Shown: positions 1-64,000 of the stretch, piece after piece
Layout of the letters: the number at the start of each line of letters is the position of its first letter
Position numbering within the stretch: the first letter of the stretch is position 1
Assembly: GCA_031362565.1 (NCBI GenBank)
Contig: JANLSU010000081.1
Location: forward strand, 59,768-123,767
Source of the DNA: a bacterium
GTDB taxonomy: Bacteria; Krumholzibacteriota; Krumholzibacteriia; G020349025
Direction of reading: 5' to 3'
Length of the DNA stretch: 64,000 nucleotides
Position numbers and translations under genes: made by a program
Notes under the pieces: generated by a model
Seen by the model: only the letters and a program-made list of their open reading frames with translations
What the model was told of the DNA's origin: nothing
Databases searched by the model: none

Positions 1-2
1 AT

Positions 3-1121
3 TTCCTCGAGAAGCCGTTCACGACCGAACGCGTTCTGCTCGTGGTGCGCAATGCGTTGCATGTGCGCCGCCTGGAGACCGATCGCGCCGAACTCGAAGC
101 CCGCGCCGGTGTCGCGTCGTTGCTGTTGGGTGAGAGTGTCATCATGCGGCGCGTGCGCGAACAGATCCGGTTGTGTGCGTCGACGAACGGCCGCGTCTTG
201 GTGACCGGTGAGACCGGTACCGGCAAGGAAGTCGTGGCGCGCGCCATTCACGCCCAGAGTGAGCGCCGCAACGGTTCGTGGGTGGCGGTCAACTGCGCCG
301 CGGTGCCGGGTGAGCTGATCGAAAGCGAGCTCTTTGGGCATGAAAAAGGCGCCTTTACGGGCGCCTTGCGGACGCGGCGTGGCAAGTTCGAACAGGCCGA
401 CGGCGGTACGCTGTTTCTGGATGAAATCGGTGACATGCCGGCGCACATGCAGGCCAAGTTGTTGCGAGTGCTCGAAGAAGGCGAGATCGAGCGGGTCGGC
501 GGCGACAAGCGGTTGCGCGTCGATGTGCGGGTGCTCTCGGCCACCAATCGGGATCTCAAAGCCGACATTGCGGCGGGCCGCTTTCGCGACGACCTGTTCC
601 ACCGGTTGAACGTCGTGCAGATCCACATTCCACCGCTGCGGGACCGGCGCGAGGACGTGCCGCTTCTGGTGCGGCACTTCGTCGATACGTTGAGCAAGCT
701 CGCGGGCCTGCGTGCCGTCGAACTGGATGCGGCGCTGTTGGCGCGCCTGCAACAACACGACTGGCCGGGAAACGTGCGCGAGGTGCGCAATACCGTCGAA
801 CGGCTGCTGATCTTCAGCCAAGGCCGGCCGCCCGGAATGGCGTTGCTCGAGGAATTGTTGGGCGGCGAACCGGTCGGGTTTCCGCATCTCTTGACGCCGG
901 AAGATGCCGGCGAGGTGGGCGAAGCGGCGGCCACCGACAGCGGATCCGATTCCCCCAACTTGCGGCAGGCGGTCGAGGGCTTCGAGCGCCAACACATCAT
1001 GGCGCGGTTGCGCGCCCACGGCGGCCAAGTGGCGGCGACCGCCCGCGAACTGGGGCTCGAGCGCAGCCATCTGTACAAGAAGATGCGGGCGCTCGGCGTC
1101 GATCCGGATGCGGCGCGCTGA
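3..1121 (+). CDS. sigma-54-dependent response regulator (NtrC family), 5'-truncated at window edge
   Basis: Frame 3 is open from the first base (FLEKPF... is the end of a receiver domain). AAA+ sigma-54 interaction motifs GETGTGKE and ESELFGHEKGAFTGA are present, plus a C-terminal Fis-type HTH. Track ORF 42..1121 is the same frame. Confidence 0.85.
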   Translation, partial: FLEKPFTTERVLLVVRNALHVRRLETDRAELEARAGVASLLLGESVIMRRVREQIRLCASTNGRVLVTGETGTGKEVVARAIHAQSERRNGSWVAVNCAAVPGELIESELFGHEKGAFTGALRTRRGKFEQADGGTLFLDEIGDMPAHMQAKLLRVLEEGEIERVGGDKRLRVDVRVLSATNRDLKADIAAGRFRDDLFHRLNVVQIHIPPLRDRREDVPLLVRHFVDTLSKLAGLRAVELDAALLARLQQHDWPGNVREVRNTVERLLIFSQGRPPGMALLEELLGGEPVGFPHLLTPEDAGEVGEAAATDSGSDSPNLRQAVEGFERQHIMARLRAHGGQVAATARELGLERSHLYKKMRALGVDPDAAR

Positions 1122-1685
1122 GCGCGGCTGCGTGTCCGGCGATCCACGCCGGAGCGGCCACGTGTCCGGAAAGCCGCACCGCAGCGGTGCACGCGGTGCG
1201 GCATCCCGGCCCCGCCCTTGCCCGGGCTTCGAAAGTCAAATTCCCCATCGTCAATGACTTCACCCCCGCAGTACGCCGTTGCGTGGAATCGGCACACGAC
1301 GTGCGGAAGGCCGTGGGCATGCGGCCGGGGCCGCAGTGTTCCGAGGGTGGCTGGCAACACGGGGTTCGGATGGGAGTCGGAACATGAGGTGGTTCTGTCG
1401 CGCGCATGCGGCCGTCCGGCGGATGCTTCGCGGCGTCCCCGGCCGGGCGCTGCTGCGGCGCGCGCGCTCTTGGTGCGGCCAAGGTCCGATTGGCTGGTAG
1501 CGCGGGAATCGTTACTGGCAGTTCGCGCTCTTGTGACACCCGGCGTTCTGCCCTTGGTGCCACTTCGGATTGACGCCGCGCCTTCTGGCGTTCCCGGCTC
1601 ACACAGCGATCGCGGCCAAGCCCGTGTGAGCTGGGAACGCACCTGTTCGGGCGCCCGACCGGGCCGTCGGCCGCCCCCAAGGGGC

Positions 1686-1723
1686 TCCGGAATCCTCCGA
1701 TCCGGGGCCCTTTGCTTTTGCCC
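1686..1723 (-). terminator. two adjacent GC-rich hairpins just 3' of the heptosyltransferase stop, between convergent genes; no U-tract
   Basis: Inverted repeats ccgga(1686-1690)/tccgg(1700-1704) and ggggc(1703-1707)/gcccc(1719-1723) read directly from the sequence. Confidence 0.2.
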
Positions 1724-1726
1724 CCG

Positions 1727-2782
1727 TTAGAGGCTCGCGTGACGGCGTGGCGCCGCCGCGCGCCGGGTCTCGATGGCCTCGACCACTGACTCGACGGAGA
1801 TCTCTTCGAACCGGCACTGCTTGGGATCGCGTGGGCAGCGGCCGGGACAAGCTCCGGCCGCGGGCAGGACGATGCGGGCCTCGTTGCCTTGCGGGCCCCA
1901 CAGCAGGGGCGAGCACGCTCCCGAAGGACAGAAAAGACTGATGGTGGGGACGCGCAGGGCGGCGGCGGCATGCATGGGACCGGTGGATGCCGAGACGAGT
2001 GCGCCGAGCTGCGACAAATCGGCCAACAGTGCACGCAGCGGACGGCGGCCGCGCCGGTCGATGAGGTGCGCCGAGGCGGGATAGGCGGGGGTCGTTTCTT
2101 CACCGGTCAGCACGATGCGCAGGCCGGCCGGTTGTTGTTCGAGGACGTGAGTCGCGAGTTCGACGTAACGCTCCGGCTGCCAGTTGGGTGACGAACCGCC
2201 GGACGTCGAATGTAGGCCGAGCAGAAAATCCCCTGGCGCGGCGCCGGCGGATTGCAGTTCGGCCTGGGCGGTTGCACGCTCGGCGCTGGTCACGAAGAGT
2301 TCCGTTGCCAGAGTTTCGGGCGTTGCGTCGGCCTGCACGCCGATCTTGCGGCCGAGGTCGAGGCAGTAGTCCGCTTCGTGGCGCATCGGAATGTACTTGT
2401 GGCGGCTGACGCTCTGCATACCCGTCATGACTTCATAAATCTTGTGGCCGACACCGATGCGGCGCGGGATCCCGGCCCAAAACAACGCCCAGGCGGCGCG
2501 CTTCGTCGGCAAGAGCAAGAGCGCGGTGTCGAAACGCTGGCGCTGCAGCTCCCAGACCAAGCGCATGAAACCCCGGCGGCCGGCGTGCGCACCTTGCGTG
2601 TCGTCGACGAGCACGGTGTCGAGATGCGGGTTGTGCAGCCAGAGATCGCGCCCATACGGACGCACGAGTGCCGCCAAGTGAGCGTTGGGAAACGTGCGGC
2701 GCAACGCCCGCACCAGGGGGGTCGCCAGAACGACGTCACCCATGCGGTCGGTGCGAACGACGAGAATGCGGCGCTGGCGCAT
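1727..2782 (-). CDS. glycosyltransferase family 9 (ADP-heptose:LPS heptosyltransferase-like)
   Basis: N-terminus MRQRRILVVRTDRMGDVVLATPLVRAL is typical of GT9 RfaF/WaaC-like enzymes. Internal GLLLLPTKRAAWAL... region also fits. ATG at 2780-2782. Confidence 0.75.
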   Translation of the reverse strand: MRQRRILVVRTDRMGDVVLATPLVRALRRTFPNAHLAALVRPYGRDLWLHNPHLDTVLVDDTQGAHAGRRGFMRLVWELQRQRFDTALLLLPTKRAAWALFWAGIPRRIGVGHKIYEVMTGMQSVSRHKYIPMRHEADYCLDLGRKIGVQADATPETLATELFVTSAERATAQAELQSAGAAPGDFLLGLHSTSGGSSPNWQPERYVELATHVLEQQPAGLRIVLTGEETTPAYPASAHLIDRRGRRPLRALLADLSQLGALVSASTGPMHAAAALRVPTISLFCPSGACSPLLWGPQGNEARIVLPAAGACPGRCPRDPKQCRFEEISVESVVEAIETRRAAAPRRHASL

Positions 2783-2833
2783 GCGACGAGCCTCCCGCCG
2801 CGCTCGACGGGCGCGGCGGCCGGCAGCATAGCA

Positions 2834-4210
2834 TCACGAATGGGGGGCGACTTCGATGGCCGGCAGGGCGGCGTGATCGCGCCCGGCGAGGACAGGTGCA
2901 GATGCGGGTGCGCCGGTTGTGGGAAGCACGGGCGGCACGGCGTGCGCCTCTTGAGCGTGCAAACGCTGGTCATAGCGGCGTACGAACGGCGCATACAGGA
3001 GGTAGGCAATCGAGAAGTTGAGCGCCACCAGAACGAGGGCCTTCGGATCACCGGTCGTGCCGAACGCCCCCAACGGCGTCGGCAGCGTCCACAGGATGTC
3101 GAGATGCGGCCGCGCCACGAGTTGAAAGTGGAAGGCCGCCCACGCGGTCACCGCGCAGAGCAAGGGCGCGATCACGAACGGCACCGCCAGGGTCGCATTC
3201 ATGACCACCGGCACGCCGAACATGATCGGATCGTTGATATTGAAGAGTGCCGGCACGAGTCCCACCTTGGCAACGCCGCGCAACTGCGCCGAGCGGGCTC
3301 GCACCATGTGTGCCACCAAGGCGAGTGACGTGCCCGAGCCGCCCATCCACACGAACCAGATGTAGAACTCCCGCGGCGCGATGTTGGGAATGGCCTGGCC
3401 GGCAAGGGCTGCATCCATGTTCTGCGTCAGCATCGCCAGCCACAGCGGCTTCATCACCGCCAGAATCGTGATGGCGTGGATGCCGAAGAGCCAAATGGTC
3501 GAATCGATGAGCACGACGAGCAGGATGCCGGGCAAGCTGTTGCCGACCGCCTGCAACGGCCGCGACAAGGTTGTGATCAGGGTGAAGATATCAAAGCCGA
3601 GTCCGTGCACCACGAACCACAGGCTCGCAATGCTGACGAAGGCCGGCACCAACGAGATGAAACTGCGCGACACGGAATCCGGCACCGTATCGGGCAGGCG
3701 CACCACCATGTTGCGCCGCACCACGAAGCCCTGTACGGCGACAACATAGAGCGCAATCAAGATACCGACGAAGAGCCCCGCCGGCCCGACGTTCTCGAGC
3801 GGCAAGGTCCACGCCGGAGCGCCGTCCGGTTTGAGAACGGCTTTGATTGGACCCACGACCGCCAGATGCGCCGTGACCGCGATGAGGCCAGCGGCCAGCG
3901 GATCGAGTTCGCGCCGTTTCGCCAGGTGGTACGCAATGGCAAAGGCCGCGTACACCGAGATCATGCCGGTGGTTGCCTTGAACACCAATACGAAGCGCGG
4001 GATCCAACCGGCCATCGCCACGGCGTAGGCCTTCTGCCACTCGACGCGGACGAGCGGTGGCTCGACCAGGAGATAGAAGAAGCTGCCGATGAGCACGAGC
4101 GGCAACACGGCGACGATGCCGTCGCGCATCGACAAGAGCACGACGGATTGCCCGGTACGCTCACCGGCCTTGGTGAGAGCGTTGCGCAGAGTTCGAAGAA
4201 TGCGCTGCAT
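2834..4210 (-). CDS. PTS sugar transporter EIIC component, lactose/cellobiose family (stand-alone)
   Basis: 458-aa polytopic membrane protein. N-terminus LRNALTKAGERTGQSVVLLSMRDGIVAVLPLVLIGSFFYLL matches the EIIC-cellobiose N-terminus. GGSGTSLAL and NINDPIMFGVPVVMNATL resemble conserved EIIC loops. SD-like AGGGTGGAG upstream of ATG at 4210. Confidence 0.7.
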   Translation of the reverse strand: MQRILRTLRNALTKAGERTGQSVVLLSMRDGIVAVLPLVLIGSFFYLLVEPPLVRVEWQKAYAVAMAGWIPRFVLVFKATTGMISVYAAFAIAYHLAKRRELDPLAAGLIAVTAHLAVVGPIKAVLKPDGAPAWTLPLENVGPAGLFVGILIALYVVAVQGFVVRRNMVVRLPDTVPDSVSRSFISLVPAFVSIASLWFVVHGLGFDIFTLITTLSRPLQAVGNSLPGILLVVLIDSTIWLFGIHAITILAVMKPLWLAMLTQNMDAALAGQAIPNIAPREFYIWFVWMGGSGTSLALVAHMVRARSAQLRGVAKVGLVPALFNINDPIMFGVPVVMNATLAVPFVIAPLLCAVTAWAAFHFQLVARPHLDILWTLPTPLGAFGTTGDPKALVLVALNFSIAYLLYAPFVRRYDQRLHAQEAHAVPPVLPTTGAPASAPVLAGRDHAALPAIEVAPHS

Positions 4211-4448
4211 GACTCCACCCTAGGACGTGCGCGGCGACATCGCAACGCCGGATGCCGGGGCGTCGTGGTCTGGACGCCGCTGCACCCTGGCCGTGCAAGA
4301 TCGAAGCCGTGGTGGGATTCAGGAACGCGAGCTGCGGCTGTCGCGGGTGCGCCAGCGCGACAGTGCGCCACGATCGAGGCAACGGAGTCCGACCAGGAGG
4401 ACGACGAACGCGCCCGCAAGTTGAATAGGATCCAGCATAAAAATGCGG

Positions 4449-4847
4449 TTAGCGCCGCGGGTTTTTCACATCGATTCCGAGGGCGTCGTAGGTGGCTTTG
4501 TCCAGGTTTCCGGTGGGCTTCCGGCCGATGGACGCCTGGAAGAGCTTGAGAGCTTCTTGGGTCTCGATGTCGAAGTTGCCGTTCAGGCGGCCGTGATAGA
4601 AGCCCTTGGCGGTCAGAACGATCTTGGCGCGCTCGATCGTCGATTTGACTCGCTCGCCGCGCGCCGCGAAATGCACCGAGTCGCGGGGGCTCGAGCGGGG
4701 TGACGAGGCATCCGCCGCGGTTCCGCCCTGGCTGGCCGCGGGCCGGGCGCCGATCGACTCGTCGTGGCGCAACGTCCGAACCACGAGTCCACCCACGATC
4801 AGCACCACGACTACGACCCCAATCCACGACAGACGATTCGTCGACAT
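4449..4847 (-). CDS. membrane-anchored protein with C-terminal peptidoglycan-binding (PG_binding_1-like) domain
   Basis: Internal ATG (MSTNRLSWIGVVVVVLIVGGLVV = TM anchor) chosen because the longer track ORF runs through a divergent promoter region. C-terminus LTAKGFYHGRLNGNFDIETQEALKLFQASIGRKPTGNLDKATYDALGI fits the PG-binding repeat pattern. Confidence 0.45.
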   Translation of the reverse strand: MSTNRLSWIGVVVVVLIVGGLVVRTLRHDESIGARPAASQGGTAADASSPRSSPRDSVHFAARGERVKSTIERAKIVLTAKGFYHGRLNGNFDIETQEALKLFQASIGRKPTGNLDKATYDALGIDVKNPRR

Positions 4848-5106
4848 CGGCAAGCTTTTCCTCCGCGCCAAAATTCGACCGAGCAGCCCGCGTCCCCGCA
4901 CTCCGGGCGGGCGCCAGCCGGTGATGATACTCGGTCGCTCGGAGGCCCGAAACCCCCTCCCAACCCCGAGTCTGGAGTTGCCGCGGGGGGTCCAGACGGG
5001 GTACAATAAGGGTTGGTAGCCCGCCAGGGCTTGCCGCGCCCCCCAGGAGTGGTTTCTCGAGAATCCGTCAACGGGCCCGTGCTGACGGACTGCAAGGAAG
5101 CATACC

Positions 5107-8100
5107 GTGCTGGTACAGCGCTCTCGCGCGTGGGGTCCGGCTATCTGTTGCGGCGTCCTCGGCCTTTTGGGGGCTGCCGGCGGGGCGGCGGCGGCGCCGA
5201 CGTTGACCCGTGGTCCCTTCCTGCAGCAAGTCACGTCGCAAACGGCCCAGGTGGTCTGGCGGACGAGCACCGCGGCGGCCTGTACCTTGACCGCCACTGG
5301 ACCGGCGGGGCCGAGCCTTGCCGTCGCGACACCGTCCGGCACCGAACATGTGGCGGTGCTGGCGGGGCTCCTGCCGGCGACGCGCTACGACTACAGCGTG
5401 CGCTCGAATGGCCTGGTGGCCGGCGGCACCAACTATTTCGTGCAGACGGCGCCGAATCCCGGCACGGGTGCCACGACGCGCTTCCTCATCTTCGGGGATT
5501 CGGGGACCGGCAGCGCGACGCAAACCGCGGTCGCGGCCACGCTCGTCACTCAGACCGCCGATTTCGGCATTCATGTCGGCGACATCATCTATCCGTCGGG
5601 GGAAACGCAGTACTACGACCCGCGTTACTTCCAGCCCTACGCCGCGATGATCCGCCACCTGCCCATCTTCGCCATTCTCGGCAATCATGACGCCGGCAAC
5701 TCCACGTCGTTCTTCGACGCGTGGCATTTGCCGACCAACTCGCTCGACGGCACCGAGCGCTACTACTCGTTCGACTTCGGCGACATCCACTTTGTCGGAT
5801 TGGATACGACGAAGCCGCTCACGTCCGCCATCTTGGCTTGGCTCGCGGCCGACCTCGACGCGTCACCCCGGCGTTGGAAGATGGTGTTCTTCCATCACAC
5901 GATGTACAGCTGTGGTTTGTACCATGGTACGTCGACGTCGTTGGTGAATGCCCTGGCGCCGGTGTTCGAAGCGCACGGCGTCGATGTCGTGTTCTACGGG
6001 CACGACCACCACTACGAGCGCAGCTTCCCGATCCGCGCTGGGGCGGCGCTGCAAACCGCTCTCAACCCGAATTTCGTCAGCCCCGGGGCGCCGATGTATG
6101 TGGTCAGTGGCGCGGCCGGCGCGTCGCGCGATGCAGCCTCCAACTGCTTTTTTACCGCGCGCGCCATCGCGACCCCGTCGTTCGCGCGGGCGAGCGTCAC
6201 GGCCGACCTGTTCACCCTCGAGGCCATCAGCGCCGACGGTACCGTCCTCGATCAGATGACGCTCTCCAAGTCGGGCACGCCGCCGCCGCCACCGCCGGCC
6301 GAAACCGCCAAGGTCTTGTCGCCGAATGGCAGTGAGGTGTGGCTCGCGGGCCAAGCCGCCATGCTGCAGTGGTCGGCGAGCCAGGGCATCGCTGCGGTGC
6401 GGATCGAGTTGTCACGCGCCGGGGCGCAGGGCCCTTGGGAAACGCTGTTTGCATCGACTCCGAATGATGGCGCCGAACCGTGGACGCCGACGGGGCCGGC
6501 GGCGAGCCAATGCTTGCTGCGTGTCGCCGATGCGAGCGACGGATCACCAAGCGACCTCTCGGACGCGGCGTTCCAAATCACCGTGGCGCCGCCGCCGCCA
6601 CCACCACCGCCGTCGGGCATTGTCGCACTCATCAACTTCCAGCCCGATGGCGTGCCCGTGCCGACTGGCTACCAGGTGGATACGGGTGCCATTTTCGACA
6701 CGGTGCGCGGCTATGGGTGGAACACGGCCCAAACGACGCGCGCGCGGGCGCTGCTTCCCGCCGACCCGCGCGACACCTTCGTGGACGTTACCAATACGTC
6801 GACGGCAACGTGGGAAATGGCGCTCGCCAACGGGACGTACTATGTGACGCTCTTGTGCGGCGACGCGCAAACGACGGCGTCGCACCGCGTCGCTCTCGAG
6901 GGCACGACGGTGCTCTTGGATACGAATACGGGCGCCAGTGAATTCTTGCAGCCGTTCGATATTCCCGTAACGGTGCAGGATGGCCGGCTCACCATGACGG
7001 TCGGGGGAAGCGGCGCCTTTTCGCACACGAAGGTCGACGCCATCGTCATTGCCAACGGTGCGGTCGTTTCACTGCCGTATACGCTTTCGACACCGGCACC
7101 GGCGGACGTGCGTTGCATCGGCAGCAGCGCGCCGATTCGCTGGTCTGGCACCGGCGGCACATTGCCGATGCGCGTCGAGCTGTCGCGCGCCGGCCTGGCC
7201 GGCCCGTGGGAACCGGCGGTGATCGTCACGGCCGACGACGGCGAGGAGCTCTGGACGCCGGTGGGGTCACCATCCCCTTGTGGCGCGATGCGCGTGCTCG
7301 ACAGCACGGGACATCTGCTGGCCGCGACCCCCAAACCTTTCGCACTTGGTGCGCCATCATTGCAGCTCCTCGCCCCCAACGGCGGGGAAACGTGGACGGT
7401 GGGGACGGCGCAGTCGTTCGGATGGACGAGCAGTTGCTACGCGGGCAACGTGCGGATCGACGTGTCGATGACGGGCCCGGCCGGTCCGTGGACCACGTTG
7501 ATCGCAACGACCCCCAACGACGGCACCGAGGCCTGGACGGTGCGGCCGGAAGACGCCGGTTCGATCTACGCGCGCATTATCGCTTTGCCCTTCGGCACGC
7601 CCAGCGACGCGAGCGACGCGGCTTTTAGCGTCATCACTCCACAGCCGGCCCCGTCGCAGACCTGGAAGTTCGACTTCACGGTGAACGGCGCGGCACCCGC
7701 CGCCGGCTCCACCGCCGAGACCGGGACGCCCTACAGCGCCGCCCTGGGCTACGGTTGGTTGCAAGCAGTGAGCATGAAGCAACGCAACCTCCTCCCGGGC
7801 GACTGCCGCGACACGTTCGTGCAGGTGACCAACAACACGACGGCCACTTGGGAGTTCGGGTTGCCGAATGGCACCTATAAGGTGTCCCTCACCTGCGGCG
7901 ATCCGCTGACCTCGGGCACCCACCGAGTGGCGCTCGAAGGGCAAGTCGTCGTCGCCGACGTGTTTGCGTCGGGGGGCGAGTATGTGACCCGGACCGATCT
8001 CCCCGTCGTCGTCGCCGATGGGCGCCTCAGCATGAAGCTGGGCGGCAGCGGCCAAATCACCAGCACCAAGGTCGGCTGCATCGAAATTCACTCCGCGGGC

Positions 8101-8442
8101 ACCCCACCTCGCACGGTCCGGCATGGGCCACGTGGCGATCAAGTGCCGGTCATCAGCAGCAGCATCACGCGTACACGGCTCGTGGCGCCCGCGGGGCCGG
8201 TCCACAACGCAGCGCGTTTTGGAATCGAACTCGTGCGCGAAGCCCCGGTGCGGCTTGCCCTCTATGACGTGCGTGGACGCCGGGTCATGACCCTTTTCGA
8301 GGGGCTCTTGCCGGCGGGACGCAGCGACATCACATGGGACACCCTGGACGCGCGGGGACAGCGGCTCGGTTCCGGTGTGTACTTCGCACGGTTCGAGACC
8401 GACGGCGCCAAGGACGCGCAACGCGTCGTCCTCGTTCGCTGA
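5107..8442 (+). CDS. exported multi-domain purple acid phosphatase (calcineurin-like metallophosphoesterase) with CBM-like and Ig-like repeats and a T9SS-type C-terminal domain
   Basis: Signal peptide. PAP N-terminal FN3-like domain. Metallophosphatase motifs GDSG, GDIIY, GNHD, FFHH, GHDHHYER. Two poly-Pro linkers. Internal repeats and a C-terminal sorting domain (listed separately below). Confidence 0.8.
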   Translation: MLVQRSRAWGPAICCGVLGLLGAAGGAAAAPTLTRGPFLQQVTSQTAQVVWRTSTAAACTLTATGPAGPSLAVATPSGTEHVAVLAGLLPATRYDYSVRSNGLVAGGTNYFVQTAPNPGTGATTRFLIFGDSGTGSATQTAVAATLVTQTADFGIHVGDIIYPSGETQYYDPRYFQPYAAMIRHLPIFAILGNHDAGNSTSFFDAWHLPTNSLDGTERYYSFDFGDIHFVGLDTTKPLTSAILAWLAADLDASPRRWKMVFFHHTMYSCGLYHGTSTSLVNALAPVFEAHGVDVVFYGHDHHYERSFPIRAGAALQTALNPNFVSPGAPMYVVSGAAGASRDAASNCFFTARAIATPSFARASVTADLFTLEAISADGTVLDQMTLSKSGTPPPPPPAETAKVLSPNGSEVWLAGQAAMLQWSASQGIAAVRIELSRAGAQGPWETLFASTPNDGAEPWTPTGPAASQCLLRVADASDGSPSDLSDAAFQITVAPPPPPPPPSGIVALINFQPDGVPVPTGYQVDTGAIFDTVRGYGWNTAQTTRARALLPADPRDTFVDVTNTSTATWEMALANGTYYVTLLCGDAQTTASHRVALEGTTVLLDTNTGASEFLQPFDIPVTVQDGRLTMTVGGSGAFSHTKVDAIVIANGAVVSLPYTLSTPAPADVRCIGSSAPIRWSGTGGTLPMRVELSRAGLAGPWEPAVIVTADDGEELWTPVGSPSPCGAMRVLDSTGHLLAATPKPFALGAPSLQLLAPNGGETWTVGTAQSFGWTSSCYAGNVRIDVSMTGPAGPWTTLIATTPNDGTEAWTVRPEDAGSIYARIIALPFGTPSDASDAAFSVITPQPAPSQTWKFDFTVNGAAPAAGSTAETGTPYSAALGYGWLQAVSMKQRNLLPGDCRDTFVQVTNNTTATWEFGLPNGTYKVSLTCGDPLTSGTHRVALEGQVVVADVFASGGEYVTRTDLPVVVADGRLSMKLGGSGQITSTKVGCIEIHSAGTPPRTVRHGPRGDQVPVISSSITRTRLVAPAGPVHNAARFGIELVREAPVRLALYDVRGRRVMTLFEGLLPAGRSDITWDTLDARGQRLGSGVYFARFETDGAKDAQRVVLVR
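6310..6582 (+). repeat. Ig-like ~90-aa repeat copy 1 inside the PAP gene (LSPNGSEVW...VRIELSRAGAQGPWE...TPNDGAEPWTP...SDLSDAAFQI)
   Basis: Three copies share the pattern LxPNGGExW / VRIELSRAGxxGPWExL / TPNDGxExWT / SDxSDAAFxI. Coordinates derived from aa 402-492. Confidence 0.5.
6619..7062 (+). repeat. CBM/malectin-like ~145-aa domain copy 1 (GYGWNTAQTTRARALLPADPRDTFVDVTNTSTATWEMALANGTYYVTLLCGDAQTTASHRVALEG...)
   Basis: Paralogous to the second copy. Shared motifs: GYGW, LLPxDxRDTFVxVTN, TATWExxLxNGTYxVxLxCGD, HRVALEG, DGRLxMxxGGSG, TKVxxIxI. Confidence 0.5.
7114..7350 (+). repeat. Ig-like repeat copy 2 (IRWSGTGGTLPMRVELSRAGLAGPWEPAVIVTADDGEELWTP...)
   Basis: Same motif set as copy 1; aa 670-748. 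Confidence 0.45.
7360..7635 (+). repeat. Ig-like repeat copy 3 (LAPNGGETWTVG...VRIDVSMTGPAGPWTTLIATTPNDGTEAWT...SDASDAAFSVI)
   Basis: Same motif set; aa 752-843. Confidence 0.5.
7660..8100 (+). repeat. CBM/malectin-like domain copy 2 (GYGWLQAVSMKQRNLLPGDCRDTFVQVTNNTTATWEFGLPNGTYKVSLTCGD...HRVALEG...)
   Basis: See copy 1; aa 852-998. Confidence 0.5.
8212..8439 (+). other. T9SS-type / FlgD-Ig-like C-terminal sorting domain (TIGR04183-like) of the PAP
   Basis: RLALYDVRGRRVMTLFEGLLPAGRSDITWDTLDARGQRLGSGVYFARFETDGAKDAQRVVLVR aligns by eye with the C-termini of the heparinase-like and FG-GAP proteins in this window. Confidence 0.55.
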
Positions 8443-8504
8443 ACGAACCGGCGTTTGACGCGATTTCGAGGTTCGGGTATCGTGCGGCGGCGGCCTTCGG
8501 CCGC

Positions 8505-9083
8505 ATGAGCAAAGGAGCCGCCGTGACCGCGAGCCGCCCGCGATTGCGTCTATTGCAAGCCACCGACTTCACGCCCGAGGGCACCGAAGAACTCTACCGC
8601 CTGTTCAACGATTCCATCCTCCAAGGTGGCACGATAGGGTTCCTGCGACCGATGACCCGGCGTAAGGCGCAGGAATACTTCGAGTCGCTCCAGCGCGGGA
8701 TCCACAAAGGCGAAACGATCGCGGTCGTGGCCGGCGCCAAGCCGTTCACCGGCTTCGGCCTGATTCGTCGCGATGACGGCGAGCTCTTCCGGCACTGCTG
8801 GGAATTGGGCCGCGTCATGGTGCGGCCGACGATGCAGCGCCACGGCCTGGGCGCCGCCATCGTGCAACGCCTGGTCGCCGAGGCCAAGCGGCGCAAGATC
8901 GAAGTGTTGTGGCTCGACGTTCGCATCACCAACGTCCCGGCCATCGAACTCTTCCAAAAAATCGGCTTCCGCACCTGGGGTATCTTCCCGAATCGCATCA
9001 AAGCGGGCCGGGAGTATACCGACGTCCTTTACATGGCCTGCGATCTGCGCACAACCTACCATCCCCTACGCGACCTGCCGTAG
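8505..9083 (+). CDS. GNAT family N-acetyltransferase
   Basis: Acetyl-CoA-binding motif RVMVRPTMQRHGLGAAIVQRLVAEA (R/Q-x-x-G-x-G/A pattern). Internal ATG (MSKGAAVTAS...) used because the upstream part of the track ORF overlaps the PAP gene. Confidence 0.65.
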   Translation: MSKGAAVTASRPRLRLLQATDFTPEGTEELYRLFNDSILQGGTIGFLRPMTRRKAQEYFESLQRGIHKGETIAVVAGAKPFTGFGLIRRDDGELFRHCWELGRVMVRPTMQRHGLGAAIVQRLVAEAKRRKIEVLWLDVRITNVPAIELFQKIGFRTWGIFPNRIKAGREYTDVLYMACDLRTTYHPLRDLP

Positions 9084-9084
9084 A

Positions 9085-9669
9085 TTAGTGCAGGCGCGCG
9101 GCGGGTGCGCCCTGGCGCGCTTTCGCATAGCTCCAGCGGCCTAGAATTGCGGCGCCCGCGGCGGCAGCACACAGTGCCGAGCTCCACAGACTGGCGCGTG
9201 CGGCGGCGGACTGCGGTGATGGAATGGCATGTACTGCGCCGCTCACGAGCCGGAAGTAGGGCTGCAACCACTCGGATGCGAGCGCCAACGAACCCGGCGC
9301 GTACTGCGGCAGCCAGGTGGCGAGCACGGCACAGCAGAGAGCAAAGATGAACGCCGGGTCCGTAAGAAGCATCCTCCACCACGACTCAACGATCGGCGCT
9401 TCATCACCGGCACGAAGCGGGATCGCCCGCTGTGCCACACGCGGATCACGGCTTGCGATGCCGGCCGGAGAGGTGATTTGGCCTAGAACTCGCGACGCAA
9501 AACCGGCGGGCGCGTGCGGTGGGCCGGCCGCCAGCGCCGCATCAATGGCGCGCGCCGTGGCAAGTGCGGCGCGGCAATGCTCACACGTCGCGACGTGCAT
9601 TTGCATCGCCGCCGGCGGCTCAGCGCCGCCGGTCGTATCGAGCCACAGTTCGAACCCAGTGCAGTTCAT
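9085..9669 (-). CDS. anti-sigma factor, zinc-binding ZAS type (HxxxCxxC) with transmembrane segments
   Basis: MNCTGFELWLD...MQMHVATCEHCRAALA contains H-x3-C-x2-C. Hydrophobic segments follow. Start ATG overlaps the stop of the upstream ECF sigma gene as ATGA (9666-9669). Confidence 0.5.
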   Translation of the reverse strand: MNCTGFELWLDTTGGAEPPAAMQMHVATCEHCRAALATARAIDAALAAGPPHAPAGFASRVLGQITSPAGIASRDPRVAQRAIPLRAGDEAPIVESWWRMLLTDPAFIFALCCAVLATWLPQYAPGSLALASEWLQPYFRLVSGAVHAIPSPQSAAARASLWSSALCAAAAGAAILGRWSYAKARQGAPAARLH

Positions 9670-10244
9670 CGTGCTTCGTCCTCCTGCCAAGCCCGGCGGA
9701 GCGCGGTGCGAGCCCGATGGAGGTGCGTCTTCACGGTGTTCTCATTGAGACCCAAGAGGTGCGCAACGTCCACCACCGAGCGATCCTCGAGATAAAACAG
9801 CGTCACCACGGCCCGCTGCGCCTCCGGAAGCTCCGCCACCAAGCGCTCGATGCGCAAGCGCGTCCGTGCATCCGGCGGTTGGAGCGGCGAAACCGGCTCC
9901 AGCAGCCCGTTGTCCAAACTCGTCTCGCGCTGATCGCGCGCCTTCAATCGCGCCAGCCGGTCGAGGGCACAACGCACCACGATGCGGTGCAGCCAAGTGC
10001 TGAACATGGCGTCGCCACGAAACCGCGGCAAAGCGTTCCAGGCCTTGACGAAAGCATCCTGTGCCACCTCCTCGGCCTCGGGAGCCAGCCGCACGATTCG
10101 GAGTGCGAGCCCGTAGGCGCGGTCCGCGTGCGCGTCCACGAGGGCGCGAAACGCGTCGGCGTCCCCAGATCGGGCTCTTGCGACCATCTGGTGTTCGGAG
10201 CCGGCCGTCCCGGCGGAACACGGCTTCGCACCGGGAGTTTCCAT
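9666..10244 (-). CDS. ECF (sigma-24 type) RNA polymerase sigma factor
   Basis: Region 2 (MVARARSGDADAFRALVDAHADRAYGLALRIV..., FVKAWNALPRF) and region 4 (RAVVTLFYLEDRSVVDVAHLLGLNENTVKTHLHRAR). Start taken at METPGAK (ATG ~10244). An alternative ATG at 10187 would give a 173-aa product. Confidence 0.8.
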   Translation of the reverse strand: METPGAKPCSAGTAGSEHQMVARARSGDADAFRALVDAHADRAYGLALRIVRLAPEAEEVAQDAFVKAWNALPRFRGDAMFSTWLHRIVVRCALDRLARLKARDQRETSLDNGLLEPVSPLQPPDARTRLRIERLVAELPEAQRAVVTLFYLEDRSVVDVAHLLGLNENTVKTHLHRARTALRRAWQEDEAR

Positions 10245-10467
10245 TGCTGCATTGGACGGGACGCGGGCCCCGCGAGGTTTCAAGGGTTCTGCCGACCCCG
10301 CGCCCTCCGCAACGCCCGCCGGCCATCCAACCCTCGCGCGCCCCGCACCCGAAAACTGAAACCGCGCGCCGCCCGGTGCCCGTCCAAGAAGACGTGCGGC
10401 GGGGACGCGCTCCGCCCGATCGTGCTCATCCGGCGCCTCTGGCGCGGAAACCGGGAGATCTGCAGCC

Positions 10468-10875
10468 ATGGGTGATTTCAAGTTCCTGTTGCTCATCCTG
10501 CCTATCATAGGCGTATTCGGCGGACTGACGCTCGGCGTCGTTCGCACCGTGGGGCGCCAGCGTCAAATCGAACTGTTGCAACGCGAGCGCATCGCCGCCA
10601 TCGAGCGCGGCATCGATCCCAAGATTCTGCCGACCCTCGGGGGCATGGGCCAGGATTTGGACGCCCTGCAGTCCGAGTTCGACCCGAACCGCCGGTTGCC
10701 GCGTCAGTTGCTGGTCGCGGGGGTGCTCACCCTCTTCATGGCGGCGGGCTTGACGACCGTCTTCCTGATCACTGAAGAACAAGGCAAGTCTTGGGCGATC
10801 GGCATCGTGCCTGGGGCGCTCGGCCTCGGTTTGATCGTGTCGTCGTGGCTCGTGCAGCCCCGCGGCCCGCGCTAA
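10468..10875 (+). CDS. small membrane protein (2 predicted TM helices), hypothetical
   Basis: 135 aa. GGGAG about 10 nt upstream of the ATG. GC3-rich codons. Hydrophobic N- and C-terminal segments with a charged helical middle (IELLQRERIAAIERGIDPK). Divergent from the ECF sigma gene. Confidence 0.4.
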   Translation: MGDFKFLLLILPIIGVFGGLTLGVVRTVGRQRQIELLQRERIAAIERGIDPKILPTLGGMGQDLDALQSEFDPNRRLPRQLLVAGVLTLFMAAGLTTVFLITEEQGKSWAIGIVPGALGLGLIVSSWLVQPRGPR

Positions 10876-10884
10876 GCGCGCGTC

Positions 10885-13680
10885 CTACGGCCGCCGGTAG
10901 GCGCGCGCAGTGGGGCGGAACGGACGGGTAAACCACTCGGGGCGCCGCAGGCCGTCGGCGCGCGGTTTGACGGTCGCGAGCGCCAGCCACTCGTGATACG
11001 CCTGCATCGAGGCGGCAGTGTCGACTTCCACATCGCCATAGCGATCGTCCCGTTCGGCGCGCGTCACCGTGACCTTTTGATGCCAACAGTGCATGCCGGA
11101 AATGGGATCGGGTTGCACCGCGAACGTCAGGTTCTGATGCACACCACCATCCGTCCACCACACGCGGCTCGAATCGGGATCTTCGGACTTGAACGGCTTG
11201 ATGTCGCCCGTGCGGCGCACGCGCCAGCGGCCGGGACCCGGTTGTTCGATGCGCACCGGCGGCGCCGCCCAACGATCGGTACCCGGCTGGCCCTCGAGCC
11301 GCCAGCGCCCGAGATGATGTGAACACGCGATCACGCCCGGCCGGATCCCTTCGGTCACCCAGGCCTTGTTGACGAAGAACCCGATGCGCGTTGCGACGCG
11401 CACCAGATCCCCGGTCGCGACTCCCACGTGCGCCGCATCTTGGGGGTGAATCCACACCGGATTGCGGTTCGAGAGTTCATACAGCCATTTGGAATTCCCC
11501 GACCGCGTGTGAATCAGCGTCGGCAAACGGAATGTCGGCACGAGAACGAATTCGTTGCGCGCCCGGTCGAGCGTCGAGGGATGCACGTGACTCCGGATGT
11601 AGCCCGGCAGCACGGCATCCGAATATCCCCAATCGTCCATCGTCGGCGAAAAGAACTCGAGTTTGCGGGACGGTGTTTCGAAGCCGATCGCCGGTGCGCC
11701 GCGCGATTGCACCGCAATCGCCTTACCGTCGCGCGACCACACGCCGCGTTCCATATCCAGCGTCGCGCCCGCAACATCCGCCGGTGCGGTATGTGTGCCG
11801 TACACCACCGGCTCGACCTCGAACGCACCGTGGCGCCGCATGTATTCGAGCGGCGTCACCGCCTCGCGGGCCGCAGCCGCCGGCAGGCCCGGCACCGCGT
11901 TTTCGAAGATCCACCGGTACTGTTCCTCGACGGTCAAGCGTTCCCCCGGCCGGTACGGCGATTCGAAGTACTGCCGCACCCCAAGACTGCCATCCGGATC
12001 CACCGCCCACGAGAGCGCAATCCAGAACTCGTCCTCTTCCCAGACTTCGCCCGGGTTCGCCTGCCAGGTCCACTCGAACGTCTCGCCGGCGCGCTCGCGC
12101 GCCACGCGCTGCACCGGCTGCCGGAAGCCGATCCAGCGCGACGCATGCGTTTCCTGGCTCATGAGATCGTGGCGCTCGGGTCCCAATCCCATCGGCAATA
12201 CGTAGTCGGCAAAGAGTGCTGTCTCGCTCCACACCGGCGTCAGTGCGGCGTGCAGGCCGATCTTCGATTCGTCCTGCAACACTTCCATCCAGGTGAAACC
12301 ATCGGGATTGGTCCACACCGGGTTGTAGACGCGCGTGAAGTAGACGTCGACCTTGCCGCGGCCTTCCTTCAAGAAGTGCGGCAAGAGAAACGACAGTTCG
12401 TGATGCGACAGCGGCCACTCCGGGGGGAAGAGCAATTCGCTCCACACGTCCTGCGGCGGCGGCTTGCGCCAGCGCGCCGGCACGAACTTGTTCGCTGTGT
12501 GTTGCGAGGTACCGCCCGGCGTATTCACCGAACCCGTGAGCACGGTGAGAAACTGCAAGCAACGCGCTACCTGCCAGCCGCCGCGATTCCCGGATGCGGC
12601 GTTGCGCCACACGTGCGACGCGAAGGCGCCGCGGGCGCGGCCGATCTCGCGCCCCACGTCCCGCACGACATCAGCCTCGACGCCGCACTCTTCCGCCACC
12701 CACTCGGGCGTGTAGCGCGCGTACTCGGCGCGCAGCAGGGCGCGGAACGCTTCGAAAGTCGCCGGCTCACCCGGTTGGCGCACCGCGAGCCATGCATCCC
12801 AATTGACCCACGTGCGCATGAACTCGAGGTCTTCCAAGCCTTCCGCCAAGATGACGTGCGCGAAGCCGAGGAGCAGTGCCGCTTCGCTTCCCGGATGCGG
12901 CGCAATCCACCAGTCGCTCATGGATGCGGTATTCGACAAACGAATGTCGACGGTGGCGATCTTGCAGCCCGCATTCTTGGCATCCAGAATGCGCTGCGCT
13001 TGTGGATTGAAGTAGTGGCCGGCCTCCAAGTGCGCCGACAAAAGTAGAATGAACTTGGCGTTCGCGTGATCTGGCGACGGCCGATCGCTCCCCGACCACA
13101 ATTCATAGCCCAAGCGCGCCGCCGCCGAGCAGACGTTGGTGTGGCTGTTGTGGCCGTCCACACCCCATGCCTGCAGAATGCGCTCCATGGCGCCATCGTG
13201 CCCCGGGCGGCCGACGTGGTACATCACTTCGGTACGGCGATTCTCGACCAAGGCCTTGCGAATGCGCGCCGCGAAGGTCGCGATGACCTCGTCCCAAGTT
13301 GTCCGCTCCCACTGACCCGATGCCCGCGGCCCAACGCGCTTCAGGGGATAGAGAATGCGCTCCGGATCGTCGACTTGATTGAGCGTCGCCGGGCCCTTGG
13401 CGCAGTTGCGGCCGCGCGAACCCGGGTGGTACGGATTGCCTTCCAGCTTGCGAATCTTGTTGGTCTCGCGGTCGACATAGGCCACGAGACCACACGCCGC
13501 CTCGCAGTTGAAGCAGATCGTCGGTACCAGCCGGTAGTGATGCTCGACGCGCCGCGGCCACGCCTTGGGATCGTATTCGACCCAATCGTCCCAGCGATCG
13601 CGCGGTGGAAACGATTCCAGCTTGGTCACTTGCCAGGCCGCACCCGACGGCGCGACGGCGGAATCTTCGGTTGGCTTCAC
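10885..13680 (-). CDS. molybdopterin (bis-MGD) oxidoreductase catalytic subunit, PsrA/PhsA/TtrA-like, no recognisable TAT signal
   Basis: 931 aa. N-terminal 4Fe-4S motif ICFNCEAACGL...NCAKG. Sequence along the length is MopB-superfamily-like. N-terminus MKPTEDSAVAPSGAAWQV lacks an RRxFLK twin-arginine motif. Start overlaps the upstream gene stop (ATGA at 13677-13680). Confidence 0.85.
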   Translation of the reverse strand: MKPTEDSAVAPSGAAWQVTKLESFPPRDRWDDWVEYDPKAWPRRVEHHYRLVPTICFNCEAACGLVAYVDRETNKIRKLEGNPYHPGSRGRNCAKGPATLNQVDDPERILYPLKRVGPRASGQWERTTWDEVIATFAARIRKALVENRRTEVMYHVGRPGHDGAMERILQAWGVDGHNSHTNVCSAAARLGYELWSGSDRPSPDHANAKFILLLSAHLEAGHYFNPQAQRILDAKNAGCKIATVDIRLSNTASMSDWWIAPHPGSEAALLLGFAHVILAEGLEDLEFMRTWVNWDAWLAVRQPGEPATFEAFRALLRAEYARYTPEWVAEECGVEADVVRDVGREIGRARGAFASHVWRNAASGNRGGWQVARCLQFLTVLTGSVNTPGGTSQHTANKFVPARWRKPPPQDVWSELLFPPEWPLSHHELSFLLPHFLKEGRGKVDVYFTRVYNPVWTNPDGFTWMEVLQDESKIGLHAALTPVWSETALFADYVLPMGLGPERHDLMSQETHASRWIGFRQPVQRVARERAGETFEWTWQANPGEVWEEDEFWIALSWAVDPDGSLGVRQYFESPYRPGERLTVEEQYRWIFENAVPGLPAAAAREAVTPLEYMRRHGAFEVEPVVYGTHTAPADVAGATLDMERGVWSRDGKAIAVQSRGAPAIGFETPSRKLEFFSPTMDDWGYSDAVLPGYIRSHVHPSTLDRARNEFVLVPTFRLPTLIHTRSGNSKWLYELSNRNPVWIHPQDAAHVGVATGDLVRVATRIGFFVNKAWVTEGIRPGVIACSHHLGRWRLEGQPGTDRWAAPPVRIEQPGPGRWRVRRTGDIKPFKSEDPDSSRVWWTDGGVHQNLTFAVQPDPISGMHCWHQKVTVTRAERDDRYGDVEVDTAASMQAYHEWLALATVKPRADGLRRPEWFTRPFRPTARAYRRP

Positions 13681-15176
13681 GAGATCGCCACCGCCTGTCC
13701 GGCGCGAATCCAGGCGCGCTCATAGAGCAGCAAGGCAAAGGTCGCAAGTGTCGCGGCGAGCGCGCCGCAAACCGCCGCCGGCACCGGGCCCGACAGCACC
13801 ATGTGCCCCGTCCCCAGCATCGCCGCACCGGCTAGGAAAAGCGGCAGTTGCGATTTCATGATGGCGCGCCCGAGATACACCTGTGCCTTGCGCGCATCGG
13901 TGGTGCGCGGCCGGTGGCGTAATTCGCCGCCAAGCACCAGCGTGTTGACGAGCGACAACGCCGCCAAAAGCGCCCCCGCCGTATGCAGCACTCCCGGCGC
14001 ACCGGGCAGCACGACGGCCACGGCTGCGCCGAGGAACGCAGCGCGCAGGACGAGCCGCGTGAACAAACCGCGCTCCAACCACAGATCGCGGCCACGACAC
14101 TGGGCGAACAACCAAGCGCTGTAGCCCGAAACCAAAATCCCGAGTGGTACTCCGAGCCAACGCGCTACATCGGCGAGCATGCCTTGGCCCAGAACGCGCA
14201 GAACGAGCGATGCGCTCGTCGTCGCGCCAAACGCCATCAGCACCCAAGCGCCCTTGACGAGCCATGATTTCGTATTCGGCCGCAAGACGAGGCGCCAAAA
14301 ACGCTCCGGCCGCCCCAAGTCATGAATCAACAGCACGCTCGTGATCGCCGTGAACAGGAGTGCGACGACCTCTGGCACGTAGTCACGCGCCGCCCCCGCA
14401 CGCACGCCCAAAAGCCCCAAGAACGGTGCGACCAGCGCCGCGCCGGCGGCGATGTTCTTGGTGACGAGATATGTCCAGACATGCCAGCCCCACTGTGGCG
14501 CGTGTCCGACATCGAGCGTCGTCGTGACATCGGGAACGGGGTCGAGCCCGGCGACGCGCGGCGGCGGCGGCGTAGCGCGATCCGACCACAGCCAGGCGGC
14601 AGGTTCGGCGGCCGCGCCGGGCACGAGCGCTTCCGGCAGCGCATCGATGTACCACACCCGCGGCCCGGTGCCCTTTTCGAGCCGGCGGCGGCTCGTGGGC
14701 TCGTCCTGAATGAGGCGCGCGATCTTCGATTCGGGATCACTCACATCTCCGGAGACGATGGCTTCCGCCGGGCAGACGATGACGCACGCCGGTTCGAGAC
14801 CCAGTTCGGTGCGATGCGCGCAGTAGTGGCACTTTTCCGCCACGCCCGTGTCGGGATGGAAGTAGAGCGCGTCATACGGGCACGCTTGCATGCACGCGCG
14901 ACAGCCGATGCACTTGTCACGGTCGAGATCGACGATCGCATCCGGGCGCTTGTTCAACGCATTCACGGGGCAAATCTCGACGCACGGCGCGTGGTCGCAT
15001 TGATTGCAACGCAGCACCGTGAAGTGCCGGCGGACCGACGGAAACGTGCCCTTTTCGACGTACTTGACCCAAGTGCGGAAGCTGCCGAGCGGGACCTCGT
15101 TCTCCTGCTTGCAGGCGACAGTGCAAGCGTGGCAGCCGATACACTTCCGTTGGTCGATGACGAAGCCGACCTGCAT
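13677..15176 (-). CDS. fused 4Fe-4S ferredoxin (PsrB/HybA-like) + NrfD/PsrC-like polytopic membrane subunit
   Basis: Internal ATG at 15174-15176 (MQVGFVIDQRKCIGCHACTVACKQEN...) chosen over the long upstream extension. Four Cys clusters (CIGCHAC, CNQCDHAPC, CIGCRACMQACP, CHYC...CVIVCP) followed by about 8 hydrophobic helices (NrfD-like). No signal peptide. Confidence 0.8.
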   Translation of the reverse strand: MQVGFVIDQRKCIGCHACTVACKQENEVPLGSFRTWVKYVEKGTFPSVRRHFTVLRCNQCDHAPCVEICPVNALNKRPDAIVDLDRDKCIGCRACMQACPYDALYFHPDTGVAEKCHYCAHRTELGLEPACVIVCPAEAIVSGDVSDPESKIARLIQDEPTSRRRLEKGTGPRVWYIDALPEALVPGAAAEPAAWLWSDRATPPPPRVAGLDPVPDVTTTLDVGHAPQWGWHVWTYLVTKNIAAGAALVAPFLGLLGVRAGAARDYVPEVVALLFTAITSVLLIHDLGRPERFWRLVLRPNTKSWLVKGAWVLMAFGATTSASLVLRVLGQGMLADVARWLGVPLGILVSGYSAWLFAQCRGRDLWLERGLFTRLVLRAAFLGAAVAVVLPGAPGVLHTAGALLAALSLVNTLVLGGELRHRPRTTDARKAQVYLGRAIMKSQLPLFLAGAAMLGTGHMVLSGPVPAAVCGALAATLATFALLLYERAWIRAGQAVAIS

Positions 15177-15347
15177 GACGCTCCCTGGCTCGGGAAGCGG
15201 CCAGCATGTCACGCGCGTTGCGTCAGTGTCAATTCGGTGCTGGGTGAACCGTGCGATGCGTCCGGACTTGACGCGACGCGCGCCGCCGCTAAGAATCGCG
15301 GTTGCGGCCTTGGAAAGCCGCGCGGCCGCCTTGACGAAGGAGAACCC

Positions 15348-16433
15348 ATGGTTTCGCGCCGAGGCCTCGTGATGATGTGGTGCGTGGCAAGCGCCACCGG
15401 AATGACTCTCGCCCGCACGGCGGCCGCGCAGCCGAGCGTCACGGCAGCGCCGATTCCACTCGGCCTTCTCGAGGACGAGCGCAACACGATCGCGGTCTTC
15501 CGACGCTGCTCCAGGTCGGTCGTCTTCATCGTCAATGCCCGAACCCGGCGTGACATCTTCACGTTGAACGCGGTCGAAGTCCCGCAGGGCTCCGGCTCCG
15601 GCTTCGTGTGGGACACTCTCGGCCACGTCGTGACCAACTTCCACGTCGTGCAGGGCGGCGATGCGTGGAGCGTGACGCTCTCCGACGGCAAGCGCTATGA
15701 CGCCGAACTGGTGGGAGCGGAGCCCAACAAGGACTTGGCGGTCTTGCGCATCAAGGCGCCGGCATCCGCCCTGGTAGCGCTCGATCTCGGCAATTCCGAA
15801 GGCCTCGTGGTGGGACAGAAGGTCCTCGCGATCGGCAATCCGTTCGGGTTGGATCAGACGCTCACGACGGGCGTCATCAGCGCCCTCGGCCGGGAAATCA
15901 AGTCCGTCGCTGGAACGACTATTTCTGACGTCATTCAAACGGATGCGTCGATCAATCCGGGGAACTCCGGCGGGCCATTGCTCGATTCACCCGGCCGGCT
16001 CATTGGATTGAATACCGCGATCTACAGCCCGAGCGGTGGAAGCGCCGGCATCGGCTTCGCGGTGCCGGTCGCGACCATCAAGCGCGTCGTGCCGCAGATC
16101 TTGGAGTTCGGGCACGTCAAGCGTGCGGGCCTCGGCGTGACGCCGCTCGCGGACGGCGTGTCGCGGCAGTACGGGATCGACGGGGTCGTGATCCGCGATG
16201 TGGCGCGCGGCGGCGCCGCGGCCCGCGCCGGACTGCGCGGGTTGCAAGTGGACCGCTTCGGCAGCGTGATCCTGGGCGACATCATCATCGGCATCGATGA
16301 TCGCGAGATCCACACCTTCGACGACATGTACCAAGCGCTCGACCGCCGGCATGCCGGTGATCACGTGCGCGTGCGCTTGCGCAACGATCGTCGGGAACGC
16401 GCCGTGGATCTTGTGTTGCAGGAGCTCGACTGA
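15348..16433 (+). CDS. HtrA/DegP-family periplasmic serine protease with PDZ domain
   Basis: AAGGAGAA SD 5 nt before ATG 15348. Signal peptide. Catalytic triad context: HVVTNFHVV, DLAVLRI, GNSGGPL. C-terminal PDZ region. The 5' 342 codons of the 703-aa track ORF are antisense to the NrfD gene and were discarded. Confidence 0.85.
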   Translation: MVSRRGLVMMWCVASATGMTLARTAAAQPSVTAAPIPLGLLEDERNTIAVFRRCSRSVVFIVNARTRRDIFTLNAVEVPQGSGSGFVWDTLGHVVTNFHVVQGGDAWSVTLSDGKRYDAELVGAEPNKDLAVLRIKAPASALVALDLGNSEGLVVGQKVLAIGNPFGLDQTLTTGVISALGREIKSVAGTTISDVIQTDASINPGNSGGPLLDSPGRLIGLNTAIYSPSGGSAGIGFAVPVATIKRVVPQILEFGHVKRAGLGVTPLADGVSRQYGIDGVVIRDVARGGAAARAGLRGLQVDRFGSVILGDIIIGIDDREIHTFDDMYQALDRRHAGDHVRVRLRNDRRERAVDLVLQELD

Positions 16434-16668
16434 GGCGCGCGCGGCGCCGGACGAAGAGGATCCCCAGCGCCCTGCCAAGGGGTCACGAACGACGTGGAGC
16501 GGCCGGCACGGATTGAATGATCGCCAGACGGGGGGTGTACGCGGTAGATTCCCCCCCGCGGCGAGCCCCAAACCTCGCCGTTCGCCCGGCCAAGCCTTGG
16601 CGCTCGAGCCCGGTGACTCACACCAGCGTTGCCACACAGGCCCATGCCGGCCTCAAGAAGGACTCGCA

Positions 16669-17283
16669 ATGCCGCGCATCCCGGCCCGACTCGTCGCATC
16701 CGTCGTGGGATTGTCGCTCTTGGCTTCCACGGCGCACGCCCAGTTCGGCGGCGTCGTCCCGCGCCAGAAGCTGTTTGTTTTCGGGATCGGCGGCGGCGTC
16801 GCCGTGCCGGTCAGCAATGCGCGAGATGCCTTCAAGAACGGCTTCAACGGGCTCGCCTACGTTCGCGTTCAGCCGCCCGTCTTGCCGGTGAGTTTCGGTG
16901 TCAACGTCACGTTCCAGCGCTTCGACCTCGCTGATGCGGAAGTGACCGTCGGCGGCGTGACCACGGCGCAGTCCAGTGGAACGGGTGAACTCCTGGCCGG
17001 GCTCGGCGACATCAAATACGATCTCTGGCCGGGACCGATCCACCCGTACCTCATCGCGGGATTGGGCGCCTATAACCTGAAGACCGACCCCAGCGGGGCC
17101 GCCGCGAGTTCACAGTCCGAGACGCGTTTTGGTATCAACGGCGGAGCGGGCTTGGCGCTCCGGTTCGGCCGGATCAGCGGCTACATTCAGGGGCGAGTGG
17201 ACAACGTGTACACGAGCGACACCGGTGCCATCGACACCAAGTCCATTCGTGTTATCCCCGTGACTCTCGGCATCGAGTTCTGA
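16669..17283 (+). CDS. outer-membrane beta-barrel protein (OmpW/OMP_b-brl-like)
   Basis: Signal peptide MPRIPARLVASVVGLSLLASTAHAQ. Alternating hydrophobic beta-strand pattern. C-terminal ...IPVTLGIEF with terminal aromatic residue. Confidence 0.55.
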   Translation: MPRIPARLVASVVGLSLLASTAHAQFGGVVPRQKLFVFGIGGGVAVPVSNARDAFKNGFNGLAYVRVQPPVLPVSFGVNVTFQRFDLADAEVTVGGVTTAQSSGTGELLAGLGDIKYDLWPGPIHPYLIAGLGAYNLKTDPSGAAASSQSETRFGINGGAGLALRFGRISGYIQGRVDNVYTSDTGAIDTKSIRVIPVTLGIEF

Positions 17284-17303
17284 GTTCTGCCGGCGCCGTC
17301 CGT

Positions 17304-18059
17304 TCAGCGTTTGCCGATCGTCTTGTCGAGGTAGCTGCGAATCGCCGCCGCGGATGCCGGCGAGCGCCACATGGCGCGCACTTGGGCGTCCATTTCGCGC
17401 TCGAAACGGGCGATGCGATCCACCGTCGGTTGGCGGAGTTCGCGTTTGGCGAGCGCGAAGGCGCCGGCGGGAATGGCCGCGTAGGATTCCGCCGCAACTC
17501 GCGCCCGTTCCAACAAATCGTCGGCGGGCACGACTTCATCCACCAGCCCGCGCCGGCGTGCTTCTTCGGGCGCAAACGTGCCGCCCCCATAAATGATCTC
17601 CGCCAGACTCTGGTGATTGGCGCCAAACCGCACTAGCTCGAGCGCCACGGTCGGAAATGGAACGCCGACGCGTAGTTCCGGCACCCCGACCCGGCCCTTA
17701 CCGTCGGCCATCAAACGCAGATCGCCGGCACACGCCAGCACGCAGCCGCCGGCGATCGCATGGCCGTTCATGGCGACAATGACGGGACGCGGAAACGTGA
17801 AGACGCGGAACAGCACTTGCGACAAGAGCGGCAAGAAGCGATCGACGTACTCGGCGCCGCCGTCCAAGACACGGAAGAGATCGACACCGGCCGAGAACGC
17901 ACTCCCGGCGCCGGTCAGAACCACGGCGCGCGCATCTTCCTGCTCGAGACCCACGAACGCCTCGCCGAGCGCCTGCAACAACTCGACGTCGAGGGCGTTC
18001 ACCTTGCCGCGCGAAAGCCGCAGCACCGCGATCTCGCCCCAGCGCTCTCGTTCAATCAT
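17304..18059 (-). CDS. enoyl-CoA hydratase/isomerase (crotonase) family protein
   Basis: VVLTGAGSAFSAGVDL oxyanion-hole region and AMNGHAIAGGCVLACAGDLRL are typical of the crotonase fold. ATG at 18057-18059. Confidence 0.75.
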   Translation of the reverse strand: MIERERWGEIAVLRLSRGKVNALDVELLQALGEAFVGLEQEDARAVVLTGAGSAFSAGVDLFRVLDGGAEYVDRFLPLLSQVLFRVFTFPRPVIVAMNGHAIAGGCVLACAGDLRLMADGKGRVGVPELRVGVPFPTVALELVRFGANHQSLAEIIYGGGTFAPEEARRRGLVDEVVPADDLLERARVAAESYAAIPAGAFALAKRELRQPTVDRIARFEREMDAQVRAMWRSPASAAAIRSYLDKTIGKR

Positions 18060-18079
18060 GTCGCCAGTCTCCTCTTCGA

Positions 18080-20257
18080 CTACGGCCGGGCCGGGCTCTG
18101 CAACCAGCGGTCGAGCCACGTGAGCACGGCGTCGTGCCACAGAATCGACGTCTGCGGTTTCAGGATCCAGTGGTTTTCGCCCGGGAAGTACATCATCTCG
18201 GACGGGATGCCTTTGCGCTGCAAGGTTGCGAAGGTCGCGAGCCCTTGGCCCTCGGGAACGCGGTAGTCGCGGCCGCCGAAGGTCACGAGCATGGGCGTTT
18301 TCCATTTGTCGACGAAGGCGCTCGGCGACCAGCGCGCATAGGCGGTCGGATTCTCCCACGGCGTGCCGCCGAACTCCCATTCCGGAAACCATTGCTCTTC
18401 GGTTCCGCCCCAAAAGCTCGCCATGTCGAAGAGCCCGGCGTGACTGACGAGGCAACGGAAGCGATCGGTGTGCCCGGCGATCCAATCCACCATGTAACCG
18501 CCGTACGAGCCGCCGGCCGCCGCGAGGCGCGTGCTGTCGATCCACGCGGTTGTCGCAATCGCGTGATCGAGGGATTTCATGAGGTCCTCGTACGGTTTGC
18601 CGCCCCAGTCACTATTGATGCCATCGGTGAACGCCTGGCCGTAGCCGGTCGAACCGCGCGGATCGGGCGCCAGCACGCCGTACCCGGCACCGGCGTAGAC
18701 TTGCGGATTCCAGCGATAGCTGAAGCGATCGTCCCACGAACTTTGCGGACCGCCGTGCACGAGCAACACGAGCGGATATTTTTCGCCCTCCCGCCGTCCC
18801 ACCGGTGGGAACAACCACGCATGGACGCGCGTCGCACCGGCACCTTCGCACCAGATCTCTTGTGGTTCGCTCAGATGCACGTTGGCAAGTGCCGCGGTGT
18901 TGGATTCGGTCAGGCGCGCGATATGGCTGCCATCCGCAAGGCAGGTCCACACTTCCCCGGGTGCGGTCAGCGACTCGCCGACGAAGACCAGCCGCTCGCC
19001 CCCAGCCGAGCGAAACGCCCGCACTCCGGTCGCAGAACCTGGATGCGCGATCTTGCGCGCCTGACCGCCGCCTACGTCGACGGCATAGAGTTGGCGGCGC
19101 GCCTCGTCGCCGACGCTCACATACAGTTTCTTGCCGCCCGGGGACCAGACGATCTCACCCGGCGAACGGTCCCACGCTTCGGTGACGACGCGCCGTGTGC
19201 CGCTCGCGATGTCGTAGATGACGATGCGCTCGCGGTCGGCTTCGTAGCCGGGGCGCACCATGGCCAAGTAGGCCACCGATTTGCCGTCCGGCGCAAACGC
19301 CGGCGCGGTATCGACGGCGAGATTCGAAGCCGTGATGCAACGGAATCCCGAACCGTCGGCGGCCCCCAAATAGAGATCAAGATTGGTCGTCCATGCCGCC
19401 GACGGATTGTGCGACCGCGCCGTGAAGACGACGTTGGTGCCGTCCGGCGACCAATCGTAGGACTCGGCGCCCCCGAACGGCGGCGGCGGCGCATCCATTT
19501 CGGCGCCGCGCACGATGTCGATGGGCGTGCCGCCCTTGGCCGGTACGACGAACAAATGTTTGACGCGGCCCGAGTCCCAAGTATCCCAGTGGCGGATCAA
19601 GAGATGATCGTAGCGCCGCACGAGGACACCGTTGCCTTCGAGCTTCTGGGTGCGCTCTTTGGTGCACGCGAGTGTCGCGCAGTCGGGATACACCTCGGCG
19701 GCGAATGCGAGTGCGGCGCCGTTCGGTGACCAACGAAAGTTCTCGACATCGACCGGCAGGTCCGTCAGCGCGCGCGGCTCGCCACCGGCTAGATCGAGGT
19801 TCCAGATCTGCGTCGAACCACTGCGGTCCGACAAGAAAGCGACGCTCCGGCCGTCCGGCGACCAGCGCGGGCTCGAATCGCTCGCCTTCGCCGTCGTGAT
19901 GCGCCGCGCCGTGCCACCCGCGACCGGCACGAGCCACAGGCTCGACCGGCCTTTGTTGGCTTTGACATCGAAACTCTTACGCACATAGGCAACCCAAGCG
20001 CCATCCGGCGAAGGTTGCGGATCGGAGACGCGTTCGAGCGCCCAAAGGTCGCGCACGCCGAGAGCGTGCGGCCCCGATGGCGGTGCAAGGCTGTCGGGTG
20101 GTGCCAGCGGTTGCGAGGCGCCCGTGCCGGTGCCGGCGCAGAACAACGCCACAGCGCCGAGCCACTGACCCGTCCATCTCGCCCGACGGTCCCGTCCACG
20201 TACTGCTCCGCGCCGCTTCACAACGCAGGAGATTGCCGGCATCGCGTCGCCTTTCAT
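18080..20257 (-). CDS. S9 family peptidase (prolyl oligopeptidase/acylaminoacyl-peptidase-like) with N-terminal beta-propeller
   Basis: Signal peptide. Repeated SPDG/WSPDG propeller motifs. C-terminal alpha/beta hydrolase with GGSYGGYM (nucleophile Ser), VHGGPQS, and Asp/His region FPGENHW. Confidence 0.8.
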   Translation of the reverse strand: MKGDAMPAISCVVKRRGAVRGRDRRARWTGQWLGAVALFCAGTGTGASQPLAPPDSLAPPSGPHALGVRDLWALERVSDPQPSPDGAWVAYVRKSFDVKANKGRSSLWLVPVAGGTARRITTAKASDSSPRWSPDGRSVAFLSDRSGSTQIWNLDLAGGEPRALTDLPVDVENFRWSPNGAALAFAAEVYPDCATLACTKERTQKLEGNGVLVRRYDHLLIRHWDTWDSGRVKHLFVVPAKGGTPIDIVRGAEMDAPPPPFGGAESYDWSPDGTNVVFTARSHNPSAAWTTNLDLYLGAADGSGFRCITASNLAVDTAPAFAPDGKSVAYLAMVRPGYEADRERIVIYDIASGTRRVVTEAWDRSPGEIVWSPGGKKLYVSVGDEARRQLYAVDVGGGQARKIAHPGSATGVRAFRSAGGERLVFVGESLTAPGEVWTCLADGSHIARLTESNTAALANVHLSEPQEIWCEGAGATRVHAWLFPPVGRREGEKYPLVLLVHGGPQSSWDDRFSYRWNPQVYAGAGYGVLAPDPRGSTGYGQAFTDGINSDWGGKPYEDLMKSLDHAIATTAWIDSTRLAAAGGSYGGYMVDWIAGHTDRFRCLVSHAGLFDMASFWGGTEEQWFPEWEFGGTPWENPTAYARWSPSAFVDKWKTPMLVTFGGRDYRVPEGQGLATFATLQRKGIPSEMMYFPGENHWILKPQTSILWHDAVLTWLDRWLQSPARP

Positions 20258-20342
20258 TCTCGGGACGAAATTGCGTGCATTGATCACGGCGGCATTCGGG
20301 GCGGGAGTGTACCAGAGCGGACCACAGATGTGGCCGCCGCCC

Positions 20343-21785
20343 TCACGGCCCGTAGAGGGCCTGCAACACCGGCGGGTCCGGCTCTTCGACTGCGAGCACG
20401 GAATGGCACGTGCTGCAATCCTGGCTGATCGTGCGGCCAGCGCTCGAGCGGTGTCCATCGTCGTGACAACGGAAACAACCGCTGTCGTCCTGGTGTCCCA
20501 ACATACTTGGATGCACCGCCCAGCCGACGTTCATGTCCGGAAACACATTGCGCTGGTAGATTGCCCGCAATGCCGTTGCCGCGGCGGTGATGTCCGCGGC
20601 GCGGGCGGTCACGAGCGACGGATCGGTGCGGCCGTAGAACGCCCGCAGCGAATCCTCGAAACCAGCCAGCGCCGCTTGCTTGCTCGGGTAGTCCGCTTGC
20701 AAGAGGCGCATCGCCTCGCGCTTGACGGACGGCAGGTCACGCGGAATGCGCCGCGCCTCGAGCGCCGCATCCAAGGCGGCCGCGGGCAGCTCGAATTCGT
20801 GTGATGGACGGTTGTGACAATCGATGCAGTCCATGCGCCGCTTCGGCAACGCCAGGATGCTGTCTTTGCGCGCCTCGTCACCGCCGCGCCAGTATTCGCG
20901 CACCGCGCCGGTGGAATCTTCGACGCTGATCCAATGGATCGTTCGCCGGTCGGGGCTCGAACGGTACTCGACGTGGCTCATGGTGTGCCAATGAATGCCG
21001 GTTGCGAAACCGGACTGCGGCTTGCCACCGCCGACTTTGAGCAAGAGCACGGTCGCCTGGCGGGTGTTGGCCGCGTCCTCGGAATAGCGGCGCAGAACCT
21101 TGATTCGATCGCCGTGAAATTTCTCCGGCCAGTGGCATTTCTCGCATGTCTCGCGCGCCGGCCGCAAGTTGGCGATCGGCGCCGGGATCGGTTTTGGGTA
21201 GGTGTGAAGCGTGACCGCCGCCACCTGACGCAGTCCTGAAAGTTTCGATTTCACAAACCAACTCGCACCCGGGCCGATGTGGCACTCCGTGCAGGACACG
21301 CGCGAGTGCGACGAGTTTTGATAAGCGGTGTACTCGGGTTCCATCACCGTATGGCATACCTTGCCGCAGAACTGCGGCGACTCCATGTATTCGACTGCAT
21401 GGTAGCTGCTGAGCGCCAGCACGATGACGTTGATCCCGGTCAAGGACAGCAGGATGACGATGCGGCGGTGGTCGAGACGCAGCGGCAGTGCGCCGTCGCC
21501 CGCACCGCGACGGCGGTTGCGCGCCACCGCCACCGCGATCAACAGCAATCCGGCGATGAAGACGCCGGGCAGGACGAGGAAGGCGAAAATTCCCGTGTAC
21601 GGCGGCAAGCTCTCGATCGTCAGCACCAGGATCATCAGCACGACGATGCCAATCGCCGACACCGTCACGAGCGCGATCGCGAACAGCCCCAAAAGGCTCC
21701 GTGACCCTACCGCAACCATCTCACGGATCGTTTTCCACATGGCGCGCATCATACCAAAGGACCCGATGCAGATGTCGCGCCGCAT
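20343..21785 (-). CDS. membrane-anchored multiheme cytochrome c (6 CXXCH; NapC/NirT/NrfH-like fold likely)
   Basis: Two N-terminal TM helices, then CGKVCH, CTECH, CEKCH, CIDCH, CFRCH, CSTCH. Start uncertain (ATG candidates at ~21785, 21752, 21740). Confidence 0.75.
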   Translation of the reverse strand: MRRDICIGSFGMMRAMWKTIREMVAVGSRSLLGLFAIALVTVSAIGIVVLMILVLTIESLPPYTGIFAFLVLPGVFIAGLLLIAVAVARNRRRGAGDGALPLRLDHRRIVILLSLTGINVIVLALSSYHAVEYMESPQFCGKVCHTVMEPEYTAYQNSSHSRVSCTECHIGPGASWFVKSKLSGLRQVAAVTLHTYPKPIPAPIANLRPARETCEKCHWPEKFHGDRIKVLRRYSEDAANTRQATVLLLKVGGGKPQSGFATGIHWHTMSHVEYRSSPDRRTIHWISVEDSTGAVREYWRGGDEARKDSILALPKRRMDCIDCHNRPSHEFELPAAALDAALEARRIPRDLPSVKREAMRLLQADYPSKQAALAGFEDSLRAFYGRTDPSLVTARAADITAAATALRAIYQRNVFPDMNVGWAVHPSMLGHQDDSGCFRCHDDGHRSSAGRTISQDCSTCHSVLAVEEPDPPVLQALYGP

Positions 21786-22013
21786 TTTGATGACGACATC
21801 GTCATTTTTCGGCACCGTCGCCGGTGCGATGACTCTCAACGCATGCAAATTGTCGTTTGAGGCGCGAAAAAGCCGCGATTCCTTCTCTCCACGGCGGCCG
21901 GTTCCGGTATGCTCATTGCGTCGTTCGTACATGAACGGTATGAAGGAACGGCGATCACGCGGACAAATGTGCGTGCGCTGTCCGTACCAGAGGCTGAAGG
22001 GTGGCGTGTGCAG

Positions 22014-22568
22014 ATGAAGCGAAGGGCGTACGTGCGAGCTGCGAGTGTGGCGGTGCTGTGCATCGCGGCGTTCGCAGGGCGGGCGGCTGCCGAGGGTGCC
22101 GCAGTCCACAAGTATATCGGCGCCGAGAAATGCGCCCTGTGTCACAAATCCGAAGCCAAGGGCAATCAGTACGGCAAGTGGCTCACGACCGCACATGCGA
22201 AGGCGTGGGCAACGCTCGCCAGCCCCAAGGCCCTCGAGATTGCCAAGAAAAAGGGCATCACGACGCCGCCCCAACAAACGGACGCCTGCGTCAAATGCCA
22301 CGTCGCCGGTTTTGGACAGCCGGCGGCGATGTTCGACGCGAGTTTCAAGAAAGAGCTGGGCGTGCAATGTGAGGTCTGTCACGGACCGGGCAGCGACTAC
22401 AAGGGTATCAGCGTCATGAAGGACAAGACTGCAGCGATCGCGGCCGGGCTCCTCGTGCCGGACGAGTCGACGTGCAAGAAGTGTCACAACGCCGAAAGCC
22501 CGACGTTCACGACCTTCGACTATAAGGCGATGTACGCCAAGATCACCCATCCGCGTCCAAAGACGTAG
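22014..22568 (+). CDS. secreted tetraheme cytochrome c
   Basis: Signal peptide MKRRAYVRAASVAVLCIAAFAGRAAAEG. CALCH, CVKCH, CEVCH, CKKCH within 184 aa. Confidence 0.75.
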   Translation: MKRRAYVRAASVAVLCIAAFAGRAAAEGAAVHKYIGAEKCALCHKSEAKGNQYGKWLTTAHAKAWATLASPKALEIAKKKGITTPPQQTDACVKCHVAGFGQPAAMFDASFKKELGVQCEVCHGPGSDYKGISVMKDKTAAIAAGLLVPDESTCKKCHNAESPTFTTFDYKAMYAKITHPRPKT

Positions 22569-22708
22569 TCCCAAAGCCGGTGCGCGCGCCAAGGGCATCG
22601 TTCCCTTGGCGCACGCACGCGGTGCGGAGAGTTTGCTACACTCCTCGGTGTTCCCTTTGGATCCTTGGCCGTGAGGGCCTACGGGCGGACCGCACCGAGG
22701 CAAAGCGC

Positions 22709-25249
22709 ATGCGAACCCTAATTCTCGTCTTTCTGACCTGCGGGCTTTGGAGCCGTCCCGCGCCGGCAGAAGACCTGTACGTGGGGCACCCCAAACTGCT
22801 CTTCACGGCCGCCGATGTGGCGGGATTACGCGCCAAGGTGGCCGATGGCGGCGCCGACGACGCCACCTACGCCGCAATGCGCACCTGGGCCCAAGGGGCG
22901 CTGGCTTTTCCGACGACCTCCCTGCTCTCCTACGCTGAAGGCATCTCGGCGACCGGACAAATGGCTCTGGTGTCGCAGATCGAGACCAACGGCGCGGCGT
23001 ACGCGGCCAAAACGCGCCAGCTCGTGCTCGAGGTGGCGCGCAACCGCCCTTCCACCAACGACGAGTTCGCCTCGGGCCTGCGGCTGCAGGTGATGGCGCT
23101 GGGCTATGACCTCGCATTCGCCGGCGCGACGCCGGCCGAACGCGACGAGGTGCGCCACGCGATGCGCGCCGCACTCGACTTCATGCCGCCGCGCTTCAAC
23201 TACTACTGCCAGGCCTACAACCCCTACTGCGGCAACCACGGGATGACGGTCGGAGCTTCGATGGGGCTCGCAGTCATCGCACTCTGGGATGACGTGTCGC
23301 CGGCCGGCCAGGACTCACTCGCAACCGCCTTGGCATTCGCCGATCCCATCATTCAGAAGTGCCTGACGGATATCCTGCCGGACGATGGCGCGTACCGCGA
23401 AGGCGTGCTGTACGCCGGCTGGATCCTGCATGTTACAGCGCCGTACTTCGAAGCCCGGCGCCGCTTCGATGGCACTGATTTCGCCGCCGACCCGCGCTTC
23501 GCGCGCCTGATCGAATGGCTGTGCTACGAACTCGCGCCCGATGGCGGCGGGCGCACGAACAATCTGAACGATTCGCCGTGGTCGTCGCGGCCGTTGGCTC
23601 TCCACGGCACCGTGATCGAATGGGCGCAGACACGGCTCGGCAGCCCGCTCGCGGCGTATCTGCACGACCACGTTCTCGGCAGCTTCGGATTCGACTACGG
23701 ACCGCCGGCCGACCGCCTCGCAACGGTGCTCTGGTGGCAACCCATCGCACCGCTCAACCCCGCGGCACTCCTGCCCTCCGGGCGGCTCTTTCCGTCCCGC
23801 GGCCTGTACTATTTCCGGAACGGCTGGAAGACGGGTGCCAGCGGCGACGAGGTCGTGTTCGCGTTCTCGTCGGGCAAGTTCTATGGCGGGCACGCGCAGG
23901 AAGATCGGAATCAATTCACTCTCGCTGCCTACGGCCAGCGCTTCGTGGTCGATTGCGGCGCCGTCGGCAGCACCGCAACCCCGAAGCAGAGCGAAGCCCA
24001 CAATCTCGTCCTCGTCGATGGCATCGGACAGCACAACGCCGGAAACTCGATCGGCACCGACGGCGCCATCGTCTCGTCCCTGGTATCGGGATTCGCCGAC
24101 TACGTGCGGGGCGATGCACGGGCTGCTTACGCCACCTACAGCGCATTCAACTCCCCCGGCGTGCCGTTCGCGGCCTCCGACTGGAGCTGGGGATACGACG
24201 GCGGCAATCCGCTCGAGCGCGCCGATCGCACCTGCATCGTCGTGAAGGACGGCACCGCGCCGCCCTGGATGCTCGTCGCCGATGACATGCGCAAGGACGC
24301 GGGGTCACATGCGTGGGACTGGCTCCTGCACACGTCACAGGTTCATACGATCGATGTCGCGAGCGACCCGGCGCAGGTGACGGGCTCACAAGCGACGCTC
24401 GACCTTTACTTCGCGCATCCGCGCCCGGCGGACTTGGCGCTTTCGTGGGCGCCGTTCACCCACGGCGGCACCGATCCGCCGACGAATCGCCTTGTCGCGC
24501 ACCACAACGCCGTCGAACCGCGCTTCGCCGTCGCGCTCGTTCCGCGCCGCAACGGCGACGCGGCGCCGCTGTACGCCTCCACCAGCGACAGTGTTTCGAC
24601 GGAGTTGTCGCTCGACTGGGGATCGGCGCGCGACGTCTTGGTTTTCAATCCGCACCGCGTGCGCGTCACGCACGAGATCGACACCGATGGTGTGGCCGCG
24701 TTGGTCCGGCGCGCCGCGGGGGCCGTGCGCGGCTACCTGCTGGCCGACGGCACGTTCATGCGTGAAGGCGGCATCGACCTCGTCGTGCTCGGCGGGGTCG
24801 CATCCGCGGCACTCGCGGGCGATTCGCTCGAACTCTCCAGCGACGATGTGCCGTTCACGGCCTGGGGTCCCGAAGTCGTGGCCGTCCGCGGGCCCTCGGG
24901 CCCGCGCGCCTTCGTGCGGGACGGCGACGTCGTCCGGAATCCAACGGCGACGGACGTTGCAGCCCTCGGGGCGAGCCTGCAAATCGAACCGCTCCGGCCC
25001 CAACCGGCGCGCGGCGGCGCGACGCTGCGTCTCGCGCTCAACCACTCCGCCCGGACTCGAGTGCGGATCGTCGACGCCCGTGGCGGGCTCGTCCGCGATC
25101 TTGGCGAGCGCACCCGTTCAGCAGGTGCCGTCGCAATTCCCTGGGACGGCCGCAGCGCCTCGGGCCGCCCCGTTTCACCCGGCGTCTACTTCTTCGTCAT
25201 CGAGCTGGCCGGACACTCGACGGCCCTGAAGGTCGTGCTGATCCGCTGA
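22709..25249 (+). CDS. exported heparinase II/III-like (polysaccharide lyase-like) protein with T9SS-type C-terminal domain
   Basis: Signal peptide MRTLILVFLTCGLWSRPAPA. Alpha/alpha-toroid-like N-terminal half. Hepar_II_III-like region YYFRNGW...GGHAQEDRNQFTLAAYGQRFVVDCG...EAHNLVLVDG. C-terminal 74 aa (25025..25246) match the shared sorting domain. Confidence 0.6.
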   Translation: MRTLILVFLTCGLWSRPAPAEDLYVGHPKLLFTAADVAGLRAKVADGGADDATYAAMRTWAQGALAFPTTSLLSYAEGISATGQMALVSQIETNGAAYAAKTRQLVLEVARNRPSTNDEFASGLRLQVMALGYDLAFAGATPAERDEVRHAMRAALDFMPPRFNYYCQAYNPYCGNHGMTVGASMGLAVIALWDDVSPAGQDSLATALAFADPIIQKCLTDILPDDGAYREGVLYAGWILHVTAPYFEARRRFDGTDFAADPRFARLIEWLCYELAPDGGGRTNNLNDSPWSSRPLALHGTVIEWAQTRLGSPLAAYLHDHVLGSFGFDYGPPADRLATVLWWQPIAPLNPAALLPSGRLFPSRGLYYFRNGWKTGASGDEVVFAFSSGKFYGGHAQEDRNQFTLAAYGQRFVVDCGAVGSTATPKQSEAHNLVLVDGIGQHNAGNSIGTDGAIVSSLVSGFADYVRGDARAAYATYSAFNSPGVPFAASDWSWGYDGGNPLERADRTCIVVKDGTAPPWMLVADDMRKDAGSHAWDWLLHTSQVHTIDVASDPAQVTGSQATLDLYFAHPRPADLALSWAPFTHGGTDPPTNRLVAHHNAVEPRFAVALVPRRNGDAAPLYASTSDSVSTELSLDWGSARDVLVFNPHRVRVTHEIDTDGVAALVRRAAGAVRGYLLADGTFMREGGIDLVVLGGVASAALAGDSLELSSDDVPFTAWGPEVVAVRGPSGPRAFVRDGDVVRNPTATDVAALGASLQIEPLRPQPARGGATLRLALNHSARTRVRIVDARGGLVRDLGERTRSAGAVAIPWDGRSASGRPVSPGVYFFVIELAGHSTALKVVLIR

Positions 25250-25719
25250 GGTGCGAGCGCCCCGGTGCGGCCGGGCTGGAAATTCACCACCGCCGCCTTG
25301 GAACCGCCCAGTTGCTCGATATAGGGACGCGCGACTTCCTCGAGCGTCGCCGCCTGCAACGTATCGCGCACGGCATTTTCGACGCGCGCAAACACGTCCA
25401 GGAGCGAACAGTCGCCGGCCAACGCACAGTCGGCGTCGCCCGTGCAGTCGAAGGCACGCACCGGGCCATCGATCTGCTCGATGATGTCGGCGACGGTGAT
25501 TTCATTGGGCGCGCGCTGCAGGCGGAAGCCGCCGTGGTGCCCCTTCATCGACGCGATGAGTCCACCTTTGACCAGCCGCTGCAGGATGTGGGCGAGCAGG
25601 AAGTGCGGCGTACGCATCGTCTGAGTGATTTGTTGCAGCGGCACGTAGTCCGCCGTGGGCCGCGCCGCGAGATAGATCATGGCCCGCAGGCCGTAGTCGG
25701 CACTTCTCGACAGCATCAT
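25186..25719 (-). CDS. Rrf2 family transcriptional regulator (IscR/NsrR-like, 3 Cys)
   Basis: MMLSRSADYGLRAMIYLA and the wHTH region match Rrf2 proteins. Cys cluster CTGDADCALAGDC. 3' end overlaps the convergent heparinase-like gene by 64 nt. Confidence 0.7.
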   Translation of the reverse strand: MMLSRSADYGLRAMIYLAARPTADYVPLQQITQTMRTPHFLLAHILQRLVKGGLIASMKGHHGGFRLQRAPNEITVADIIEQIDGPVRAFDCTGDADCALAGDCSLLDVFARVENAVRDTLQAATLEEVARPYIEQLGGSKAAVVNFQPGRTGALAPQRISTTFRAVECPASSMTKK

Positions 25720-25978
25720 CGTGGTTCTCCCCCGAGTCGCTCCGCGCACGGCCGGCGCATGAGTCACGGCGGCGATGGCGAGGCACGTTCTGCAGCGGGA
25801 GCATTGCGAGCCGCGTGCCGTTCCAGGACGCCGCGCCGCAGAACACAACGGGTTGATTTCATGTCTTTTGGGCGTTGGGCGCCAAAATGAGCCGACGCCG
25901 CACGTGTGTCGAAAAGACGCACTGGAGCGAGCGGACGCAGCCGCCGGCGCGTTGGATCCTTGCCGCCACCCGCATCGT

Positions 25979-28900
25979 TCAACGAGCCACGACCGCGAAG
26001 GCTCCCTCCCGGCGCAGCTGTCTGGCGCGCCACAATTTGTAGATCGGCGGATACACCAGCAGTTCGAGCAGGAACGAGGTCACGAGCCCGCCGATCATCG
26101 GCGCCGCGATCCGCTTCGTGACGTCGGCGCCGGCGGCGGTCGACCACAGGATGGGCAGCAGGCCCAAGAATGCCGCCGCCACGGTCATCATCTTGGGCCG
26201 GGCGCGGCGCACCGCGCCGTGCAGAATTGCCGCATCGAGGTCGGCCATGGACCGCAAACGGCCGGCCTTTTGCGCTTGTTCGTACGCCAGATCCAGGAAC
26301 AGCAGCATGAAGACGCCGGTCTCCGCATCGAGCCCCATGAGAGCAATCATCCCGACCCAGGCGGCGATCGAGACGTTATACCCGAGGATATGGAACAGCA
26401 CTACGGCGCCGACGATCGAAAACGGCACCGCCAGCATGACCACCGAGGCCTTGAACGCCGAACGGGTGTTCGCATAGAGCAGCATGAAAATGAGCGCCAG
26501 CGTGATCGGCACGATGAGCTGCAAGCGCTCGCGGACCCGTTGCATGTTCTCGTACTGGCCGCTCCACTGCAGCACCACGCCCGCCGGCAGTTCCACCTGG
26601 TCGCGCACGACCCGCTTCGCTTCCTCGACATAGCCACCCAGGTCGCGGTTCGAAATGTCGACATAGACGTAGCCGGCGACGAAGCCATTTTCGTCGCGCA
26701 CCATCGACGGCCCCTCGGCCAGCTTGACGTCCGCCAGTTGGCCGAGCGGCACCTGAGCGCCGCGCGGTGTCGAGACCAGCACGCGCCGCAATTGGTCGAT
26801 GTCGTCGCGCCACTCGCGCGGGTAGCGGACATTCACCGGGTAGCGTTCCCGCCCTTCGATGGTCGTCGTGACGTTCTCGCCGCCGATGGCGCTGACGATG
26901 ACCCGTTGCAGGGATTCTACGGTCAATCCGTGGCGCGCCAACTGTTCGCGACGCGGTTCGAAGTCCACGAAGTAACCGCCGGCGATGCGCTCCGCATACA
27001 CGCTGCGCGTTCCCGGTACGTCGCGCAACACGGCCTCGATGTGCTCGCCGATGCGTTCGATTTCGCGGGCATCGCCCCCCAGAATCTTGATGCCCACCGG
27101 GGTGCGGACGCCCGTCGACAGCATGTCGACGCGGGCCTTGATGGGCATGGTCCACGAATTCGTGGTGCCCGGAATGCGCAGCGCCGCATCCATTTCGTCG
27201 ACGAGTTGCTCGTACGAAATGCGATCGGGCCAGATCGGGCGCACCAGGCGCTGCACAGGATCCGGCATCCAGCTCGAATACCAGCGTGGGCGGGCCCGCC
27301 ATTCCCGGTCCGGTTTCAAAACGACCGTGGTTTCCATCATCGAAAACGGCGCGGGATCCGTGGAGGTGTCGGCGCGGCCGGCCTTGCCGAAAACCCGCTC
27401 GACCTCCGGAAAACTCCGCAAGACGCGATCTTGAGTCTGCAGCAGCTCTTGCGCCTGCGCCACGGAAATCCCCGGCAGAGTCGTCGGCATGTACATCATC
27501 GTGCCCTCGTGGAGCGGCGGCATGAACTCCGAACCGAGGCGCACGTAGGCCGGCAGCGCCAGCAAGACGATCAAGACCGCGCCGCCGATCACCTTGCGTG
27601 GATGCCGCAATACGAAACGGCAGGCCGGGTCATAGACCCGGGCAATGGCGCGGCTGATCGGGTGGCGTGCCTCAGCGTGGTACGTGCCGACCGCCAAGTG
27701 CGTCACGAACCGCGCCAACCATGCCGGCCGGAAGCGGAACGGGTCGACGCGCGTGAACATCATGCGCATCGCCGGATCGAGAGTGATCGCCAGCAGTGCG
27801 GCTATTCCCATCGCCAGGTTCTTGGAGTAGGCGAGCGGCTTGAACAAGCGCCCTTCCTGATCCACGAGTGCGAAAACCGGCAGAAAGGCGACGGCAATCA
27901 CGAGGAGCGACAGGAACACCGCCGGAGCGACTTCTTGCATCGCCTGCAGGCGCACCTGGTGGAAATCACCGTGGCGGCCGCCGGCGTGCCATTCGTGCAG
28001 TTTGTTGTAGGCGTTTTCGACTTCGACAATCGCCCCATCGACGAGCACGCCGATGGAGATGGCGATCCCGGCGAGCGACATGATGTTGACGGTGACACCG
28101 AGGGCGTAGAGCGGGATGAACGACAACAGCACCGCCACCGGGATCGTGACGATGGGAACCACCGCCGACGGGATGTGCCACAGAAAGACCAGGATGACCA
28201 GCGACACGATGATCATTTCGACAAGCAGTTCATGCCGGAGAGCGTGGAGAGCGCGATGGATGAGATCGCTGCGGTCGTAGGTGGTGACGATTTCTACACC
28301 ATCGGGCAATGAAGGCTCGATGTCGCGCAGTTTCTGCCGGACCCGGTCGATGACGTTGAGTGCGTTTTCGCCGTGCCGCATCACAACGATGCCGCAGACG
28401 TGATCGCCCAATCCGTCCAGGTCGGCAACGCCGCGGCGGATTTCCGGGCCGATCTCGATGTGCGCCACATCCCGCAACAGGATCGGCGTGCCCGAGGAAT
28501 CCGCCTTTACCACGACCGACGCCAGATCCTCGACCGAGCGCGCATAGCCGCGGCCGCGCACCATGTATTCGCGGCCGCTCCATTCCAGAAGACGGCCGCC
28601 GACTTCATTGTTGGAGCGGCGAATCGCCTCGACGACGTCGTCGAGCGGTAACCGGTATGCCGCCAGTTGATTCGGATCGACCGTCACTTGGTACTGCTTC
28701 ACGAAACCGCCGATGGCGGCGACTTCGGCGACCCCCGGTACCGACTGCAGCGCATACCGCAGCGTCCAGTCCTGAAACGACCGGAGCTCGTCCAAAGAGT
28801 GTTTTCCGGAGTGATCGACCAGTGCGTATTGAAACACCCAGCCGACACCCGAGGCGTCCGGCCCCAGTTCCGTCTGCACGCCGGCGGGCAGGCGCGGTTG

Positions 28901-29248
28901 AATCTTGGACAAGTATTCGAGCACCCTGGAGCGCGCCCAGTAGATGTCGGTACCATCCTGGAAGATGACATAGACGTAGGAAAATCCAAAATCCGAGAAG
29001 CCGCGCACGGCGCGAACCCGCGGCGCTCCCAAGAGCGCCGTGACGATGGGATACGTCACCTGATCTTCTAGAATATCGGGGGATCGTTCCCAGCGCGAAT
29101 AGATGATGACTTGAGTGTCGGACAGGTCGGGCAACGCATCCAAGCGGATGACCCGCAGCACGTGGATCGCGAAGGCGCACGCCGCCACGGTGGCGAGCAG
29201 GACGAAAATGCGGCGTTCGGCCGAGAATGCGATGATGCGCCGGATCAT
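25979..29248 (-). CDS. heavy-metal efflux RND permease (CusA/CzcA family)
   Basis: 1089 aa; N-terminus MIRRIIAFSAERRIFVLLATVA...DALPDLSDTQVIIYSRWERSPDILEDQVTYPI matches the HME-RND N-terminus. Confidence 0.9.
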   Translation of the reverse strand: MIRRIIAFSAERRIFVLLATVAACAFAIHVLRVIRLDALPDLSDTQVIIYSRWERSPDILEDQVTYPIVTALLGAPRVRAVRGFSDFGFSYVYVIFQDGTDIYWARSRVLEYLSKIQPRLPAGVQTELGPDASGVGWVFQYALVDHSGKHSLDELRSFQDWTLRYALQSVPGVAEVAAIGGFVKQYQVTVDPNQLAAYRLPLDDVVEAIRRSNNEVGGRLLEWSGREYMVRGRGYARSVEDLASVVVKADSSGTPILLRDVAHIEIGPEIRRGVADLDGLGDHVCGIVVMRHGENALNVIDRVRQKLRDIEPSLPDGVEIVTTYDRSDLIHRALHALRHELLVEMIIVSLVILVFLWHIPSAVVPIVTIPVAVLLSFIPLYALGVTVNIMSLAGIAISIGVLVDGAIVEVENAYNKLHEWHAGGRHGDFHQVRLQAMQEVAPAVFLSLLVIAVAFLPVFALVDQEGRLFKPLAYSKNLAMGIAALLAITLDPAMRMMFTRVDPFRFRPAWLARFVTHLAVGTYHAEARHPISRAIARVYDPACRFVLRHPRKVIGGAVLIVLLALPAYVRLGSEFMPPLHEGTMMYMPTTLPGISVAQAQELLQTQDRVLRSFPEVERVFGKAGRADTSTDPAPFSMMETTVVLKPDREWRARPRWYSSWMPDPVQRLVRPIWPDRISYEQLVDEMDAALRIPGTTNSWTMPIKARVDMLSTGVRTPVGIKILGGDAREIERIGEHIEAVLRDVPGTRSVYAERIAGGYFVDFEPRREQLARHGLTVESLQRVIVSAIGGENVTTTIEGRERYPVNVRYPREWRDDIDQLRRVLVSTPRGAQVPLGQLADVKLAEGPSMVRDENGFVAGYVYVDISNRDLGGYVEEAKRVVRDQVELPAGVVLQWSGQYENMQRVRERLQLIVPITLALIFMLLYANTRSAFKASVVMLAVPFSIVGAVVLFHILGYNVSIAAWVGMIALMGLDAETGVFMLLFLDLAYEQAQKAGRLRSMADLDAAILHGAVRRARPKMMTVAAAFLGLLPILWSTAAGADVTKRIAAPMIGGLVTSFLLELLVYPPIYKLWRARQLRREGAFAVVAR

Positions 29249-30678
29249 GGGCGGACTCCCGCCGCGGGCGCCGTCGCGGCGGGCTCGGTCAGTGCGCCGC
29301 GCAAGCGCGATTCCGAGTCGAGCAGGAAGTTGGCGCGCACGACGACGCGTTCGCCGGTTTCGACGCCGGAAAGCACCTGGGCACGGCCGTCGCTGCGCAA
29401 TCCAACCTTGACGTTGCGCGGCTCGAAGCGGTCACCCTCTGTTTCCACGAACACGATCTGATGTTCACCGGAGTCGAGCACCGCGGATTCCGGGATCACG
29501 ACACCCTCGGCCGACTGCACCGACAACCACACATCGACGTACATGGAAGGCTTCAGCATCAGGCGTGGGTTCTCCAGATCGAACCGCACCTTGAGGGTGC
29601 GGGTCTCGGGATCCACGTAGGGATACACGTAGGATACCTTGGCCATGAGGGTGGTCCCGGGGTCGTACGGCAGAGTCAGTTCGGCCGTTTGCCCGGTGGA
29701 GACGAGGTGGGCCTCGTTCTCGTAGAAATCGGCCTCGACCCACACGTGCGACAAGTCGGTGACGGTGAACATTTCGTACCCGGGCTCGACCTGCTGGCCT
29801 TCGATGACGTTCTTCATCGTGACGTAACCGGAAACCGGCGCGAAGTACGTCACCGTGCGCTGCGGCCGGCCGTTCCGTTCCACCGTCGCGATGAAATCGG
29901 CGGGCACATCCAGCAACTGGAGGCGCCGCCGCGCCGCCGCCAACAGGTCCTCGGCGCCACGCCGCGTCTCCTCCGGAGCATCGGGCGCCAATTGCGCCAC
30001 CGCGGTGCGGGCGTGCAGCAGCTCTTCCTGGCTTGCCAGAAGTTCCGGCGAATACAGTGTGAATGCCGGATCTCCCTGGCGCACGCGCTGGCCCGTGACG
30101 TTCATGAGCAGATTCTCGACGAACCCGCCGATCTTGACGTGCATGTGGTGGATGCGGGTCTCGTCGGCCACGATGATGCCGACGGTCCGAATCCGGCGCG
30201 CCAAGTGTTCACGCACCGCAACCGCCGTCTGCACGCCGGCAAGCTGCCGCGAGTCGCCGTGCAACGAGATGCCGGCATGCCCGGCGACGGGAATCGACGC
30301 CGGGGGCCCCGAATCCGCAAAGACCGGCACGAAGTCCATCCCCATCGCATCTTTCGCCGGCACGTCGGACCGAACGGTGGGGTCCATCGGGCTGCGGTAG
30401 AAGAGAATCCGCGGCTTGGTGGCGTGTTTCCCGCCCGCTTGGGCGTGCTGCGTCGAATCGGCGGCGACCCGCGGCACCAATCGCATGTTGCAGATCGGAC
30501 AGTCGCCCGGATGATCGGTGACGTAGGCCGGGTGCATCGGACAGGTGTACTCCTGCGCCGTTTGGGTCTTGTGAGTGCATCCCGGCATCAGAGCCATGGC
30601 GACCGTGATGCCGGCTACGAGCGCCAGGCGCCATCCGATTGACCACAGCCGCCGCCAAGCCAGTGCTTTCATCGCCAA
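29245..30678 (-). CDS. RND efflux periplasmic adaptor (CusB/CzcB family) with N-terminal heavy-metal-binding motif
   Basis: CPMHPAYVTDHPGDCPICNMRL metal-binding motif. Membrane-fusion-protein beta-barrel/lipoyl regions. ATGA overlap with czcA-like gene. Confidence 0.8.
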   Translation of the reverse strand: MAMKALAWRRLWSIGWRLALVAGITVAMALMPGCTHKTQTAQEYTCPMHPAYVTDHPGDCPICNMRLVPRVAADSTQHAQAGGKHATKPRILFYRSPMDPTVRSDVPAKDAMGMDFVPVFADSGPPASIPVAGHAGISLHGDSRQLAGVQTAVAVREHLARRIRTVGIIVADETRIHHMHVKIGGFVENLLMNVTGQRVRQGDPAFTLYSPELLASQEELLHARTAVAQLAPDAPEETRRGAEDLLAAARRRLQLLDVPADFIATVERNGRPQRTVTYFAPVSGYVTMKNVIEGQQVEPGYEMFTVTDLSHVWVEADFYENEAHLVSTGQTAELTLPYDPGTTLMAKVSYVYPYVDPETRTLKVRFDLENPRLMLKPSMYVDVWLSVQSAEGVVIPESAVLDSGEHQIVFVETEGDRFEPRNVKVGLRSDGRAQVLSGVETGERVVVRANFLLDSESRLRGALTEPAATAPAAGVRP

Positions 30679-31967
30679 CCTCCCGCATGCGTCGCGTTGC
30701 CGGCCGGCGCCGGCGGATGCACGAGCGCCTCGATTTCCGCCCAGGTGATGTAACGTTGCGCCTCGCGCCGGAAGAGCGCCCGGCGGGCGCCGATGGCGAT
30801 TTCCAGATCCTCGAGCACCGTCGCGAAGTCACCACGGCCCGCCCCGTAGGTCGAACGCGCCACATCGAGTGCCGACTCGGCTTGCGGCACGATCTCGTCG
30901 TGGTAGCGGTGCACTTGCGCATCGTCGCGCACCCACTGCGCGGCGAGCCGCACCGCCTGCGCACGCACGTCGTTCTCCACATCGGCGAGCTCGAGGCGCG
31001 CGGCATCGACTTCGGCATCGGCGGCATGCACCGCAGGACCCTGCTTGGCGCGCCGCCACACCGGCAGGTCGGCGCCAACTCGCAGCCCGATGACCGGATC
31101 GAGCCCGCCACGATTCGCATAGCCGGCGCCCACAAAGACGTTCGGCTTACCTTCTTGGCGCTGCGCATGCGCCCGGGCCTCGGCGGCAGCAATCGAAGCG
31201 CGTTGCCGCACGACCGCCACCGAGGCGGCAACGGCGCGCACCGGCAATTCGGCAGCCGCAACTTGCGTCTCCGGCAGGCGCACGAAGGCGCCGAACGAAG
31301 TGCCTGGATCCCGTCCGAGCCAACGATTCAGATCGGCGCTCGCACCGATTCGCTCGGCCGCAAGATCCGCGAGTTCGGCGTCGACGCGTGACAGCGCCAA
31401 CTGGGCGCGCAGTTGCGGCTCCATCGCCGCGTCGCCGGTGCTGTAGCGTGCGGTTCCCGAATCGCGCAGCAGCAACGCCACGTCGCGCGCCGCATCGAGC
31501 GCATGGCGCTCGGCATCGAGAGCGTAGAGACGCGCGTACTGGGTGCGCACCGCGACAGTGACGCGCCGCGCTTCGTCCACGATGTCGACGTCGAGCACGC
31601 GCGCCTCCTGTTCGACGGCTTGGCGCTCCGCGCCGCGCCGTCCGAAGCCACCGAGTTCTTGACGCAGTTCCACCCCCAGCGTCGACATCTCATCCTTGCC
31701 AACCGTCCAGCGCGGGAAGCTCACATCCTCGAGGCCGAATTCGAGCCCCGGATCGGCAAGTGCACCGGCAGCCCTGGCGCGCAGATGCACGGCGGCGGCG
31801 CGCGCCCGGCGCGCCGCGATCGAGGGCGCCGACGTGAGCGCCGTCGCGACAAGACTGTCGACGGGTGGCGCCTCGGCGCCCGTGCCGACCGGGGTTACGC
31901 CGGCGGCCGGCAAAGCGGCGAGCGTCAACCAGGCGACCAATAGTGTTCGAAGCGAATCGGACAACAT
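30669..31967 (-). CDS. outer-membrane efflux protein (TolC/CusC/CzcC family)
   Basis: Signal peptide MLSDSLRTLLVAWLTLAALPAAG. Two-repeat alpha-helical/beta-barrel OEP pattern. GAGAGGAAGG SD before ATG 31965-31967. Confidence 0.75.
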   Translation of the reverse strand: MLSDSLRTLLVAWLTLAALPAAGVTPVGTGAEAPPVDSLVATALTSAPSIAARRARAAAVHLRARAAGALADPGLEFGLEDVSFPRWTVGKDEMSTLGVELRQELGGFGRRGAERQAVEQEARVLDVDIVDEARRVTVAVRTQYARLYALDAERHALDAARDVALLLRDSGTARYSTGDAAMEPQLRAQLALSRVDAELADLAAERIGASADLNRWLGRDPGTSFGAFVRLPETQVAAAELPVRAVAASVAVVRQRASIAAAEARAHAQRQEGKPNVFVGAGYANRGGLDPVIGLRVGADLPVWRRAKQGPAVHAADAEVDAARLELADVENDVRAQAVRLAAQWVRDDAQVHRYHDEIVPQAESALDVARSTYGAGRGDFATVLEDLEIAIGARRALFRREAQRYITWAEIEALVHPPAPAGNATHAGGWR

Positions 31968-32624
31968 GACCTTCCTCTCGCCATTCCGGCCCGCCCGTGC
32001 CGCAATGCTCGCTGACCCCAAGGGACGCCGCGAAGCCGCGCGCCTGCCGCAGGACAAACGGCAAGGCAACGCCGCACCATGGAGGCGCGCTGCGCAAATG
32101 CATGATCGAGAAGGGTCGAGGTCAGACGACGAGAGTGCAGAAGAGCGTCAATATCGATTCGCTATGATGCGCCGCGATGCGTGAGTCGGCCGCGGGCTGC
32201 ACCAGGTCCGGGCGGCTCGCGGGCACCAGAAAATGGATTGGGTAGACGGCGGCCACGAGGTGCGAACTCTGCAAGCCGGTCCGCGATGGAATCTCGCCGC
32301 TGGGTGCGAGTGGTGCGGGTGTGGACGCCGGACGCGGATGGCAGGAGGCTCCCGGACCGCAGCGGCAGACCCTCCCGGCGCAACACGAACTCACGGCCGA
32401 GTGAACCGTTGGTGCACATCGGACGGGCGGCTGCGCACGCAGGGCGAGCGGCGTCGTGGCGACGAGCCACGCGGCAGCGATTCGAACCCAGGGACGCAAC
32501 ACGGCCTCCTCGTCCACAAGCGCACCTTCAAGGGTAGAAGGCGCGCCAAAGGCTGTCAACGGGCGGCAGCCCACGCGGTCTTCCACACCTGCAGGTCATC
32601 CAGATTCGTGCCATGATGGGACGA

Positions 32625-33029
32625 TCAGTTCGTGTTCCGTGCGGCTTGGTTGAGGATCCGCAGCAGCATCGCTTCGAGCGACTCCGAGTCGACGGGCTGA
32701 GCCAGGTAGAACAGCACCCCGGCGCGCCGCGCCGCCCGTTCGAGTTCGAGCGAGTGCTCATGGGCGATGTAGACGACGCGGACATCGGGCCGCACCCGGT
32801 GGACATCGTCCACGAGTTCCGGCCCCGGACGTTCCGTCACCGCATCGTCGAGAACCAGGAGCGCCGGATTCAAGAGACAAAGCGCCGTCAGACACTCAGC
32901 GGCCGATCCAACTTGGGTCACCCGTGGAGCCCGCGCCCCGAGCGGCGTAAACGCCTCGGCAACGTGCGCACTCAATCCCCGATCGCGGGTCGCAACCACA
33001 ACCTGCGAACTCTTAGCCGCGAAGGGCAT
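32625..33029 (-). CDS. stand-alone receiver-like (CheY-fold) protein, degenerate acidic pocket
   Basis: 134 aa from MPFAAKSSQVVVATRDRG... Has LLVLDDAVT (phospho-Asp region) and C-terminal LEAMLLRIL. The N-terminal DD pair is replaced by TRD. Confidence 0.4.
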   Translation of the reverse strand: MPFAAKSSQVVVATRDRGLSAHVAEAFTPLGARAPRVTQVGSAAECLTALCLLNPALLVLDDAVTERPGPELVDDVHRVRPDVRVVYIAHEHSLELERAARRAGVLFYLAQPVDSESLEAMLLRILNQAARNTN

Positions 33030-33496
33030 TGCCGCTCCGATCCAAGCCGCGCCGCGCCTCGAACCTCGGCGCGCGTGCGACCTACACACTCCCCAGTGCG
33101 AGACCCATGCCGGTCGCAGCAAACACCCTGCTTTCGGCCCAGCCGCGCGCCGGCTCGGGCGCTCGAAGGCATCGAGTCGGTCGTCTCGAGCCCTACAGGC
33201 CGATGTGTTACCGCACTCGAGCTCTTTGTGAAATTTTTCACAAAGTCTCGCACAGTCCCCAAGTCGCCAATTCCGACCCCGCATGCCCCCGAAAGCCCCA
33301 TCCCCCGAAGAAACCCCTGGCGCCAACGGACACAACCCCCGCAGGGGCAACCGGACCTGGTACGAAGTGAGGATCGCGTTTGGAGCGTGGAATGGGACTC
33401 GCCACGATTCCGACTCCGATTCCGACTAGTCGCACGCCTCCGAAGACCGCCACGCACCAGCAGTCGCGCGCGTTCGCGCGTTCGCGCCGCCGCGCA

Positions 33497-34984
33497 TCAG
33501 TCTTCCGAAACCGCGATTCCGAACTTGCGGATCTTAGCGTAGAGCTGTTTCCTCGAGATGCCGAGCATTTTGGCCGCGCGCACTTTGTTGCCTTCCGTCA
33601 TCGCGAGCGCCCGCGTCAGCAGCGCGCGCTCCGAATCCTCGAAGGTCGGCAGTTCGTCGCTGTTGAACATAAGAACGGGATCGCGGCGCTCGACATGCGG
33701 CGCCAGCCCGGACATTTCGAGCGGCAGGTCTTCGAGAGCGATGGAGTCGCCGCGGCCATACGCAAACGCCACCTCGATGGCATTCATAAGTTCGCGAACA
33801 TTGCCCGGCCACGCATACCTCGCCAGCGCCGCCGAGGCGTCAGCCTCGATGCCCTTGACGACGCGCGGGTAGCGCTCGTTGAAGAGGTCGATGAAATACT
33901 CGACGAGCAATGGCACGTCTGCCGCACGATCGCGCAGCGGCGGCAGCGCCAGAGTGTGCACTTTGAGCCGGTAGTAGAGGTCCTCGCGCAGCTTGCCCTC
34001 GGCGATCGCCAGGGTGGGATCGCGGTTCGTCGAAGCGATGAACCGCACATCGACCGCAGTCTCCTGCGTCGAGCCGACCGGCCGCACGCGCCGGTCTTGC
34101 AGAACACGCAGCAACTTGGCCTGCGTCTCCGGCTGCATTTCGGTGATTTCGTCGAGGAACAACGTCCCGCCGTCCGCGGCGCGAACCAGCCCCAGGTACT
34201 CGCCCACCGCACCACTGAAGGCGCCCTTCCGGTGGCCGAAGAGTTCGCTCTCGATGAGCTCCCGGGGCAACGCGGCGCAGTTCACGGCGATGAACGCCGA
34301 CTTGCCTCCCGGCCCGCACTCGTGAATCGCGCGGGCGACGAGTTCCTTCCCCGTACCGCTCTCGCCGGCGATCAGGATCGAGGCGCGCCCGTGGGCGGCT
34401 TGCTGAATGCGGCTGTACATCTGGCGCATTGCCGCACTCGCACCCACCATGCCGTGAAAGCTCGTGCGCTGCGCGGCCTCGGGATCGAGGCGTTCCAGAT
34501 CGAGTTCTTGCCGGCGGGTGCGGGCCGCACTACGCGCGTCATGGACGCCGAAATACACCTGCGCGAGCAGGATCATGCGAACGTGCGACAGCTTGTCGAA
34601 CGTCAGGAGCACATCGGGCCCCTTGGCCAGAATCGACAGCTTGTGGCGGAAATAGTGTGCGGCACTTTCCTCGAAGAGATGCATCGAGGCGATGATTTCC
34701 TCGAACGGCACACCGCGCTCCACCATGCGCGCCCCGACCTTCTGCACCTCGCGCGCCAGGGCCACGATGTCCCGCTCGAGGAGCGTCGAGACCACGGCAT
34801 CCAGATCGAGGCCGAAATACGACTCGAACTCTTCGCGCGCGAAGGTCCGATCGGGACCGAAATGCAGCGTATAGAGTTCGTACCAACGCTCGAGAACACC
34901 GGGGCGATTGTCGCGCAAGATGCGCAGAATCGGCCCGAGACGTTCGATCTCTTCGTCGTTGATGAGATGGAAATAGCGCGCCAT
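33497..34984 (-). CDS. sigma-54-dependent transcriptional activator with ~190-aa non-receiver N-terminal sensory domain
   Basis: GESGTGKE, ESELFGHRKGAFSGA (GAFTGA variant), C-terminal HTH RAAKMLGISRKQLYAKIRKFGI. Start at MARYFHLINDEE (ATG 34982-34984). Confidence 0.85.
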   Translation of the reverse strand: MARYFHLINDEEIERLGPILRILRDNRPGVLERWYELYTLHFGPDRTFAREEFESYFGLDLDAVVSTLLERDIVALAREVQKVGARMVERGVPFEEIIASMHLFEESAAHYFRHKLSILAKGPDVLLTFDKLSHVRMILLAQVYFGVHDARSAARTRRQELDLERLDPEAAQRTSFHGMVGASAAMRQMYSRIQQAAHGRASILIAGESGTGKELVARAIHECGPGGKSAFIAVNCAALPRELIESELFGHRKGAFSGAVGEYLGLVRAADGGTLFLDEITEMQPETQAKLLRVLQDRRVRPVGSTQETAVDVRFIASTNRDPTLAIAEGKLREDLYYRLKVHTLALPPLRDRAADVPLLVEYFIDLFNERYPRVVKGIEADASAALARYAWPGNVRELMNAIEVAFAYGRGDSIALEDLPLEMSGLAPHVERRDPVLMFNSDELPTFEDSERALLTRALAMTEGNKVRAAKMLGISRKQLYAKIRKFGIAVSED

Positions 34985-35076
34985 GCTCCTCCGAGCGCTG
35001 CCGCGCCGATGCTGAGCGCCGCGGCAAGGCGGCACTCTATCACGCGCCCACCCATCGGGGGGGCACCGCGTGCAAA

Positions 35077-37200
35077 TCAGCCTTCTTCCGGACGGAGCGG
35101 TTCGAAGACGGGCTCGCTCGTTTCGCGCGCCCTCTGGAGCGCACGCTTTGCGGCTTCGTACTGCCGTAATTGCGAGCGAAACGGGTCTTCGCCTTTGGCG
35201 GGACGGCGGCGCTTGTAGGTGCCGTCGGCTTGTAAACGCCGGGCCTTGACGTTGTCCTGAAATACCGCCTCGAGCGCTTCGAGCACCTTGCGGCGGCATG
35301 CCGGGTGCTCCACCGGAAACATCAATTCGATGCGCCGGTCCAGGTTACGCGGCATCCAGTCGGCACTGCCCAAGTACACCTCTTCGTCGCCACCGTTATG
35401 GAAATGAAAAATCCGCGAGTGCTCCAGGAACCGGTCGACGATGGACACGACCTCGATGTTGTCGCTGGTGCCGCGCACGCCCGGGCGCAAACAGCAGATG
35501 CCCCGCACCGCGAGTTGAATCTTGACGCCGGCCCGCGACGCCTCATAGAGAGCGCGAATGAGATCGCCGTCGACGAGCGAATTCATCTTGGCCCGGATTG
35601 CCGCCGGCTGCCCGGCCTCGGCGCGGCGTTGCTCGCGCTCGACAAGATCGAGGCAGCGGGCGCGGAGGAACGTCGGCGCCATGACCAGTTTGTCCATGCG
35701 CGGCGGATCGGAATAACCCGTGAGGGCGTTGAAAAACGCCGAGGCATCGGCGCCGATCTGCGCATCGGCGGTCATCAGGCCGAAATCGGTGTAGAGGCGT
35801 GCCGTCTTGTCGTTGTAGTTGCCGGTGCCCAGGTGCACATAACGCTCGATGCCACGCCGGCCGCGCCGCACCACCAGGCAGATCTTGGCGTGCGTCTTGT
35901 AGCCGCGAATTCCATAGATGACATGCGCGCCCGCCTCTTCCAAGCGGCGCGCCCAACGGATGTTGGATTGCTCGTCGAATCGCGCCATGAGCTCCACCAG
36001 CACCGTCACCTGCTTGCCCTGCTCGGCCGCTCTCACGAGGCCGCGCACGACCGGCGAGTCACCACTCGTGCGGTACAGCGTCTGCTTGATCGCCAGCACG
36101 TCCGGATCGTCGGAAGCCCGGTGCATGAAGGCGATCACCGGTTCGAACCCGTCATACGGATGATGGAGAAGGATGTCGCGTTCCTGGAGCACTTCGAAGA
36201 GATCGTCGGTTTCGGCAAGATCCGGCAACGGCAACGGCCGCAAGACCGGATCGCGCAGATTGGCCAGCCCAGGCAGTTCGACGAGCGCCATGAGGGCGCG
36301 GATATCCAGCGGTCCGGCGATGCGATAGACGTCGGCGGGGTCCGCGTCGAGCCGGGCAACCAGCGCCGCGACCAAGGCTTCGGTGGCGCTGACGTCGATT
36401 TCGAGGCGCACCGCGTGGCCGCGGCGCCGCTTGCGCAATTCATCCTCGAGAACGGCGACGTAGTCACCGCCCTCGTCATCCAGTTCCATTTCCGCGTCGC
36501 GGGTAATCCGGCACGCGGCGGCTTCGAGCACCGTTTGTCCTGGGAACAGGGCTGCGAGTCCGGCACGAATGACATCCTCGAGCCACGCATACGTGCCGGG
36601 TTCGCTGCCGGCCACACGCACGAGACGTGGCAGGCGCGACGGCACCTGCACGATTGCGAGGCGGGCCAGTTCCTCGCCGGGCGCGGGTGCAAGCCGGAGC
36701 GCCAGGTTGAGGCTCAGGCTCGCGAGCATCGGAAACGGCCGCGAGCTTTCGATGGCGATCGGCGTCAGCGCCGGCAGCACCTCGTTTTCGAAGAAACGCG
36801 CCAGAGCTTCGCGTTGATCGGACGACAGCTCATCGAACGCGGTGATGCGAATCCCGCGCGTCGCGAGCGCCGGCAAGATGGACCCGGTCACGGTGCCCAC
36901 CAATTGGTCCACCATGGCGTGGGCCCGCGTCGCGATCCGGTCCAGCTGTTCGGCGGGAGTCAGGCCGGCATTGTCCGGCCCCACGTCGCCGTCCTCGACC
37001 ATCTGCTTGAGAACGGCCACCCGGACCATGAAGAACTCGTCGAGGTTGTTGGCGGCGATACATGCGAACTTGAGCCGCTCGAGAAGCGGGGTGTCGGGAT
37101 CGATGGCCTCTTCGAGCACCCGCGCATCGAACTCAAGCCACGACAATTCGCGGTTCAAGAACAGCTCGGGCTGGCGGCGTCGCGATCGTGAAACGCTCAC
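35077..37200 (-). CDS. ppk: polyphosphate kinase 1
   Basis: 707 aa. N-terminus ...FLNRELSWLEFDARVLEEA and the PPK1 domain order. ATGA overlap with the upstream ppx-like gene. Confidence 0.9.
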   Translation of the reverse strand: MSVSRSRRRQPELFLNRELSWLEFDARVLEEAIDPDTPLLERLKFACIAANNLDEFFMVRVAVLKQMVEDGDVGPDNAGLTPAEQLDRIATRAHAMVDQLVGTVTGSILPALATRGIRITAFDELSSDQREALARFFENEVLPALTPIAIESSRPFPMLASLSLNLALRLAPAPGEELARLAIVQVPSRLPRLVRVAGSEPGTYAWLEDVIRAGLAALFPGQTVLEAAACRITRDAEMELDDEGGDYVAVLEDELRKRRRGHAVRLEIDVSATEALVAALVARLDADPADVYRIAGPLDIRALMALVELPGLANLRDPVLRPLPLPDLAETDDLFEVLQERDILLHHPYDGFEPVIAFMHRASDDPDVLAIKQTLYRTSGDSPVVRGLVRAAEQGKQVTVLVELMARFDEQSNIRWARRLEEAGAHVIYGIRGYKTHAKICLVVRRGRRGIERYVHLGTGNYNDKTARLYTDFGLMTADAQIGADASAFFNALTGYSDPPRMDKLVMAPTFLRARCLDLVEREQRRAEAGQPAAIRAKMNSLVDGDLIRALYEASRAGVKIQLAVRGICCLRPGVRGTSDNIEVVSIVDRFLEHSRIFHFHNGGDEEVYLGSADWMPRNLDRRIELMFPVEHPACRRKVLEALEAVFQDNVKARRLQADGTYKRRRPAKGEDPFRSQLRQYEAAKRALQRARETSEPVFEPLRPEEG

Positions 37201-38795
37201 GGCGTCGTCCCGGCTTCGCGGAACGCCAGCTTGCGTCCATACACGTCGGTGAAGAGATCGGAGCGCGACAGTGCCGCCAAACGCTCCATGGTGAAATCTC
37301 CGGCGCCATCGGTTTCCAGCACCCAGGGCTCCGACTCCCGCAGCAGGCGCACCGTGCGAACCTTTTGCAAGTGATCGGCATCGAGCGCATTGGCGACGCG
37401 CGCCAGCGCTGCCATCTTCATGACGTCCACTCGCTCCTCACGGTCCAGCGCCACGAACTCGGGATGCGTCCGCGACGGCATCTCACCACGATGATAACGC
37501 ACGACGTTGCCGACGATCGCCATGTCGTCTTGCGACAAGCCGAAGATTTCGGCGTGCGAGAGCACGTACTGTCCGTGCAGATGATGATCCCGCAACCCGA
37601 CGAAAATGCCGACATCGTGCAACAGAGCCGCGACCTCGAGAAGAAGGCGCCGCCGCTCCGAAAGACCGTGCTCGACACGCAACTCGTCGAAGAGCCGGGT
37701 CGAGAGCGCGGCGACCTGGCGAGCGTGGGCAGCATCGTATCGGTATTTCTCACCCAGGGCCGCAGCGCTCGTCAAAACCTGGGCGCGCAGATCCTCGAAT
37801 CCGCGCCCTTCGGATGCCCCGGCCAAATCCAACATCAGACCCGCCCGCAACGACGCATCGGGCACGACGACTTCCGTTGCGGCGGTTTCGGCCAGCAATT
37901 CCCGGTACACCATGAGGGCGGGCGCCAGTGTCTCGGCATCGACGACCGGCAGCCGGTAACGATCGAGCAATTCGTCGACTTCCAGCGGTACGATTTCGTC
38001 GTGGAAAGCAAAGAACGCTTCGCGCGAAATCGTCCGGTAGCCGGGCGGATGTGGCGCATCGGAAGCGATCCGCGCCGCCGCAAAACGCACGTCACCGCCC
38101 AGTGCAATGAAATGCTGCACCTCGCGCATCGGAATATCGCGCCGGATGTCTTCGACCACGTTGTGAATGTGGCGGCGCAGGAGGCGGACGCCGTCGGCGT
38201 GCGTGCCGTGCCAGGCCGCGAGGTTCTGGCGCATCCGCAACGCGCCCAAGGCATACGTTCCGGATTGCAACGGTTCACCCTTGCGCAGAAACGACAAGTC
38301 GCCGCTCCCGCCGCCGATCTCGACCAGCAGTGCGTTGCCGTTGGTGAGTACCGCATGGTCGCCGAGCGCCCGGCGGACGGCGAGATACGTCAGGCGATTT
38401 TCCTCGGTGCCGTCGATGATTTCGACCTCGAGCCCGGTGCGCAAGCGCACCCGGTCGAGAAAACTGTCGCTGTTCGCAGCCTCGCGCACAGCGCTCGTCG
38501 CCACGGCGCGATATCGCAGCACGCCGTAGCCGTCCATGATGGAGCGAAAACCCTCGAGCGCTTTGAGAGCCGCGTCCATGGTGGCGGGGCCGAGCCGACC
38601 ATGCGTGAACGTCTCTTTGCCCAACAACACCCCGCGCGAGGCTTCTTCGAGAATGCGCGGCGTCCCGTCCGGAACGAGTTCGGCCACCAAGAGACGAATG
38701 GCGCTGGCGCCAATGTCCAACACCGCGACAGGACGTGTCGCATCGACGGCGGGATTTGCAGGCTCGGTTCCGGGGTGGTGCAAGATCGTGTCCAT
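37197..38795 (-). CDS. ppx: exopolyphosphatase / guanosine pentaphosphate phosphohydrolase (Ppx/GppA) with C-terminal HD domain
   Basis: AVLDIGASAIRLLVAE (ASKHA fold start), EIIDGTEENRLTYLAV. Start placed at ATG (MDTILHH) with GGAG 11 nt upstream. Confidence 0.85.
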   Translation of the reverse strand: MDTILHHPGTEPANPAVDATRPVAVLDIGASAIRLLVAELVPDGTPRILEEASRGVLLGKETFTHGRLGPATMDAALKALEGFRSIMDGYGVLRYRAVATSAVREAANSDSFLDRVRLRTGLEVEIIDGTEENRLTYLAVRRALGDHAVLTNGNALLVEIGGGSGDLSFLRKGEPLQSGTYALGALRMRQNLAAWHGTHADGVRLLRRHIHNVVEDIRRDIPMREVQHFIALGGDVRFAAARIASDAPHPPGYRTISREAFFAFHDEIVPLEVDELLDRYRLPVVDAETLAPALMVYRELLAETAATEVVVPDASLRAGLMLDLAGASEGRGFEDLRAQVLTSAAALGEKYRYDAAHARQVAALSTRLFDELRVEHGLSERRRLLLEVAALLHDVGIFVGLRDHHLHGQYVLSHAEIFGLSQDDMAIVGNVVRYHRGEMPSRTHPEFVALDREERVDVMKMAALARVANALDADHLQKVRTVRLLRESEPWVLETDGAGDFTMERLAALSRSDLFTDVYGRKLAFREAGTTP

Positions 38796-39015
38796 ACGCT
38801 CGGCCACTCCAACAGCGTTCCCGGTGTGGCCGCGCCGAGACTAGCAGAAGCCCAGCGATGGGCCCAGCCATGGCGCGACCGCACAGAATCGCACGGGGCG
38901 GCTGGGCGAGCGTGGTGAAGATTGTGCAAAGCCACGGCTGCGGACGGACCTCTCCAGGAGATCCTTTTCCGGGATACCTCAGAGCCTCCCGGGGCTGGCG
39001 CTGAACTTCCCGGCG

Positions 39016-39031
39016 TGGCATGCACGATGCT
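39016..39031 (+). promoter_or_regulatory. candidate sigma-54 (-24/-12) promoter TGGCAT-N5-ATGCT upstream of the ATP-grasp gene pair
   Basis: tggcatgcacgatgct: GG and GC dinucleotides with canonical spacing, about 38 nt upstream of ATG 39070. Confidence 0.35.
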
Positions 39032-39069
39032 TCCGCGACCACACCGGTTGCGGTCGAAAGGGCGCATGC

Positions 39070-40251
39070 ATGCCGAGCACATTGGCGAGTCTGGCGGCGA
39101 ATCGTGCGCCCGCCCGGCAGCGACGGCCGCTGTCCGCCGTGCCGCGCGCGCTGTTCTGGGACGCGAACAACAGTTCATCGCTGCTCGCTGCGCAGGCGTT
39201 CCTGCGTCACGGCTGGCAAATCGATTGGCTCGGCAGCGCGGATTCTCCGTGGCGGCACTCCGGCGTCTGGACGACACGCACGATTGTCTCGGGACTCAAG
39301 GACCCCGGCCTCGAGCGCATCTTCAACACGCATCCGCTTGACGCGCTGCTCTTGCACGGCGACAACCAGGTCCGGTGGATTCTCAGCAATGGTTCGCGCC
39401 TGCCGGCGCGGGCGCAGGCGCATCTTCCGAGTGCCGAGTCGCTCGAAATCGGCCTGTCGAAACAGCGTTCGATGCACCTGGCTTCGACTCTCGGTATCCC
39501 GGTGCTCGACACTGTGCTCTGCCGGTCGCGCGACGAGGTACCGGCGGCCGCGGCGCGCGTCGGCGCCGGGCGCCGCATCGTCCTGAAGGGCGAGGGCGGT
39601 GCTGCCGGCGATACGTTGGTGGGCCTCGCGGCGGGCGCCGTGCCGACGCTCGCGCAGTGGCGAGGCGTGGCCGCGCACGCACCGATCGTCATGCTGCAGA
39701 AGCGCATCACCGGTCCGCGCTACCTCGTCACGGTCGCATACGAGCGTGGGGTTGAACGCGCCGCCTGCGTGCACGAGAAAAGCATCGCCTACCCGAGCGA
39801 TTTCGGTCCTTGCGCCTTTGGCGTCACGCGACGATTGGACACACTGCACGACTACGCGGCGCGGCTCTTCGGGGCATTGCAGTGGCACGGCATCGCCGAC
39901 GTCGAATTCCGGCAGGACGCCGAAGATGGACACTGGTACTTCATGGAGATCAACCCGCGCGTGTGTGCGACGCTGGGAATCCAAGAACGTGCTGGACTCG
40001 ATCTCGTCGGCGCGTGGGTCGCGGTCTGCGAGGGGCGCGGCGCGGACGACGCACCTGGGCGCGACTATCGCGACGGTGTGACGTACGCCTGGGCGACGCG
40101 TGCACTCGCACGTTGGATGCGCGCGCCGTGGACGGTGCGCCCTTGGCAGATACGATGCCTGCTGTCGGCCAACTCCGACCTGCACCTCATGGAGCCTGCA
40201 CTGCAGGCGAATGCGCTCCGCACGGCACTCTGGATGGCGCGTCATGCTTGA
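39070..40251 (+). CDS. ATP-grasp domain protein (carboxylate-amine ligase-like), paralog 1
   Basis: WYFMEINPR motif (E-x-N-P-R of the ATP-grasp fold). Pre-ATP-grasp N-terminal domain. GEGGAAG loop. Confidence 0.7.
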   Translation: MPSTLASLAANRAPARQRRPLSAVPRALFWDANNSSSLLAAQAFLRHGWQIDWLGSADSPWRHSGVWTTRTIVSGLKDPGLERIFNTHPLDALLLHGDNQVRWILSNGSRLPARAQAHLPSAESLEIGLSKQRSMHLASTLGIPVLDTVLCRSRDEVPAAAARVGAGRRIVLKGEGGAAGDTLVGLAAGAVPTLAQWRGVAAHAPIVMLQKRITGPRYLVTVAYERGVERAACVHEKSIAYPSDFGPCAFGVTRRLDTLHDYAARLFGALQWHGIADVEFRQDAEDGHWYFMEINPRVCATLGIQERAGLDLVGAWVAVCEGRGADDAPGRDYRDGVTYAWATRALARWMRAPWTVRPWQIRCLLSANSDLHLMEPALQANALRTALWMARHA

Positions 40252-41431
40252 GAGCCTGACCCTCGAGACCGCAGCACCGGCCCGTCGAGACGCGGCCGTG
40301 GGCGAGGCTCTCGTCTGGGATTCGACGAATACATCGGCCGTCGTCATCGCCCGCGGCTTGCGGCGGCTCGGATGGCGCGTGCACTGGCTTGGGACCCCCG
40401 TGTCGCCGTGGCGGAACTGCTCCGCTTTCAATGGTGAGCACTTCCTCGTACAAGGTCTCAACGACGAGAGATTGGCGACGGTGTTCGCGGCGCGCGAGTT
40501 CGACGCCGTGTTCCTGCACGGCGACGACCAGGTGCGCTGGATTCTGGAGCACTGGAACGCCGTACCGGAGCGGGTGCGTGCCGGACTCAGTGCCCCGGAC
40601 GCGCTGCGAACTGCGCTCTCGAAGGAGCAGACGGCAAAGCTCGCCACGAGCCTCGGAGTCCCCGTCCTGCCCACGCTGCGCTGTAGCTCACCGGCGGAAG
40701 TCGCGGCGGCGGCGCAAACGCTGGCGCCGAACGGCGGTCAGATCGTGCTCAAGGGCGAAGGCGGCGCAGCAGGGTGCACCGTCGGGGCGGTCACTGCCGG
40801 CCGGGCACCGGATCATGACACGTGGGCACGCGTGACGCGTTTTTCGCCAGTCGCACTCGTGCAGCGCCGCATCGCCGGGCCGCGGGTATTCGCGAGCGTG
40901 GTGTACGAGCACGGCGTCGAGCGCGCTGCATGCATCCACGAGAAGATTGCCACTTTTCCATATGACTTTGGCCCCACGGCATTCGGGGTCACACGCCACG
41001 TCGACGCGGTGCATGACGATCTGCAGCGCATGTTCGGCGCCCTGCGCTGGCATGGCATCGCCAACGCCGAGTTCCGCCAAGACTCGAGCGACGGCCGCTG
41101 GTATTTCATGGAAATCAATCCGCGCGTCAACGCGAGCGCCGGCATTCAAGAAGCGGCGGGAATGGATATCGCGGCCACCTGGGCCGCCGTGTGCCACGGG
41201 GTGCGGCCGGCGCGGTGGCCGGGCCGCGAGTATCGTGACGGCGTGCGCTTCGCTTGGGGAGTGCGCGGCATCGCTCTCGCACTGCAAAGACCGTGGAGCG
41301 TTCCGGCATGGGGCCTGCGGAGCATGCTGGATGGCGGTTCAGATCTCGCCTATCTCGATCCGGCGCTGCGCTGGCGCGCGGCGCGTCTCGGACTATGGAT
41401 GGCCCGTCAGAACCGATTCCGCCGGCACTGA
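40244..41431 (+). CDS. ATP-grasp domain protein, paralog 2 (tandem duplicate of the upstream gene)
   Basis: Collinear similarity to paralog 1 (VWDSTNTSAVVIARGLRRLGW, LHGDDQVRWILE, LKGEGGAAG, WYFMEINPR). 8-nt overlap ATGCTTGA with paralog 1. Confidence 0.7.
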   Translation: MLESLTLETAAPARRDAAVGEALVWDSTNTSAVVIARGLRRLGWRVHWLGTPVSPWRNCSAFNGEHFLVQGLNDERLATVFAAREFDAVFLHGDDQVRWILEHWNAVPERVRAGLSAPDALRTALSKEQTAKLATSLGVPVLPTLRCSSPAEVAAAAQTLAPNGGQIVLKGEGGAAGCTVGAVTAGRAPDHDTWARVTRFSPVALVQRRIAGPRVFASVVYEHGVERAACIHEKIATFPYDFGPTAFGVTRHVDAVHDDLQRMFGALRWHGIANAEFRQDSSDGRWYFMEINPRVNASAGIQEAAGMDIAATWAAVCHGVRPARWPGREYRDGVRFAWGVRGIALALQRPWSVPAWGLRSMLDGGSDLAYLDPALRWRAARLGLWMARQNRFRRH

Positions 41432-42682
41432 ATGCTCGTCAAGCACCGGCAGCGCCGCCGCGGTCGTTGCCGGGGCCGTCGTAGATGCGCCGCGCTGCTT
41501 CGCGTACGCCGACAGTGTCTTCGGCGCCTCGCAATCAAAACCAAGTCCCACGAGACGCATCGCATCACGATGTTCCAGGTGACGCCCAAGGCACGTCGCG
41601 AGCAGCCCATAGCCGTCGGTCACTTGCGGACTCTCCAGATCCCACATGTCGTTGGCCTCGACGAACACCGGCCCTGCCGGCGTGAAACCCAAGTCCCAGC
41701 CGAGGCAAGCGTTCATCGGCACGGCGCGCGCCGCGCGCCGCACGAGATCCACTGCATGATCCCACCCGGGAACGATCGTCCCCTCGATGGGCAAGCCGCT
41801 CGCGGGATGAGCCACGGTAGTACGAACAACGCCCGAAATCTTTTGCAGTCCGCTTCCCAGCCGCCCCGTCGCAGGGTCGATACGCGCCGCGATGTTCCCT
41901 TGACTGAAGTTGTCGACCGCGCTCATCCCCGTGCCGATGCGTAACACAGCACCGACGATCTCGACCTGACCGCGTTCATCCATCACCGTCACGATGCGCG
42001 CCGTGTGCAGGACACCCGGAGCGAAACGCGCCAGGGTCGGGTGCGGGCGCAAGCGCCGTTCAATGAGGTATCCCGCCGGCGTCATGCCGGCGTTCAAGCG
42101 CGCGGCAAGGGATTCAGCGCTAATCCGCTCCTCGCCCACGCCGCGCCAAGTGGCCGTGCCCAGACGCTCACCGAGCGCCACCAGACCTCGCCCACGGTTG
42201 CCGCGCGTCAGCTTGAAGACGACTTCTTCGATGCGTTCGCTCTCGAGCCACTGGAAGAGTTCGGCGACGCAGGTGAGCGGCTGCCCCGTCTCCGCCCGCC
42301 CGGCGGGACCGAAGTGACCGAGAAGCGGCGCGACCGGGAGCCCGGCCTGCGCCAGGAAGCGCGAGAAAACCAGTTTGTCCTGGGTCAGCGACCGGTAGGA
42401 GTACGGGTTGAACGCTTGGATCCATCGCCAATGGTCCATGACGCCCAAGTACTCGCACTTGGCGTCCCAGGGGACAGCGCGTGAGTCCAGACCATACTTG
42501 TAGTAATCCGTCGCGGTGATTCCTCGCCGTGCGAGGAGGACACACTGTTCCGCAATGCGGCGCGCAAGCGCTGCTTGACCGCCGTGGCGGAGGTGGATCG
42601 GGACCCCGGCCAACATCTCGGCCGCATATCGAGCCCAATTTCCACAGGCGCGCAGTTGTCGCATTTCCAGAGCCTTTTGCAT
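41393..42682 (-). CDS. ATP-grasp-like protein (possibly sugar-transfer-associated ATP-grasp type)
   Basis: Start at MQKALEM... (the upstream track-ORF extension is low-complexity Arg-rich). Region GVLHTARIVTVMDERGQVEIVGAVLRIGTG...NFSQGN resembles RimK/ATPgrasp_ST-like folds. Assignment tentative. Confidence 0.45.
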   Translation of the reverse strand: MQKALEMRQLRACGNWARYAAEMLAGVPIHLRHGGQAALARRIAEQCVLLARRGITATDYYKYGLDSRAVPWDAKCEYLGVMDHWRWIQAFNPYSYRSLTQDKLVFSRFLAQAGLPVAPLLGHFGPAGRAETGQPLTCVAELFQWLESERIEEVVFKLTRGNRGRGLVALGERLGTATWRGVGEERISAESLAARLNAGMTPAGYLIERRLRPHPTLARFAPGVLHTARIVTVMDERGQVEIVGAVLRIGTGMSAVDNFSQGNIAARIDPATGRLGSGLQKISGVVRTTVAHPASGLPIEGTIVPGWDHAVDLVRRAARAVPMNACLGWDLGFTPAGPVFVEANDMWDLESPQVTDGYGLLATCLGRHLEHRDAMRLVGLGFDCEAPKTLSAYAKQRGASTTAPATTAAALPVLDEHSVPAESVLTGHP

Positions 42683-42726
42683 GCAATCCAGCTCATCGCC
42701 ACCAGCACCATTCGTACCGCGTGATG

Positions 42727-44196
42727 TCAGGAGAGGGCGAGCGCCGCCGGCCGCAGCTCGGCGTCGATGTCGCGGCCCATGCGCGACGAGATCTCGACAA
42801 CCGCCTGGACGTCCGCATTCCGCGTGTTGAAGTTCACGATGCAGGCGCGCAGCACGTAACGGCCGCGAATCACCGCATTCGAGACGAAGGCTTCGCCACC
42901 CACCTGCATGCGGGCAAGCACTTCCCTGTTGAGTGTATCGAGGTACTCGTCGACCGCCGCTTCGCCGATGCGGCCGCGCAGATCGGGCGGCACACAGCGG
43001 TAGGTCGTAATGCTCAAGCTGCAGGTCATGAATTCGAGGTCCGGCGTGCGGCGAACCGCTGTGGCCATCGATTCTGCAAGGGCGATGTCGTCGGCGATCA
43101 TGCGCCGGTAGCCGGCAGCGCCGGCCTGCCGGAGTGCCAGCCACACTTTGAGGGCCCGGAAGCCGCGCGAATTCTGCGGGCTGAAGTCGACGTAGTTCAG
43201 CGCGCTCTCGCCAAAGTGGTAGTAGGGCGGATGGTACGAGAACGCTTTGCGCATCAACTCGACATCCCGCACCAACGCGCAACCGGCTTCGAGCGGCGCG
43301 TACAGCCACTTGTGCGGGTCGACGGCGACCGAATCGGCGTCACTCAAGGCGCGTAGGTCGGCTGGAACACCATCCACCGCGGCCGCGAATCCGCCGTAAG
43401 CGCCATCGACGTGGAACCAGAGCCGCTCTTTCTTGCATAACGCGGCGATGGCCGCGAGCGGATCGATCGCGCCCGTACTCACGGAACCCGCGGTGCCCAC
43501 CACCATGAACGGCAGGTCGCCGGCGGCGCGGTCGGCGGTGATTTGCCGTTCGAGCTGCGCCACGTCCATACGCAGGTCGTCGCCGGTCGGGATGAACCGA
43601 ATCGTGTCGGTCCCCAGCCCCGCGAGGTCGGCCGCTTTGTGAATCCAGGTATGCGTTTCCGCCGATGCGTAGGCCCGCAACGTCCGGCCGCCTGCCAACC
43701 CCTTGGCGCGCACATCCCAGTCGGCCATCGCCGCTCGGGCCGCCCAAAGGCCAACCATGTTCGCCATGTTGCCGCCACTCACGAGCACGCCGCCGCAATC
43801 GGCCGGGTAGCCGATCAACTCGGCGATCCAGCGCGCCGTTTGCGATTCGATTTCGCTCGCAGCCGGCGACAGGATCCACGCGCCGCAGTTCGGGTTCACA
43901 GCTGCTGCGAGCAGATCCGCGAGCATGCCGATCGGCGCCGGCGATGACGTGATGTAACCCAGAAATCGCGGGTGGCCGTTGAACAATGAATGGTCGAACA
44001 GGAGGCGCGCGGTTTCTGCGAGCAGCGGCCCCGGCGCGAGCCCGTGTTCAGGCAGCGGGCCATTGAGGTCCAGCGCGGCGCGCACCGCGGCGGGCGATTC
44101 GCCTGGGGTCACGGGCCGCGATGGCACCGAAGCCAACAGTTCGGCGAGTTGGTCGACGCGCCCGTGCCCAGCGGCGCGAAACGCGGCGGGATCCAT
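42727..44196 (-). CDS. PLP-dependent group II amino-acid decarboxylase
   Basis: N-terminus MDPAAFRAAGHGRVDQLAELL resembles DDC/GAD-family starts. PLP-lysine motif DSVAVDPHKW. Start at the internal ATG rather than the GTG at 44262. Confidence 0.8.
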   Translation of the reverse strand: MDPAAFRAAGHGRVDQLAELLASVPSRPVTPGESPAAVRAALDLNGPLPEHGLAPGPLLAETARLLFDHSLFNGHPRFLGYITSSPAPIGMLADLLAAAVNPNCGAWILSPAASEIESQTARWIAELIGYPADCGGVLVSGGNMANMVGLWAARAAMADWDVRAKGLAGGRTLRAYASAETHTWIHKAADLAGLGTDTIRFIPTGDDLRMDVAQLERQITADRAAGDLPFMVVGTAGSVSTGAIDPLAAIAALCKKERLWFHVDGAYGGFAAAVDGVPADLRALSDADSVAVDPHKWLYAPLEAGCALVRDVELMRKAFSYHPPYYHFGESALNYVDFSPQNSRGFRALKVWLALRQAGAAGYRRMIADDIALAESMATAVRRTPDLEFMTCSLSITTYRCVPPDLRGRIGEAAVDEYLDTLNREVLARMQVGGEAFVSNAVIRGRYVLRACIVNFNTRNADVQAVVEISSRMGRDIDAELRPAALALS

Positions 44197-44292
44197 TCGG
44201 AGCGGCACATCGCGGGTCGTTGCATCAGGCGTCGAATTCGGCGTCGTTGGATTCAGTGTCACACCTTCAGGAGAGGGGCGCTCCGCGCGCGC

Positions 44293-47200
44293 TTACGGAC
44301 GCACGACCACTGCTTTGCGGGTGGCGACGAATTCATCGGCCCGCAGGCGCACCAAGTACACGCCGCGCCGCACGAGGGCGCCGGTCGCGTCGCGCCGGTC
44401 CCAACTGACGGCATAAAGTCCCGCTCCCCGCGTGCCTTGCTCGAGGCTGCGGATGCGGCGCCCGGCCACGTCGAAGATCTCCAAACGCAAATCACGCGCA
44501 CCGCGCTCCAATGCGTACTCGATGCGGACGACCGTGCCATCCTGCCACGGTTCGCCGAGGAAAGTGTGCAAGACAGCCGCGGGCGCCGGCGGCATGTCCG
44601 GCACGTCGGTCGGCACGAGCGTCACGACGGTGTAGACGAAAACGCGCCCGTCCGGCGGGTACGTGCTCGCACCGACCAACACGTCACGGTGCCCATCTCC
44701 GGTCACATCCCGATCCGCTGCCACGGCCGCACCGAAACGGGTTCCGGGGGTTCCCAGCAGCACGGCGGCCGGAAGGTCGTCGGCATTTGAACCTCCAGCG
44801 AAAATCAGCACCCGCAATGCTGCACCGCCGACGGGGTTCAGCGTCCCCACTGCCAGATCCGCGTCGCCATCGCCATCGAGGTCGCCGGCCGACAGACTGG
44901 CGCCCAGTTGCTCACCCGCCGACGGCGAGTCGTACACCCAGTCGGCCGTCACATTCAACACGCCTGGACCGCCGCGAAACACGCTGACGCGACCGCCGAT
45001 GCCGCGCCCCGGCGCGCCAACAATAACGTCGGACCAGCCGTCACCGTCGAAGTCGGCGGCGGTGATCGCATCCCCGAACCGGCCGCCATCGCCGTTCAGT
45101 ACCAAGTCCGGCGAGCCGTCCACCGACGGGCCCCCGAAGTACACGTACACGGCGCCAAAATCGGTGCCGCCGACATCATTGTCCGGCGCCCCGACAAGGA
45201 AGTCTTGGTATCCGTCGCCGTTCAAGTCGCCGCCACGCGCCGCACGCGTGCCGAATCTCTCGCCGGGAGACTGCGCCACCAGGAAGCGGTCGGGATTCGT
45301 GTCGAAGGCCGGACCGCCAAAGTACAAGAACCCAAGTCCATTGAATGCGCCGGGGATGCCGATGAGCAGGTCGTCGTACCCGTCGGCATTGACATCACCG
45401 ACGCCGGCCAGCCCCTCACCCATGTGACCGCCGGGACTTGAACCGGTGAAAACGCGGTCCGCGAAAACGTCGAGATTAGGGCCACCCAGGTACGCGTACA
45501 GCCTTCCCCCATCCAGCGCGCCCATGTCCGCGAGCGGGGCGGCCACCACGAAATCACCGTAGCCATCACGATTCAGGTCGCCGGCGGCGAGTGCCACGCC
45601 AAAGCCGTCGCCGGAGACTTCACCCCCGATCCCCAATTCCGGCGAACCACCGAGCGCCGTACCGCCGAACTCCAAATGCAGCCGGCCCACGCCGGGCGGG
45701 CTGATCGATTGTGCACCCGCGACCAGGTCGGCGATTCCATCGCCGCTCAAATCCGCAGTTGTAGCCAGCGGCTCGCCGAATTTGGTTTCGAAGGCAGCCG
45801 CTTCAATGAAAAATTCCGGCGGTGAGATGGTGCCCGCGGTCGCCCGCGCCGTGCACGAGAACACCTGGTGGCAGGTGGCATCTTCTGCTACGAACATGAT
45901 CGTGCTGATTTGGAACTGACCCACCGGCAATGTTGGCGCCGTGAGACTAAAGCCAACGAACGCAATTTGCCCACTGGGCACCGTGATGTTCTGCGCCACA
46001 GGCGTTCCCCAGCCGCGCGAGTCTTGGATGGTGTAGGCGAACGTTTGCGCCGACAGCGACGTGTTGAGAAGCTGGAACGTCGTCGGGCGTGCGACGCCGC
46101 TCGGCGCCAAAAAGTCGGCGGGACAAGTGACCCCGGCCGTCACCATCGCCGGGAGGACGCGCGAGACGCAGGCGATCTGGCTCAGCGGACAGCCGGTGAT
46201 CGCCACTTGAAACCGCACCGAGTCGATCTGCGTGAAGCAGAGCGGCGGGACTTGGAGAGTGATCACCGCGCTTGCCGTTTGGCCCGGCGCCACCGTCTGC
46301 GTGCCGGTGACCGGCGCACCCCAGCCACGCGTGTCGTTGAGTGAGTATTCGTACGTGCGTGCGAACAAGCCCTCATTGGTCCAACGGGCGCGGCGCTGCA
46401 CCGTGACGTTGTCGCCGACGGTGGTATCCGCCGGGCATTGCAACACCGCGGCATGAAACGGCACGACCACGTGCGACGTGCATTGGAACTCACGAGCCGG
46501 ACACGCCGTACTCGTGACATGCAGGGTAACTGCATCGTCTTGCGCTACGCACACCAGGGCCGGCGTCGTGAGTGCGTAATCGACGGTGTGTGTTTGCCCA
46601 ACGCCCAAATTCACGCTGCCCGACTGCGGCGCACCCCAGCCGAAGGCGTCGCCGGCGGAATAGTTGTACGTCAGCGAGGTCGTCGACGAGTTCGTGAAGT
46701 GGAGCAGGCGGTGGACACTTTGGCCGGCGTCGACCGTCGTGTCGACGGCACACGCAACCGTCACCGCGGAGACCGCCGTGACCGAAAGGGTCTTCGACAC
46801 TTGAACCCAAGCGCTGGGCGCCGCGCATTGGTCGCGGACGCGGGCGATCATCGTCAGCACATCGCCGCACTGCGCACCGACCGGCAACGGGCAGACCCGA
46901 GTCATGCAGAATACGCCGCCCGGGACCAGCGTCACGGTGCTCGATCCAGTGGGGCAACCGTTGGCCCAGCCCGACGTTTCGTAAACGTAGTTGCGCGTCG
47001 CCTGAGTCACATTCTGGAAGCAGAACTGCAACTGGGCCTGTTCCCCCGGCTCAGGGAGCGTGTCCAGCAGCGCGCACGTGGTGATGACCGGCGGAGCCAC
47101 TGTCCGCAGAACCGTCACTTGTTTCGTCAGTGCCGGGCTAGCGCACCCCGGCGGGATCAACGAGATGGTCACCGTGCTGCCGGCCGCACATGAAGCGCCG

Positions 47201-48657
47201 CTCGCAGTCACCGGCAGGTCGAAACACGCCGAGTCGCCCGACGCAATCGTCGGACTGGCGTCGAAGGGGCTCACCCAGCCCTGATCGTCGGCGATGTGCA
47301 CGTTGTACACCAAGGCCGTGAACTCGTCGTTGTGCACACACAGGTGCAGATTCACTGTCGCGCCGGCCGCGACCGTCAACTGCGCGGGCGCGGTGATGCG
47401 GATGCGATCCGGCCGCTCCAAGTACGCGCGCCCGACACCACCTTGCAGCGGCGCGCCCACCAAAAGCTCCGCGGTTCCGTTGCCATCGGTATCCGGCCCA
47501 ACGGCGCCGGCGGAGGCAAAGCCATCGAGAGGCACCTCCGCCGTCCAAATCTGTTCCGGCACGTCGTCGACGGCCGGCCCACCCTCATAGATGCGTACCT
47601 CGCGCCCCGATACACCAACGACGAAATCCCCGAGCCCGTCGCCGGAGAGGTCGCTACCCGCGGCCACGAAGCGGCCGAAATTTGTCGTCAGTCCGCCCAG
47701 GAACAAATCGGCGAATTCGTCGCTCGACGGCCCGCCGTAAAAGACGTACGCCGTGCCGCCAGTGCCGCCGAAAGTGGGAGCTCCCGCGACGAGGTCGGGC
47801 TGCGCATCGCCGTTCACGTCGCCGACCGCGAGCGCTTCGCCGAAACCAGTTCCCACGCCGCCCGCGATCAGAACCCGGTCCGCGAGTGCGTCGAACCCAG
47901 CGCCGCCCCAGAACAGCTTCGTGCGTGCGCCCGCCCCGCTGCCGGGGGCGCCGGCGGCCAAATCCGCGACCCCATCGCCATTGAGGTCACCGAGCGCGAC
48001 CGCCGCGCCCAACTGTTCGCCAAACGCACCGTTAGCCGTCAGACTCGGAATCGTCGGCGGAGGCGCGGCGCCAAAGTAGACGAACACCTTACCTTCAAGC
48101 CCGCTGGGCGAAGCTCGCGGCGCACCGACCACCAGGTCTGCGCCGCCATCCTGATTCAAGTCCGCTCCGCCCCCCAAGGCGGTGCCGAAGCGCCCGCCAG
48201 GCACTGGACCATTGAGGATGACATCCGCCACCGCGTCGAATGCCGGACCTCCAAAATAGATGTACACGCGGCCGGCGTCGGTGCCTGCGAGGTCGTCGAA
48301 GGGTGCGCCCACGGCCAGGTCGCGGAATCCATCGCGGTTCCAGTCGCCGATCGAGGCCACCGCCGCGCCGAAGCGATCGCCCGGGGCAACGCCCACGAGC
48401 GTGAAGTCGGGAGTCACATTGCGCGGCGCACCGCCGCGGTATACGTAGACCCGGCCCGCCCCCGTGGTGGTGGTCTGCGACGCTACGGCCCAATCGCCGA
48501 ATCCGTCCGCATCGATATCGCCGGCGAGAACGCACGCATTACCGAAGCTCTGTGCAACGGAGGGAGCGAACAGAATACTCGAACACGCGGTGTGGGCCGC
48601 CGGTGCGGCGGCGACAAGCAGCACGGCGCTGGAGAGCACCAATCGAGTGGCACGCAT
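44293..48657 (-). CDS. exported FG-GAP/VCBS repeat protein (1454 aa) with T9SS-type C-terminal domain
   Basis: Signal peptide MRATRLVLSSAVLLVAAAPAAHTA. More than 10 repeats of FGxxVAxxGDxNGDGxxDLxVGAP. C-terminal 75 aa (44296..44520) ...LRLEIFDVAGRRIRSLEQG...SWDRRDATGALVRRGVYLVRL...RKAVVVRP. Confidence 0.7.
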   Translation of the reverse strand: MRATRLVLSSAVLLVAAAPAAHTACSSILFAPSVAQSFGNACVLAGDIDADGFGDWAVASQTTTTGAGRVYVYRGGAPRNVTPDFTLVGVAPGDRFGAAVASIGDWNRDGFRDLAVGAPFDDLAGTDAGRVYIYFGGPAFDAVADVILNGPVPGGRFGTALGGGADLNQDGGADLVVGAPRASPSGLEGKVFVYFGAAPPPTIPSLTANGAFGEQLGAAVALGDLNGDGVADLAAGAPGSGAGARTKLFWGGAGFDALADRVLIAGGVGTGFGEALAVGDVNGDAQPDLVAGAPTFGGTGGTAYVFYGGPSSDEFADLFLGGLTTNFGRFVAAGSDLSGDGLGDFVVGVSGREVRIYEGGPAVDDVPEQIWTAEVPLDGFASAGAVGPDTDGNGTAELLVGAPLQGGVGRAYLERPDRIRITAPAQLTVAAGATVNLHLCVHNDEFTALVYNVHIADDQGWVSPFDASPTIASGDSACFDLPVTASGASCAAGSTVTISLIPPGCASPALTKQVTVLRTVAPPVITTCALLDTLPEPGEQAQLQFCFQNVTQATRNYVYETSGWANGCPTGSSTVTLVPGGVFCMTRVCPLPVGAQCGDVLTMIARVRDQCAAPSAWVQVSKTLSVTAVSAVTVACAVDTTVDAGQSVHRLLHFTNSSTTSLTYNYSAGDAFGWGAPQSGSVNLGVGQTHTVDYALTTPALVCVAQDDAVTLHVTSTACPAREFQCTSHVVVPFHAAVLQCPADTTVGDNVTVQRRARWTNEGLFARTYEYSLNDTRGWGAPVTGTQTVAPGQTASAVITLQVPPLCFTQIDSVRFQVAITGCPLSQIACVSRVLPAMVTAGVTCPADFLAPSGVARPTTFQLLNTSLSAQTFAYTIQDSRGWGTPVAQNITVPSGQIAFVGFSLTAPTLPVGQFQISTIMFVAEDATCHQVFSCTARATAGTISPPEFFIEAAAFETKFGEPLATTADLSGDGIADLVAGAQSISPPGVGRLHLEFGGTALGGSPELGIGGEVSGDGFGVALAAGDLNRDGYGDFVVAAPLADMGALDGGRLYAYLGGPNLDVFADRVFTGSSPGGHMGEGLAGVGDVNADGYDDLLIGIPGAFNGLGFLYFGGPAFDTNPDRFLVAQSPGERFGTRAARGGDLNGDGYQDFLVGAPDNDVGGTDFGAVYVYFGGPSVDGSPDLVLNGDGGRFGDAITAADFDGDGWSDVIVGAPGRGIGGRVSVFRGGPGVLNVTADWVYDSPSAGEQLGASLSAGDLDGDGDADLAVGTLNPVGGAALRVLIFAGGSNADDLPAAVLLGTPGTRFGAAVAADRDVTGDGHRDVLVGASTYPPDGRVFVYTVVTLVPTDVPDMPPAPAAVLHTFLGEPWQDGTVVRIEYALERGARDLRLEIFDVAGRRIRSLEQGTRGAGLYAVSWDRRDATGALVRRGVYLVRLRADEFVATRKAVVVRP

Positions 48658-48819
48658 TGTTGCCGTCCCCTGGAAGGTGCGGATGAGGATACTGCGGGAC
48701 GGCGGTGGCGGCAAGCTTCACGGTAGTCACCGCACCCCCCATCATCGAGAGTAAGATGCCAGCGTCCTGGGTTGGCCTCGCCCCCCCGGACTCTTGAGAA
48801 GCGAACCAAGGAGACTGCG

Positions 48820-49533
48820 GTGGATTTGAAAGGTGCTCGCACCCTGATCACGGGTGGCAGCGATGGGATTGGACTCGCGATCGGCCAAGCGCTCGTGGAG
48901 AAAGGTGCCCGCGTGGCGCTGCTGGCGCGTCGCTCCGACCGGCTGACCGCGGCAGCCAAAGAGATCGGTGCAATCGGCATCACCGGAGATGTCTCGAAGC
49001 CCGCTGACGCCGACGCCGCGGTGGCCCGCGTGGTGCAGGAGTTTGGCGGCCTCGACATCTTGATCAACAACGCCGGCTTCGGTACATTCGGCGCGTTGAC
49101 CGAACTGCAGCTCGAGGACTTCGAGCGCACCTTCGCCACGAACGTCACGGGGGCGATGCTGATGGCGCGGGCCGCGGCGCCGCACATGATCCGCCAGGCG
49201 TCGGGCAACATCTTGAACATCTCATCCACGGCCGGACTTAAGGGCTTTGCGAATGGGACGACATACTGCGCCACGAAGTTCGCGCTGCGCGGCATGACGG
49301 AGTGCTGGCGCGAAGAACTGCGCCGCCATAACATCCGGGTCACGCTCGTGAACCCGAGCGAGGTACAGACGAACTTCGGCAAGGCGGCCGGTGGGCAGGC
49401 GCGCCCCTTCAACGGAAAAAAACTCCGTGCCGAGGAGATCGCCCGCGCCATCGTCGGCGCACTGCAGATCGACGACCGCGGCTTCATTCCCGAGTTTTCC
49501 GTCTTTGCCACGAACCCGTTTCCACCCGCGTAA
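48820..49533 (+). CDS. SDR family short-chain dehydrogenase/reductase
   Basis: TGGSDGIG (Rossmann), NNAG, YCATK (catalytic Y-x3-K). Start at GTG with AAGGAG 6 nt upstream. Confidence 0.8.
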   Translation: MDLKGARTLITGGSDGIGLAIGQALVEKGARVALLARRSDRLTAAAKEIGAIGITGDVSKPADADAAVARVVQEFGGLDILINNAGFGTFGALTELQLEDFERTFATNVTGAMLMARAAAPHMIRQASGNILNISSTAGLKGFANGTTYCATKFALRGMTECWREELRRHNIRVTLVNPSEVQTNFGKAAGGQARPFNGKKLRAEEIARAIVGALQIDDRGFIPEFSVFATNPFPPA

Positions 49534-49548
49534 TCAAGGAGACATCCA

Positions 49549-49785
49549 TTGGCAGCAACGAAGGTCACGATCAACCTCAATGGCCCACTTCGCATCGAAG
49601 GCGACTTCGAGATCGTCGACTCGACCGGCAAGAGCTACGGCCTCGCCGGTCGAAAGGTCATCAGCCTCTGCCGCTGCGGTCAGTCGTCCAAGAAACCGTT
49701 TTGTGACGGCACTCACAACACGTGCGGTTTCCAGCACACCAGCGCGGCATACGACCTGGCGCCTCCCGCGCGTCCGCCGGCCTGA
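49549..49785 (+). CDS. CDGSH-type iron-sulfur domain protein
   Basis: CRCGQSSKKPFCDGTH matches the CxC-x(8-10)-CDG(S/A/T)H signature. Confidence 0.75.
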   Translation: MAATKVTINLNGPLRIEGDFEIVDSTGKSYGLAGRKVISLCRCGQSSKKPFCDGTHNTCGFQHTSAAYDLAPPARPPA

Positions 49786-49812
49786 GTCGCGCGCGTCGCA
49801 CCGCGTTGCGGT

Positions 49813-50937
49813 TTACCGGGACGGGCTGCTGTATGCAGAGACGGCGGGTCGAACTTCCTCGTCCCGCAGACAGTCTTCCAGGGCAGTGACCGCTCGATCC
49901 CAGGTGAATTGCTGAATGAAGCGGTTCGCGTTCTGGGACACTTGGAGGCGCCGGATGTTGTCCCGCACGAGCATTGAGATGTTCAGCGCCAGAGCAGCCG
50001 GTTCCCTTGGCGGGCTGAGCAGCGCCGTCTCGCCGTGAATGCCGTATTCCTGGTGGCCGCCGATATCCGTCAGGCAAGGGGCCGCACCGCACTGCATCGC
50101 CTCGGCTGGGGGTAGAGGCCACCCCTCCGCCCAGCTTGGCCCCACAAAGATCGCCGCCGCGTTGTAGAGACGGCGCAAATCAGGCTGCGACGGTTTCTGT
50201 TGATAGCGAATCCAAGCGGGGAGGCCTCGAGGCCGTGCCGGGACGCCGAAGAGCGTCGCCGCGAGATCAGGGATCTCGGCCTTGACGATATCGATGGCAC
50301 TCAGGCCGTCCGCCGACCCTTTCCCCTCCGAGTCGTGATACAGCATGACGAGTTGCTTGGGGTTCCGTTCCGCGGCCGGCAGATCGAGGCCAAAGACGGA
50401 AAAGTCGAGGCCATTGGGGATATAGACCGCCGCTTCGTGCAAACCTCGAGCGATCGCCTCGAGCCAGCGGGCGATGACGATCTTATTGAGCGGCAGCTTC
50501 CAAGTGGCCATGGCCCGATCCGGGTCCACGCCCGCGAACGTCGATTCCTGGCCCTGGATCAGATAGAACTTTCGCCCCGTGTACGGCGGATAGCCGGCGA
50601 CCCATTCCGCCGTTTCCCACGCCGTGGCGATCACCGCATCGGCAGCCGGAATCCAGCGCGGATGGAGACTGGGGACCCACTCCATCCGCACCCGTGGATC
50701 GATGCTGAACCACCTCTTGGGCAAGTACCCACCCTTCGCACCCAGCTTTCTGCCCCCATAGACAAGATAGCGCTTGGCTGTTCTTATCGCTTCCATCTCT
50801 CGATGGAGACTGTGGGGGGCATGAACGACCGTAACCTCATGCCCGCTTCGCACGAGGCCATTGGCGTATTCGTAGGCGACCTTCAATCCCCCCACGGGGT
50901 TCTCGCCGGAGCCGGGAAGAACGAAACAAATGCGCAC
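49813..50937 (-). CDS. glycosyltransferase family 4
   Basis: GT-B fold. C-terminal EGWPLPPAEAMQCGAAPCLTDIGGHQE (E-x7-E region). Start at GTG (VRICFVLPG) with GGAGG 6 nt upstream. The longer track ORF begins at TTG. Confidence 0.7.
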   Translation of the reverse strand: MRICFVLPGSGENPVGGLKVAYEYANGLVRSGHEVTVVHAPHSLHREMEAIRTAKRYLVYGGRKLGAKGGYLPKRWFSIDPRVRMEWVPSLHPRWIPAADAVIATAWETAEWVAGYPPYTGRKFYLIQGQESTFAGVDPDRAMATWKLPLNKIVIARWLEAIARGLHEAAVYIPNGLDFSVFGLDLPAAERNPKQLVMLYHDSEGKGSADGLSAIDIVKAEIPDLAATLFGVPARPRGLPAWIRYQQKPSQPDLRRLYNAAAIFVGPSWAEGWPLPPAEAMQCGAAPCLTDIGGHQEYGIHGETALLSPPREPAALALNISMLVRDNIRRLQVSQNANRFIQQFTWDRAVTALEDCLRDEEVRPAVSAYSSPSR

Positions 50938-51065
50938 TTCATTCCTCCAGGTGCGTACCAACGGCCATCATAAGACGGTTGGAAGCACCGCGCCAGCAGC
51001 CGGGGAATCGAACCCACCTTCCCCTTGGGCTCGCCAACCGTCTCCGTAGCCATCGATTTGCCGGA

Positions 51066-54000
51066 ATGGTGTTGTCTGAGCCTTGGTTGATATCGGACAA
51101 TGCGAGGGCACCCTACGTCGTAGGATACGGAGCCGACATCGACATGTACACGGACGAACAGACCGCCGCCCGCGTTCGGTTGCTGCACGGCATCTTCGAA
51201 CAGCAGGCGCGCACTTACCCGACCGGCATCGCGCTCGACGTACCCCCGACGGGTGCTGGTGTGCCGCGCCGCCAGCTCACCTACGCCGAAGTGAATGCCG
51301 CTGCCGACGCCTTGGCCGTCCGGCTCGCAACCTACGTGCATGGGGAATGTTTGGTGGCGATCATGCTGCCACGCGCCGGCACGGAACTGTTCGTCGCGCA
51401 GCTCGCCATTATGAAGGCTGGTGCGGCCTGGACGTGTATCGAGCCCTCGACGCCCGATGAGCGGCTGCGTTTCTTGATCGACGATTCGCGTGCGGTGGCC
51501 GTGATCGCCGACGATGCGAGTGGCGACCGGCTTGAATCCATCGGCTTCCCCGAGCCTCGCATCGTGAGCCTGAACAAGGTCGACGTTGCTTCGATCCCCG
51601 CGGCTCCGCGCCGCGCCACTCCCGCTTGGCTCGGTCCGGAGACGCTGGCCTACGTCATCTATACCTCGGGCACGACGGGACACCCCAAAGGGGTCATGAT
51701 CGAGCACCGTAGCGTCGCCAACCTCGTGCTCGCGGATGCCGGCTACTTCGACCTGCGCCCGGGCGACCGCATCGCCCAAACTTCGTCGGCGGCCTACGAC
51801 TCCTCCGTGGAAGAGGTGTGGCTCGCGTGGGCCAAGGGCGCCACCGTCGTCGTGGTGGATGATGAACGGGTTCGCTCCGGCCCCGACCTGTTGCCCTGGT
51901 TACGCGCCGAAGGGATCACCGTCTGGTGTCCCGCTCCAACCCTGCTCCGGATGGTGTGCAGCGACAATCCGCAGCGCGACTTGCCCGATATCCGCCTGCT
52001 GTACGTGGGCGGCGAGGAGCTGACTCCGGACGTGGCGCAGCTTTGGGCGCCCGGCCGCCGGTTGGAGAACGGCTATGGACCCACTGAATGCACCGTGACC
52101 GTGGTCCGCACGACGGTGCACGCCGGAGAACCGGTGACGATCGGCAGGCCGGTGCCGGGCAATCGCGCCTTCGTGGTGAATTCCGAACTCCAGGAAGTAC
52201 CCGAAGGCGAGATCGGCGAACTCTGCATTGCCGGCGAGAGCGTCGCGCGCGGCTATCTCGGGCGACCGGAGTTGACCGCCGAGCGCTTTATCGACCACGC
52301 GCGCTTCGGCCGCGTCTATCGGACCGGAGACTTGGTACAGATGGTGCCGGGCGGGGCGCTGGCCTATCTCGGCCGCGCCGACACGCAGGTGAAGATTCGC
52401 GGCCACCGGATCGAGTTGACGGCCATCGAAAGCGAGCTGTGCCGCTACCCGGGCATTCTCGGGGCGGCGTGCTGCGTGCAAGCGAACGGCGCCGGACCCG
52501 AACTCGTGGCCTTCGTGGTGACCGAGAACGGCTCCGAGCCGGAACGGGAAGCGATCGGTCACTGGCTGCGCCGCACTCTGCCCGAGCCAATGGTGCCGTC
52601 ACACATCGCCCGGCTCGACGCACTGCCGCGCGGCGCGCTCTCGGGCAAGCTCGATCGCGGCGCGTTGCCGAAAGTGACCCACGCCCCGCGCGCCACACAA
52701 ACCGGACGCGCACCCGCCGGCGCCGCCGAGCAGGCCGTCGCGAATGCATTCGCGCACCAGCTCACCGCGGTGGAGGACATTCCGGCCGAGGCCGATTTCT
52801 TCCTCGATCTGGGCGGCAATTCGCTCGTCGCGGCGCAGGTCATTTCGGAGTTGCGGCGCGACGCGCGCACCGCGTCGCTCACCGTGCGTGATTTGTATGA
52901 AACGCGCACCGTAGCCGGACTGGCGGCACGCGTGCCGGAATTCGCGCCGCACGCGCCGGGTGCCAAAGCTGCACCGGCGCAACCAACTGCCGCATCGCTC
53001 GTCGCCGACATCGGCAGGCGCGTGTCACCGCACGCCGGGTGGGGTGCGGCAGCGCAATTCGCATTCCTGGCGTTGGCATTGCTGGTGACTGTGAACGCGG
53101 CGTGGTTTGTAGTTTTCGACATCGCGGCAGCGATGGCGAATGCCGTCGGAACGCGACTGTTCATGCTCCTGCTCCCCGTTCTGATCCTTGCGGCGGCGCT
53201 CACCTGGACACTGCTCGCCACCGCACTCACGGTGGTCGCCAAGCGCGTCCTCATCGGGCGTTACACCGCCGGCCGCCACCCCTACATGGGCTCAATGTAT
53301 GTGCGTCACTGGATCGTGAGCCAGTTTGCCCGCAGTGTGTCGTGGGACTTGCTCGAGAGCATCGGGCTGCGCGCCCACGTGCTGCGCGCGCTCGGCGCGA
53401 AGATCGGTGCCGAGGTGTATTTGCACCGCGGCGTGGGACTGCAGCAAGGTGGCTGGGACCTGCTCGAGATCGGCGACGGTGTCGCACTCGGGCGCGACGT
53501 GTCGCTCGGGCTCGTGACGTACGACCGGCAGCAGCTCGTCTTCGCACCGGTGTCGATTGGCGCCAACGCCACGCTGGACACGCGCTCTCGCATGGCTCCC
53601 GGCAGCCGAATTGGAGAGGGTGCGTTCCTGGCGGCGCTGGCATGGCTGCCAAGCGGCGCGAGTGTGCCGGCCGGTGAACGTTGGGACGGGGTGCCGGCGC
53701 GACCCGTAGGCCAAGCGCCTCCACCACCCGTGCCTTCGCTGGAGTCGCTGCAGCCAAGTCTGTGGCACAAGGCAGTGTTGCTGGCGGCAAAAACAGTCGC
53801 GGCGCAAATCGCCTTCCTGCCATGGTTCGCTCTCGCCGCTGTCGTGTTGTCGGCATGGAGGAGCGGCAACGGTTCGTCGACATTCCTCGAGTTGCCGTTG
53901 CTCGCGCTCGCCGGCGCCCTGGTCACGTGCTACGCCCTGTCGTTACCACTGCAAGCAGTGTTGTGCCGGCTTCTCGGACGCGTGCGCCCCGGCATCTATC

Positions 54001-55142
54001 CGCTGCACGGACGCACGGCGCTCACGGTGCGCTTGAAGGAGCGCCTTGTCGAAACTGCCAACGTAGCGCTGTCCGGTACGCTCGCGTGGCCGGTGTGGCT
54101 GCGCTGGGCCGGCATGCGCGTCGGCCGGCGATGCGAGATCAGCACCATCATGGAAGTGACGCCGGAATTGGTGGAGATCGCCGACGACTGCTTCTTTGCC
54201 GACGGCATCTACTTAGGACGGCCGCTCGTGCATCGTGGGCATCTCTATTGCGAACGCACGGTGTTCGAGCATCACACGTTCCTCGGCAACCACGCCGTGA
54301 TTCCGGCCGGCGCCCAACTGCCGGACAACGTTTTGCTCGGTGTGTGCACGGTGGCCGACCCGGAACGCATCCGGCCCGACACCGGTTGGTTCGGACATCC
54401 AGCGTTCGAGCTTCCCCGCCGCGAGTTGGTTGCTGCCGACGACAGCCTGACGTTCAGTCCGTCGCCACTCCGCGTCCTCAACCGCGCGCTGTGGGAGAGC
54501 TCACGGCTCTTCCTGCCGGTGCTGCCGGCATTCGTCGTGGCGTTCTGGGCCACCGAGTTGCCGCGCCTGGCAGAGCACTGGGCGACGCCGGCGCTGCACC
54601 TCTGGGTGCTGCCGCTCGCAGCGCTCGCGACGGCGGCGTTCCTGTGCGCGCTCACGGTTGCGACCAAGTGGCTGTTGCTGGGGCGCATGCAGGAGGCGCG
54701 ACACGTGTTGTGGTCGTGCTGGTGCAGCCGTTGGGACTTCCTGTTCGAGGTGTGGTCGGCGTACGCGCGGCCGGTCATCGATACATTAGAGGGCACGCCG
54801 CTCGTGGCGTGGTGGCTGCGCGCCATGGGAGCCCGCATCGGGCGGCGCGTCGTGTTCGGAACCAACCTCTCGCAAGTGGTGGACCCGGACATGATCGAGA
54901 TCGAAGACGACGCCACGGTGTCGTGCCATCTGCAGTTGCATAGCTTTGAAGACCGGGTGCTGAAGCTCGGCAAGACACGCATCGGCGCCGGCAGCACGGT
55001 CGCGGCCGGCGCACTCCTTCTCTACGGGGCACGGATCGAAGCCGGCGCGCACGTGGCGGAGCAGAGCGTCGTGATGAAGCACGAGCACCTGCTGCAAGGC
55101 CAGGCGTACGAAGGCGCACCAACCCGGCCGGTGGGCGCTTGA
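51066..55142 (+). CDS. Pls-type single-module NRPS-like synthetase: adenylation - thiolation - [2 TM + soluble domain] x3 (homopoly-amino-acid synthetase-like)
   Basis: A-domain core motifs LTYAEVNAAAD, YTSGTTGHPKGVMIEH, AAYDSSVEEVW, GELCIAGESVARGYLGRPELTAERF, YRTGDL, GKLDR. PCP motif FFLDLGGNSLVA. Then three units, each with a pair of hydrophobic helices followed by a ~120-aa domain with left-handed-beta-helix-like repeats. No canonical C or TE domain. Alternative start ATG 51144. Confidence 0.75.
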   Translation: MVLSEPWLISDNARAPYVVGYGADIDMYTDEQTAARVRLLHGIFEQQARTYPTGIALDVPPTGAGVPRRQLTYAEVNAAADALAVRLATYVHGECLVAIMLPRAGTELFVAQLAIMKAGAAWTCIEPSTPDERLRFLIDDSRAVAVIADDASGDRLESIGFPEPRIVSLNKVDVASIPAAPRRATPAWLGPETLAYVIYTSGTTGHPKGVMIEHRSVANLVLADAGYFDLRPGDRIAQTSSAAYDSSVEEVWLAWAKGATVVVVDDERVRSGPDLLPWLRAEGITVWCPAPTLLRMVCSDNPQRDLPDIRLLYVGGEELTPDVAQLWAPGRRLENGYGPTECTVTVVRTTVHAGEPVTIGRPVPGNRAFVVNSELQEVPEGEIGELCIAGESVARGYLGRPELTAERFIDHARFGRVYRTGDLVQMVPGGALAYLGRADTQVKIRGHRIELTAIESELCRYPGILGAACCVQANGAGPELVAFVVTENGSEPEREAIGHWLRRTLPEPMVPSHIARLDALPRGALSGKLDRGALPKVTHAPRATQTGRAPAGAAEQAVANAFAHQLTAVEDIPAEADFFLDLGGNSLVAAQVISELRRDARTASLTVRDLYETRTVAGLAARVPEFAPHAPGAKAAPAQPTAASLVADIGRRVSPHAGWGAAAQFAFLALALLVTVNAAWFVVFDIAAAMANAVGTRLFMLLLPVLILAAALTWTLLATALTVVAKRVLIGRYTAGRHPYMGSMYVRHWIVSQFARSVSWDLLESIGLRAHVLRALGAKIGAEVYLHRGVGLQQGGWDLLEIGDGVALGRDVSLGLVTYDRQQLVFAPVSIGANATLDTRSRMAPGSRIGEGAFLAALAWLPSGASVPAGERWDGVPARPVGQAPPPPVPSLESLQPSLWHKAVLLAAKTVAAQIAFLPWFALAAVVLSAWRSGNGSSTFLELPLLALAGALVTCYALSLPLQAVLCRLLGRVRPGIYPLHGRTALTVRLKERLVETANVALSGTLAWPVWLRWAGMRVGRRCEISTIMEVTPELVEIADDCFFADGIYLGRPLVHRGHLYCERTVFEHHTFLGNHAVIPAGAQLPDNVLLGVCTVADPERIRPDTGWFGHPAFELPRRELVAADDSLTFSPSPLRVLNRALWESSRLFLPVLPAFVVAFWATELPRLAEHWATPALHLWVLPLAALATAAFLCALTVATKWLLLGRMQEARHVLWSCWCSRWDFLFEVWSAYARPVIDTLEGTPLVAWWLRAMGARIGRRVVFGTNLSQVVDPDMIEIEDDATVSCHLQLHSFEDRVLKLGKTRIGAGSTVAAGALLLYGARIEAGAHVAEQSVVMKHEHLLQGQAYEGAPTRPVGA

Positions 55143-55828
55143 CGCCCTCGGCGAGCACGACGCGCGTTGCGGGCCCGCCGGCAGGCATCGTAGATTTGTG
55201 GTGCGTGCATCTCGATGCACCGAACTTCCCGGACGCCGCACTCGCGGCAACGCTCGACCCTTCGGAGCAACAACACGCGGCGTGCATGCGGGTCGGCGGC
55301 CGCGCCTGGGCTTCCGGGCGTGGCGCACAGCGCGTGATCCTCGCGAGTTATCTCGAGGTGCCGGCGAGCGCGCTGGAGTTTTTCGCCGCGCAGTCCGGCA
55401 AGCCTGGGCTCTCGAACGCGCCCAGCCTACAATTCTCGTTCGCGCGCACCGATGGTCTGGCGGTCGTCGCCGTTGCCAGTGACCGCGAGGTTGGCGTCGA
55501 CGTCGAGCGTGAGAACGACCGCACCGACATCGACGGCGTGGCGCAGGAGTTCTTGCCGGCGGGCGAGGCCGCCGCACTCGAGGCAACGCCACTCGGTCAA
55601 CGCCGCAGCGCTTTCTTTGGCGCCTGGGCGCGTCACGAAGCGCGCCTCAAGCTCGAGGGGCAGGGGCTTACCGGTCGCACCTGGGACGGCGCGCGGCCAA
55701 GCGCGGCGCTCGTCGTCGTGCGCGCACTCGCCCTACCGCCCGGCTTCGCCGGCGCGATCGCGGCCGTGAACGACACCTGGACGGTACGCGTCAAGGAATT
55801 CCCAGTCCTAGCGGCGCGGCTACGCTAG
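55139..55828 (+). CDS. 4'-phosphopantetheinyl transferase (Sfp type)
   Basis: QSGKPGL, FSFARTDGLAVVAVA...VGVDVE, WARHEARLKLEG motifs. ATGA overlap with the synthetase stop. Confidence 0.7.
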   Translation: MTPSASTTRVAGPPAGIVDLWCVHLDAPNFPDAALAATLDPSEQQHAACMRVGGRAWASGRGAQRVILASYLEVPASALEFFAAQSGKPGLSNAPSLQFSFARTDGLAVVAVASDREVGVDVERENDRTDIDGVAQEFLPAGEAAALEATPLGQRRSAFFGAWARHEARLKLEGQGLTGRTWDGARPSAALVVVRALALPPGFAGAIAAVNDTWTVRVKEFPVLAARLR

Positions 55829-56836
55829 CGGCGGAACCGCGCCTTGATATCGCCCCACGATGCAGCGCGCACGGCCGTCGTCGCCAGCGGCGTCGACCAC
55901 AATCCGTCGGTACGCGCTGCAAAGAGCTTGTCGCCCGCAACTTTCGATTTCGAATACGAACGTGTCGTCAACCGCGTCGATCGATTGCCACGTCTCGCCG
56001 GCTCCCGGGCTCGAGTAGAATTGGTGCGTGTTGTTGAGGAAATCAACCACTGCAAAGACGGTCGCGCCGACGTGCGCGAAGAACACCGCCGAGCCGTTGG
56101 CCAGGCCGCCTCCCACGAGCGTCCAAGACTGTGCATCGTTCGTGATTTGGTAAACCGATGGGCCGTTGCTCACGAGGAGGTTGGTGCCATCGCTGAAAAT
56201 GTCCGTCGCCGTGAATCCCGGCAGCAACGGCGGCCGTACGGCGACCTCCTGCCACGCGGTCGCGCCCTGTGGAAACCGGTGGATCAGACCGTACGGTCCT
56301 GCCGGCGCCACGAGCGTTGTACCGTGCAGGAGGATCGAGCTTACGGATCCGGAGATCGACAGCGGCAGATCGTTGTTGAAGGCCGTCCACGTTGTCGGCG
56401 TCGCGAGCGCGAGTGCGAACACCCCGCTGCCATCGGTGCCGGCGTAAAGGATGCCGTCTTTTACCGCGAACTCCGTGATGTGGTTGGCTCCGATGCCAGC
56501 CAGGCCACTGTTGACGCTGTTCCAGGTCAGACCGTCATCCGGGCTGCGAAACACACCCTGTCCAAAGCTCCCTGCCCAGAGTGCGCCGCCCGCCGGGATC
56601 ACCGTGAAGATCGGTGCACTGCCGGCGCCTACCGGGTTCGACGCGGTCCACGTCGTGCCCTGGTCAGTGCCCCGGTAAACGCGGTCGCCGCTGGATGCAA
56701 ACAACGTGGTTCCGTGCAACTGTAGGGTTTCGATGTTCGCCGCTGGCAATTCCTCGACGCGCGTCCAGGTCAGAGATCGCGCCGGCGCCGCCGTACACAG
56801 AGTCAAACAGAGGATCCCAATCACTGGGCCGCGCAT
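55820..56836 (-). CDS. exported BNR/Asp-box repeat beta-propeller protein (Ycf48/sortilin-like)
   Basis: Signal peptide MRGPVIGILCLTLCTAAPA. Asp-box motifs GTDQGTTW, SPDDGLTW, SPGAGETW. Upstream track-ORF extension rejected. Confidence 0.6.
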   Translation of the reverse strand: MRGPVIGILCLTLCTAAPARSLTWTRVEELPAANIETLQLHGTTLFASSGDRVYRGTDQGTTWTASNPVGAGSAPIFTVIPAGGALWAGSFGQGVFRSPDDGLTWNSVNSGLAGIGANHITEFAVKDGILYAGTDGSGVFALALATPTTWTAFNNDLPLSISGSVSSILLHGTTLVAPAGPYGLIHRFPQGATAWQEVAVRPPLLPGFTATDIFSDGTNLLVSNGPSVYQITNDAQSWTLVGGGLANGSAVFFAHVGATVFAVVDFLNNTHQFYSSPGAGETWQSIDAVDDTFVFEIESCGRQALCSAYRRIVVDAAGDDGRARCIVGRYQGAVPPLA

Positions 56837-57055
56837 GGCGATTGTAGCGGTGTTCAAGAGGTTCGACACGAGCCGTTCCTGCGCTTCCTTCTGGAGTGTA
56901 ACCCACATGGAGCTTTGCCGGAGACCGCGCTGTCGCGCCATACCACGCGTCCCGAAGAATTGCTCGAGCGTCCGAAAGGTGCCGCTTGGTGTTTCCGGGC
57001 CTGGTGTGTTTAGCTCGCCCCGTGACACCAAGAAGCGTGTCGAAGGAGGATTCCG

Positions 57056-57760
57056 ATGAAGATGACCCTGGCCATCCTGCTCTTGGCCGCTGGAACGGCG
57101 TTCGCCAAAGAGCCTTCGCATACGGTGCGTCTCGCCAATGCCACCGCGGTGCTCGACGAGGTCATGCAGACGCCCGACCATGCCATTCCGCAGTACCTGC
57201 TCGATCGCGCCTACTCCATTGTCATCGTGCCGGATCTCAAGAAAGCCGCCTTTATCGTCGGCGGCAAGTACGGCAAGGGTTACATGTCGTCCCGCAAGAA
57301 GGACGGCACGGGATGGACCGCGCCCGGCACGGTGCGAATCGAGGGCGGCAGTTTCGGACTGCAGTTCGGGGGCGCGGAGAGCGACGTGATCCTGCTCATC
57401 ATGAACCCACGTGGGGTCGACCGGCTCCTCTCGAGCAAATTCACTTTGGGTGCTGACGCCGCAGTGGCTGCGGGACCGGTCGGCCGCGATGCGCGCGCCG
57501 ATACCGATGCGCATTTGACTGCCGAGATCCTGTCGTGGTCGCGCTCGCGGGGTGTTTTCGCCGGCATCGCGTTGACGGGGGCGACACTACGGCAAGATCT
57601 GAACGACAACCGCGAACTGTACGGCAAGCGGCTCGAGAACCGCGCCATCATCGACCAGGAATTGCCGGTGCCGGAGCCGGCCAAGAAGTTGATCGCGCTC
57701 CTCGACAAGGTCTCGCCGCACCGGACACAGGTGGAAGCGGAGACGACGGATCGGAAGTAG
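57056..57760 (+). CDS. exported SYLF (Ysc84/DUF500) domain protein
   Basis: GGAGG SD. Signal peptide MKMTLAILLLAAGTAFA. IVGGKYGKGY...GGSFGLQFGGAESDVILLIMN...GADAAVAAGPVG pattern of the SYLF lipid-binding domain. Confidence 0.65.
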   Translation: MKMTLAILLLAAGTAFAKEPSHTVRLANATAVLDEVMQTPDHAIPQYLLDRAYSIVIVPDLKKAAFIVGGKYGKGYMSSRKKDGTGWTAPGTVRIEGGSFGLQFGGAESDVILLIMNPRGVDRLLSSKFTLGADAAVAAGPVGRDARADTDAHLTAEILSWSRSRGVFAGIALTGATLRQDLNDNRELYGKRLENRAIIDQELPVPEPAKKLIALLDKVSPHRTQVEAETTDRK

Positions 57761-57885
57761 CACGGTGGACATCCAGAGCTGCGATGACCGCGGGTTGACA
57801 CTGGTCGACGTCACGCCTACGATTGGGACGTTCTTTCCATCGGGGTGAACAACTCTTCCGCCGGATGCTCCACTTGGAGGTCCCA

Positions 57886-58548
57886 ATGATGGCGCGTGTT
57901 GTACGACGCGGTATCGCCAGAATCTGGTTAGCGTCTCTCCTGTTGCAGGCGACAACGACATCGGCCGTTGCGGATGTCGTCTTGCTCCAAAATGGGTCCG
58001 AGCTCAAGGGTTCCATCGTCGATCGCGAACGAGTGGCCAAGCACCCCGAAGTCTTCGCCGAAGTATCTATCGAATTGGACTCGCTTGCCAATGACGCCCT
58101 CACTCCGCAATTGCGGCGCATCTCAGTTGCAGATATTCAGAGTCTCGTTCTTGAGGACGGCGGGCAACGTCGAGTTGTCGATCTCACGCATCTTGTCGCT
58201 CCCGGCGGGCGCTGGGGTGATACCGAGGCGCAAGACGGCAAGCACTCGACGCGTGCCGCGGGGATCCTGATGACGAGTTTGGGAATGGCGTCGATCGCTA
58301 CGGGCGTGTACCTCAAGGCGGCCCAAACATCAACCATCATCGTGATTTCCGGCTTGAACGCCGTCACAGCGACCAAGAAGCACAGCAATACCCCGGTCTA
58401 CGTTCCCTTGGTGACTGGCGGCATCCTGTTCGTGGGGGGACTCGTGGTTCTGACCCAGCCCAACAATCAGCATGACGGTTCCGCCCGGCTAGCGCCGTAC
58501 AGCGCCAACGGCGTCTATGGAGCCAGAGTCCTGTTCTATCGTCACTGA
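57886..58548 (+). CDS. hypothetical exported/membrane protein
   Basis: GGAGG about 8 nt before ATG. N-terminal signal/TM and a C-terminal hydrophobic helix. No recognisable domain. Confidence 0.4.
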   Translation: MMARVVRRGIARIWLASLLLQATTTSAVADVVLLQNGSELKGSIVDRERVAKHPEVFAEVSIELDSLANDALTPQLRRISVADIQSLVLEDGGQRRVVDLTHLVAPGGRWGDTEAQDGKHSTRAAGILMTSLGMASIATGVYLKAAQTSTIIVISGLNAVTATKKHSNTPVYVPLVTGGILFVGGLVVLTQPNNQHDGSARLAPYSANGVYGARVLFYRH

Positions 58549-60032
58549 CCCTGACTCGACACCGGCGCAACGCGGTGCAGAAACCAGTGCAAGCCGCCGG
58601 CGACGAAGAAGCCTACGAACCAGCCGTAGGAGTAGAGCGGCTTCAATGCGGGCACGACCAATCCGCCCCAGGCAAGCGCGCTGCCGGCGAGCGTCGCGAC
58701 GATGGCGCGCCAGTTCCAGCCGCCCGTGTAGCGGTAGACGCCGTGCGGGAGATACAAATCGGCAAGTACCAGACGACGGCGCCGCACCAGCCAGTAGTCG
58801 GCGATGAGCACCCCGGCGATCGAACCGAGTCCGCCCGAGTAACCGAGCAGCCAGGAGAAAATGTAACCCTTCGGATTCGCCAAGAGCTGCCACGGCTGCA
58901 TGAGGATGCCGAGGATACCAGTGATCAAGCCGCCGGTGCGAAAGCGGATCAAGCGCGGGAAGGCATTGGCAAAGTCATTCGCCGGCGAGACGACATTGGC
59001 AGCGATGTTGACTGCCAACGTCGCAACGACAGCCGTAAACATGGAGATCGCGACCACCACGGGTGCCTCGAACCGGCTGACCAGCTTCACCGGATCCCAG
59101 ATCGCTTCGCCGTAGATGATCTGCGTCGCGCTCGTAATGAGCACGCCCATGGCCGCAAAGAGCGACATGGTGGTCGGTAACGCCACGACCTGGCCGACGA
59201 TTTGTTCGCGTTGGCTGCGGCCGAAGCGCGTGAAGTCCGGCATGTTGAGCGACAACGTCGCCCAGTACCCCACCATCGCGGTCAGCGACGGCACGAAGAC
59301 CGGCATGAACTCTTTCCAGGTCGCGAGCTTGCCCGGCTGAGCCACGAGCGGCCCGAGCCCGTGTGCCGCATTCACGGCCCAGACGAGCAGCACAGCCGTC
59401 ATCACCAGCACGAACGGCGCCGCCCAGTTCTCCACTGCGCGCAACAAATCCATGCCGCGGAAAATGATGAAAATGTTGATGCCCCAAAAGAGCAGGAACG
59501 ACAGCCATTCGGTTGTCGTGTGGCCGAGGAATCCGCTTCCCAACAACGTCGGCCATGCCGGAATGAGCGCCGAGAAGAACGTGTAGAGCGCCTCGCCACC
59601 GATCCAGGCCTGGATGCCGAACCACCCACACGCGACGATGGCCCGCATGAGCGCCGGCAAGTTGGAACCCGCGGTGCCATAGGCGGCGCGCGCGAAGACC
59701 GGAAACGGAATCCCGTACTTCGTCCCGGGATGCGAATTGAGCAGGATGGGTACGAGCACGATCGTATTGCCGAGCAGGATCGTGAACACCGCTTGCATCC
59801 AGCTCATGCCCGAGGCCATGAGGCCCGAGGCCAGCATGTAGGTGGGGATGCAATGCGCCATGCTGATCCACAGCGCCGCGTAGTTGTAAGTCGTCCAGCG
59901 GCGCTCGTGGATCGCGACCGGCGCCAGGTCGGCGTTGTAGAGCGGACTCGATTCGAGCCGCGAACGGTCAGCGAGTTCGACCCGGCCGTCGGGATGCTCG
60001 ATTTCTCCAGGCTGCCGGCTTTGGACTGCCAT
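58542..60032 (-). CDS. NCS1 family nucleobase:cation symporter (cytosine/purine/uracil/thiamine/allantoin permease family)
   Basis: 496-aa polytopic protein from MAVQSRQ... (ATG 60030-60032, preceded by a G-rich SD). 12-TM pattern and conserved segments typical of NCS1/CodB-like permeases. Confidence 0.8.
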   Translation of the reverse strand: MAVQSRQPGEIEHPDGRVELADRSRLESSPLYNADLAPVAIHERRWTTYNYAALWISMAHCIPTYMLASGLMASGMSWMQAVFTILLGNTIVLVPILLNSHPGTKYGIPFPVFARAAYGTAGSNLPALMRAIVACGWFGIQAWIGGEALYTFFSALIPAWPTLLGSGFLGHTTTEWLSFLLFWGINIFIIFRGMDLLRAVENWAAPFVLVMTAVLLVWAVNAAHGLGPLVAQPGKLATWKEFMPVFVPSLTAMVGYWATLSLNMPDFTRFGRSQREQIVGQVVALPTTMSLFAAMGVLITSATQIIYGEAIWDPVKLVSRFEAPVVVAISMFTAVVATLAVNIAANVVSPANDFANAFPRLIRFRTGGLITGILGILMQPWQLLANPKGYIFSWLLGYSGGLGSIAGVLIADYWLVRRRRLVLADLYLPHGVYRYTGGWNWRAIVATLAGSALAWGGLVVPALKPLYSYGWFVGFFVAGGLHWFLHRVAPVSSQGQ

Positions 60033-60069
60033 CGCTCCCCCCCCCGCCGCCGGGAATAGCAGGCCGGCC

Positions 60070-60112
60070 CGGGCGGGAGCAAGCACGATTCGTTGCCCTC
60101 TTCTCCCGCCCG
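60070..60112 (-). terminator. perfect 10-bp GC-rich hairpin (CGGGCGGGAG/CTCCCGCCCG, 23-nt loop) between the upstream secreted-protein gene and the NCS1 permease start
   Basis: Read directly; about 35 nt upstream of the permease SD/ATG on the minus strand. Could be an intrinsic terminator without U-tract or a 5'-UTR regulatory structure. Confidence 0.3.
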
Positions 60113-60184
60113 CGCTTGCAGCGTAAACAGACACGGCCGCCCGAGTCACCTCGGACGGCCGCGCTTCGAAAGACCGCTGCCGGC

Positions 60185-60898
60185 TTACCGGTAGAGGTGC
60201 TTGACGGTACCCCAGGTCTCGGCGCTCGTAGGCACCGGGCACTGGATTCCCATCGTGATCGTGATGACGTTGCCCCAGATGCCGAACTGTTGGTTCGCCG
60301 GCGCCGCGCCGCAAGTGTTGTCGAGGAAGGTCGGGTACGTCGCGGGCTTGGTGATCAACGGATTGAGGCTCGTCGTCTCGCCGACGCCCGTACCGTTGCC
60401 GATGCCGAACGTCAGTGCGCAACCGCCCAGGAACGTGCCCGCGGTGTTGCCGTTGACGACGGAAGCCACCGGCGTGCTGTTGCCACTGATCATGATGTAT
60501 TGGACCGTGGTCACAAGCGACGTCGTGGTCAAGGTGCCCGTGCCGTCGCCCCAGGGCCAGGCGCCCGGGAAGAAGGTGAACGTGCCGCCGGTGAACTGCG
60601 ACGTGTAGACGATCGTCCCCACGCCGCCGACACGGTTGTCCTGGACGATGAAGTTGACGGGCTCGGTCGGACAGCTGATGTCCCACTGCGTTCCGAGGTT
60701 CGTACCGTCCCAAGACTGCGCATGCATCACATGCGGCAGGCCTGAGTTGATTCCGGTACGCCACGTCGAGGCGCGCCCGGTCAGGAGCGCGCCACCGAGA
60801 TCAGTCGAGGTGAAGACACCGTTCACGGGTGCTGCCGCGCCCAGCGCCGGCAGGCACAGCAACGCGGACACGGCCAGAGCAATAGACGATCGCTTCAT
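60185..60898 (-). CDS. hypothetical secreted Gly/Thr-rich protein
   Basis: Signal peptide MKRSSIALAVSALLCLPALGAAAP. No recognisable domain. ATG 60896-60898. Confidence 0.45.
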   Translation of the reverse strand: MKRSSIALAVSALLCLPALGAAAPVNGVFTSTDLGGALLTGRASTWRTGINSGLPHVMHAQSWDGTNLGTQWDISCPTEPVNFIVQDNRVGGVGTIVYTSQFTGGTFTFFPGAWPWGDGTGTLTTTSLVTTVQYIMISGNSTPVASVVNGNTAGTFLGGCALTFGIGNGTGVGETTSLNPLITKPATYPTFLDNTCGAAPANQQFGIWGNVITITMGIQCPVPTSAETWGTVKHLYR

Positions 60899-61194
60899 CG
60901 ATGTTCTCCTTGAGGTTCGTATTCCCACAGACGTGCATACGGCGTCTCGAACCGGCATCTTGGGCCACTCCGCTCGCAGTCCATCGCATTGACAAGTGGC
61001 ATCGGCCCCGCCGCAGCGCGTCATCAACCGCGAGGAATGTAGCATCCTGGCGGTGCGGTGGATAGGCATTCCGGCCAGAGGCACCAAAGGAGGTCGTGGC
61101 GGTACTGGCCGACATCAAGAAGGAAAGCGAGGCTCATTCGGGTCGCAACAGCAGGGCGGGCGTCGCCTGCCGACGCCACCGATGGACGATCGTC

Positions 61195-62673
61195 TTAGGT
61201 CACTCGCTTGAAGTCGATGAATCCGCGCTCGACGTTCGTGTGAACGAGTTGCAAGCGCACCCGGCGGCCGACGTCCAGGCCGTTGGTGCCATTCTCCAGT
61301 CGTCCTTCAACGGGCGGTTGCAGGAGCCGGACCCAGGTGCCCTTGTCGGACGCTCCAGTCACGATGCCATCGAACTGCTCCCCGAGCCGCGATTCCAACA
61401 GGATTGCGGCGGCGGATTTTGTGACTTGCCGTTCGACCTTTTGCGCCGCGTCTTCCGCTTCCGTACAGTGCGTGGCGAGCGCTGCCAATTCGTCGTTCTT
61501 GTAGGGCTGCGGGCGCCCCCCGATCGCTGCCTTCAGCAAACGCTGTGTAATCAGATCGGGATATCGACGGTTCGGAGCGGTGGAGTGTGCATAGTCCTTG
61601 ACCGCGAGACCGAAGTGCCCCGAAACGTCGTCTCCCGGGCGTTCGACGACGTATTCACCTGCCCCGAGAAGCTTGACGACGCTGAGCGACAGATCGGCAA
61701 AGCGCAGCGGCTTGGCGGCCTTCGCCGCGACCAGGAATCGCTCCAAGGCTTTGGCGTCCGGTTCCCTGGGCAGCTTCGCCCCCTGCTCCGCGGCGAGATC
61801 GACAATCCGGTCCCAGCGTTTGGGGACGCGAACGACGCGCCGGATCGACGCGTATGCTTTGGACTCGAGATATCGCGCCGTCACTCCGTTGGCGGCGATC
61901 ATGAAGTCCTCGATGATGTCCTTGGCGCGGTTTCGGGTGTTCGCTTCCAGGTCCCGCAGCTCGTCGCCATCAAACACCGGCCGGGCCTCGATCGTCTCGA
62001 GATCGAGTGCACCGCGCTGGTGCCGGAGCGTTTTTATTTTCTGGGCCATGCGGTCCTGAAGGCGGATGTTCTCGTCGAGCCCGCCGGCAGTAGCGATCTC
62101 TGCCGGCATGGTGCCGTTGCCTTCCAACCACGCGGCCACGCTGTTGTAGGCGAGCTTGGCGCGATTGCGGACCATCGCCCGATAGATGCCCGAATTTTGG
62201 AGCGATCCATCCTCGGCAAGGATCATTTCCATGACGACAGCCAGGCGATCCGAGTCATGGTTGAGCGACGTGAAATCCGTAGAGAGTTTCTCCGGCAACA
62301 TTGGGAAGATCGCGGCCGCGGTGTAGACCGAGGTGGTATTCCGCCGCGCGTGGTCGTCAAGCGCCGACTGGTTCTCGACGAGAGCGTCGACGTCGGCAAT
62401 CGCCACCAAGATTTTGACCGCACCGCTGGGCATTGCTTCGGCAACGGTGAGCTGGTCGAGATCACGGGATGTATCGTTGTCGATGGAGCACCAGAGCAGG
62501 TTCCGGAGATCGCGGGTCGATTCCCCATCCTGAGTCGCCGGGCCGTGGATTGCTTCGAGCTCGGCGAGCGCCGGCGCGGAGAAATCCGGCACCAGCCCTC
62601 GATCGATCATCGCCTGACGGGCAATGCGTTGCAGTCTCAGTCGGTGCGTTCGATCGCCTAGATCCGCCATCAC
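61195..62673 (-). CDS. RNB-domain exoribonuclease (RNase II/R family) with C-terminal S1 domain
   Basis: RNB signature HFGLAVKDYAHSTAPNRRYPDLITQRLL. C-terminal S1-like FDGIVTGASDKGTWVRL. Confidence 0.8.
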   Translation of the reverse strand: MMADLGDRTHRLRLQRIARQAMIDRGLVPDFSAPALAELEAIHGPATQDGESTRDLRNLLWCSIDNDTSRDLDQLTVAEAMPSGAVKILVAIADVDALVENQSALDDHARRNTTSVYTAAAIFPMLPEKLSTDFTSLNHDSDRLAVVMEMILAEDGSLQNSGIYRAMVRNRAKLAYNSVAAWLEGNGTMPAEIATAGGLDENIRLQDRMAQKIKTLRHQRGALDLETIEARPVFDGDELRDLEANTRNRAKDIIEDFMIAANGVTARYLESKAYASIRRVVRVPKRWDRIVDLAAEQGAKLPREPDAKALERFLVAAKAAKPLRFADLSLSVVKLLGAGEYVVERPGDDVSGHFGLAVKDYAHSTAPNRRYPDLITQRLLKAAIGGRPQPYKNDELAALATHCTEAEDAAQKVERQVTKSAAAILLESRLGEQFDGIVTGASDKGTWVRLLQPPVEGRLENGTNGLDVGRRVRLQLVHTNVERGFIDFKRVT

Positions 62674-62728
62674 GCCGCCAGTCGAGGTTTGAGGTGTGCT
62701 GCGCGATCGGCAACCAAGCCGGCGCGCT

Positions 62729-63649
62729 TCAGGCCGCGTCGTAGCGCGAAACGACGGCGGTCACATTGTCGGGGGCGCCGCGCTCGAGCGCGAGATCGAC
62801 TAGCGCGCGGCACGCGGCCTCGGCGGAGCCTGTCCTGGCGAGGATCGCGGCGATCTCTTCGTCCTTCGTCACGTCGTAGAGTCCATCCGAACACAGTAGA
62901 ACGGTGTCGCCGGCGGCGAGACGGACGCGATGCACTTCGACGTCCGTGAGCGGAGTCCCGCCCCCGAGGGCGTTCGTCAGCACGTTGCGCAGCCGGTGCG
63001 TTGCTGCCTCTTCGCGGGTCAGAACTCCAGTGTCCACGAGCATTTGCACGTGCGTCTGATCGCGCGTCAGTTGTCGCATCGACCCTGCACGGCACAGGTA
63101 GGCGCGGGAATCGCCGGCGTGCGCCAGGAAGAGATCAAAGCCGATGCTGTAGCCCAAGGTCATGGTCGTTCCCATGCCACGCAGCGCAGGATCGAGCTGG
63201 GCGCGTTCCTTGAGGATCGAATCGAGGCTCCGGTACCGGGTCGTGACGCGGTCCAGGATCTTGGCCGCGCTTTGGTCGTCCACCTTCAAGACCCAATCGG
63301 GCGTGTCGAACAAGAGATGGAAGAAGACGATGATTGCCGTCCGGCTCGCGACCTCACCCCCGGCGTGGCCGCCCATTCCATCGGCGACGACCGCAACGTA
63401 CCCCGCCTCTTCGAGGCGTTCCGGAAGCTCTCCGGCGGGCAGGCTCGTAGAGAGTGTTTCCGAAAATCGCCCGAGCCGCGCCAGGTAGAAGTGATCCTCG
63501 TTGGCCGGCCGTACCTTGCCGCGATCCGAGCGCCCGGCGCAGTCCACCCGAGCCACCGCGGACGGCGGTCCAGGGTCCGCAGTCGTGCGGCCGAGCGCCG
63601 TCGAGCGCAGCGGCGGCGGGATGGTGTCCAGTTCGGAAGGATCGATCAT
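62729..63649 (-). CDS. PP2C-family Ser/Thr protein phosphatase
   Basis: GRSDRGKVRPANEDHF, VADGMGGHAGGEVAS, GTTMT, HAGDSRAYL, LCSDGL motifs. Confidence 0.8.
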   Translation of the reverse strand: MIDPSELDTIPPPLRSTALGRTTADPGPPSAVARVDCAGRSDRGKVRPANEDHFYLARLGRFSETLSTSLPAGELPERLEEAGYVAVVADGMGGHAGGEVASRTAIIVFFHLLFDTPDWVLKVDDQSAAKILDRVTTRYRSLDSILKERAQLDPALRGMGTTMTLGYSIGFDLFLAHAGDSRAYLCRAGSMRQLTRDQTHVQMLVDTGVLTREEAATHRLRNVLTNALGGGTPLTDVEVHRVRLAAGDTVLLCSDGLYDVTKDEEIAAILARTGSAEAACRALVDLALERGAPDNVTAVVSRYDAA

Positions 63650-63748
63650 GACGTGGAGTATAGCCCTTGGCCTGCCGCCCGCAACGGGTACACTCGTATG
63701 AGGCCACGGGCATCGGGCGTAGGGAAATCAAGATCAAGTACTTTCTGG

Positions 63749-63994
63749 ATGAGTGAAGCGATGGCATCTCGAAACGACAAACCTCGGTACGTTGCCTGCA
63801 TGTCGAATGAAGGCTACCCGGCGTCACTCGTCACCCGCCGCCTCTATCGCTGCGTCGCGGACCCCGATGCCGAGCGGGAAGGCATGCTCAGAGTGATTGA
63901 CGAGTCGGGGGAAGACTACTTGTACCCGGCGCATCTCTTCTTGGTCATCGACCTGCCGCACGCCATCGAGAAGGCATTCCAAAAAGCCGGTTGA
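63749..63994 (+). CDS. small hypothetical protein (81 aa)
   Basis: C-terminal part of the track ORF downstream of ATG 63749; divergent from the PP2C gene. No recognisable domain. Alternative ATG 63761. Confidence 0.3.
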   Translation: MSEAMASRNDKPRYVACMSNEGYPASLVTRRLYRCVADPDAEREGMLRVIDESGEDYLYPAHLFLVIDLPHAIEKAFQKAG

Positions 63995-64000
63995 GCGAGG

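What the first reader, a model, noticed from the sequence alone, without database searches (positions are those of the whole stretch)
8212..8439. Three large exported proteins share a conserved ~70-aa C-terminal sorting domain (T9SS-type / FlgD-Ig-like)
The C-termini of the PAP (8212-8439), the heparinase II/III-like protein (25025-25246) and the FG-GAP protein (44296-44520, minus strand) align by eye: [RL]x[IL]xDxxGRxVxxL...AG...[IV].WD.....G..[VL]..GVY[FL]......KxV[LV][IV]R. This resembles the TIGR04183 Por-secretion-tail / type-A sorting domain. It implies a dedicated export/anchoring pathway (T9SS or an analogous CTD-sorting system) and marks these three proteins as its cargo. Their functions are diverse: phosphatase, glycan lyase, adhesin-like.
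Basis: partly seen in the sequence, partly recalled or inferred. Interest (0 to 1): 0.55.

Follow-up and report, generated by a model that had tools for sequence, protein, structure and literature searches.

The report
Shared C-terminal secretion sorting domain

Summary
Three genes (5107-8442 +, 22709-25249 +, 44293-48657 -) encode a metallophosphatase, a heparinase II/III-like protein and a 14-repeat FG-GAP protein. Each has an N-terminal Sec-type signal peptide. They resemble one another only in their last 64-85 residues (BLASTP E 1e-9 to 8e-8).

Not shown: any T9SS machinery gene. None lies in the window and the genome was not retrievable. The organism's placement near Krumholzibacteriota is also unproven. 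Verdict: probable T9SS-type cargo, a new member of a known kind, of low interest. In passing, I noticed a second short C-terminal tag, [ST]WGx[IV]Kx[LM][YF][RK], that no model or paper I could search describes.

The parts
5107..8442 (+). Gene P1 (1111 aa): secreted calcineurin-like/purple-acid-type metallophosphatase with two galactose-binding-like domains and a C-terminal sorting domain
   Evidence: ORF. The exact product was called on Logan contig SRR20217213_140889. Pfam Metallophos 1.5e-15, AGA-YXIM_GBD x2, Pur_ac_phosph_N, Metallophos_C, FlgD_ig.
5107..5196 (+). P1 N-terminal Sec-type signal peptide (MLVQRSRAWGPAICCGVLGLLGAAGGAAAA)
   Evidence: Read directly from the sequence: basic n-region, an uncharged hydrophobic stretch of about 20 residues, then an Ala-rich c-region. 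No signal-peptide predictor was available.
8155..8439 (+).
   Evidence: FlgD_ig 29.8 bits at residues 1037-1092. TIGR04183 24.1 bits (cut-off 23) at residues 1044-1108. Alignments A1 and A2.
22709..25249 (+). Gene P2 (846 aa): secreted heparinase II/III-like protein with a C-terminal sorting domain
   Evidence: The exact 846-aa product was called on Logan contig SRR20217213_104270 with Hepar_II_III_C and FlgD_ig. Pfam. 271 homologues were found, most carrying PF13860 and/or PF18962 at the C-terminus.
22709..22768 (+). P2 N-terminal signal peptide (MRTLILVFLTCGLWSRPAPA, then EDL)
   Evidence: Read directly from the sequence. The start codon is confirmed by the independent gene call.
24962..25246 (+).
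44293..48657 (-). Gene P3 (about 1454 aa): FG-GAP repeat protein (14 repeats in two blocks flanking Ig-like modules) with a C-terminal sorting domain
   Evidence: ORF. Pfam FG-GAP 1.9e-81 with 14 stretches, FG-GAP_3 and FlgD_ig 39.1 bits. The ATG at 48657 is chosen because it precedes a signal peptide. The exact gene model is not on record.
48589..48657 (-). P3 N-terminal signal peptide (MRATRLVLSSAVLLVAAAPAAHT)
   Evidence: Read directly from the sequence.
44296..44580 (-).
   Evidence: FlgD_ig 39.1 bits at residues 1391-1459. TIGR04183 21.5 bits, E 1.7e-4, just below the cut-off of 23. Alignments A1 and A2.

Best explanation
[quoted passage not shown] First, the N-terminal signal peptide takes each protein through Sec into the periplasm (sequence feature shown, function inferred). 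Second, the folded passenger carries a single seven-stranded Ig-like beta-sandwich at its extreme C-terminus (shown by model and fold match). Third, that domain is recognised by a SprA/Sov-type translocon with a PorV-type shuttle, through the surface formed by the beta3-beta4 loop glycine and the last strand K/R-x-x-x-x-[KR] (motifs shown, recognition inferred by analogy with Porphyromonas and Flavobacterium). Fourth, the passenger is released or attached at the cell surface after a PorU-type sortase removes the CTD (inferred). The cargoes are a phosphatase, a glycan lyase-like enzyme and an FG-GAP adhesin-like protein, all of which fit an extracellular scavenging or adhesion role. The organism is an uncultivated high-GC bacterium whose nearest named relatives, judged by the heparinase, are Candidatus Krumholzibacteriia in the FCB superphylum.
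For: The three tails are homologous, and the tails are the only region the proteins share. FlgD_ig is above its gathering score in all three. TIGR04183 is above its cut-off in P1 and significant but sub-threshold in P3 and P2. The tails also hit the CTD portions of the PorU and PorZ models.

Orthologues bridge to canonical CTDs. P2 orthologues from 86% down to 36% identity keep a C-terminal domain that grades into the canonical PNPFNP...IYDxxGRxV...WDGxDxxGxxVaSGVYF...KLvLLK tail. Of the 55 tails in alignment A2 (the three window tails plus 52 orthologue tails), 51 hit TIGR04183, 48 the PorU CTD, 42 the PorZ CTD and 41 PF18962. NCBI names some of these orthologues 'T9SS type A sorting domain-containing protein'.

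The invariant glycine after D-x-x (G41) and the near-invariant lysine in the last strand (K90) correspond to the two motifs shown by mutagenesis to be needed for RgpB secretion (PMC11285876; alignment).

Position is constrained. All 107 CTD-bearing ORFs in 80 related metagenome loci have one copy at the C-terminus: 97 of 106 end within 3 aa of the stop, and the rest within 22 aa with truncated HMM alignments. 95 of 106 end in R or K. Internal tandem copies of the same module in other proteins lack the last strand, while terminal copies have it.

Passengers in relatives are a typical secretome: proteases, S-layer proteins, choice-of-anchor domains, deiminase. The nearest named relatives of P2 are Krumholzibacteriia, Krumholzibacteria, Latescibacterota and Chitinivibrionia, all FCB lineages. 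Krumholzibacteriota is placed in the FCB superphylum with GC 69-71% (PMC10936416), and the window has GC 65.8%.
Against: No T9SS machinery gene (SprA/Sov, PorK/L/M/N, PorU, PorV, PorZ, PorP/Q/T) is in the 64 kb window. None was seen among the recurrent neighbours or the roughly 47 signal-peptide ORFs scanned in the related loci. The source genome could not be retrieved.

The best sequence-level matches are to FlgD, not to T9SS proteins. PF18962 does not hit any of the three, and TIGR04183 is below its cut-off in two. This lineage has lost the PNPFNP motif.

Taxonomic placement rests on one protein family. The only named close relative of the PPK1 encoded in the window is a Vicinamibacteria (Acidobacteriota) protein at 70% identity. 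No open paper in the searched library pairs T9SS with Krumholzibacteriota or Latescibacter*.
Confidence: 0.75

Rival explanations
1. The tail is only a generic FlgD-type Ig-like module, serving as a structural spacer or a binding domain for cell surface or glycan. It would have no role in sorting, and the proteins would leave the cell by another route or stay in the periplasm.
Against: A generic module would not be strictly single and terminal in 107 of 107 ORFs with unrelated passengers. It would not carry a last strand with K-x-x-x-x-[KR] that internal copies lack. It would not keep the two residues needed for T9SS export. Orthologues have canonical T9SS tails. The top structural matches, with the highest identities, are T9SS CTDs.
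Confidence: 0.1
2. The tail is a sorting signal, but for a lineage-specific outer-membrane export or anchoring system that is not a canonical T9SS. That system might use a different translocon or sortase which co-evolved with this degenerate tail.
For: All three window tails and their closest relatives lack the PNPFNP motif and fall at or below the curated T9SS thresholds. T9SS has not been described in this phylum in the searched literature. A second, undescribed C-terminal tag occurs in the same organisms. CTDs are known to be poorly interchangeable between species (PMC11285876).
Against: Sequence runs continuously from these tails to canonical T9SS tails within one orthologous family. The experimentally defined recognition motifs are conserved. 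The tails resemble the CTDs of PorU and PorZ themselves. Nothing positive points to another machine.
Confidence: 0.12
3. The similarity is chance or compositional, because all three are Arg/Ala/Gly/Val-rich tails in a 66% GC genome.
For: The high GC biases composition. One shuffled tail reached E 3.7e-5 in phmmer.
Against: Real pairs score E = 1e-9 to 1e-11 with collinear alignment over 64-85 residues. There are 19 invariant columns. Independent curated HMMs match above threshold. The domain folds confidently.
Confidence: 0.01

Closest known systems
T9SS type A C-terminal sorting domain (NCBIfam TIGR04183 / Pfam PF18962 Por_Secre_tail). Examples are the CTDs of P. gingivalis RgpB (5AG8, 5HFS), PorU (6ZA2) and PorZ (5M11), T. 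forsythia mirolase (8QB1), and F. johnsoniae NucA bound in the SprA translocon complex (8GLK)
   Different: The N-terminal PNP(FNP) motif is lost in this lineage. P1 has Arg in place of the last-strand Lys. TIGR04183 is passed by only one of the three and PF18962 by none. The host is not a Bacteroidota, and its T9SS machinery is unverified.
FlgD Ig-like domain (Pfam PF13860), the domain inserted in the flagellar hook-cap protein FlgD (PDB 3C12, 3OSV, 7EH9)
   Same: This is the highest-scoring sequence family: all three are above the gathering score, and the PDB profile hit to FlgD has E 6.6e-12 over profile positions 18-84. The beta-sandwich core is the same, including the W-D-G-x-D-x-x-G-x-x-V-x-x-G-x-Y signature.
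T9SS type B CTD / CHU_C (TIGR04131, PF13585) and type C CTD (ChiA-type, NF033708)
   Same: The role and position are the same: a C-terminal beta-sandwich T9SS signal. There are weak hits (CHU_C E 0.084 to 0.002; 12 of 55 tails; type C in 1 of 55).
   Different: The scores are far below threshold. Type B cargo genes are usually paired with porP/sprF-like genes, and none is seen here.
Short C-terminal sorting tags processed by exosortase, sortase or rhombosortase (PEP-CTERM, LPXTG, GlyGly-CTERM, MYXO-CTERM)
   Same: They also mark diverse secreted proteins at the C-terminus. 'Choice-of-anchor' passenger domains, which occur with several such tags, also occur with this CTD in relatives.
   Different: Those tags consist of a short motif, a transmembrane helix and a basic tail. 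The domain here is an 85-aa folded beta-sandwich with no hydrophobic helix.

Membership tests
T9SS type A CTD (TIGR04183 / PF18962) | Score at or above the curated cut-off of TIGR04183 (23 bits) | tested here: inconclusive
   P1 scores 24.1 bits (met). P3 scores 21.5 bits, E 1.7e-4 (not met). P2 has no hit in the full protein and 17.7 bits, E 2.6e-3, as an isolated tail (not met). Of the 55 tails in alignment A2, 51 match at E <= 0.01, the best at 1.4e-13.
T9SS type A CTD (TIGR04183 / PF18962) | Match to Pfam PF18962 Por_Secre_tail | tested here: not met
   None of the three window proteins hits at E <= 0.1. 41 of the 55 tails in alignment A2 do hit, as do many P2 orthologues in the precomputed Pfam column.
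T9SS type A CTD (TIGR04183 / PF18962) | Seven-stranded Ig-like beta-sandwich fold resembling solved CTDs | tested here: met
T9SS type A CTD (TIGR04183 / PF18962) | Located at the extreme C-terminus, one copy per protein, on proteins with an N-terminal Sec signal | tested here: met
   All three end at the stop codon. In related loci 107 of 107 ORFs carry a single terminal copy. Signal peptides were read from the sequence; no predictor was run.
T9SS type A CTD (TIGR04183 / PF18962) | Conserved functional motifs: Gly at the start of strand 4 (beta3-beta4 loop motif) and Lys in the last strand (C-terminal motif) | tested here: met
   G41 is invariant and K90 is at least 90% conserved in the 55-tail alignment. 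P2 and P3 have the Lys, and P1 has Arg. The motifs are defined in PMC11285876.
T9SS cargo (functional membership) | Genome encodes the T9SS core (SprA/Sov, PorK/L/M/N or GldK/L/M/N, PorV, PorU) | not testable with these tools
   None is in the window. The source is an unnamed 127 kb NCBI contig and short Logan contigs. The genome scan found no close relative. A partial scan of related loci found none, which says little because cargo genes are scattered.
T9SS cargo (functional membership) | Host belongs to the FCB superphylum, to which T9SS is confined | tested here: inconclusive
   P2's named relatives are Krumholzibacteriia (52% identity), Krumholzibacteria, Latescibacterota and Chitinivibrionia. 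Krumholzibacteriota is treated as FCB in PMC10936416. However, PPK1's only named near hit is Vicinamibacteria, and the window holds no rRNA or tRNA gene.
T9SS cargo (functional membership) | CTD-dependent export and CTD cleavage shown experimentally | not testable with these tools
   The organism is uncultivated and no data exist.
FlgD (flagellar hook-cap protein) | FlgD_ig domain above the Pfam gathering score | tested here: met
   Scores are 29.8, 33.0 and 39.1 bits against 27.
FlgD (flagellar hook-cap protein) | Full-length FlgD architecture (N-terminal FlgD region plus Tudor-like domain) reaching the NCBIfam equivalog cut-off | tested here: not met
   NF005176 scores 20-27 bits against a cut-off of 230, and only profile positions 85-159 are matched. 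The passengers are a phosphatase, a lyase-like protein and an FG-GAP protein. These proteins are not FlgD.

The most novel reading that the evidence does not exclude
An uncultivated high-GC lineage near Krumholzibacteriota, for which no T9SS has been described, may run a CTD-dependent outer-membrane export system with a remodelled signal. That signal has lost the PNPFNP motif and ends in Arg. The same organisms also use a second, undescribed short C-terminal tag, [ST]-W-G-x-[IV]-K-x-[LM]-[YF]-[RK], on other signal-peptide proteins. Together these would point to a lineage-specific variant of, or addition to, type IX-like sorting.
Probability: 0.15. Interest if true: 0.5.

Novelty: new member of a known kind. 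Interest (0 to 1): 0.2.

Why it matters
The domain flags these three proteins, and probably many more in the genome, as surface or extracellular. That helps in reading the ecology of an uncultivated FCB-type bacterium: phosphate scavenging, glycan degradation and adhesion. It also gives a worked example of how curated T9SS-tail models lose sensitivity outside Bacteroidota. Two of the three tails would be labelled only 'FlgD Ig-like' by automatic annotation, and that label hides a probable sorting signal. It changes nothing fundamental, because this kind of domain and its role are well established.

Tried and rejected
1. Finding the source genome. P3 is not on record under any of three start choices.

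2. Taxonomy from a housekeeping gene. A PPK1 search gave 120 hits with only one organism name, Vicinamibacteria at 70% identity, which is uninformative. The window has no rRNA or tRNA gene. NCBI records are listed only by accession.

3. Hunting T9SS machinery near cargo genes of relatives. I fetched 80 metagenome loci. I tested 44 long CTD proteins for full-length PorU or PorZ and found none; the best PorU E-value was 5.8e-15, about the level of a tail-only match. I then tested the recurrent neighbour families, two gene runs with gldKLMN-like sizes, and about 47 signal-peptide ORFs packed into pseudo-proteins. No T9SS family appeared. This is uninformative rather than negative, because only about 0.5 Mb from many genomes was covered. 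Several large ORFs with no family hit turned out to be Arg-rich wrong-frame artefacts.

4. A search with the tail profile alone in the word-indexed protein database gave only 8 short hits.

5. The full 55-tail alignment was too divergent for the locus finder, so an 8-sequence subset was used.

6. The Foldseek AFDB library was not available.

7. Literature. No paper in the searched library holds T9SS or 'type IX' together with Krumholzibacteriota or Latescibacter*, the sample accessions or the short tag.
Full report
WHAT IS THERE. The window is 65.8% GC. Independent gene calls on Logan contigs of run SRR20217213 give the same P1 (1111 aa) and P2 (846 aa, ATG at 22709). P3 is not on record. I take the ATG at 48657 as its start because it precedes a typical signal peptide.

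- P1 has Metallophos, weak Pur_ac_phosph_N and Metallophos_C, and two galactose-binding-like domains.
- P2 has Hepar_II_III_C.
- P3 has 14 FG-GAP repeats.

All three start with a basic n-region followed by an uncharged hydrophobic stretch and a small-residue c-region. I read these by eye because no signal-peptide predictor was available.

IS THE SHARED TAIL REAL? Yes. The tails are 33-35% identical pairwise with 19 invariant columns. In BLASTP of the full proteins the only significant matches are the last 64-85 residues, with E from 1e-9 to 8e-8. phmmer gives E from 1e-9 to 1e-11 between tails, while the best of 900 shuffled tails gave 3.7e-5. An HMM of the three tails finds only these three copies in the six-frame translation of the window.

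WHAT IS THE DOMAIN? I tested curated models first. PF13860 FlgD_ig is above its gathering score in all three, at 29.8, 33.0 and 39.1 bits against 27. TIGR04183, the T9SS type A sorting domain, scores 24.1 in P1 (cut-off 23), 21.5 in P3 and 17.7 in the isolated P2 tail. PF18962 gives no hit at E <= 0.1. The tails also match the C-terminal ends of the PorU and PorZ models. By HMM alone, then, they sit at the edge of the T9SS family and inside FlgD_ig.

Orthologues settle the matter. P2 has 271 homologues. Their tails run without a break from the window type (LRPQPARGGATL...KVVLIR) to the canonical T9SS type (YPNPFNPSTTI...IYDVAGRRV...WDGRDDAGRPVASGVYF...KLVLLK). I aligned 55 tails: the three window tails plus 52 orthologue tails. 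Of these, 51 hit TIGR04183 (best 1.4e-13), 48 the PorU CTD, 42 the PorZ CTD and 41 PF18962, and all 55 hit FlgD_ig. NCBI names some of these orthologues 'T9SS type A sorting domain-containing protein' and others 'FlgD immunoglobulin-like domain containing protein'.

A profile of the 55 tails, searched against PDB sequences, hits FlgD best (E 6.6e-12), but only over profile positions 18-84. It then hits the PorU CTD (6za2, residues 1057-1136, E 1e-6) and the PorZ CTD (5m11, E 3e-6). The RgpB, mirolase and NucA CTDs are hit through positions 70-93, which is the last strand.

FUNCTIONAL MOTIFS AND POSITION. Mutagenesis in P. gingivalis defined two CTD elements needed for secretion. One is the beta3-beta4 loop, whose only conserved residue is a glycine at the start of strand 4. 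The other is the C-terminal strand, which has a conserved lysine (PMC11285876). In the 55-tail alignment the glycine of D-x-x-G-R-x-V is invariant and the last-strand lysine is at least 90% conserved. P2 and P3 have the lysine, and P1 has arginine.

I fetched 80 metagenome loci with the pattern I[HYF]DVRGRL[VL], which says nothing about position in the protein. They hold 107 ORFs with the domain. Every one has a single copy. 97 of 106 copies end within 3 residues of the stop, and the other nine end within 22 residues with HMM alignments that are simply cut short. 95 of 106 end in R or K, mostly as K-x-x-x-x-[KR]. Passengers in these relatives are what a T9SS secretome looks like: M6-like and subtilisin-type proteases, clostripain, aminopeptidase N, agmatine deiminase, S-layer glycoprotein and choice-of-anchor B/D domains.

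A CAUTION ABOUT THE MODULE. A search of 1.84 billion cluster representatives with the 55-tail profile gives 482,636 proteins at E <= 1e-3 and 283,638 at E <= 1e-10. The 150 best are large proteins with 2-23 copies, mostly internal. This shows that the beta-sandwich core is also a general building block. The internal copies stop at about profile position 84, and only 2.5% reach position 92. Copies that sit at a C-terminus run to about position 94. A hit to the module is therefore not proof of sorting. What marks the sorting form is the combination of a single copy, a terminal position and the basic last strand, and the three window proteins have all three.

WHAT COULD NOT BE SHOWN. No T9SS machinery gene is in the window. 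Pfam and NCBIfam labels for essentially all ORFs give the following:
- sigma-54 regulators
- a PTS EIIC
- an ECF sigma and anti-sigma pair
- a molybdopterin oxidoreductase
- HtrA
- an S9 peptidase
- multihaem cytochromes
- a CusCBA-type efflux pump
- PPK1 and Ppx
- two ATP-grasp proteins
- a PLP decarboxylase
- an SDR
- a CDGSH protein
- a glycosyltransferase
- a Pls/PosA-type NRPS
- a permease
- RNase II
- PP2C

The genome itself was out of reach. A partial hunt through the related loci found no PorU, PorZ, PorV, SprA or Gld protein. That covers only about 0.5 Mb spread over many genomes, so it says little either way.

Taxonomy is also soft. P2's named relatives are Candidatus Krumholzibacteriia (52% identity), Krumholzibacteria, Latescibacterota and Chitinivibrionia. 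Krumholzibacteriota is treated as FCB and has GC of 69-71% (PMC10936416). On the other hand, PPK1's only named near relative is a Vicinamibacteria protein at 70% identity, within a plateau of hits at 68-71%. Two relatives' contigs appear to carry both a PPK1 and a P2 orthologue. I infer this only from matching contig lengths (35,932 and 74,414 bp); if correct, it argues that P2 is native to the lineage. [quoted passage not shown] No paper in the searched library pairs it with Krumholzibacteriota or Latescibacter*.

MECHANISM, WITH SHOWN AND INFERRED STEPS MARKED. Shown:
- three unrelated passengers;
- N-terminal signal-like peptides;
- one terminal Ig-like sandwich that is homologous to T9SS CTDs and keeps their two functional motifs.

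Inferred by analogy with Porphyromonas and Flavobacterium:
- Sec export to the periplasm;
- recognition of the folded tail by a SprA/Sov translocon with PorV;
- energisation by PorLM/GldLM;
- removal of the tail by a PorU-type sortase, with release or surface attachment.

I put this at 0.75. The rivals are a purely structural or binding Ig module (0.10), a lineage-specific non-T9SS sorting system (0.12) and chance (0.01).

COMPARISON AND NOVELTY. This works like, and is homologous to, the T9SS type A CTD. By curated thresholds only P1 is a formal member. P2 and P3 are members by transitive homology, fold, motifs and position. None of the three is FlgD, because the full-length FlgD models score about 20-27 bits against cut-offs of 230 or more. 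This is a new member of a known kind. Its practical value is a secretome label for an uncultivated bacterium, plus a reminder that 'FlgD Ig-like domain' annotations at C-termini in FCB candidate phyla usually mean a sorting tail. Interest is low, about 0.2.

SEEN IN PASSING. The most interesting item is a second C-terminal tag. The window gene 60185-60898(-) encodes 237 aa with the signal peptide MKRSSIALAVSALLCLPALGAAAP. It has no Pfam family on record and no NCBIfam hit, and it ends in ...PTSAETWGTVKHLYR. The core W-[GSA]-x-[IVLF]-K-x-[LMIV]-[YFM] occurs 15 times in 679,387 residues of six-frame ORFs from the related loci, and all 15 lie within 6 residues of a stop. The carriers are mostly unrelated outside the last ~20 residues, and many have signal peptides. 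No model or searchable paper describes the tag. It may be a second sorting or terminal-interaction signal in these organisms. I did not follow it further.

Noticed in passing
window 60185-60898 (-); also L007, L008, L025-L028, L032, L042, L048, L065, L071, L073 (ORF ends listed): A second, short C-terminal tag, [ST]-W-G-x-[IV]-K-x-[LM]-[YF]-[RK]. The window gene (237 aa, signal peptide, no Pfam family on record and no NCBIfam hit) ends in ETWGTVKHLYR. The 8-residue core occurs 15 times in 679,387 residues of six-frame ORFs of the related loci, always within 6 aa of a stop. The carrier proteins are mostly unrelated and often have signal peptides, and in about half a Cys lies roughly 10-17 residues upstream. 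The hydrophobic spacing (W, I/V, L/Y) suggests an amphipathic helix. It was not found in NCBIfam or in the searchable literature. Its closeness to CTD genes is not meaningful, because the loci are short and centred on CTD genes.
   Followed up: partly
proteins P0271-P0420: The same FlgD-like Ig module occurs as 2-23 tandem, mostly internal copies in very large proteins (up to 7612 aa). Internal copies lack the last strand (profile end about position 84), while C-terminal copies have it. The family has 482,636 cluster representatives at E <= 1e-3.
   Followed up: partly
window 50835-55142 (+): A large single-module NRPS-like protein with adenylation and PCP domains, followed by a membrane-embedded hexapeptide-repeat C-terminal region of the Pls/PosA (epsilon-poly-lysine synthetase-like) type. 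TIGR02353 scores 390 bits against a cut-off of 423.
   Followed up: no
window 6330-6620, 7130-7370 and 7400-7650 (within P1, approximate): P1 contains three copies of a module of about 60-90 aa (..PNG[SG]E.W..G......W.......V.I.[LV]S..G..GPW..L...T.NDG.E.WT...) that matches no Pfam family. The copies alternate with the two galactose-binding-like domains. I saw this by eye in the translation and did not test it.
   Followed up: no
window 35080-37185 (-): The only organism name among the 120 best PPK1 homologues is Vicinamibacteria (Acidobacteriota) at 70% identity. The heparinase's named relatives, by contrast, are Krumholzibacteriota, Latescibacterota and Fibrobacterota. The phylum of the source organism is therefore not settled. 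Contig lengths suggest that two relatives' contigs (35,932 and 74,414 bp) carry both genes.
   Followed up: partly
window 20343-22568 and 10885-15200: A respiratory gene neighbourhood lies directly upstream of P2. It holds a NapC/NirT-type multihaem cytochrome (PF03264), a cytochrome c554-like protein (PF13435), a large molybdopterin oxidoreductase ORF and a 4Fe-4S/NrfD-type subunit.
   Followed up: no
window 38845-41431 (+) and 42727-44262 (-): Two adjacent paralogous ATP-grasp proteins (weak ATPgrasp_Ter and CPSase_L_D2 matches) lie near a PLP-dependent decarboxylase, immediately beside the FG-GAP cargo gene. Their function is unknown.
   Followed up: no

Follow-up and report, generated by a model that had tools for sequence, protein, structure and literature searches.

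A two-gene, predicted cytoplasm-facing iron-sulfur molybdoenzyme with a fused FeS-NrfD subunit, most likely a sulfite:quinone oxidoreductase of the SoeABC/PSRLC3 type

In SoeABC of Allochromatium vinosum and Aquifex aeolicus, a bis-MGD subunit that lacks a signal peptide but has an N-terminal FeS cluster is combined with a four-cluster FeS protein and an NrfD/PsrC-like anchor. Predictions place its peripheral subunits in the cytoplasm and make the anchor, SoeC, inverted (PMC8076601, PMC5114278, PMC6397845). The SoeABC genes occur universally among the purple and green sulfur bacteria (PMC8232776), and the complex has been linked with the cytoplasmic sulfite-generating systems Dsr and sHdr (PMC6397845). 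Green sulfur bacteria also possess PSRLC3, which is encoded by two genes (PMC5473276) and for which a sulfite oxidase role has been inferred (PMC9324843). The polysulfide reductase PsrABC of Thermus thermophilus (PDB 2VPW-2VPZ) is Tat-exported, faces the periplasm and is made of three separate subunits. Lastly, Tat-exported clusters encoding FeS, NrfD, MopB and TorD proteins are found in Azoarcus sp. KH32C (pAZKH), on a Sulfurovum mangrovi plasmid and in the metagenomic P0370 and P0402. The gene pair described here shares with SoeABC the modules and the predicted topology named above and, like PSRLC3, is a two-gene complex. It is of a known type, since a cytoplasm-facing, NrfD-anchored molybdoenzyme, SoeABC, has already been characterised.

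ORF calls confirmed a minus-strand gene pair at positions 10885 to 15176 of the window (the whole 64-kb stretch of DNA that was analysed), and the Pfam matches agreed with the gene order given by the first-pass annotation, namely an FeS-NrfD fusion followed by a 931-aa bis-MGD subunit. The two genes had been described as ATGA-coupled; the overlap reads GTGA, and the catalytic gene starts with GTG. The locus is laid out as follows.

13677-15176, minus strand: gene for the fusion protein, 499 aa, with a SoeB-like FeS domain and a SoeC/NrfD-like membrane domain (ORF, Pfam Fer4_11 and NrfD, homologs, family alignment)
10885-13680, minus strand: gene for the bis-MGD catalytic subunit (SoeA/PSRLC3-type), 931 aa, without a Tat leader (ORF, Pfam, homologs)
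13677-13680, minus strand: GTGA start/stop overlap that couples both genes (sequence read)
15177-15347, no strand assigned: divergent intergenic region of 171 bp that separates the operon from a DegP/HtrA-like protease gene, presumed promoter region (sequence, gene calls)
15348-16433, plus strand: DegP/HtrA-like protease gene, the divergent neighbour of the operon (gene calls)

In the 15177-15347 region the single sigma-70-like match lies on the plus strand and so provides no promoter for the operon. Translation of the fusion begins at ATG 15176, 4 nt downstream of an AGGGAG Shine-Dalgarno-like site, and this start is backed by the family alignment. Because the homologs begin at the same M-x-x-G-F-V-I-D, we regard a 753-aa ORF upstream of the ATG as a mere open frame in high-GC DNA. 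Canonical SoeABC comprises three separate subunits encoded in the order A-B-C, whereas the order in the window is BC-A and the counterparts of SoeB and SoeC form one polypeptide.

The catalytic subunit carries the Pfam domains Molybdop_Fe4S4 (PF04879, residues 51-103), Molybdopterin (PF00384) and Molydop_binding (PF01568), and three further features could be placed within it.

13402-13515, minus strand: FS0 [4Fe-4S] binding motif, C56-x2-C59-x3-C63-x29-C93 (Cys positions; Pfam Molybdop_Fe4S4)
13129-13131, minus strand: codon of Cys184, predicted to ligate molybdenum (alignment to PsrA Cys173, 2vpw_A, and to its ArrA counterpart)
13516-13626, minus strand: conserved hydrophilic N-terminal extension, aa 19-55, L.SFPP.D.WDDW.EYD..AWPRRV..Y.L.PT (alignment of 71 N-termini)

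The catalytic domains, FS0, the Mo ligand, the four-cluster FeS domain and the anchor are those of the complex iron-sulfur molybdoenzymes (CISM) within the Mo-bisPGD (DMSO reductase) superfamily. The fusion protein matched Fer4_11 (residues 51-144) and NrfD (residues 229-390, E 5e-11), and is divided into three parts.

14637-15176, minus strand: FeS domain, aa 1-180, lacking a signal peptide and holding four [4Fe-4S] motifs (Cys positions; PsrB and ArrB matches)
14487-14636, minus strand: poorly conserved Pro-rich linker, aa 181-230, from the FeS domain to TM1 (column conservation 0.43; low pLDDT)
13677-14486, minus strand: NrfD/PsrC-like membrane domain, aa 231-499, with 8 TM helices (AlphaFold; Foldseek; K+R counts)

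An N-terminal FeS domain of 230 aa had been proposed. The FeS domain does precede the membrane domain, but the domain proper comprises about 180 aa, and the next 50 aa or so are linker. Its 16 Cys residues make up the four motifs (Cys 12/15/18/22, 57/60/65/69, 89/92/95/99 and 116/119/131/135), and its best NCBIfam matches, TtrB, ArrB, DsrO and NrfC, all fell below cutoff. AlphaFold placed eight confident TM helices at 231-252, 262-287, 305-328, 332-359, 371-389, 399-420, 444-460 and 464-494, and Pfam NrfD, AlphaFold and Foldseek together identify a haem-free, 8-helix anchor of the NrfD/PsrC type. Among solved structures, PsrABC is the best match for all three modules: PsrA matched the catalytic subunit (6e-32) and shares its Mo-ligand Cys, PsrB (2vpw_B, 3e-46) was, with ArrB, the best match of the FeS domain, and PsrC (2vpw_C) matched the membrane domain by fold in Foldseek (TM-score 0.62). 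The catalytic identity to Psr is only about 25-30% over the N-terminal half, and the predicted orientation of the membrane domain is opposite.

Neither window protein has a Tat motif at its N-terminus, and a motif scan that detected the positive controls, E. coli DmsA and NrfC, found no Tat-like motif in the catalytic homologs (0 of 71); the nearest unfused relatives, by contrast, bear canonical TRRxFLK leaders. The catalytic open frame has no alternative start codon upstream of GTG 13680, and the N-terminal region is hydrophilic. The absence of leaders reported by the first-pass annotation holds. The charge distribution of the membrane domain points to the same orientation that had been proposed on first inspection. 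The K+R count in the window protein is 17 on the FeS side versus 2 on the opposite side (15.1 versus 1.2 for the family), and by the positive-inside rule the FeS side is cytoplasmic in all 74 fusion homologs, the reverse of the polarity of E. coli NrfD. Both termini of the domain, together with its K/R-rich loops 2-3, 4-5 and 6-7, are predicted to be cytoplasmic. A twin-arginine leader on the catalytic (or FeS) subunit and an NrfD anchor whose N-terminus and FeS-docking face are periplasmic are hallmarks of the Psr/Phs/Ttr/Arr/Nrf-type complexes, and neither was found here. The prediction that the FeS/Mo module faces the cytoplasm, with the NrfD-like domain inverted relative to the Psr/Nrf type, is thus well supported.

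One could argue that the module reaches the periplasm by unrecognised export, either through a cryptic leader or by hitch-hiking on another Tat substrate, given that most characterised NrfD-anchored molybdoenzymes are periplasmic and that close relatives without the fusion have Tat leaders. We think that this is extremely improbable, since an earlier start and a leader are both lacking as described above, the FeS domain is N-terminal to TM1 with no signal, and the positive-inside bias is not only extreme but universal in the family.

A cytoplasm-facing arrangement of this kind had been considered unusual. However, the same two-gene fused form is present in at least 573 species genomes from more than 10 phyla, with catalytic subunits 55-68% identical among them, and the cytoplasm-facing SoeABC is already characterised. 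More than 120 full-length fusion homologs have identities of 56-73%. Cultured Pelodictyon, Chlorobium and Prosthecochloris encode fusion homologs of 517-523 aa. The possibility had been raised that homologs would reveal the fusion to be common and periplasm-facing; common it is, but the common form faces the cytoplasm. The family to which the window pair belongs is widespread and was known from green sulfur bacteria, so the pair is real but fairly ordinary. The catalytic subunit is 60% identical to its homolog in Pelodictyon luteolum, 60% to that in Thermomicrobium roseum and 57% to that in Rhodococcus jostii RHA1, and the fusion protein is 38% identical over its full length to that of P. luteolum, the 60% figure for this organism being likewise for the full length. 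We take the P. luteolum pair to be PSRLC3 in view of the two-gene description and of the work of Frigaard & Bryant (2008) and Gregersen (2011).

The gene neighbourhoods bear on the substrate, which had been called unknown; this was an overstatement, as the family matches PSRLC3 beside dsr genes and SoeABC is characterised. The pair lies directly upstream of dsr genes in cultured green sulfur bacteria, and the order in P. luteolum is fusion, MopB, (TauE), DsrE2, rhodanese, TusA, DsrN, DsrC and DsrAB. In 21 of 80 related loci the neighbours are sulfur-related (persulfide dioxygenase-rhodanese, SQR, YeeE, TauE, DsrE, TusA or a CstR-like regulator), and comparable genes lie around the pair on R. 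jostii pRHL3, on the T. roseum megaplasmid and on a Myxococcota contig. Since persulfide dioxygenase-rhodanese, SQR, TauE, DsrE, TusA and YeeE point to sulfite, we propose that the two genes encode a complex iron-sulfur molybdoenzyme of SoeABC/PSRLC3 type that faces the cytoplasm and whose likeliest reaction is the oxidation of cytoplasmic sulfite to sulfate (probability roughly 0.6), its most likely function being that of a sulfite:quinone oxidoreductase with SoeB and SoeC fused. Unlike the green-sulfur pair, which is followed by TauE, DsrE2, rhd, tusA and dsr, the window pair stands alone, in a heterotroph-like genomic context of Planctomycetota type. Sulfur-metabolism genes, those for Dsr, Hdr and PDO included, are absent from the 64-kb window, and roughly three quarters of the 80 related loci likewise lack sulfur neighbours, which weakens the sulfite assignment. 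SoeA, characterised in A. vinosum (D3RNN8) and A. aeolicus, has no NCBIfam model, no PDB entry and no named sequence among the representative-search matches, and the family is tied to it indirectly, through green-sulfur-bacterial homologs and the literature.

The profile scores also count against sulfite. The best named matches, PhsA (187 versus a cutoff of 694), TtrB (173 versus 416) and ArrB (164 versus 450), were far below cutoff, as was ArrA (106 versus 1600), and none of the PhsA, TtrA/B, ArrA/B and NrfC equivalogs exceeded its curated NCBIfam cutoff. That PhsA, PsrA and TtrB are the best profile and structure matches, and that Mo is ligated by a Cys, a trait shared with Psr and Arr, would fit the same cytoplasm-facing architecture acting on another sulfur substrate. 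The enzyme might then be an oxidoreductase for thiosulfate, polysulfide or persulfide, linked to quinol or quinone, that serves reactive-sulfur detoxification or sulfur assimilation. Some neighbours would fit as well: CstB-like PDO-rhodanese, whose products include thiosulfate, YeeE/Sulf_transp transporters of the thiosulfate type and, in Acidobacteriota, CysE and CysK. We consider such a substrate unlikely, though the most credible alternative to sulfite. The same neighbours are sources of cytoplasmic sulfite, several loci have TauE/SafE-family sulfite exporters immediately downstream of the pair, the adjacency to dsrAB in green sulfur bacteria and the literature assignment favor sulfite, and quinol-driven thiosulfate reduction is endergonic.

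A quinol-dependent cytoplasmic nitrate reductase of the assimilatory type is far less probable. A seemingly similar operon, 'NapA plus FeS-NrfD fusion', lies near narK and nirBD in the planctomycete Lacipirellula parvula and was annotated as encoding such an enzyme (PMC6995999), and some close homologs are named 'Nitrate reductase' or 'formate dehydrogenase' in databases. However, the scores of the nitrate reductase models were 28-60 bits against cutoffs of about 900-1100 (NapA 30.7 versus 904, NasC 59.7 versus 1100, NasA 42.7 versus 1000, NarG 28 versus 1084), no NarK, NirB, NirD or NirC homolog adjoins the module in the 80 genomes or in the window, and the neighbours that recur across phyla are sulfur-related.

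For a sulfite:quinone oxidoreductase, we envision that the catalytic subunit, with bis-MGD, a Cys ligand and the FS0 cluster, would fold in the cytoplasm without export and dock on the four-cluster FeS domain, itself covalently joined to the N-terminus of the inverted 8-helix anchor. That sulfite is the substrate and quinone the acceptor, which way the reaction runs and where the quinone site lies are inferences. If sulfite is indeed the substrate, its oxidation and the reduction of quinone would take place on one and the same side of the membrane, the cytoplasmic one; the step would, for this reason, probably be electroneutral, and energy would be conserved later, downstream of it.

The Tat-exported FeS-NrfD-MopB-TorD clusters share the order B, C, A with the window pair, and their catalytic subunits are 32-47% identical to that of the window. 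They differ in that separate genes encode B and C, a canonical Tat leader precedes the catalytic subunit, the next gene encodes a TorD/NarJ-type chaperone and the polarity of NrfD is N-out. In the Tat-bearing relatives P0370, P0426 and P0402, a shorter motif of the YPPFE.W type lies between the Tat leader and FS0, and it resembles the start of the N-terminal extension of the window family.

The operon consists of two coupled genes on the minus strand, and the first-pass annotation, which had reported an FeS domain fused to an NrfD-like membrane domain followed by a molybdopterin catalytic subunit, described a real feature that its ORFs, Pfam domains and cofactor motifs bear out, save for one start codon.

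Features of the operon
13677-15176, minus strand: fusion gene (ORF, 499 aa)
10885-13680, minus strand: catalytic subunit gene (ORF, 931 aa)
13516-13626, minus strand: hydrophilic N-terminal extension of the catalytic subunit (alignment of catalytic homologs from the fetched loci L002-L081)

The fusion gene starts at the ATG at 15176, with a Shine-Dalgarno-like AGGGAG 4 nt before it, and the common N-terminus M-x-x-G-F-V-I-D-x-R-K-C-I-G-C is where 20 of 20 fusion homologs begin. A longer, 753-aa ORF was rejected as a mere open frame in DNA of 66% G+C, because the 20 homologs all start at M-x-x-G-F-V-I-D. The second gene starts at the GTG at 13680 and overlaps the stop codon of the fusion gene by four bases; the coupling of the genes noted in the first pass holds, but the junction reads GTGA and not ATGA. 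Promoter and terminator scans of the operon region gave matches at chance level only.

Pfam assigned a four-cluster ferredoxin domain (Fer4_11) to residues 51-144 of the fusion and NrfD to residues 229-390 (E 5e-11), and Molybdop_Fe4S4, Molybdopterin and Molydop_binding to the catalytic subunit. The FeS domain has 16 Cys arranged as four classical groups. In the catalytic subunit, the motif of the N-terminal cluster FS0 is C56/C59/C63/C93, and Cys184 takes the alignment position of the Mo ligand in Thermus PsrA, Cys173, and of the ArrA cysteine. With 20 homologs as input, AlphaFold modelled eight transmembrane helices with high confidence; the FeS domain of the model was of low confidence, and the model was therefore not used for judging docking. 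By fold, Foldseek paired the membrane domain with PsrC (2vpw_C, TM-score 0.62) and the FeS part with ArrB, although a phmmer search of the PDB with the membrane domain alone returned no match. No NCBIfam equivalog was reached, the top scores being 187 bits for PhsA (cutoff 694) and 173 for TtrB (cutoff 416).

The absence of Tat signals from both subunits, claimed from the sequence at first reading, extends to the family. The N-terminus of the catalytic subunit is hydrophilic; 5' of GTG 13680, the open frame of the window runs into the end of the fusion gene without offering a start codon or an in-frame Tat leader. An 'SRR' tripeptide in this frame was rejected as part of a cryptic leader, having no preceding start and no hydrophobic region after it and overlapping the fusion gene at its 3' end. 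In 71 catalytic homolog genes from other genomes, all of the open frame 5' of the start was scanned for [ST]RRxF[LIVM] and for RR with a hydrophobic stretch, the latter scan being one that detects the E. coli DmsA and NrfC leaders; the strict expression fails on DmsA and the hydropathy rule on Ala/Thr-rich leaders, so both were applied, and each found 0/71. What gives this result weight is the contrast with the nearest unfused relatives (32-47% identity): nearly all of these start with textbook leaders, for example TRRQFLKVGAAATAAA, HRRTFLKAAALTSGAAAA and TRRTFLKASAG of Azoarcus sp. KH32C.

Membrane topology was examined with helices set from the sequence and the AlphaFold model and mapped through an alignment of 74 fusion homologs.

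Lysine and arginine content on the two sides of the membrane domain
FeS-domain side (linker, loops 2-3, 4-5 and 6-7, C-tail): mean K+R 15.1
Opposite side (loops 1-2, 3-4, 5-6 and 7-8): mean K+R 1.2

The polarity is the same in 74/74 homologs (17 vs 2 in the window protein), and the positive-inside rule predicts a cytoplasmic location for the FeS domain and the two termini of the fusion. The control, E. coli NrfD, is reversed, with two K+R on the N-terminal side and eight on the other, as is the unfused NrfD of the Tat-type Azoarcus cluster, which argues that the anchor of the fusion is inverted relative to the Nrf/Psr type. The fusion would then simply tie the FeS domain to the anchor face where FeS partners normally dock. 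The first-pass proposal of a cytoplasm-facing module was right and is now backed family-wide by charge polarity and by the missing leaders, and we regard a cytoplasm-facing complex iron-sulfur molybdoenzyme (CISM) architecture as very likely. Within the membrane region, TM1-4 and the cytoplasmic loops are best conserved, with W229, G230, Y236, K240, D286, S304-W305-L306, Y352, R363 and W366 of the fusion among the conserved residues; TM6-8 are poorly conserved, and a conserved second half-channel in the anchor received no support.

The arrangement had been called unusual, which did not survive the search for the same fusion in other genomes. Relatives were found in at least 573 genomes (one genome per species), and the protein database holds more than 120 clusters each of full-length fusion homologs of about 500 aa (56-73% identity, many from Planctomycetota MAGs) and of catalytic homologs (66-82% identity). 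The best 80 of these at least 573 genomes include Planctomycetota, Acidobacteriota, Methylomirabilota/Rokubacteria, Binatia, Chloroflexota, Actinomycetota, Gemmatimonadota, Bacteroidota, Chlorobiota, Calditrichota, Bacillota and the archaeon Caldarchaeum. The catalytic gene was present on the fetched stretch in 71 of these 80 loci, nearly always directly 3' of the fusion, its product being 54-68% identical to the window protein. Plasmid copies occur in cultured Thermomicrobium roseum (60%), Rhodococcus jostii RHA1 (57%) and haloarchaea (51-55%), and tblastn of plasmids found family members and Tat-type relatives only. Clustering at 50% reduced the family to essentially one full-length representative, and the representative search and cluster look-up returned metagenomic proteins only. 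Catalytic identities of 51-68% over more than 10 bacterial phyla, Caldarchaeum and haloarchaeal plasmids suggest very strong constraint, frequent horizontal transfer of a two-gene cassette, or both. A search for a conserved third gene, for instance one for a chaperone or a cytochrome, found none in the species loci examined, and we therefore consider the pair self-contained. It is not always an operon, since two Planctomycetota MAG loci (L002, L005) had no catalytic gene detected on the fetched stretch, in agreement with Pfam on the larger ORFs, and in two others (L006, L007) this gene lies 3.5-4.4 kb from the fusion gene, with esterase, peptidase S9 and CBS-domain genes between the two in L007.

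A search with the fusion of a Chlorobium MAG found fusions of 517-523 aa in cultured Pelodictyon luteolum, Chlorobium chlorochromatii, Chlorobium sp. N1 and Prosthecochloris spp. In the complete genome of P. luteolum the fusion is followed by genes for a 955-aa MopB protein, a DsrE2-like protein, rhodanese, TusA, a DsrN-like protein, DsrC, DsrA and DsrB; on a related contig, MopB is followed by inserted TauE/SafE genes. TauE, DsrE2 and rhodanese genes also lie downstream of the pair in a Chlorobium MAG. We take the P. luteolum pair to be the complex named PSRLC3 (polysulfide-reductase-like complex 3) in the work of Frigaard & Bryant 2008 and Gregersen et al. 2011. Two genes encoding PSRLC3 have been counted among the dissimilatory sulfur-oxidation genes of one green sulfur bacterium (PMC5473276), and PSRLC3 was inferred to be a sulfite oxidase (PMC9324843). 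Purple and green sulfur bacteria are described as universally having genes for SoeABC, a polysulfide-reductase-like molybdoprotein (PMC8232776, with reference to Dahl et al. 2013). In SoeABC, the molybdoprotein and the FeS protein are both cytoplasmic, and the third component is an NrfD/PsrC-like anchor (PMC5114278) whose membrane orientation is expected to be inverted (PMC8076601), and it is a cytoplasmic sulfite oxidase that co-occurs with Dsr and sHdr (PMC6397845). NCBIfam contains no Soe model and the PDB no SoeA entry; it is through this literature and the green-sulfur-bacterial homologs that the window pair is likened to SoeABC, as a member of the widespread and already noticed SoeABC/PSRLC3 type. 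Nothing in this finding would surprise specialists in sulfur oxidation.

The genomic neighbours of the pair bear on its substrate. Among the best 80 of the at least 573 species loci, 21 have one or more sulfur genes within 8 kb.

Sulfur-gene neighbours within 8 kb of the pair
10/80 loci: persulfide-dioxygenase-rhodanese fusion
9/80 loci: SQR-like flavoprotein
7/80 loci: YeeE/Sulf_transp protein
Also counted in the 21/80: TusA, rhodanese, DsrE2, TauE, CsoR/CstR-like regulator

Seven further Acidobacteriota loci have CysE, five of them also CysK. On R. jostii pRHL3 the pair (RHA1_RS43840/43835) has as neighbours two MBL-fold hydrolases, DsrE, TusA, thioredoxin and ArsR-type regulators, and in T. 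roseum (TRD_RS12035/12030) a CsoR-family regulator precedes it. A divergent fused version on a Myxococcota UBA796 contig (catalytic subunit 42% identical) follows a sigma-54 activator, a persulfide-dioxygenase-like MBL-rhodanese and two Sulf_transp genes, apparently forming a compact sulfide- or persulfide-responsive cluster. Genes of these kinds serve to produce or transport cytoplasmic sulfane sulfur and sulfite. The 64-kb window itself contains no sulfur genes. A similar operon in Lacipirellula was annotated as nitrate reductase (PMC6995999); no NarK, NirB, NirD or NirC homolog lies near the pair in the 80 genomes or the window, which argues against that assignment. The substrate, given as unknown in the first-pass annotation, thus has a plausible candidate in sulfite, from the neighbours and the PSRLC3 literature, and we put the probability that the pair is a sulfite:quinone enzyme, with substrate, direction and quinone site all inferred, at about 0.6.

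If the pair does oxidize sulfite, the apo-catalytic subunit would take up bis-MGD and FS0 in the cytoplasm, remain there and bind the FeS domain, which a linker of about 50 aa would tether to TM1 of the inverted anchor. The Cys-ligated molybdenum would convert sulfite to sulfate, and five [4Fe-4S] clusters would carry the electrons to a quinone, which would sit in the TM1-4 bundle towards the cytoplasmic side. With potentials of about −516 mV for sulfate/sulfite and about −74 mV for menaquinone, the oxidation of sulfite by menaquinone is strongly exergonic. Because protons would be released and taken up on the same side, this step is probably electroneutral; it would be the downstream oxidation of quinol that conserves energy. 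The family offers a clean natural example of an inverted NrfD-type anchor whose partner's docking face is fixed by the FeS fusion, and could help to test proton translocation by NrfD-like subunits. The consequence is otherwise mostly one of annotation: in Planctomycetota, Acidobacteriota, Chloroflexota and further phyla, a single conserved enzyme that handles sulfite in the cytoplasm is probably the product of thousands of genes that carry the names '4Fe-4S dicluster protein', 'nitrate reductase', 'formate dehydrogenase' or 'polysulfide reductase NrfD', and sulfur cycling and sulfite detoxification would read differently from metagenomes.

The nearest separate-gene relatives (Azoarcus KH32C, Sulfurovum mangrovi and the metagenomic P0370 and P0402) encode FeS, NrfD, a MopB protein with a Tat leader and a TorD-like chaperone, with NrfD N-out. 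From gene order and sequence similarity, the fused form may be derived from this Tat-type form: adjacent FeS and NrfD genes would have fused, leader and chaperone would have been lost, and the anchor would have inverted. One could go further and envision that the fused pair is not a SoeABC orthologue, but a separate cytoplasm-facing molybdoenzyme clade that arose by these steps from a Tat-exported FeS-NrfD-MopB-TorD ancestor, spread as a self-contained two-gene cassette over more than 10 bacterial and archaeal phyla, and in non-sulfur-oxidising heterotrophs like the host of the window would have a substrate or physiological role different from dissimilatory sulfite oxidation. We think that this combination is unlikely. 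Three unfused clusters (L084, Azoarcus sp. KH32C pAZKH 59931-64173; L089, a Sulfurovum mangrovi plasmid; L096; 33-47% identity) have this gene order, with a polyferredoxin gene after the TorD-like chaperone. Next to the Azoarcus cluster are genes for an ACR3 arsenite pump, PhnD-like and histidine kinase proteins and a sigma-54 regulator, neighbours which suggest that the enzyme of this periplasmic sister clade may be of an arsenic type.

All 71 catalytic homologs have, directly before the FS0 cysteines, the conserved hydrophilic extension L.SFPP.D.WDDW.EYD..AWPRRV..Y.L.PT, which may contact the FeS or anchor subunit. Several Tat-exported relatives have a shorter YPPFE.W-type motif after the leader that resembles its start.

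The operon is flanked by a divergent DegP-like protease gene, a DUF6249 membrane protein gene and an ECF sigma/anti-sigma pair, and the remainder of the 64 kb is unrelated to it.

Other genes in the window
5107-8442, plus strand: metallophosphatase-like protein
9085-9690, minus strand: putative anti-sigma factor
9666-10547, minus strand: ECF sigma factor
10468-10875, plus strand: small DUF6249 membrane protein
20343-22703, minus strand: large NapC/NirT-family multihaem cytochrome
22580-25249, plus strand: heparinase II/III-like protein
25186-32069, minus strand: CusABC-like heavy-metal RND efflux system
35077-38807, minus strand: polyphosphate kinase and exopolyphosphatase, in tandem
42727-44262, minus strand: PLP-dependent group II decarboxylase, glutamate or cysteine-sulfinate decarboxylase type
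44293-48714, minus strand: FG-GAP repeat protein

The DUF6249 gene is convergent with the 3' end of the molybdoenzyme operon, at a gap of 9 bp. The NapC/NirT-family cytochrome and a cytochrome c554-like protein are encoded 5-9 kb from the operon, the adjacent small multihaem gene being one seen in locus L001; we found no link between these genes and the molybdoenzyme. The metallophosphatase-like, heparinase-like and FG-GAP repeat proteins are large and secreted-looking, and share a FlgD_ig-type C-terminal domain that is possibly a sorting domain. The CusABC-like system comprises an outer membrane factor, a membrane-fusion protein with a heavy-metal-binding domain and an AcrB-type pump, and adjoins a gene for an Rrf2-family regulator.

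Follow-up and report, generated by a model that had tools for sequence, protein, structure and literature searches.

The epsilon-poly-L-lysine synthetase Pls of Streptomyces albulus, reportedly the subject of work by Yamanaka et al. in 2008, is the founding member of an architecture in which an adenylation (A) and a thiolation (T) domain are followed by three units, each composed of a TM hairpin and an LbH domain. Seven natural polymers are attributed to this enzyme family (PMC10522769), and its polymers are used as a food preservative, as antifungal agents and as cell-penetrating carriers. The delta-poly-L-ornithine synthetase PosA of Acinetobacter baumannii shares this A-T-(TM2-LbH)x3 layout and its gene has no co-transcribed neighbours; the criterion for CHPA synthetases is a specificity code that opens with Asp and has Glu in third place, residues that bind the alpha-amine and the side-chain cation (PMC10522769). 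Another homologue of the CHPA synthetases, OFZ39577.1 from Bdellovibrionales bacterium RIFOXYD12_FULL_39_22 (hereafter Bdello_A), was assayed as an isolated A domain only, which was modestly active towards L-Arg but did not exceed background when offered the known diamino acids (Patel & Gulick 2023, Commun Biol 6:982).

The synthetase described here is encoded at 51066..55142 on the plus strand of a 64-kb window, the whole stretch of DNA that was analysed. Translation from the ATG at 51066 gives 1358 aa, 100% identical to the database protein P0001, and the longest ORF, from a TTG at 50979, gives 1387 aa; residue numbers of the specificity code refer to this longer version. The first-pass annotation had described an ORF of 1358-1387 aa with a complete A domain, a PCP bearing LGGNSL and neither a condensation (C) nor a thioesterase (TE) domain, a description that is borne out in every part. 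The translation contains YTSGTTGHPKG, GELCIAGESVARGYLGRPELTAERF, YRTGDL, GKLDR and LGGNSL, and the equivalents of Asp235 and Lys517 are both present in the A domain (51195..52631, plus strand; AMP-binding aa 73-427, AMP-binding_C aa 483-551). The T domain (52734..52934, plus strand; PP-binding aa 586-652) carries the predicted phosphopantetheine acceptor Ser615 within LGGNSL (nt 52821-52823). Neither a C nor a TE domain was found in the synthetase by Pfam and NCBIfam searches, which returned only AMP-binding, AMP-binding_C, PP-binding, Hexapep and TIGR02353.

The C-terminal 700 aa correspond to the NCBIfam model TIGR02353 (Pls/PosA), which matches aa 697-1381 (685 aa) over positions 5-694 of 695 with an E value of 1.5e-116, and this region (53067..55121, plus strand) is the predicted terminal polymerisation domain. 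Hydropathy reveals six hydrophobic segments arranged as three pairs (~690-712/727-755, 936-960/970-996 and 1176-1195/1207-1232), and in the AF2 model, with a pLDDT of 92.4 for the terminal domain, paired long helices precede each beta-helix. Hydropathy and model together thus predict six TM helices as three pairs, by which three consecutive LbH/acetyltransferase-like domains, C1 to C3, are kept apart. The BLASTP comparison identifies the three units as internal repeats (E 1e-15 between units 1 and 3, 5e-7 between units 2 and 3): unit 1 (53046..53753, plus strand) joins the TM1-TM2 hairpin (aa ~690-755) to C1, unit 2 (53766..54482, plus strand) the TM3-TM4 hairpin (aa ~936-996) to C2, and unit 3 (54486..55139, plus strand) the TM5-TM6 hairpin (aa ~1176-1232) to C3. 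The Pls-type layout initially proposed, with exactly three TM-pair/soluble units and nucleotide boundaries with which the hydropathy agrees, is therefore recovered. The C-terminal domains of the synthetase and PosA are collinear (30% identity over 659 aa, E 1e-66), and the pseudo-trimeric LbH arrangement is likewise seen in the published AlphaFold model of PosA. The terminal domain retains 36 of 36 family-wide invariant residues, among them E1053, S1055, F1072, A1074, D1075, F1101, G1103 and N1104 in unit 2, and the Q1319-x-H1321-x-F-E-D motif with K1329 in unit 3, where H1321, E1324 and D1325 are candidate catalytic residues. The kin fold is that of the trimeric LbH acyltransferases (maltose, galactoside and serine O-acetyltransferases, NeuO, sugar N-acetyltransferases and LpxA/LpxD). 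Whereas these are soluble homotrimers, the synthetase unites its three LbH modules in a single polypeptide with a TM hairpin ahead of each module, and its donor would be the aminoacyl group that the T domain carries in cis as a thioester.

The score of the terminal domain, 390.4 bits, lies below the curated equivalog_domain cutoff of TIGR02353 (423.1 bits) and far from the 666 bits of PosA. It follows that the protein is a homologue in a divergent lineage and not a certified functional equivalent, so that an identical function cannot be assumed. The specificity code, read by alignment, is DSECYGGVTK (D274, S275, E278, C317, Y342, G344, G365, V373, T374 and K557). The MAFFT alignment places D274 and E278 on D217 and E221 of PosA, in agreement with the Glu assigned at the equivalent of position 239 in the first reading, and with these two residues the first and third positions of the code are occupied as in all CHPA synthetases. 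From each of the characterised codes for Lys, Orn, Dab, D-Dab, Dap and beta-Lys, however, DSECYGGVTK differs at 4-6 of ten positions: five from Pls (DAESIGTVVK), five from PosA (DMEHNGTVSK) and four from the poly-Dab code (DFECLSAVTK), with neither the Lys-type code DAESIGTV(V/I)K nor the Orn-type code DMEHNGTV(S/T)K matched. The Pls A domain (7wew) is among the PDB matches of the synthetase (E 5e-69), and the comparison with Pls covered the A domain and the code.

An exact match is found to the "uncharacterised pocket" of Bdello_A, which also has the A-T-terminal-domain layout, is 43% identical over 1339 aa and falls under the TIGR02353 cutoff as well (384 bits). The initial view that the identity of the polymer could not be told from the sequence therefore holds only in part, because the shared code narrows the candidates: as Bdello_A showed no preference for Dap, Dab, Orn or Lys, poly-Lys, poly-Dap and poly-Dab appear unlikely as the product. 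The best lead for the monomer is L-arginine or a larger arginine-/lysine-like basic amino acid.

The code is kept in 106 of 122 close homologues; of the ~77 related genome loci with an A domain included, 71 have it as well, across many phyla. In a neighbour-joining tree built on the terminal domain, a single clade of 40 tips contains 38 DSE-type sequences; code and polymerisation domain segregate together, the latter as a separate lineage in which TIGR02353 scores range from 364 to 395 bits. This branch, which includes Bdello_A and Novosphingobium WP_072382105.1, is a large one: of the 454 50%-identity representatives found at E<=1e-30, the 150 best include 89 full-length proteins, and ~38 of these belong to it. 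It extends to Acidobacteriota, Eisenbacteria-labelled MAGs, Verrucomicrobiota, Planctomycetota, Actinomycetota and others. As the branch escapes the NCBI family model, its members are annotated only as 'adenylation domain protein'. To judge from code and tree, the synthetase is no Pls orthologue and belongs to a separate lineage below the TIGR02353 cutoff; it is an added member of a widespread branch, flagged in 2023, within a known family. Within the literature covered, a search for any later characterisation or product of a clade member returned nothing beyond Patel & Gulick 2023.

Directly downstream lies a gene for a 229-aa Sfp/HetI-type 4'-phosphopantetheinyl transferase (PPTase; 55139..55828, plus strand), matched by PF01648 (E 1.3e-8), HetI (E 2e-23) and AcpT (E 1.7e-12), all below the equivalog cutoffs. 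Its length of ~230 aa, its ACPS-superfamily domain and its (V/I)G(I/V)D and WxxxEAxxK motifs, present as VGVDVE and WARHEARLK, fit the Sfp type (group II). The first-pass annotation had reported an ATGA overlap between the two genes; the overlap of four nucleotides is real, but its sequence is TTGA (55139..55142, plus strand), the TTG start of the PPTase being set on the TGA stop of the synthetase (junction gcT TGA). Translational coupling is corroborated by an NTGA start/stop overlap in 17 of 20 PPTase-linked related loci, and the overlapping PPTase is conserved within the subclade of the window. In these features the pair is unlike both PosA, whose gene is transcribed without neighbours, and Bdello_A, whose locus (L051) has no PPTase within 6 kb. 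An NRPS-PPTase fusion, P0004 (1610 aa, locus L001), was considered as 'Rosetta-stone' evidence and rejected: the NRPS tail runs on at 90% identity in another frame, which makes the fusion a frameshift artefact or a pseudogene. Separately, a distant Lys-type relative, P0191, shows an apparent PPTase fusion.

We propose that the two genes form a cassette of a Pls/PosA-family lineage for the templateless iterative transfer of an Arg-like monomer, an explanation that we regard as probable as a whole. The PPTase would convert Ser615 of the T domain to the holo form, and the A domain would adenylate a cationic amino acid and load it as a thioester onto the T domain. In the C-terminal domain, three TM hairpins would bear three LbH modules packed as a pseudo-trimer, in the manner of the trimeric LbH acyltransferases, and this domain would take over the aminoacyl group held as a thioester by the T domain and place it on an amine of a free acceptor. 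It can be hypothesised that the transfer is iterative and proceeds without a template, as in Pls (epsilon-poly-lysine) and PosA (delta-poly-ornithine), with a monomer other than Lys, Orn, Dab or Dap, L-arginine or its larger analogues being favoured, and that the product is a cationic oligomer or polymer, presumably a homopolymer in the DSECYGGVTK clade. Several observations weigh against this explanation: the biochemistry of the clade consists of the modest A-domain activity with L-Arg, arginine offers no second amine that would be a good nucleophile in isopeptide polymerisation, the score of the terminal domain is 390 bits where the TIGR02353 cutoff is 423, and conserved genes for export, degradation or substrate supply are missing beside the cassette in the window.

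The same arginine chemistry, awkward for isopeptide polymerisation and yet the only in vitro lead, would suit a terminal domain that is not a polymerase and that passes a single cationic aminoacyl group to a different acceptor at the membrane, for instance a lipid head group, the amine of a glycan or a polyamine. LbH enzymes typically acylate a sugar or an amine once, no other branch of the family is as divergent as this clade, and a fused membrane acyltransferase-3/HGSNAT-like domain in four clade representative proteins suggests further chemistry linked to the envelope. Nevertheless, none of the family-wide invariant residues is lost, the tripartite pseudo-trimer is preserved, strict criteria leave only seven positions that discriminate the clade, no conserved acceptor-supplying gene adjoins the synthetase and the divergent GT4 gene is unique to the window, so that we hold single transfer to be doubtful. 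Orthology to a characterised enzyme (Pls, PosA or the poly-Dap/poly-Dab synthetases), with a known polymer as the product, is in our view very unlikely. It would agree with the identical architecture and with the Asp1/Glu3 pair, and outside the CHPA synthetases Glu239 finds its nearest code in Lys-activating domains; against this stand the four or five code positions that separate the synthetase from Pls, PosA and poly-Dab, the indifference to Dap, Dab, Orn and Lys of an A domain with the identical code, and a terminal-domain lineage that segregates with that code. A further reading, that of a decayed and inactive gene pair or of a gene-calling artefact in a high-GC metagenome-assembled contig, could draw on the 63-69% GC of the window with its many spurious long ORFs and on a relative, P0004, that is a frameshifted call. 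This is hardly to be credited for a frame that is open over 1358 aa with complete A-domain core motifs, that keeps every invariant column of a 112-sequence alignment and that has homologues of equal length at 46-82% identity.

A GT4 glycosyltransferase gene (49813..50961, minus strand; PF00534 and PF13692) is divergent to the synthetase, as the first reading had it. It was rejected as a component of the system and is probably unrelated to the cassette, because a GT4 homologue is found within 6 kb in 0 of 86 related loci. All-vs-all ORF clustering of 82 loci left the PPTase as the only partner in common with the window. Promoter and terminator scans gave nothing above chance, and an Rfam search gave no matches. 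Two further ORFs look spurious, namely one of 382 aa (48483-49631, minus strand), explained by an SDR gene on the opposite strand, and the N-terminal half of one of 564 aa (55820-57514, minus strand).

The proposed cassette gains in interest from the size of the DSECYGGVTK branch and its strictly conserved specificity code. That this lineage makes a cationic poly(amino acid) new to nature, based on arginine or homoarginine or on a modified long-chain basic amino acid, we judge to be an evenly balanced prospect; if it is so, the NRPS and PPTase pair would lend itself, as it stands, to expression as a minimal cassette with which the product could be discovered. What the window contributes is a subclade that is accompanied by a translationally coupled PPTase of its own, so that two genes make up a self-sufficient unit for expression in another host. 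Cultured carriers of a branch homologue, in which the product could be sought, are Kutzneria buriramensis DSM 45791 and Lentzea terrae NEAU-LZS 42. The SET, beta-lactamase-like, M20 and multicopper-oxidase partner genes belong to other subclades, and none of them occurs in the 64-kb window. In those subclades, the SET-domain gene that adjoins the synthetase homologue in 11 loci and the fused membrane acyltransferase of the four proteins mentioned above hint at N-methylated or N-acylated amines.

The synthetase gene (50979-55142, + strand; 1387 aa from a TTG start) belongs to a family whose architecture is already known, and its 1358-aa form, starting at the ATG at 51066, is a 100% match to database protein P0001. 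All the motifs named in the first-pass annotation were found in its translation. Pfam places AMP-binding at aa 73-427, AMP-binding_C at aa 483-551 and PP-binding at aa 586-652, with Ser615 of the T domain intact, and also detects a hexapeptide repeat. The reading that no condensation or thioesterase domain follows the carrier domain was borne out, since the Pfam search shows neither in the synthetase; the NCBIfam model TIGR02353 ('Pls/PosA family' terminal domain) matches there instead, over aa 697-1381 (E 1.5e-116) and model positions 5-694 of 695. Six hydrophobic segments emerge from a Kyte-Doolittle scan, arranged as three pairs (~690-712/727-755, 936-960/970-996 and 1176-1195/1207-1232) that coincide with the three transmembrane-pair units proposed earlier. 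The third unit is an internal repeat of both the first and the second (BLASTP E 1e-15 and 5e-7), and in the AlphaFold2 model of aa 668-1387, computed from a 112-sequence alignment (mean pLDDT 92.4, pTM 0.91), a pair of long helices leads into beta-helix strands in each unit.

The terminal domains of the window protein and of PosA, the delta-poly-L-ornithine synthetase of Acinetobacter baumannii (sequence from the supplement of Patel & Gulick, 2023), are collinear, with 30% identity over 659 aa (E 1e-66). On TIGR02353, PosA reaches 666 bits and the window domain 390.4 bits, below the curated cutoff of 423.1. Scores of 364-395 bits were obtained for the Bdellovibrionales, Kutzneria, Lentzea, Acidobacteriota and closest-MAG homologues, and the sub-cutoff score is a trait of the whole branch with the specificity code DSECYGGVTK (DSEC-type lineage), not of the window protein alone. 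Across the family, represented by 91 aligned sequences of the Lys, Orn, Dap/Dab and DSEC types, 36 residues of the terminal domain are nearly invariant, and the window protein keeps 36 of 36, including E1053/S1055, F1072/A1074/D1075, F1101/G1103/N1104 and, in unit 3, the motif Q1319-x-H1321-x-F-E-D plus K1329; only seven positions of the domain discriminate the lineage under strict criteria. The sequence and the predicted structure show a membrane-anchored pseudo-trimeric LbH domain that keeps every family-invariant residue, and its thioester-to-amine acyl-transfer chemistry would be the same as in the rest of the family.

The PPTase gene (55139-55828, +; 229 aa) matches PF01648 and the HetI and AcpT models, and its translation contains the VGVDVE and WxxxEAxxK motifs. 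The 4-nt overlap with the synthetase described previously is present, but as TTGA rather than ATGA (junction gcT TGA), the PPTase starting at TTG. A homologous PPTase lies directly 3' in every related locus of at least 66% identity and downstream in more distant loci labelled Eisenbacteria; in the neighbourhoods compared, it is not found at the Thermoanaerobaculia, Blastocatellia, actinomycete or Bdellovibrionales loci. The proposed translational coupling to an Sfp-type PPTase is supported because 17 of the 20 PPTase-linked loci overlap by ATGA, GTGA or TTGA. One apparent NRPS-PPTase fusion, P0004 (1610 aa, L001:10001-14833), was rejected as a frameshift artefact: the final ~95 aa of its synthetase part run on in another frame at 90% identity. 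The C-terminal end of P0191, a protein with a Lys-type code, is an ACPS (PPTase) domain.

The Stachelhaus codes of all characterised cationic homopoly-amino acid synthetases have been tabulated together with the PosA residue numbers (Patel & Gulick, 2023). Aligned to PosA with MAFFT, the window A domain reads D-S-E-C-Y-G-G-V-T-K. Five positions separate this code from that of Pls, the epsilon-poly-L-lysine synthetase of Streptomyces albulus (DAESIGTVVK), and five from that of PosA (DMEHNGTVSK); the Dab, Dap and beta-Lys codes each differ from it by at least four. The same ten residues occur in OFZ39577.1 from a Bdellovibrionales bacterium and in Novosphingobium WP_072382105.1, both described as having an 'uncharacterised binding pocket' (Patel & Gulick, 2023). 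Among our related loci, L051 is the OFZ39577.1 gene, with an N-terminus equal to that of the synthetic gene used in that study, and the full-length identity between its product and the window protein is 43%.

The code is unaltered in 106 of the 122 best homologues, down to 46% identity, and in 71 of the ~77 related loci with an A domain (GTDB species representatives). These loci are labelled Thermoanaerobaculia, Blastocatellia, Bryobacterales, Eisenbacteria, Verrucomicrobiota, Planctomycetota, Armatimonadota, Myxococcota and Leptospiraceae; Lentzea terrae and Kutzneria buriramensis DSM 45791 are among the carriers that are in culture. The terminal domain alone, searched against 1.84 billion 50%-identity representatives, retrieved 454 proteins at E<=1e-30; among the 89 full-length representatives within the best 150, those above ~350 bits have DSE[C/T/M][Y/W]GG-type codes, with P0144 as sole exception, and the lower-scoring ones have Lys-, Orn- or Dap/Dab-type codes. 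Neighbour-joining on the terminal domain, calculated without bootstrap, places the 38 DSE-type sequences in one 40-tip clade with a short stem branch, so that A-domain pocket and polymerisation domain segregate together. Among lineage members, the A4-A5 pocket segment is 62-72% conserved versus 48-60% for the entire A domain, which suggests that they share one substrate.

In the window, the A-T loader keeps its Ser615 and has a dedicated Sfp-type PPTase beside it. By analogy with Pls and PosA, the T-bound aminoacyl group would be transferred iteratively, with a free monomer or oligomer supplying the acceptor amine. The main rival explanation, which likewise begins from the loaded T domain, is that the aminoacyl group is passed on just once, to another acceptor. 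The monomer would be an arginine-like or larger basic amino acid rather than Lys, Orn, Dab or Dap, judging from the A domain of OFZ39577.1, which showed modest activity on L-Arg and none above background on the known diamino acids; the authors of that assay suggest that a larger analogue, fit for polymerisation, may be what it really uses (Patel & Gulick, 2023). Since the lineage with this pocket was pointed out in 2023, and no later characterisation was found in a literature search, the window gene adds a further member to a branch that was already recognised. The additions made here, namely the NTGA-coupled PPTase kept in a subclade, the lineage-wide miss of the NCBIfam cutoff and the joint segregation of code and polymerisation domain, are modest, and the finding as a whole will not surprise a specialist; it bears directly on what the DSEC-type lineage makes, which is a testable matter.

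Several genes adjoin synthetases elsewhere in the lineage. A SET-domain gene (PF00856) lies directly upstream of DSECYGGVTK-type synthetases at 11 loci from several phyla (L059:3188-4102 of Lentzea terrae, L045, L048, L061, L064, L066, L067, L068, L079, L083 and L086), on the synthetase strand in all except L045, and suggests N-methylation of the monomer or polymer. At six Blastocatellia-type loci (L075:9622-10782, L050, L053, L057, L077 and L082), a class-A beta-lactamase-like serine hydrolase (PF13354) is found directly 3' and could degrade the product or serve in self-protection. Among the nearest window relatives, an M20 peptidase precedes the cassette in five loci (L014:2-1642, L002, L005, L007 and L012) and a multicopper oxidase bearing a FlgD_ig tail follows it in seven (L013:8462-11065 and six more); the SET-domain gene, peptidase and oxidase are each absent from the window. 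Four DSEC-type representatives of ~1700 aa (P0129, P0132, P0139 and P0140), each from another 50%-identity cluster, are fused C-terminally to an HGSNAT_cat/DUF418/Acyl_transf_3 membrane acyltransferase domain.

Beyond the PPTase, no neighbour of the window pair is common to the relatives' loci, the non-shared genes including those for an SDR, an FG-GAP protein, a secreted beta-propeller-like protein, Ysc84 and an NCS1 permease. The divergent GT4 glycosyltransferase reported earlier is indeed present (49813-50961, -; PF00534, PF13692), with an intergenic gap of ~105 bp, and is probably unrelated to the synthetase, no GT4 homologue being found within 6 kb in any of 86 related loci. The SDR gene (48772-49533, +; PF00106, E 8.5e-59) is probably the real gene opposite a 382-aa ORF (48483-49631, -) that has an odd composition and no family match and looks spurious. 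Of the 564-aa ORF at 55820-57514 (-), whose 3' end overlaps the PPTase stop tail to tail by 9 nt, only the C-terminal ~338 aa look genuine, with a signal-peptide-like start at ~56836 and repeated G-x-TW beta-propeller-like motifs. Four secreted proteins in the window have FlgD-Ig-like C-terminal domains, which, together with the labels of the PPTase-linked relatives, hint at an uncultured bacterium akin to Eisenbacteria as the source; the large proteins ending in this domain, a metallophosphoesterase (5107-8442, +), a heparinase II/III-like protein (22580-25249, +) and a 1473-aa FG-GAP repeat protein (44293-48714, -), are probably all three secreted. The tail, also present on the multicopper oxidase of L013, may be a lineage-specific C-terminal sorting domain. 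ATP-grasp ORFs (39070-40251, +; 40100-41431, +; 41393-43309, -, the last matching PF14397 'sugar-transfer associated') and a PLP-dependent decarboxylase (42727-44262, -) may form a separate small biosynthetic cluster at 39070-44262, where some ORFs overlap and gene starts are provisional. Three minus-strand stretches (10885-22703, 25979-30678 and 35077-37200) encode, among others, a molybdopterin oxidoreductase accompanied by both a NapC/NirT-type cytochrome and a 4Fe-4S/NrfD-like subunit, as well as polyphosphate kinase 1, an S9 peptidase and an RND efflux pump whose membrane-fusion protein has a heavy-metal-binding domain.
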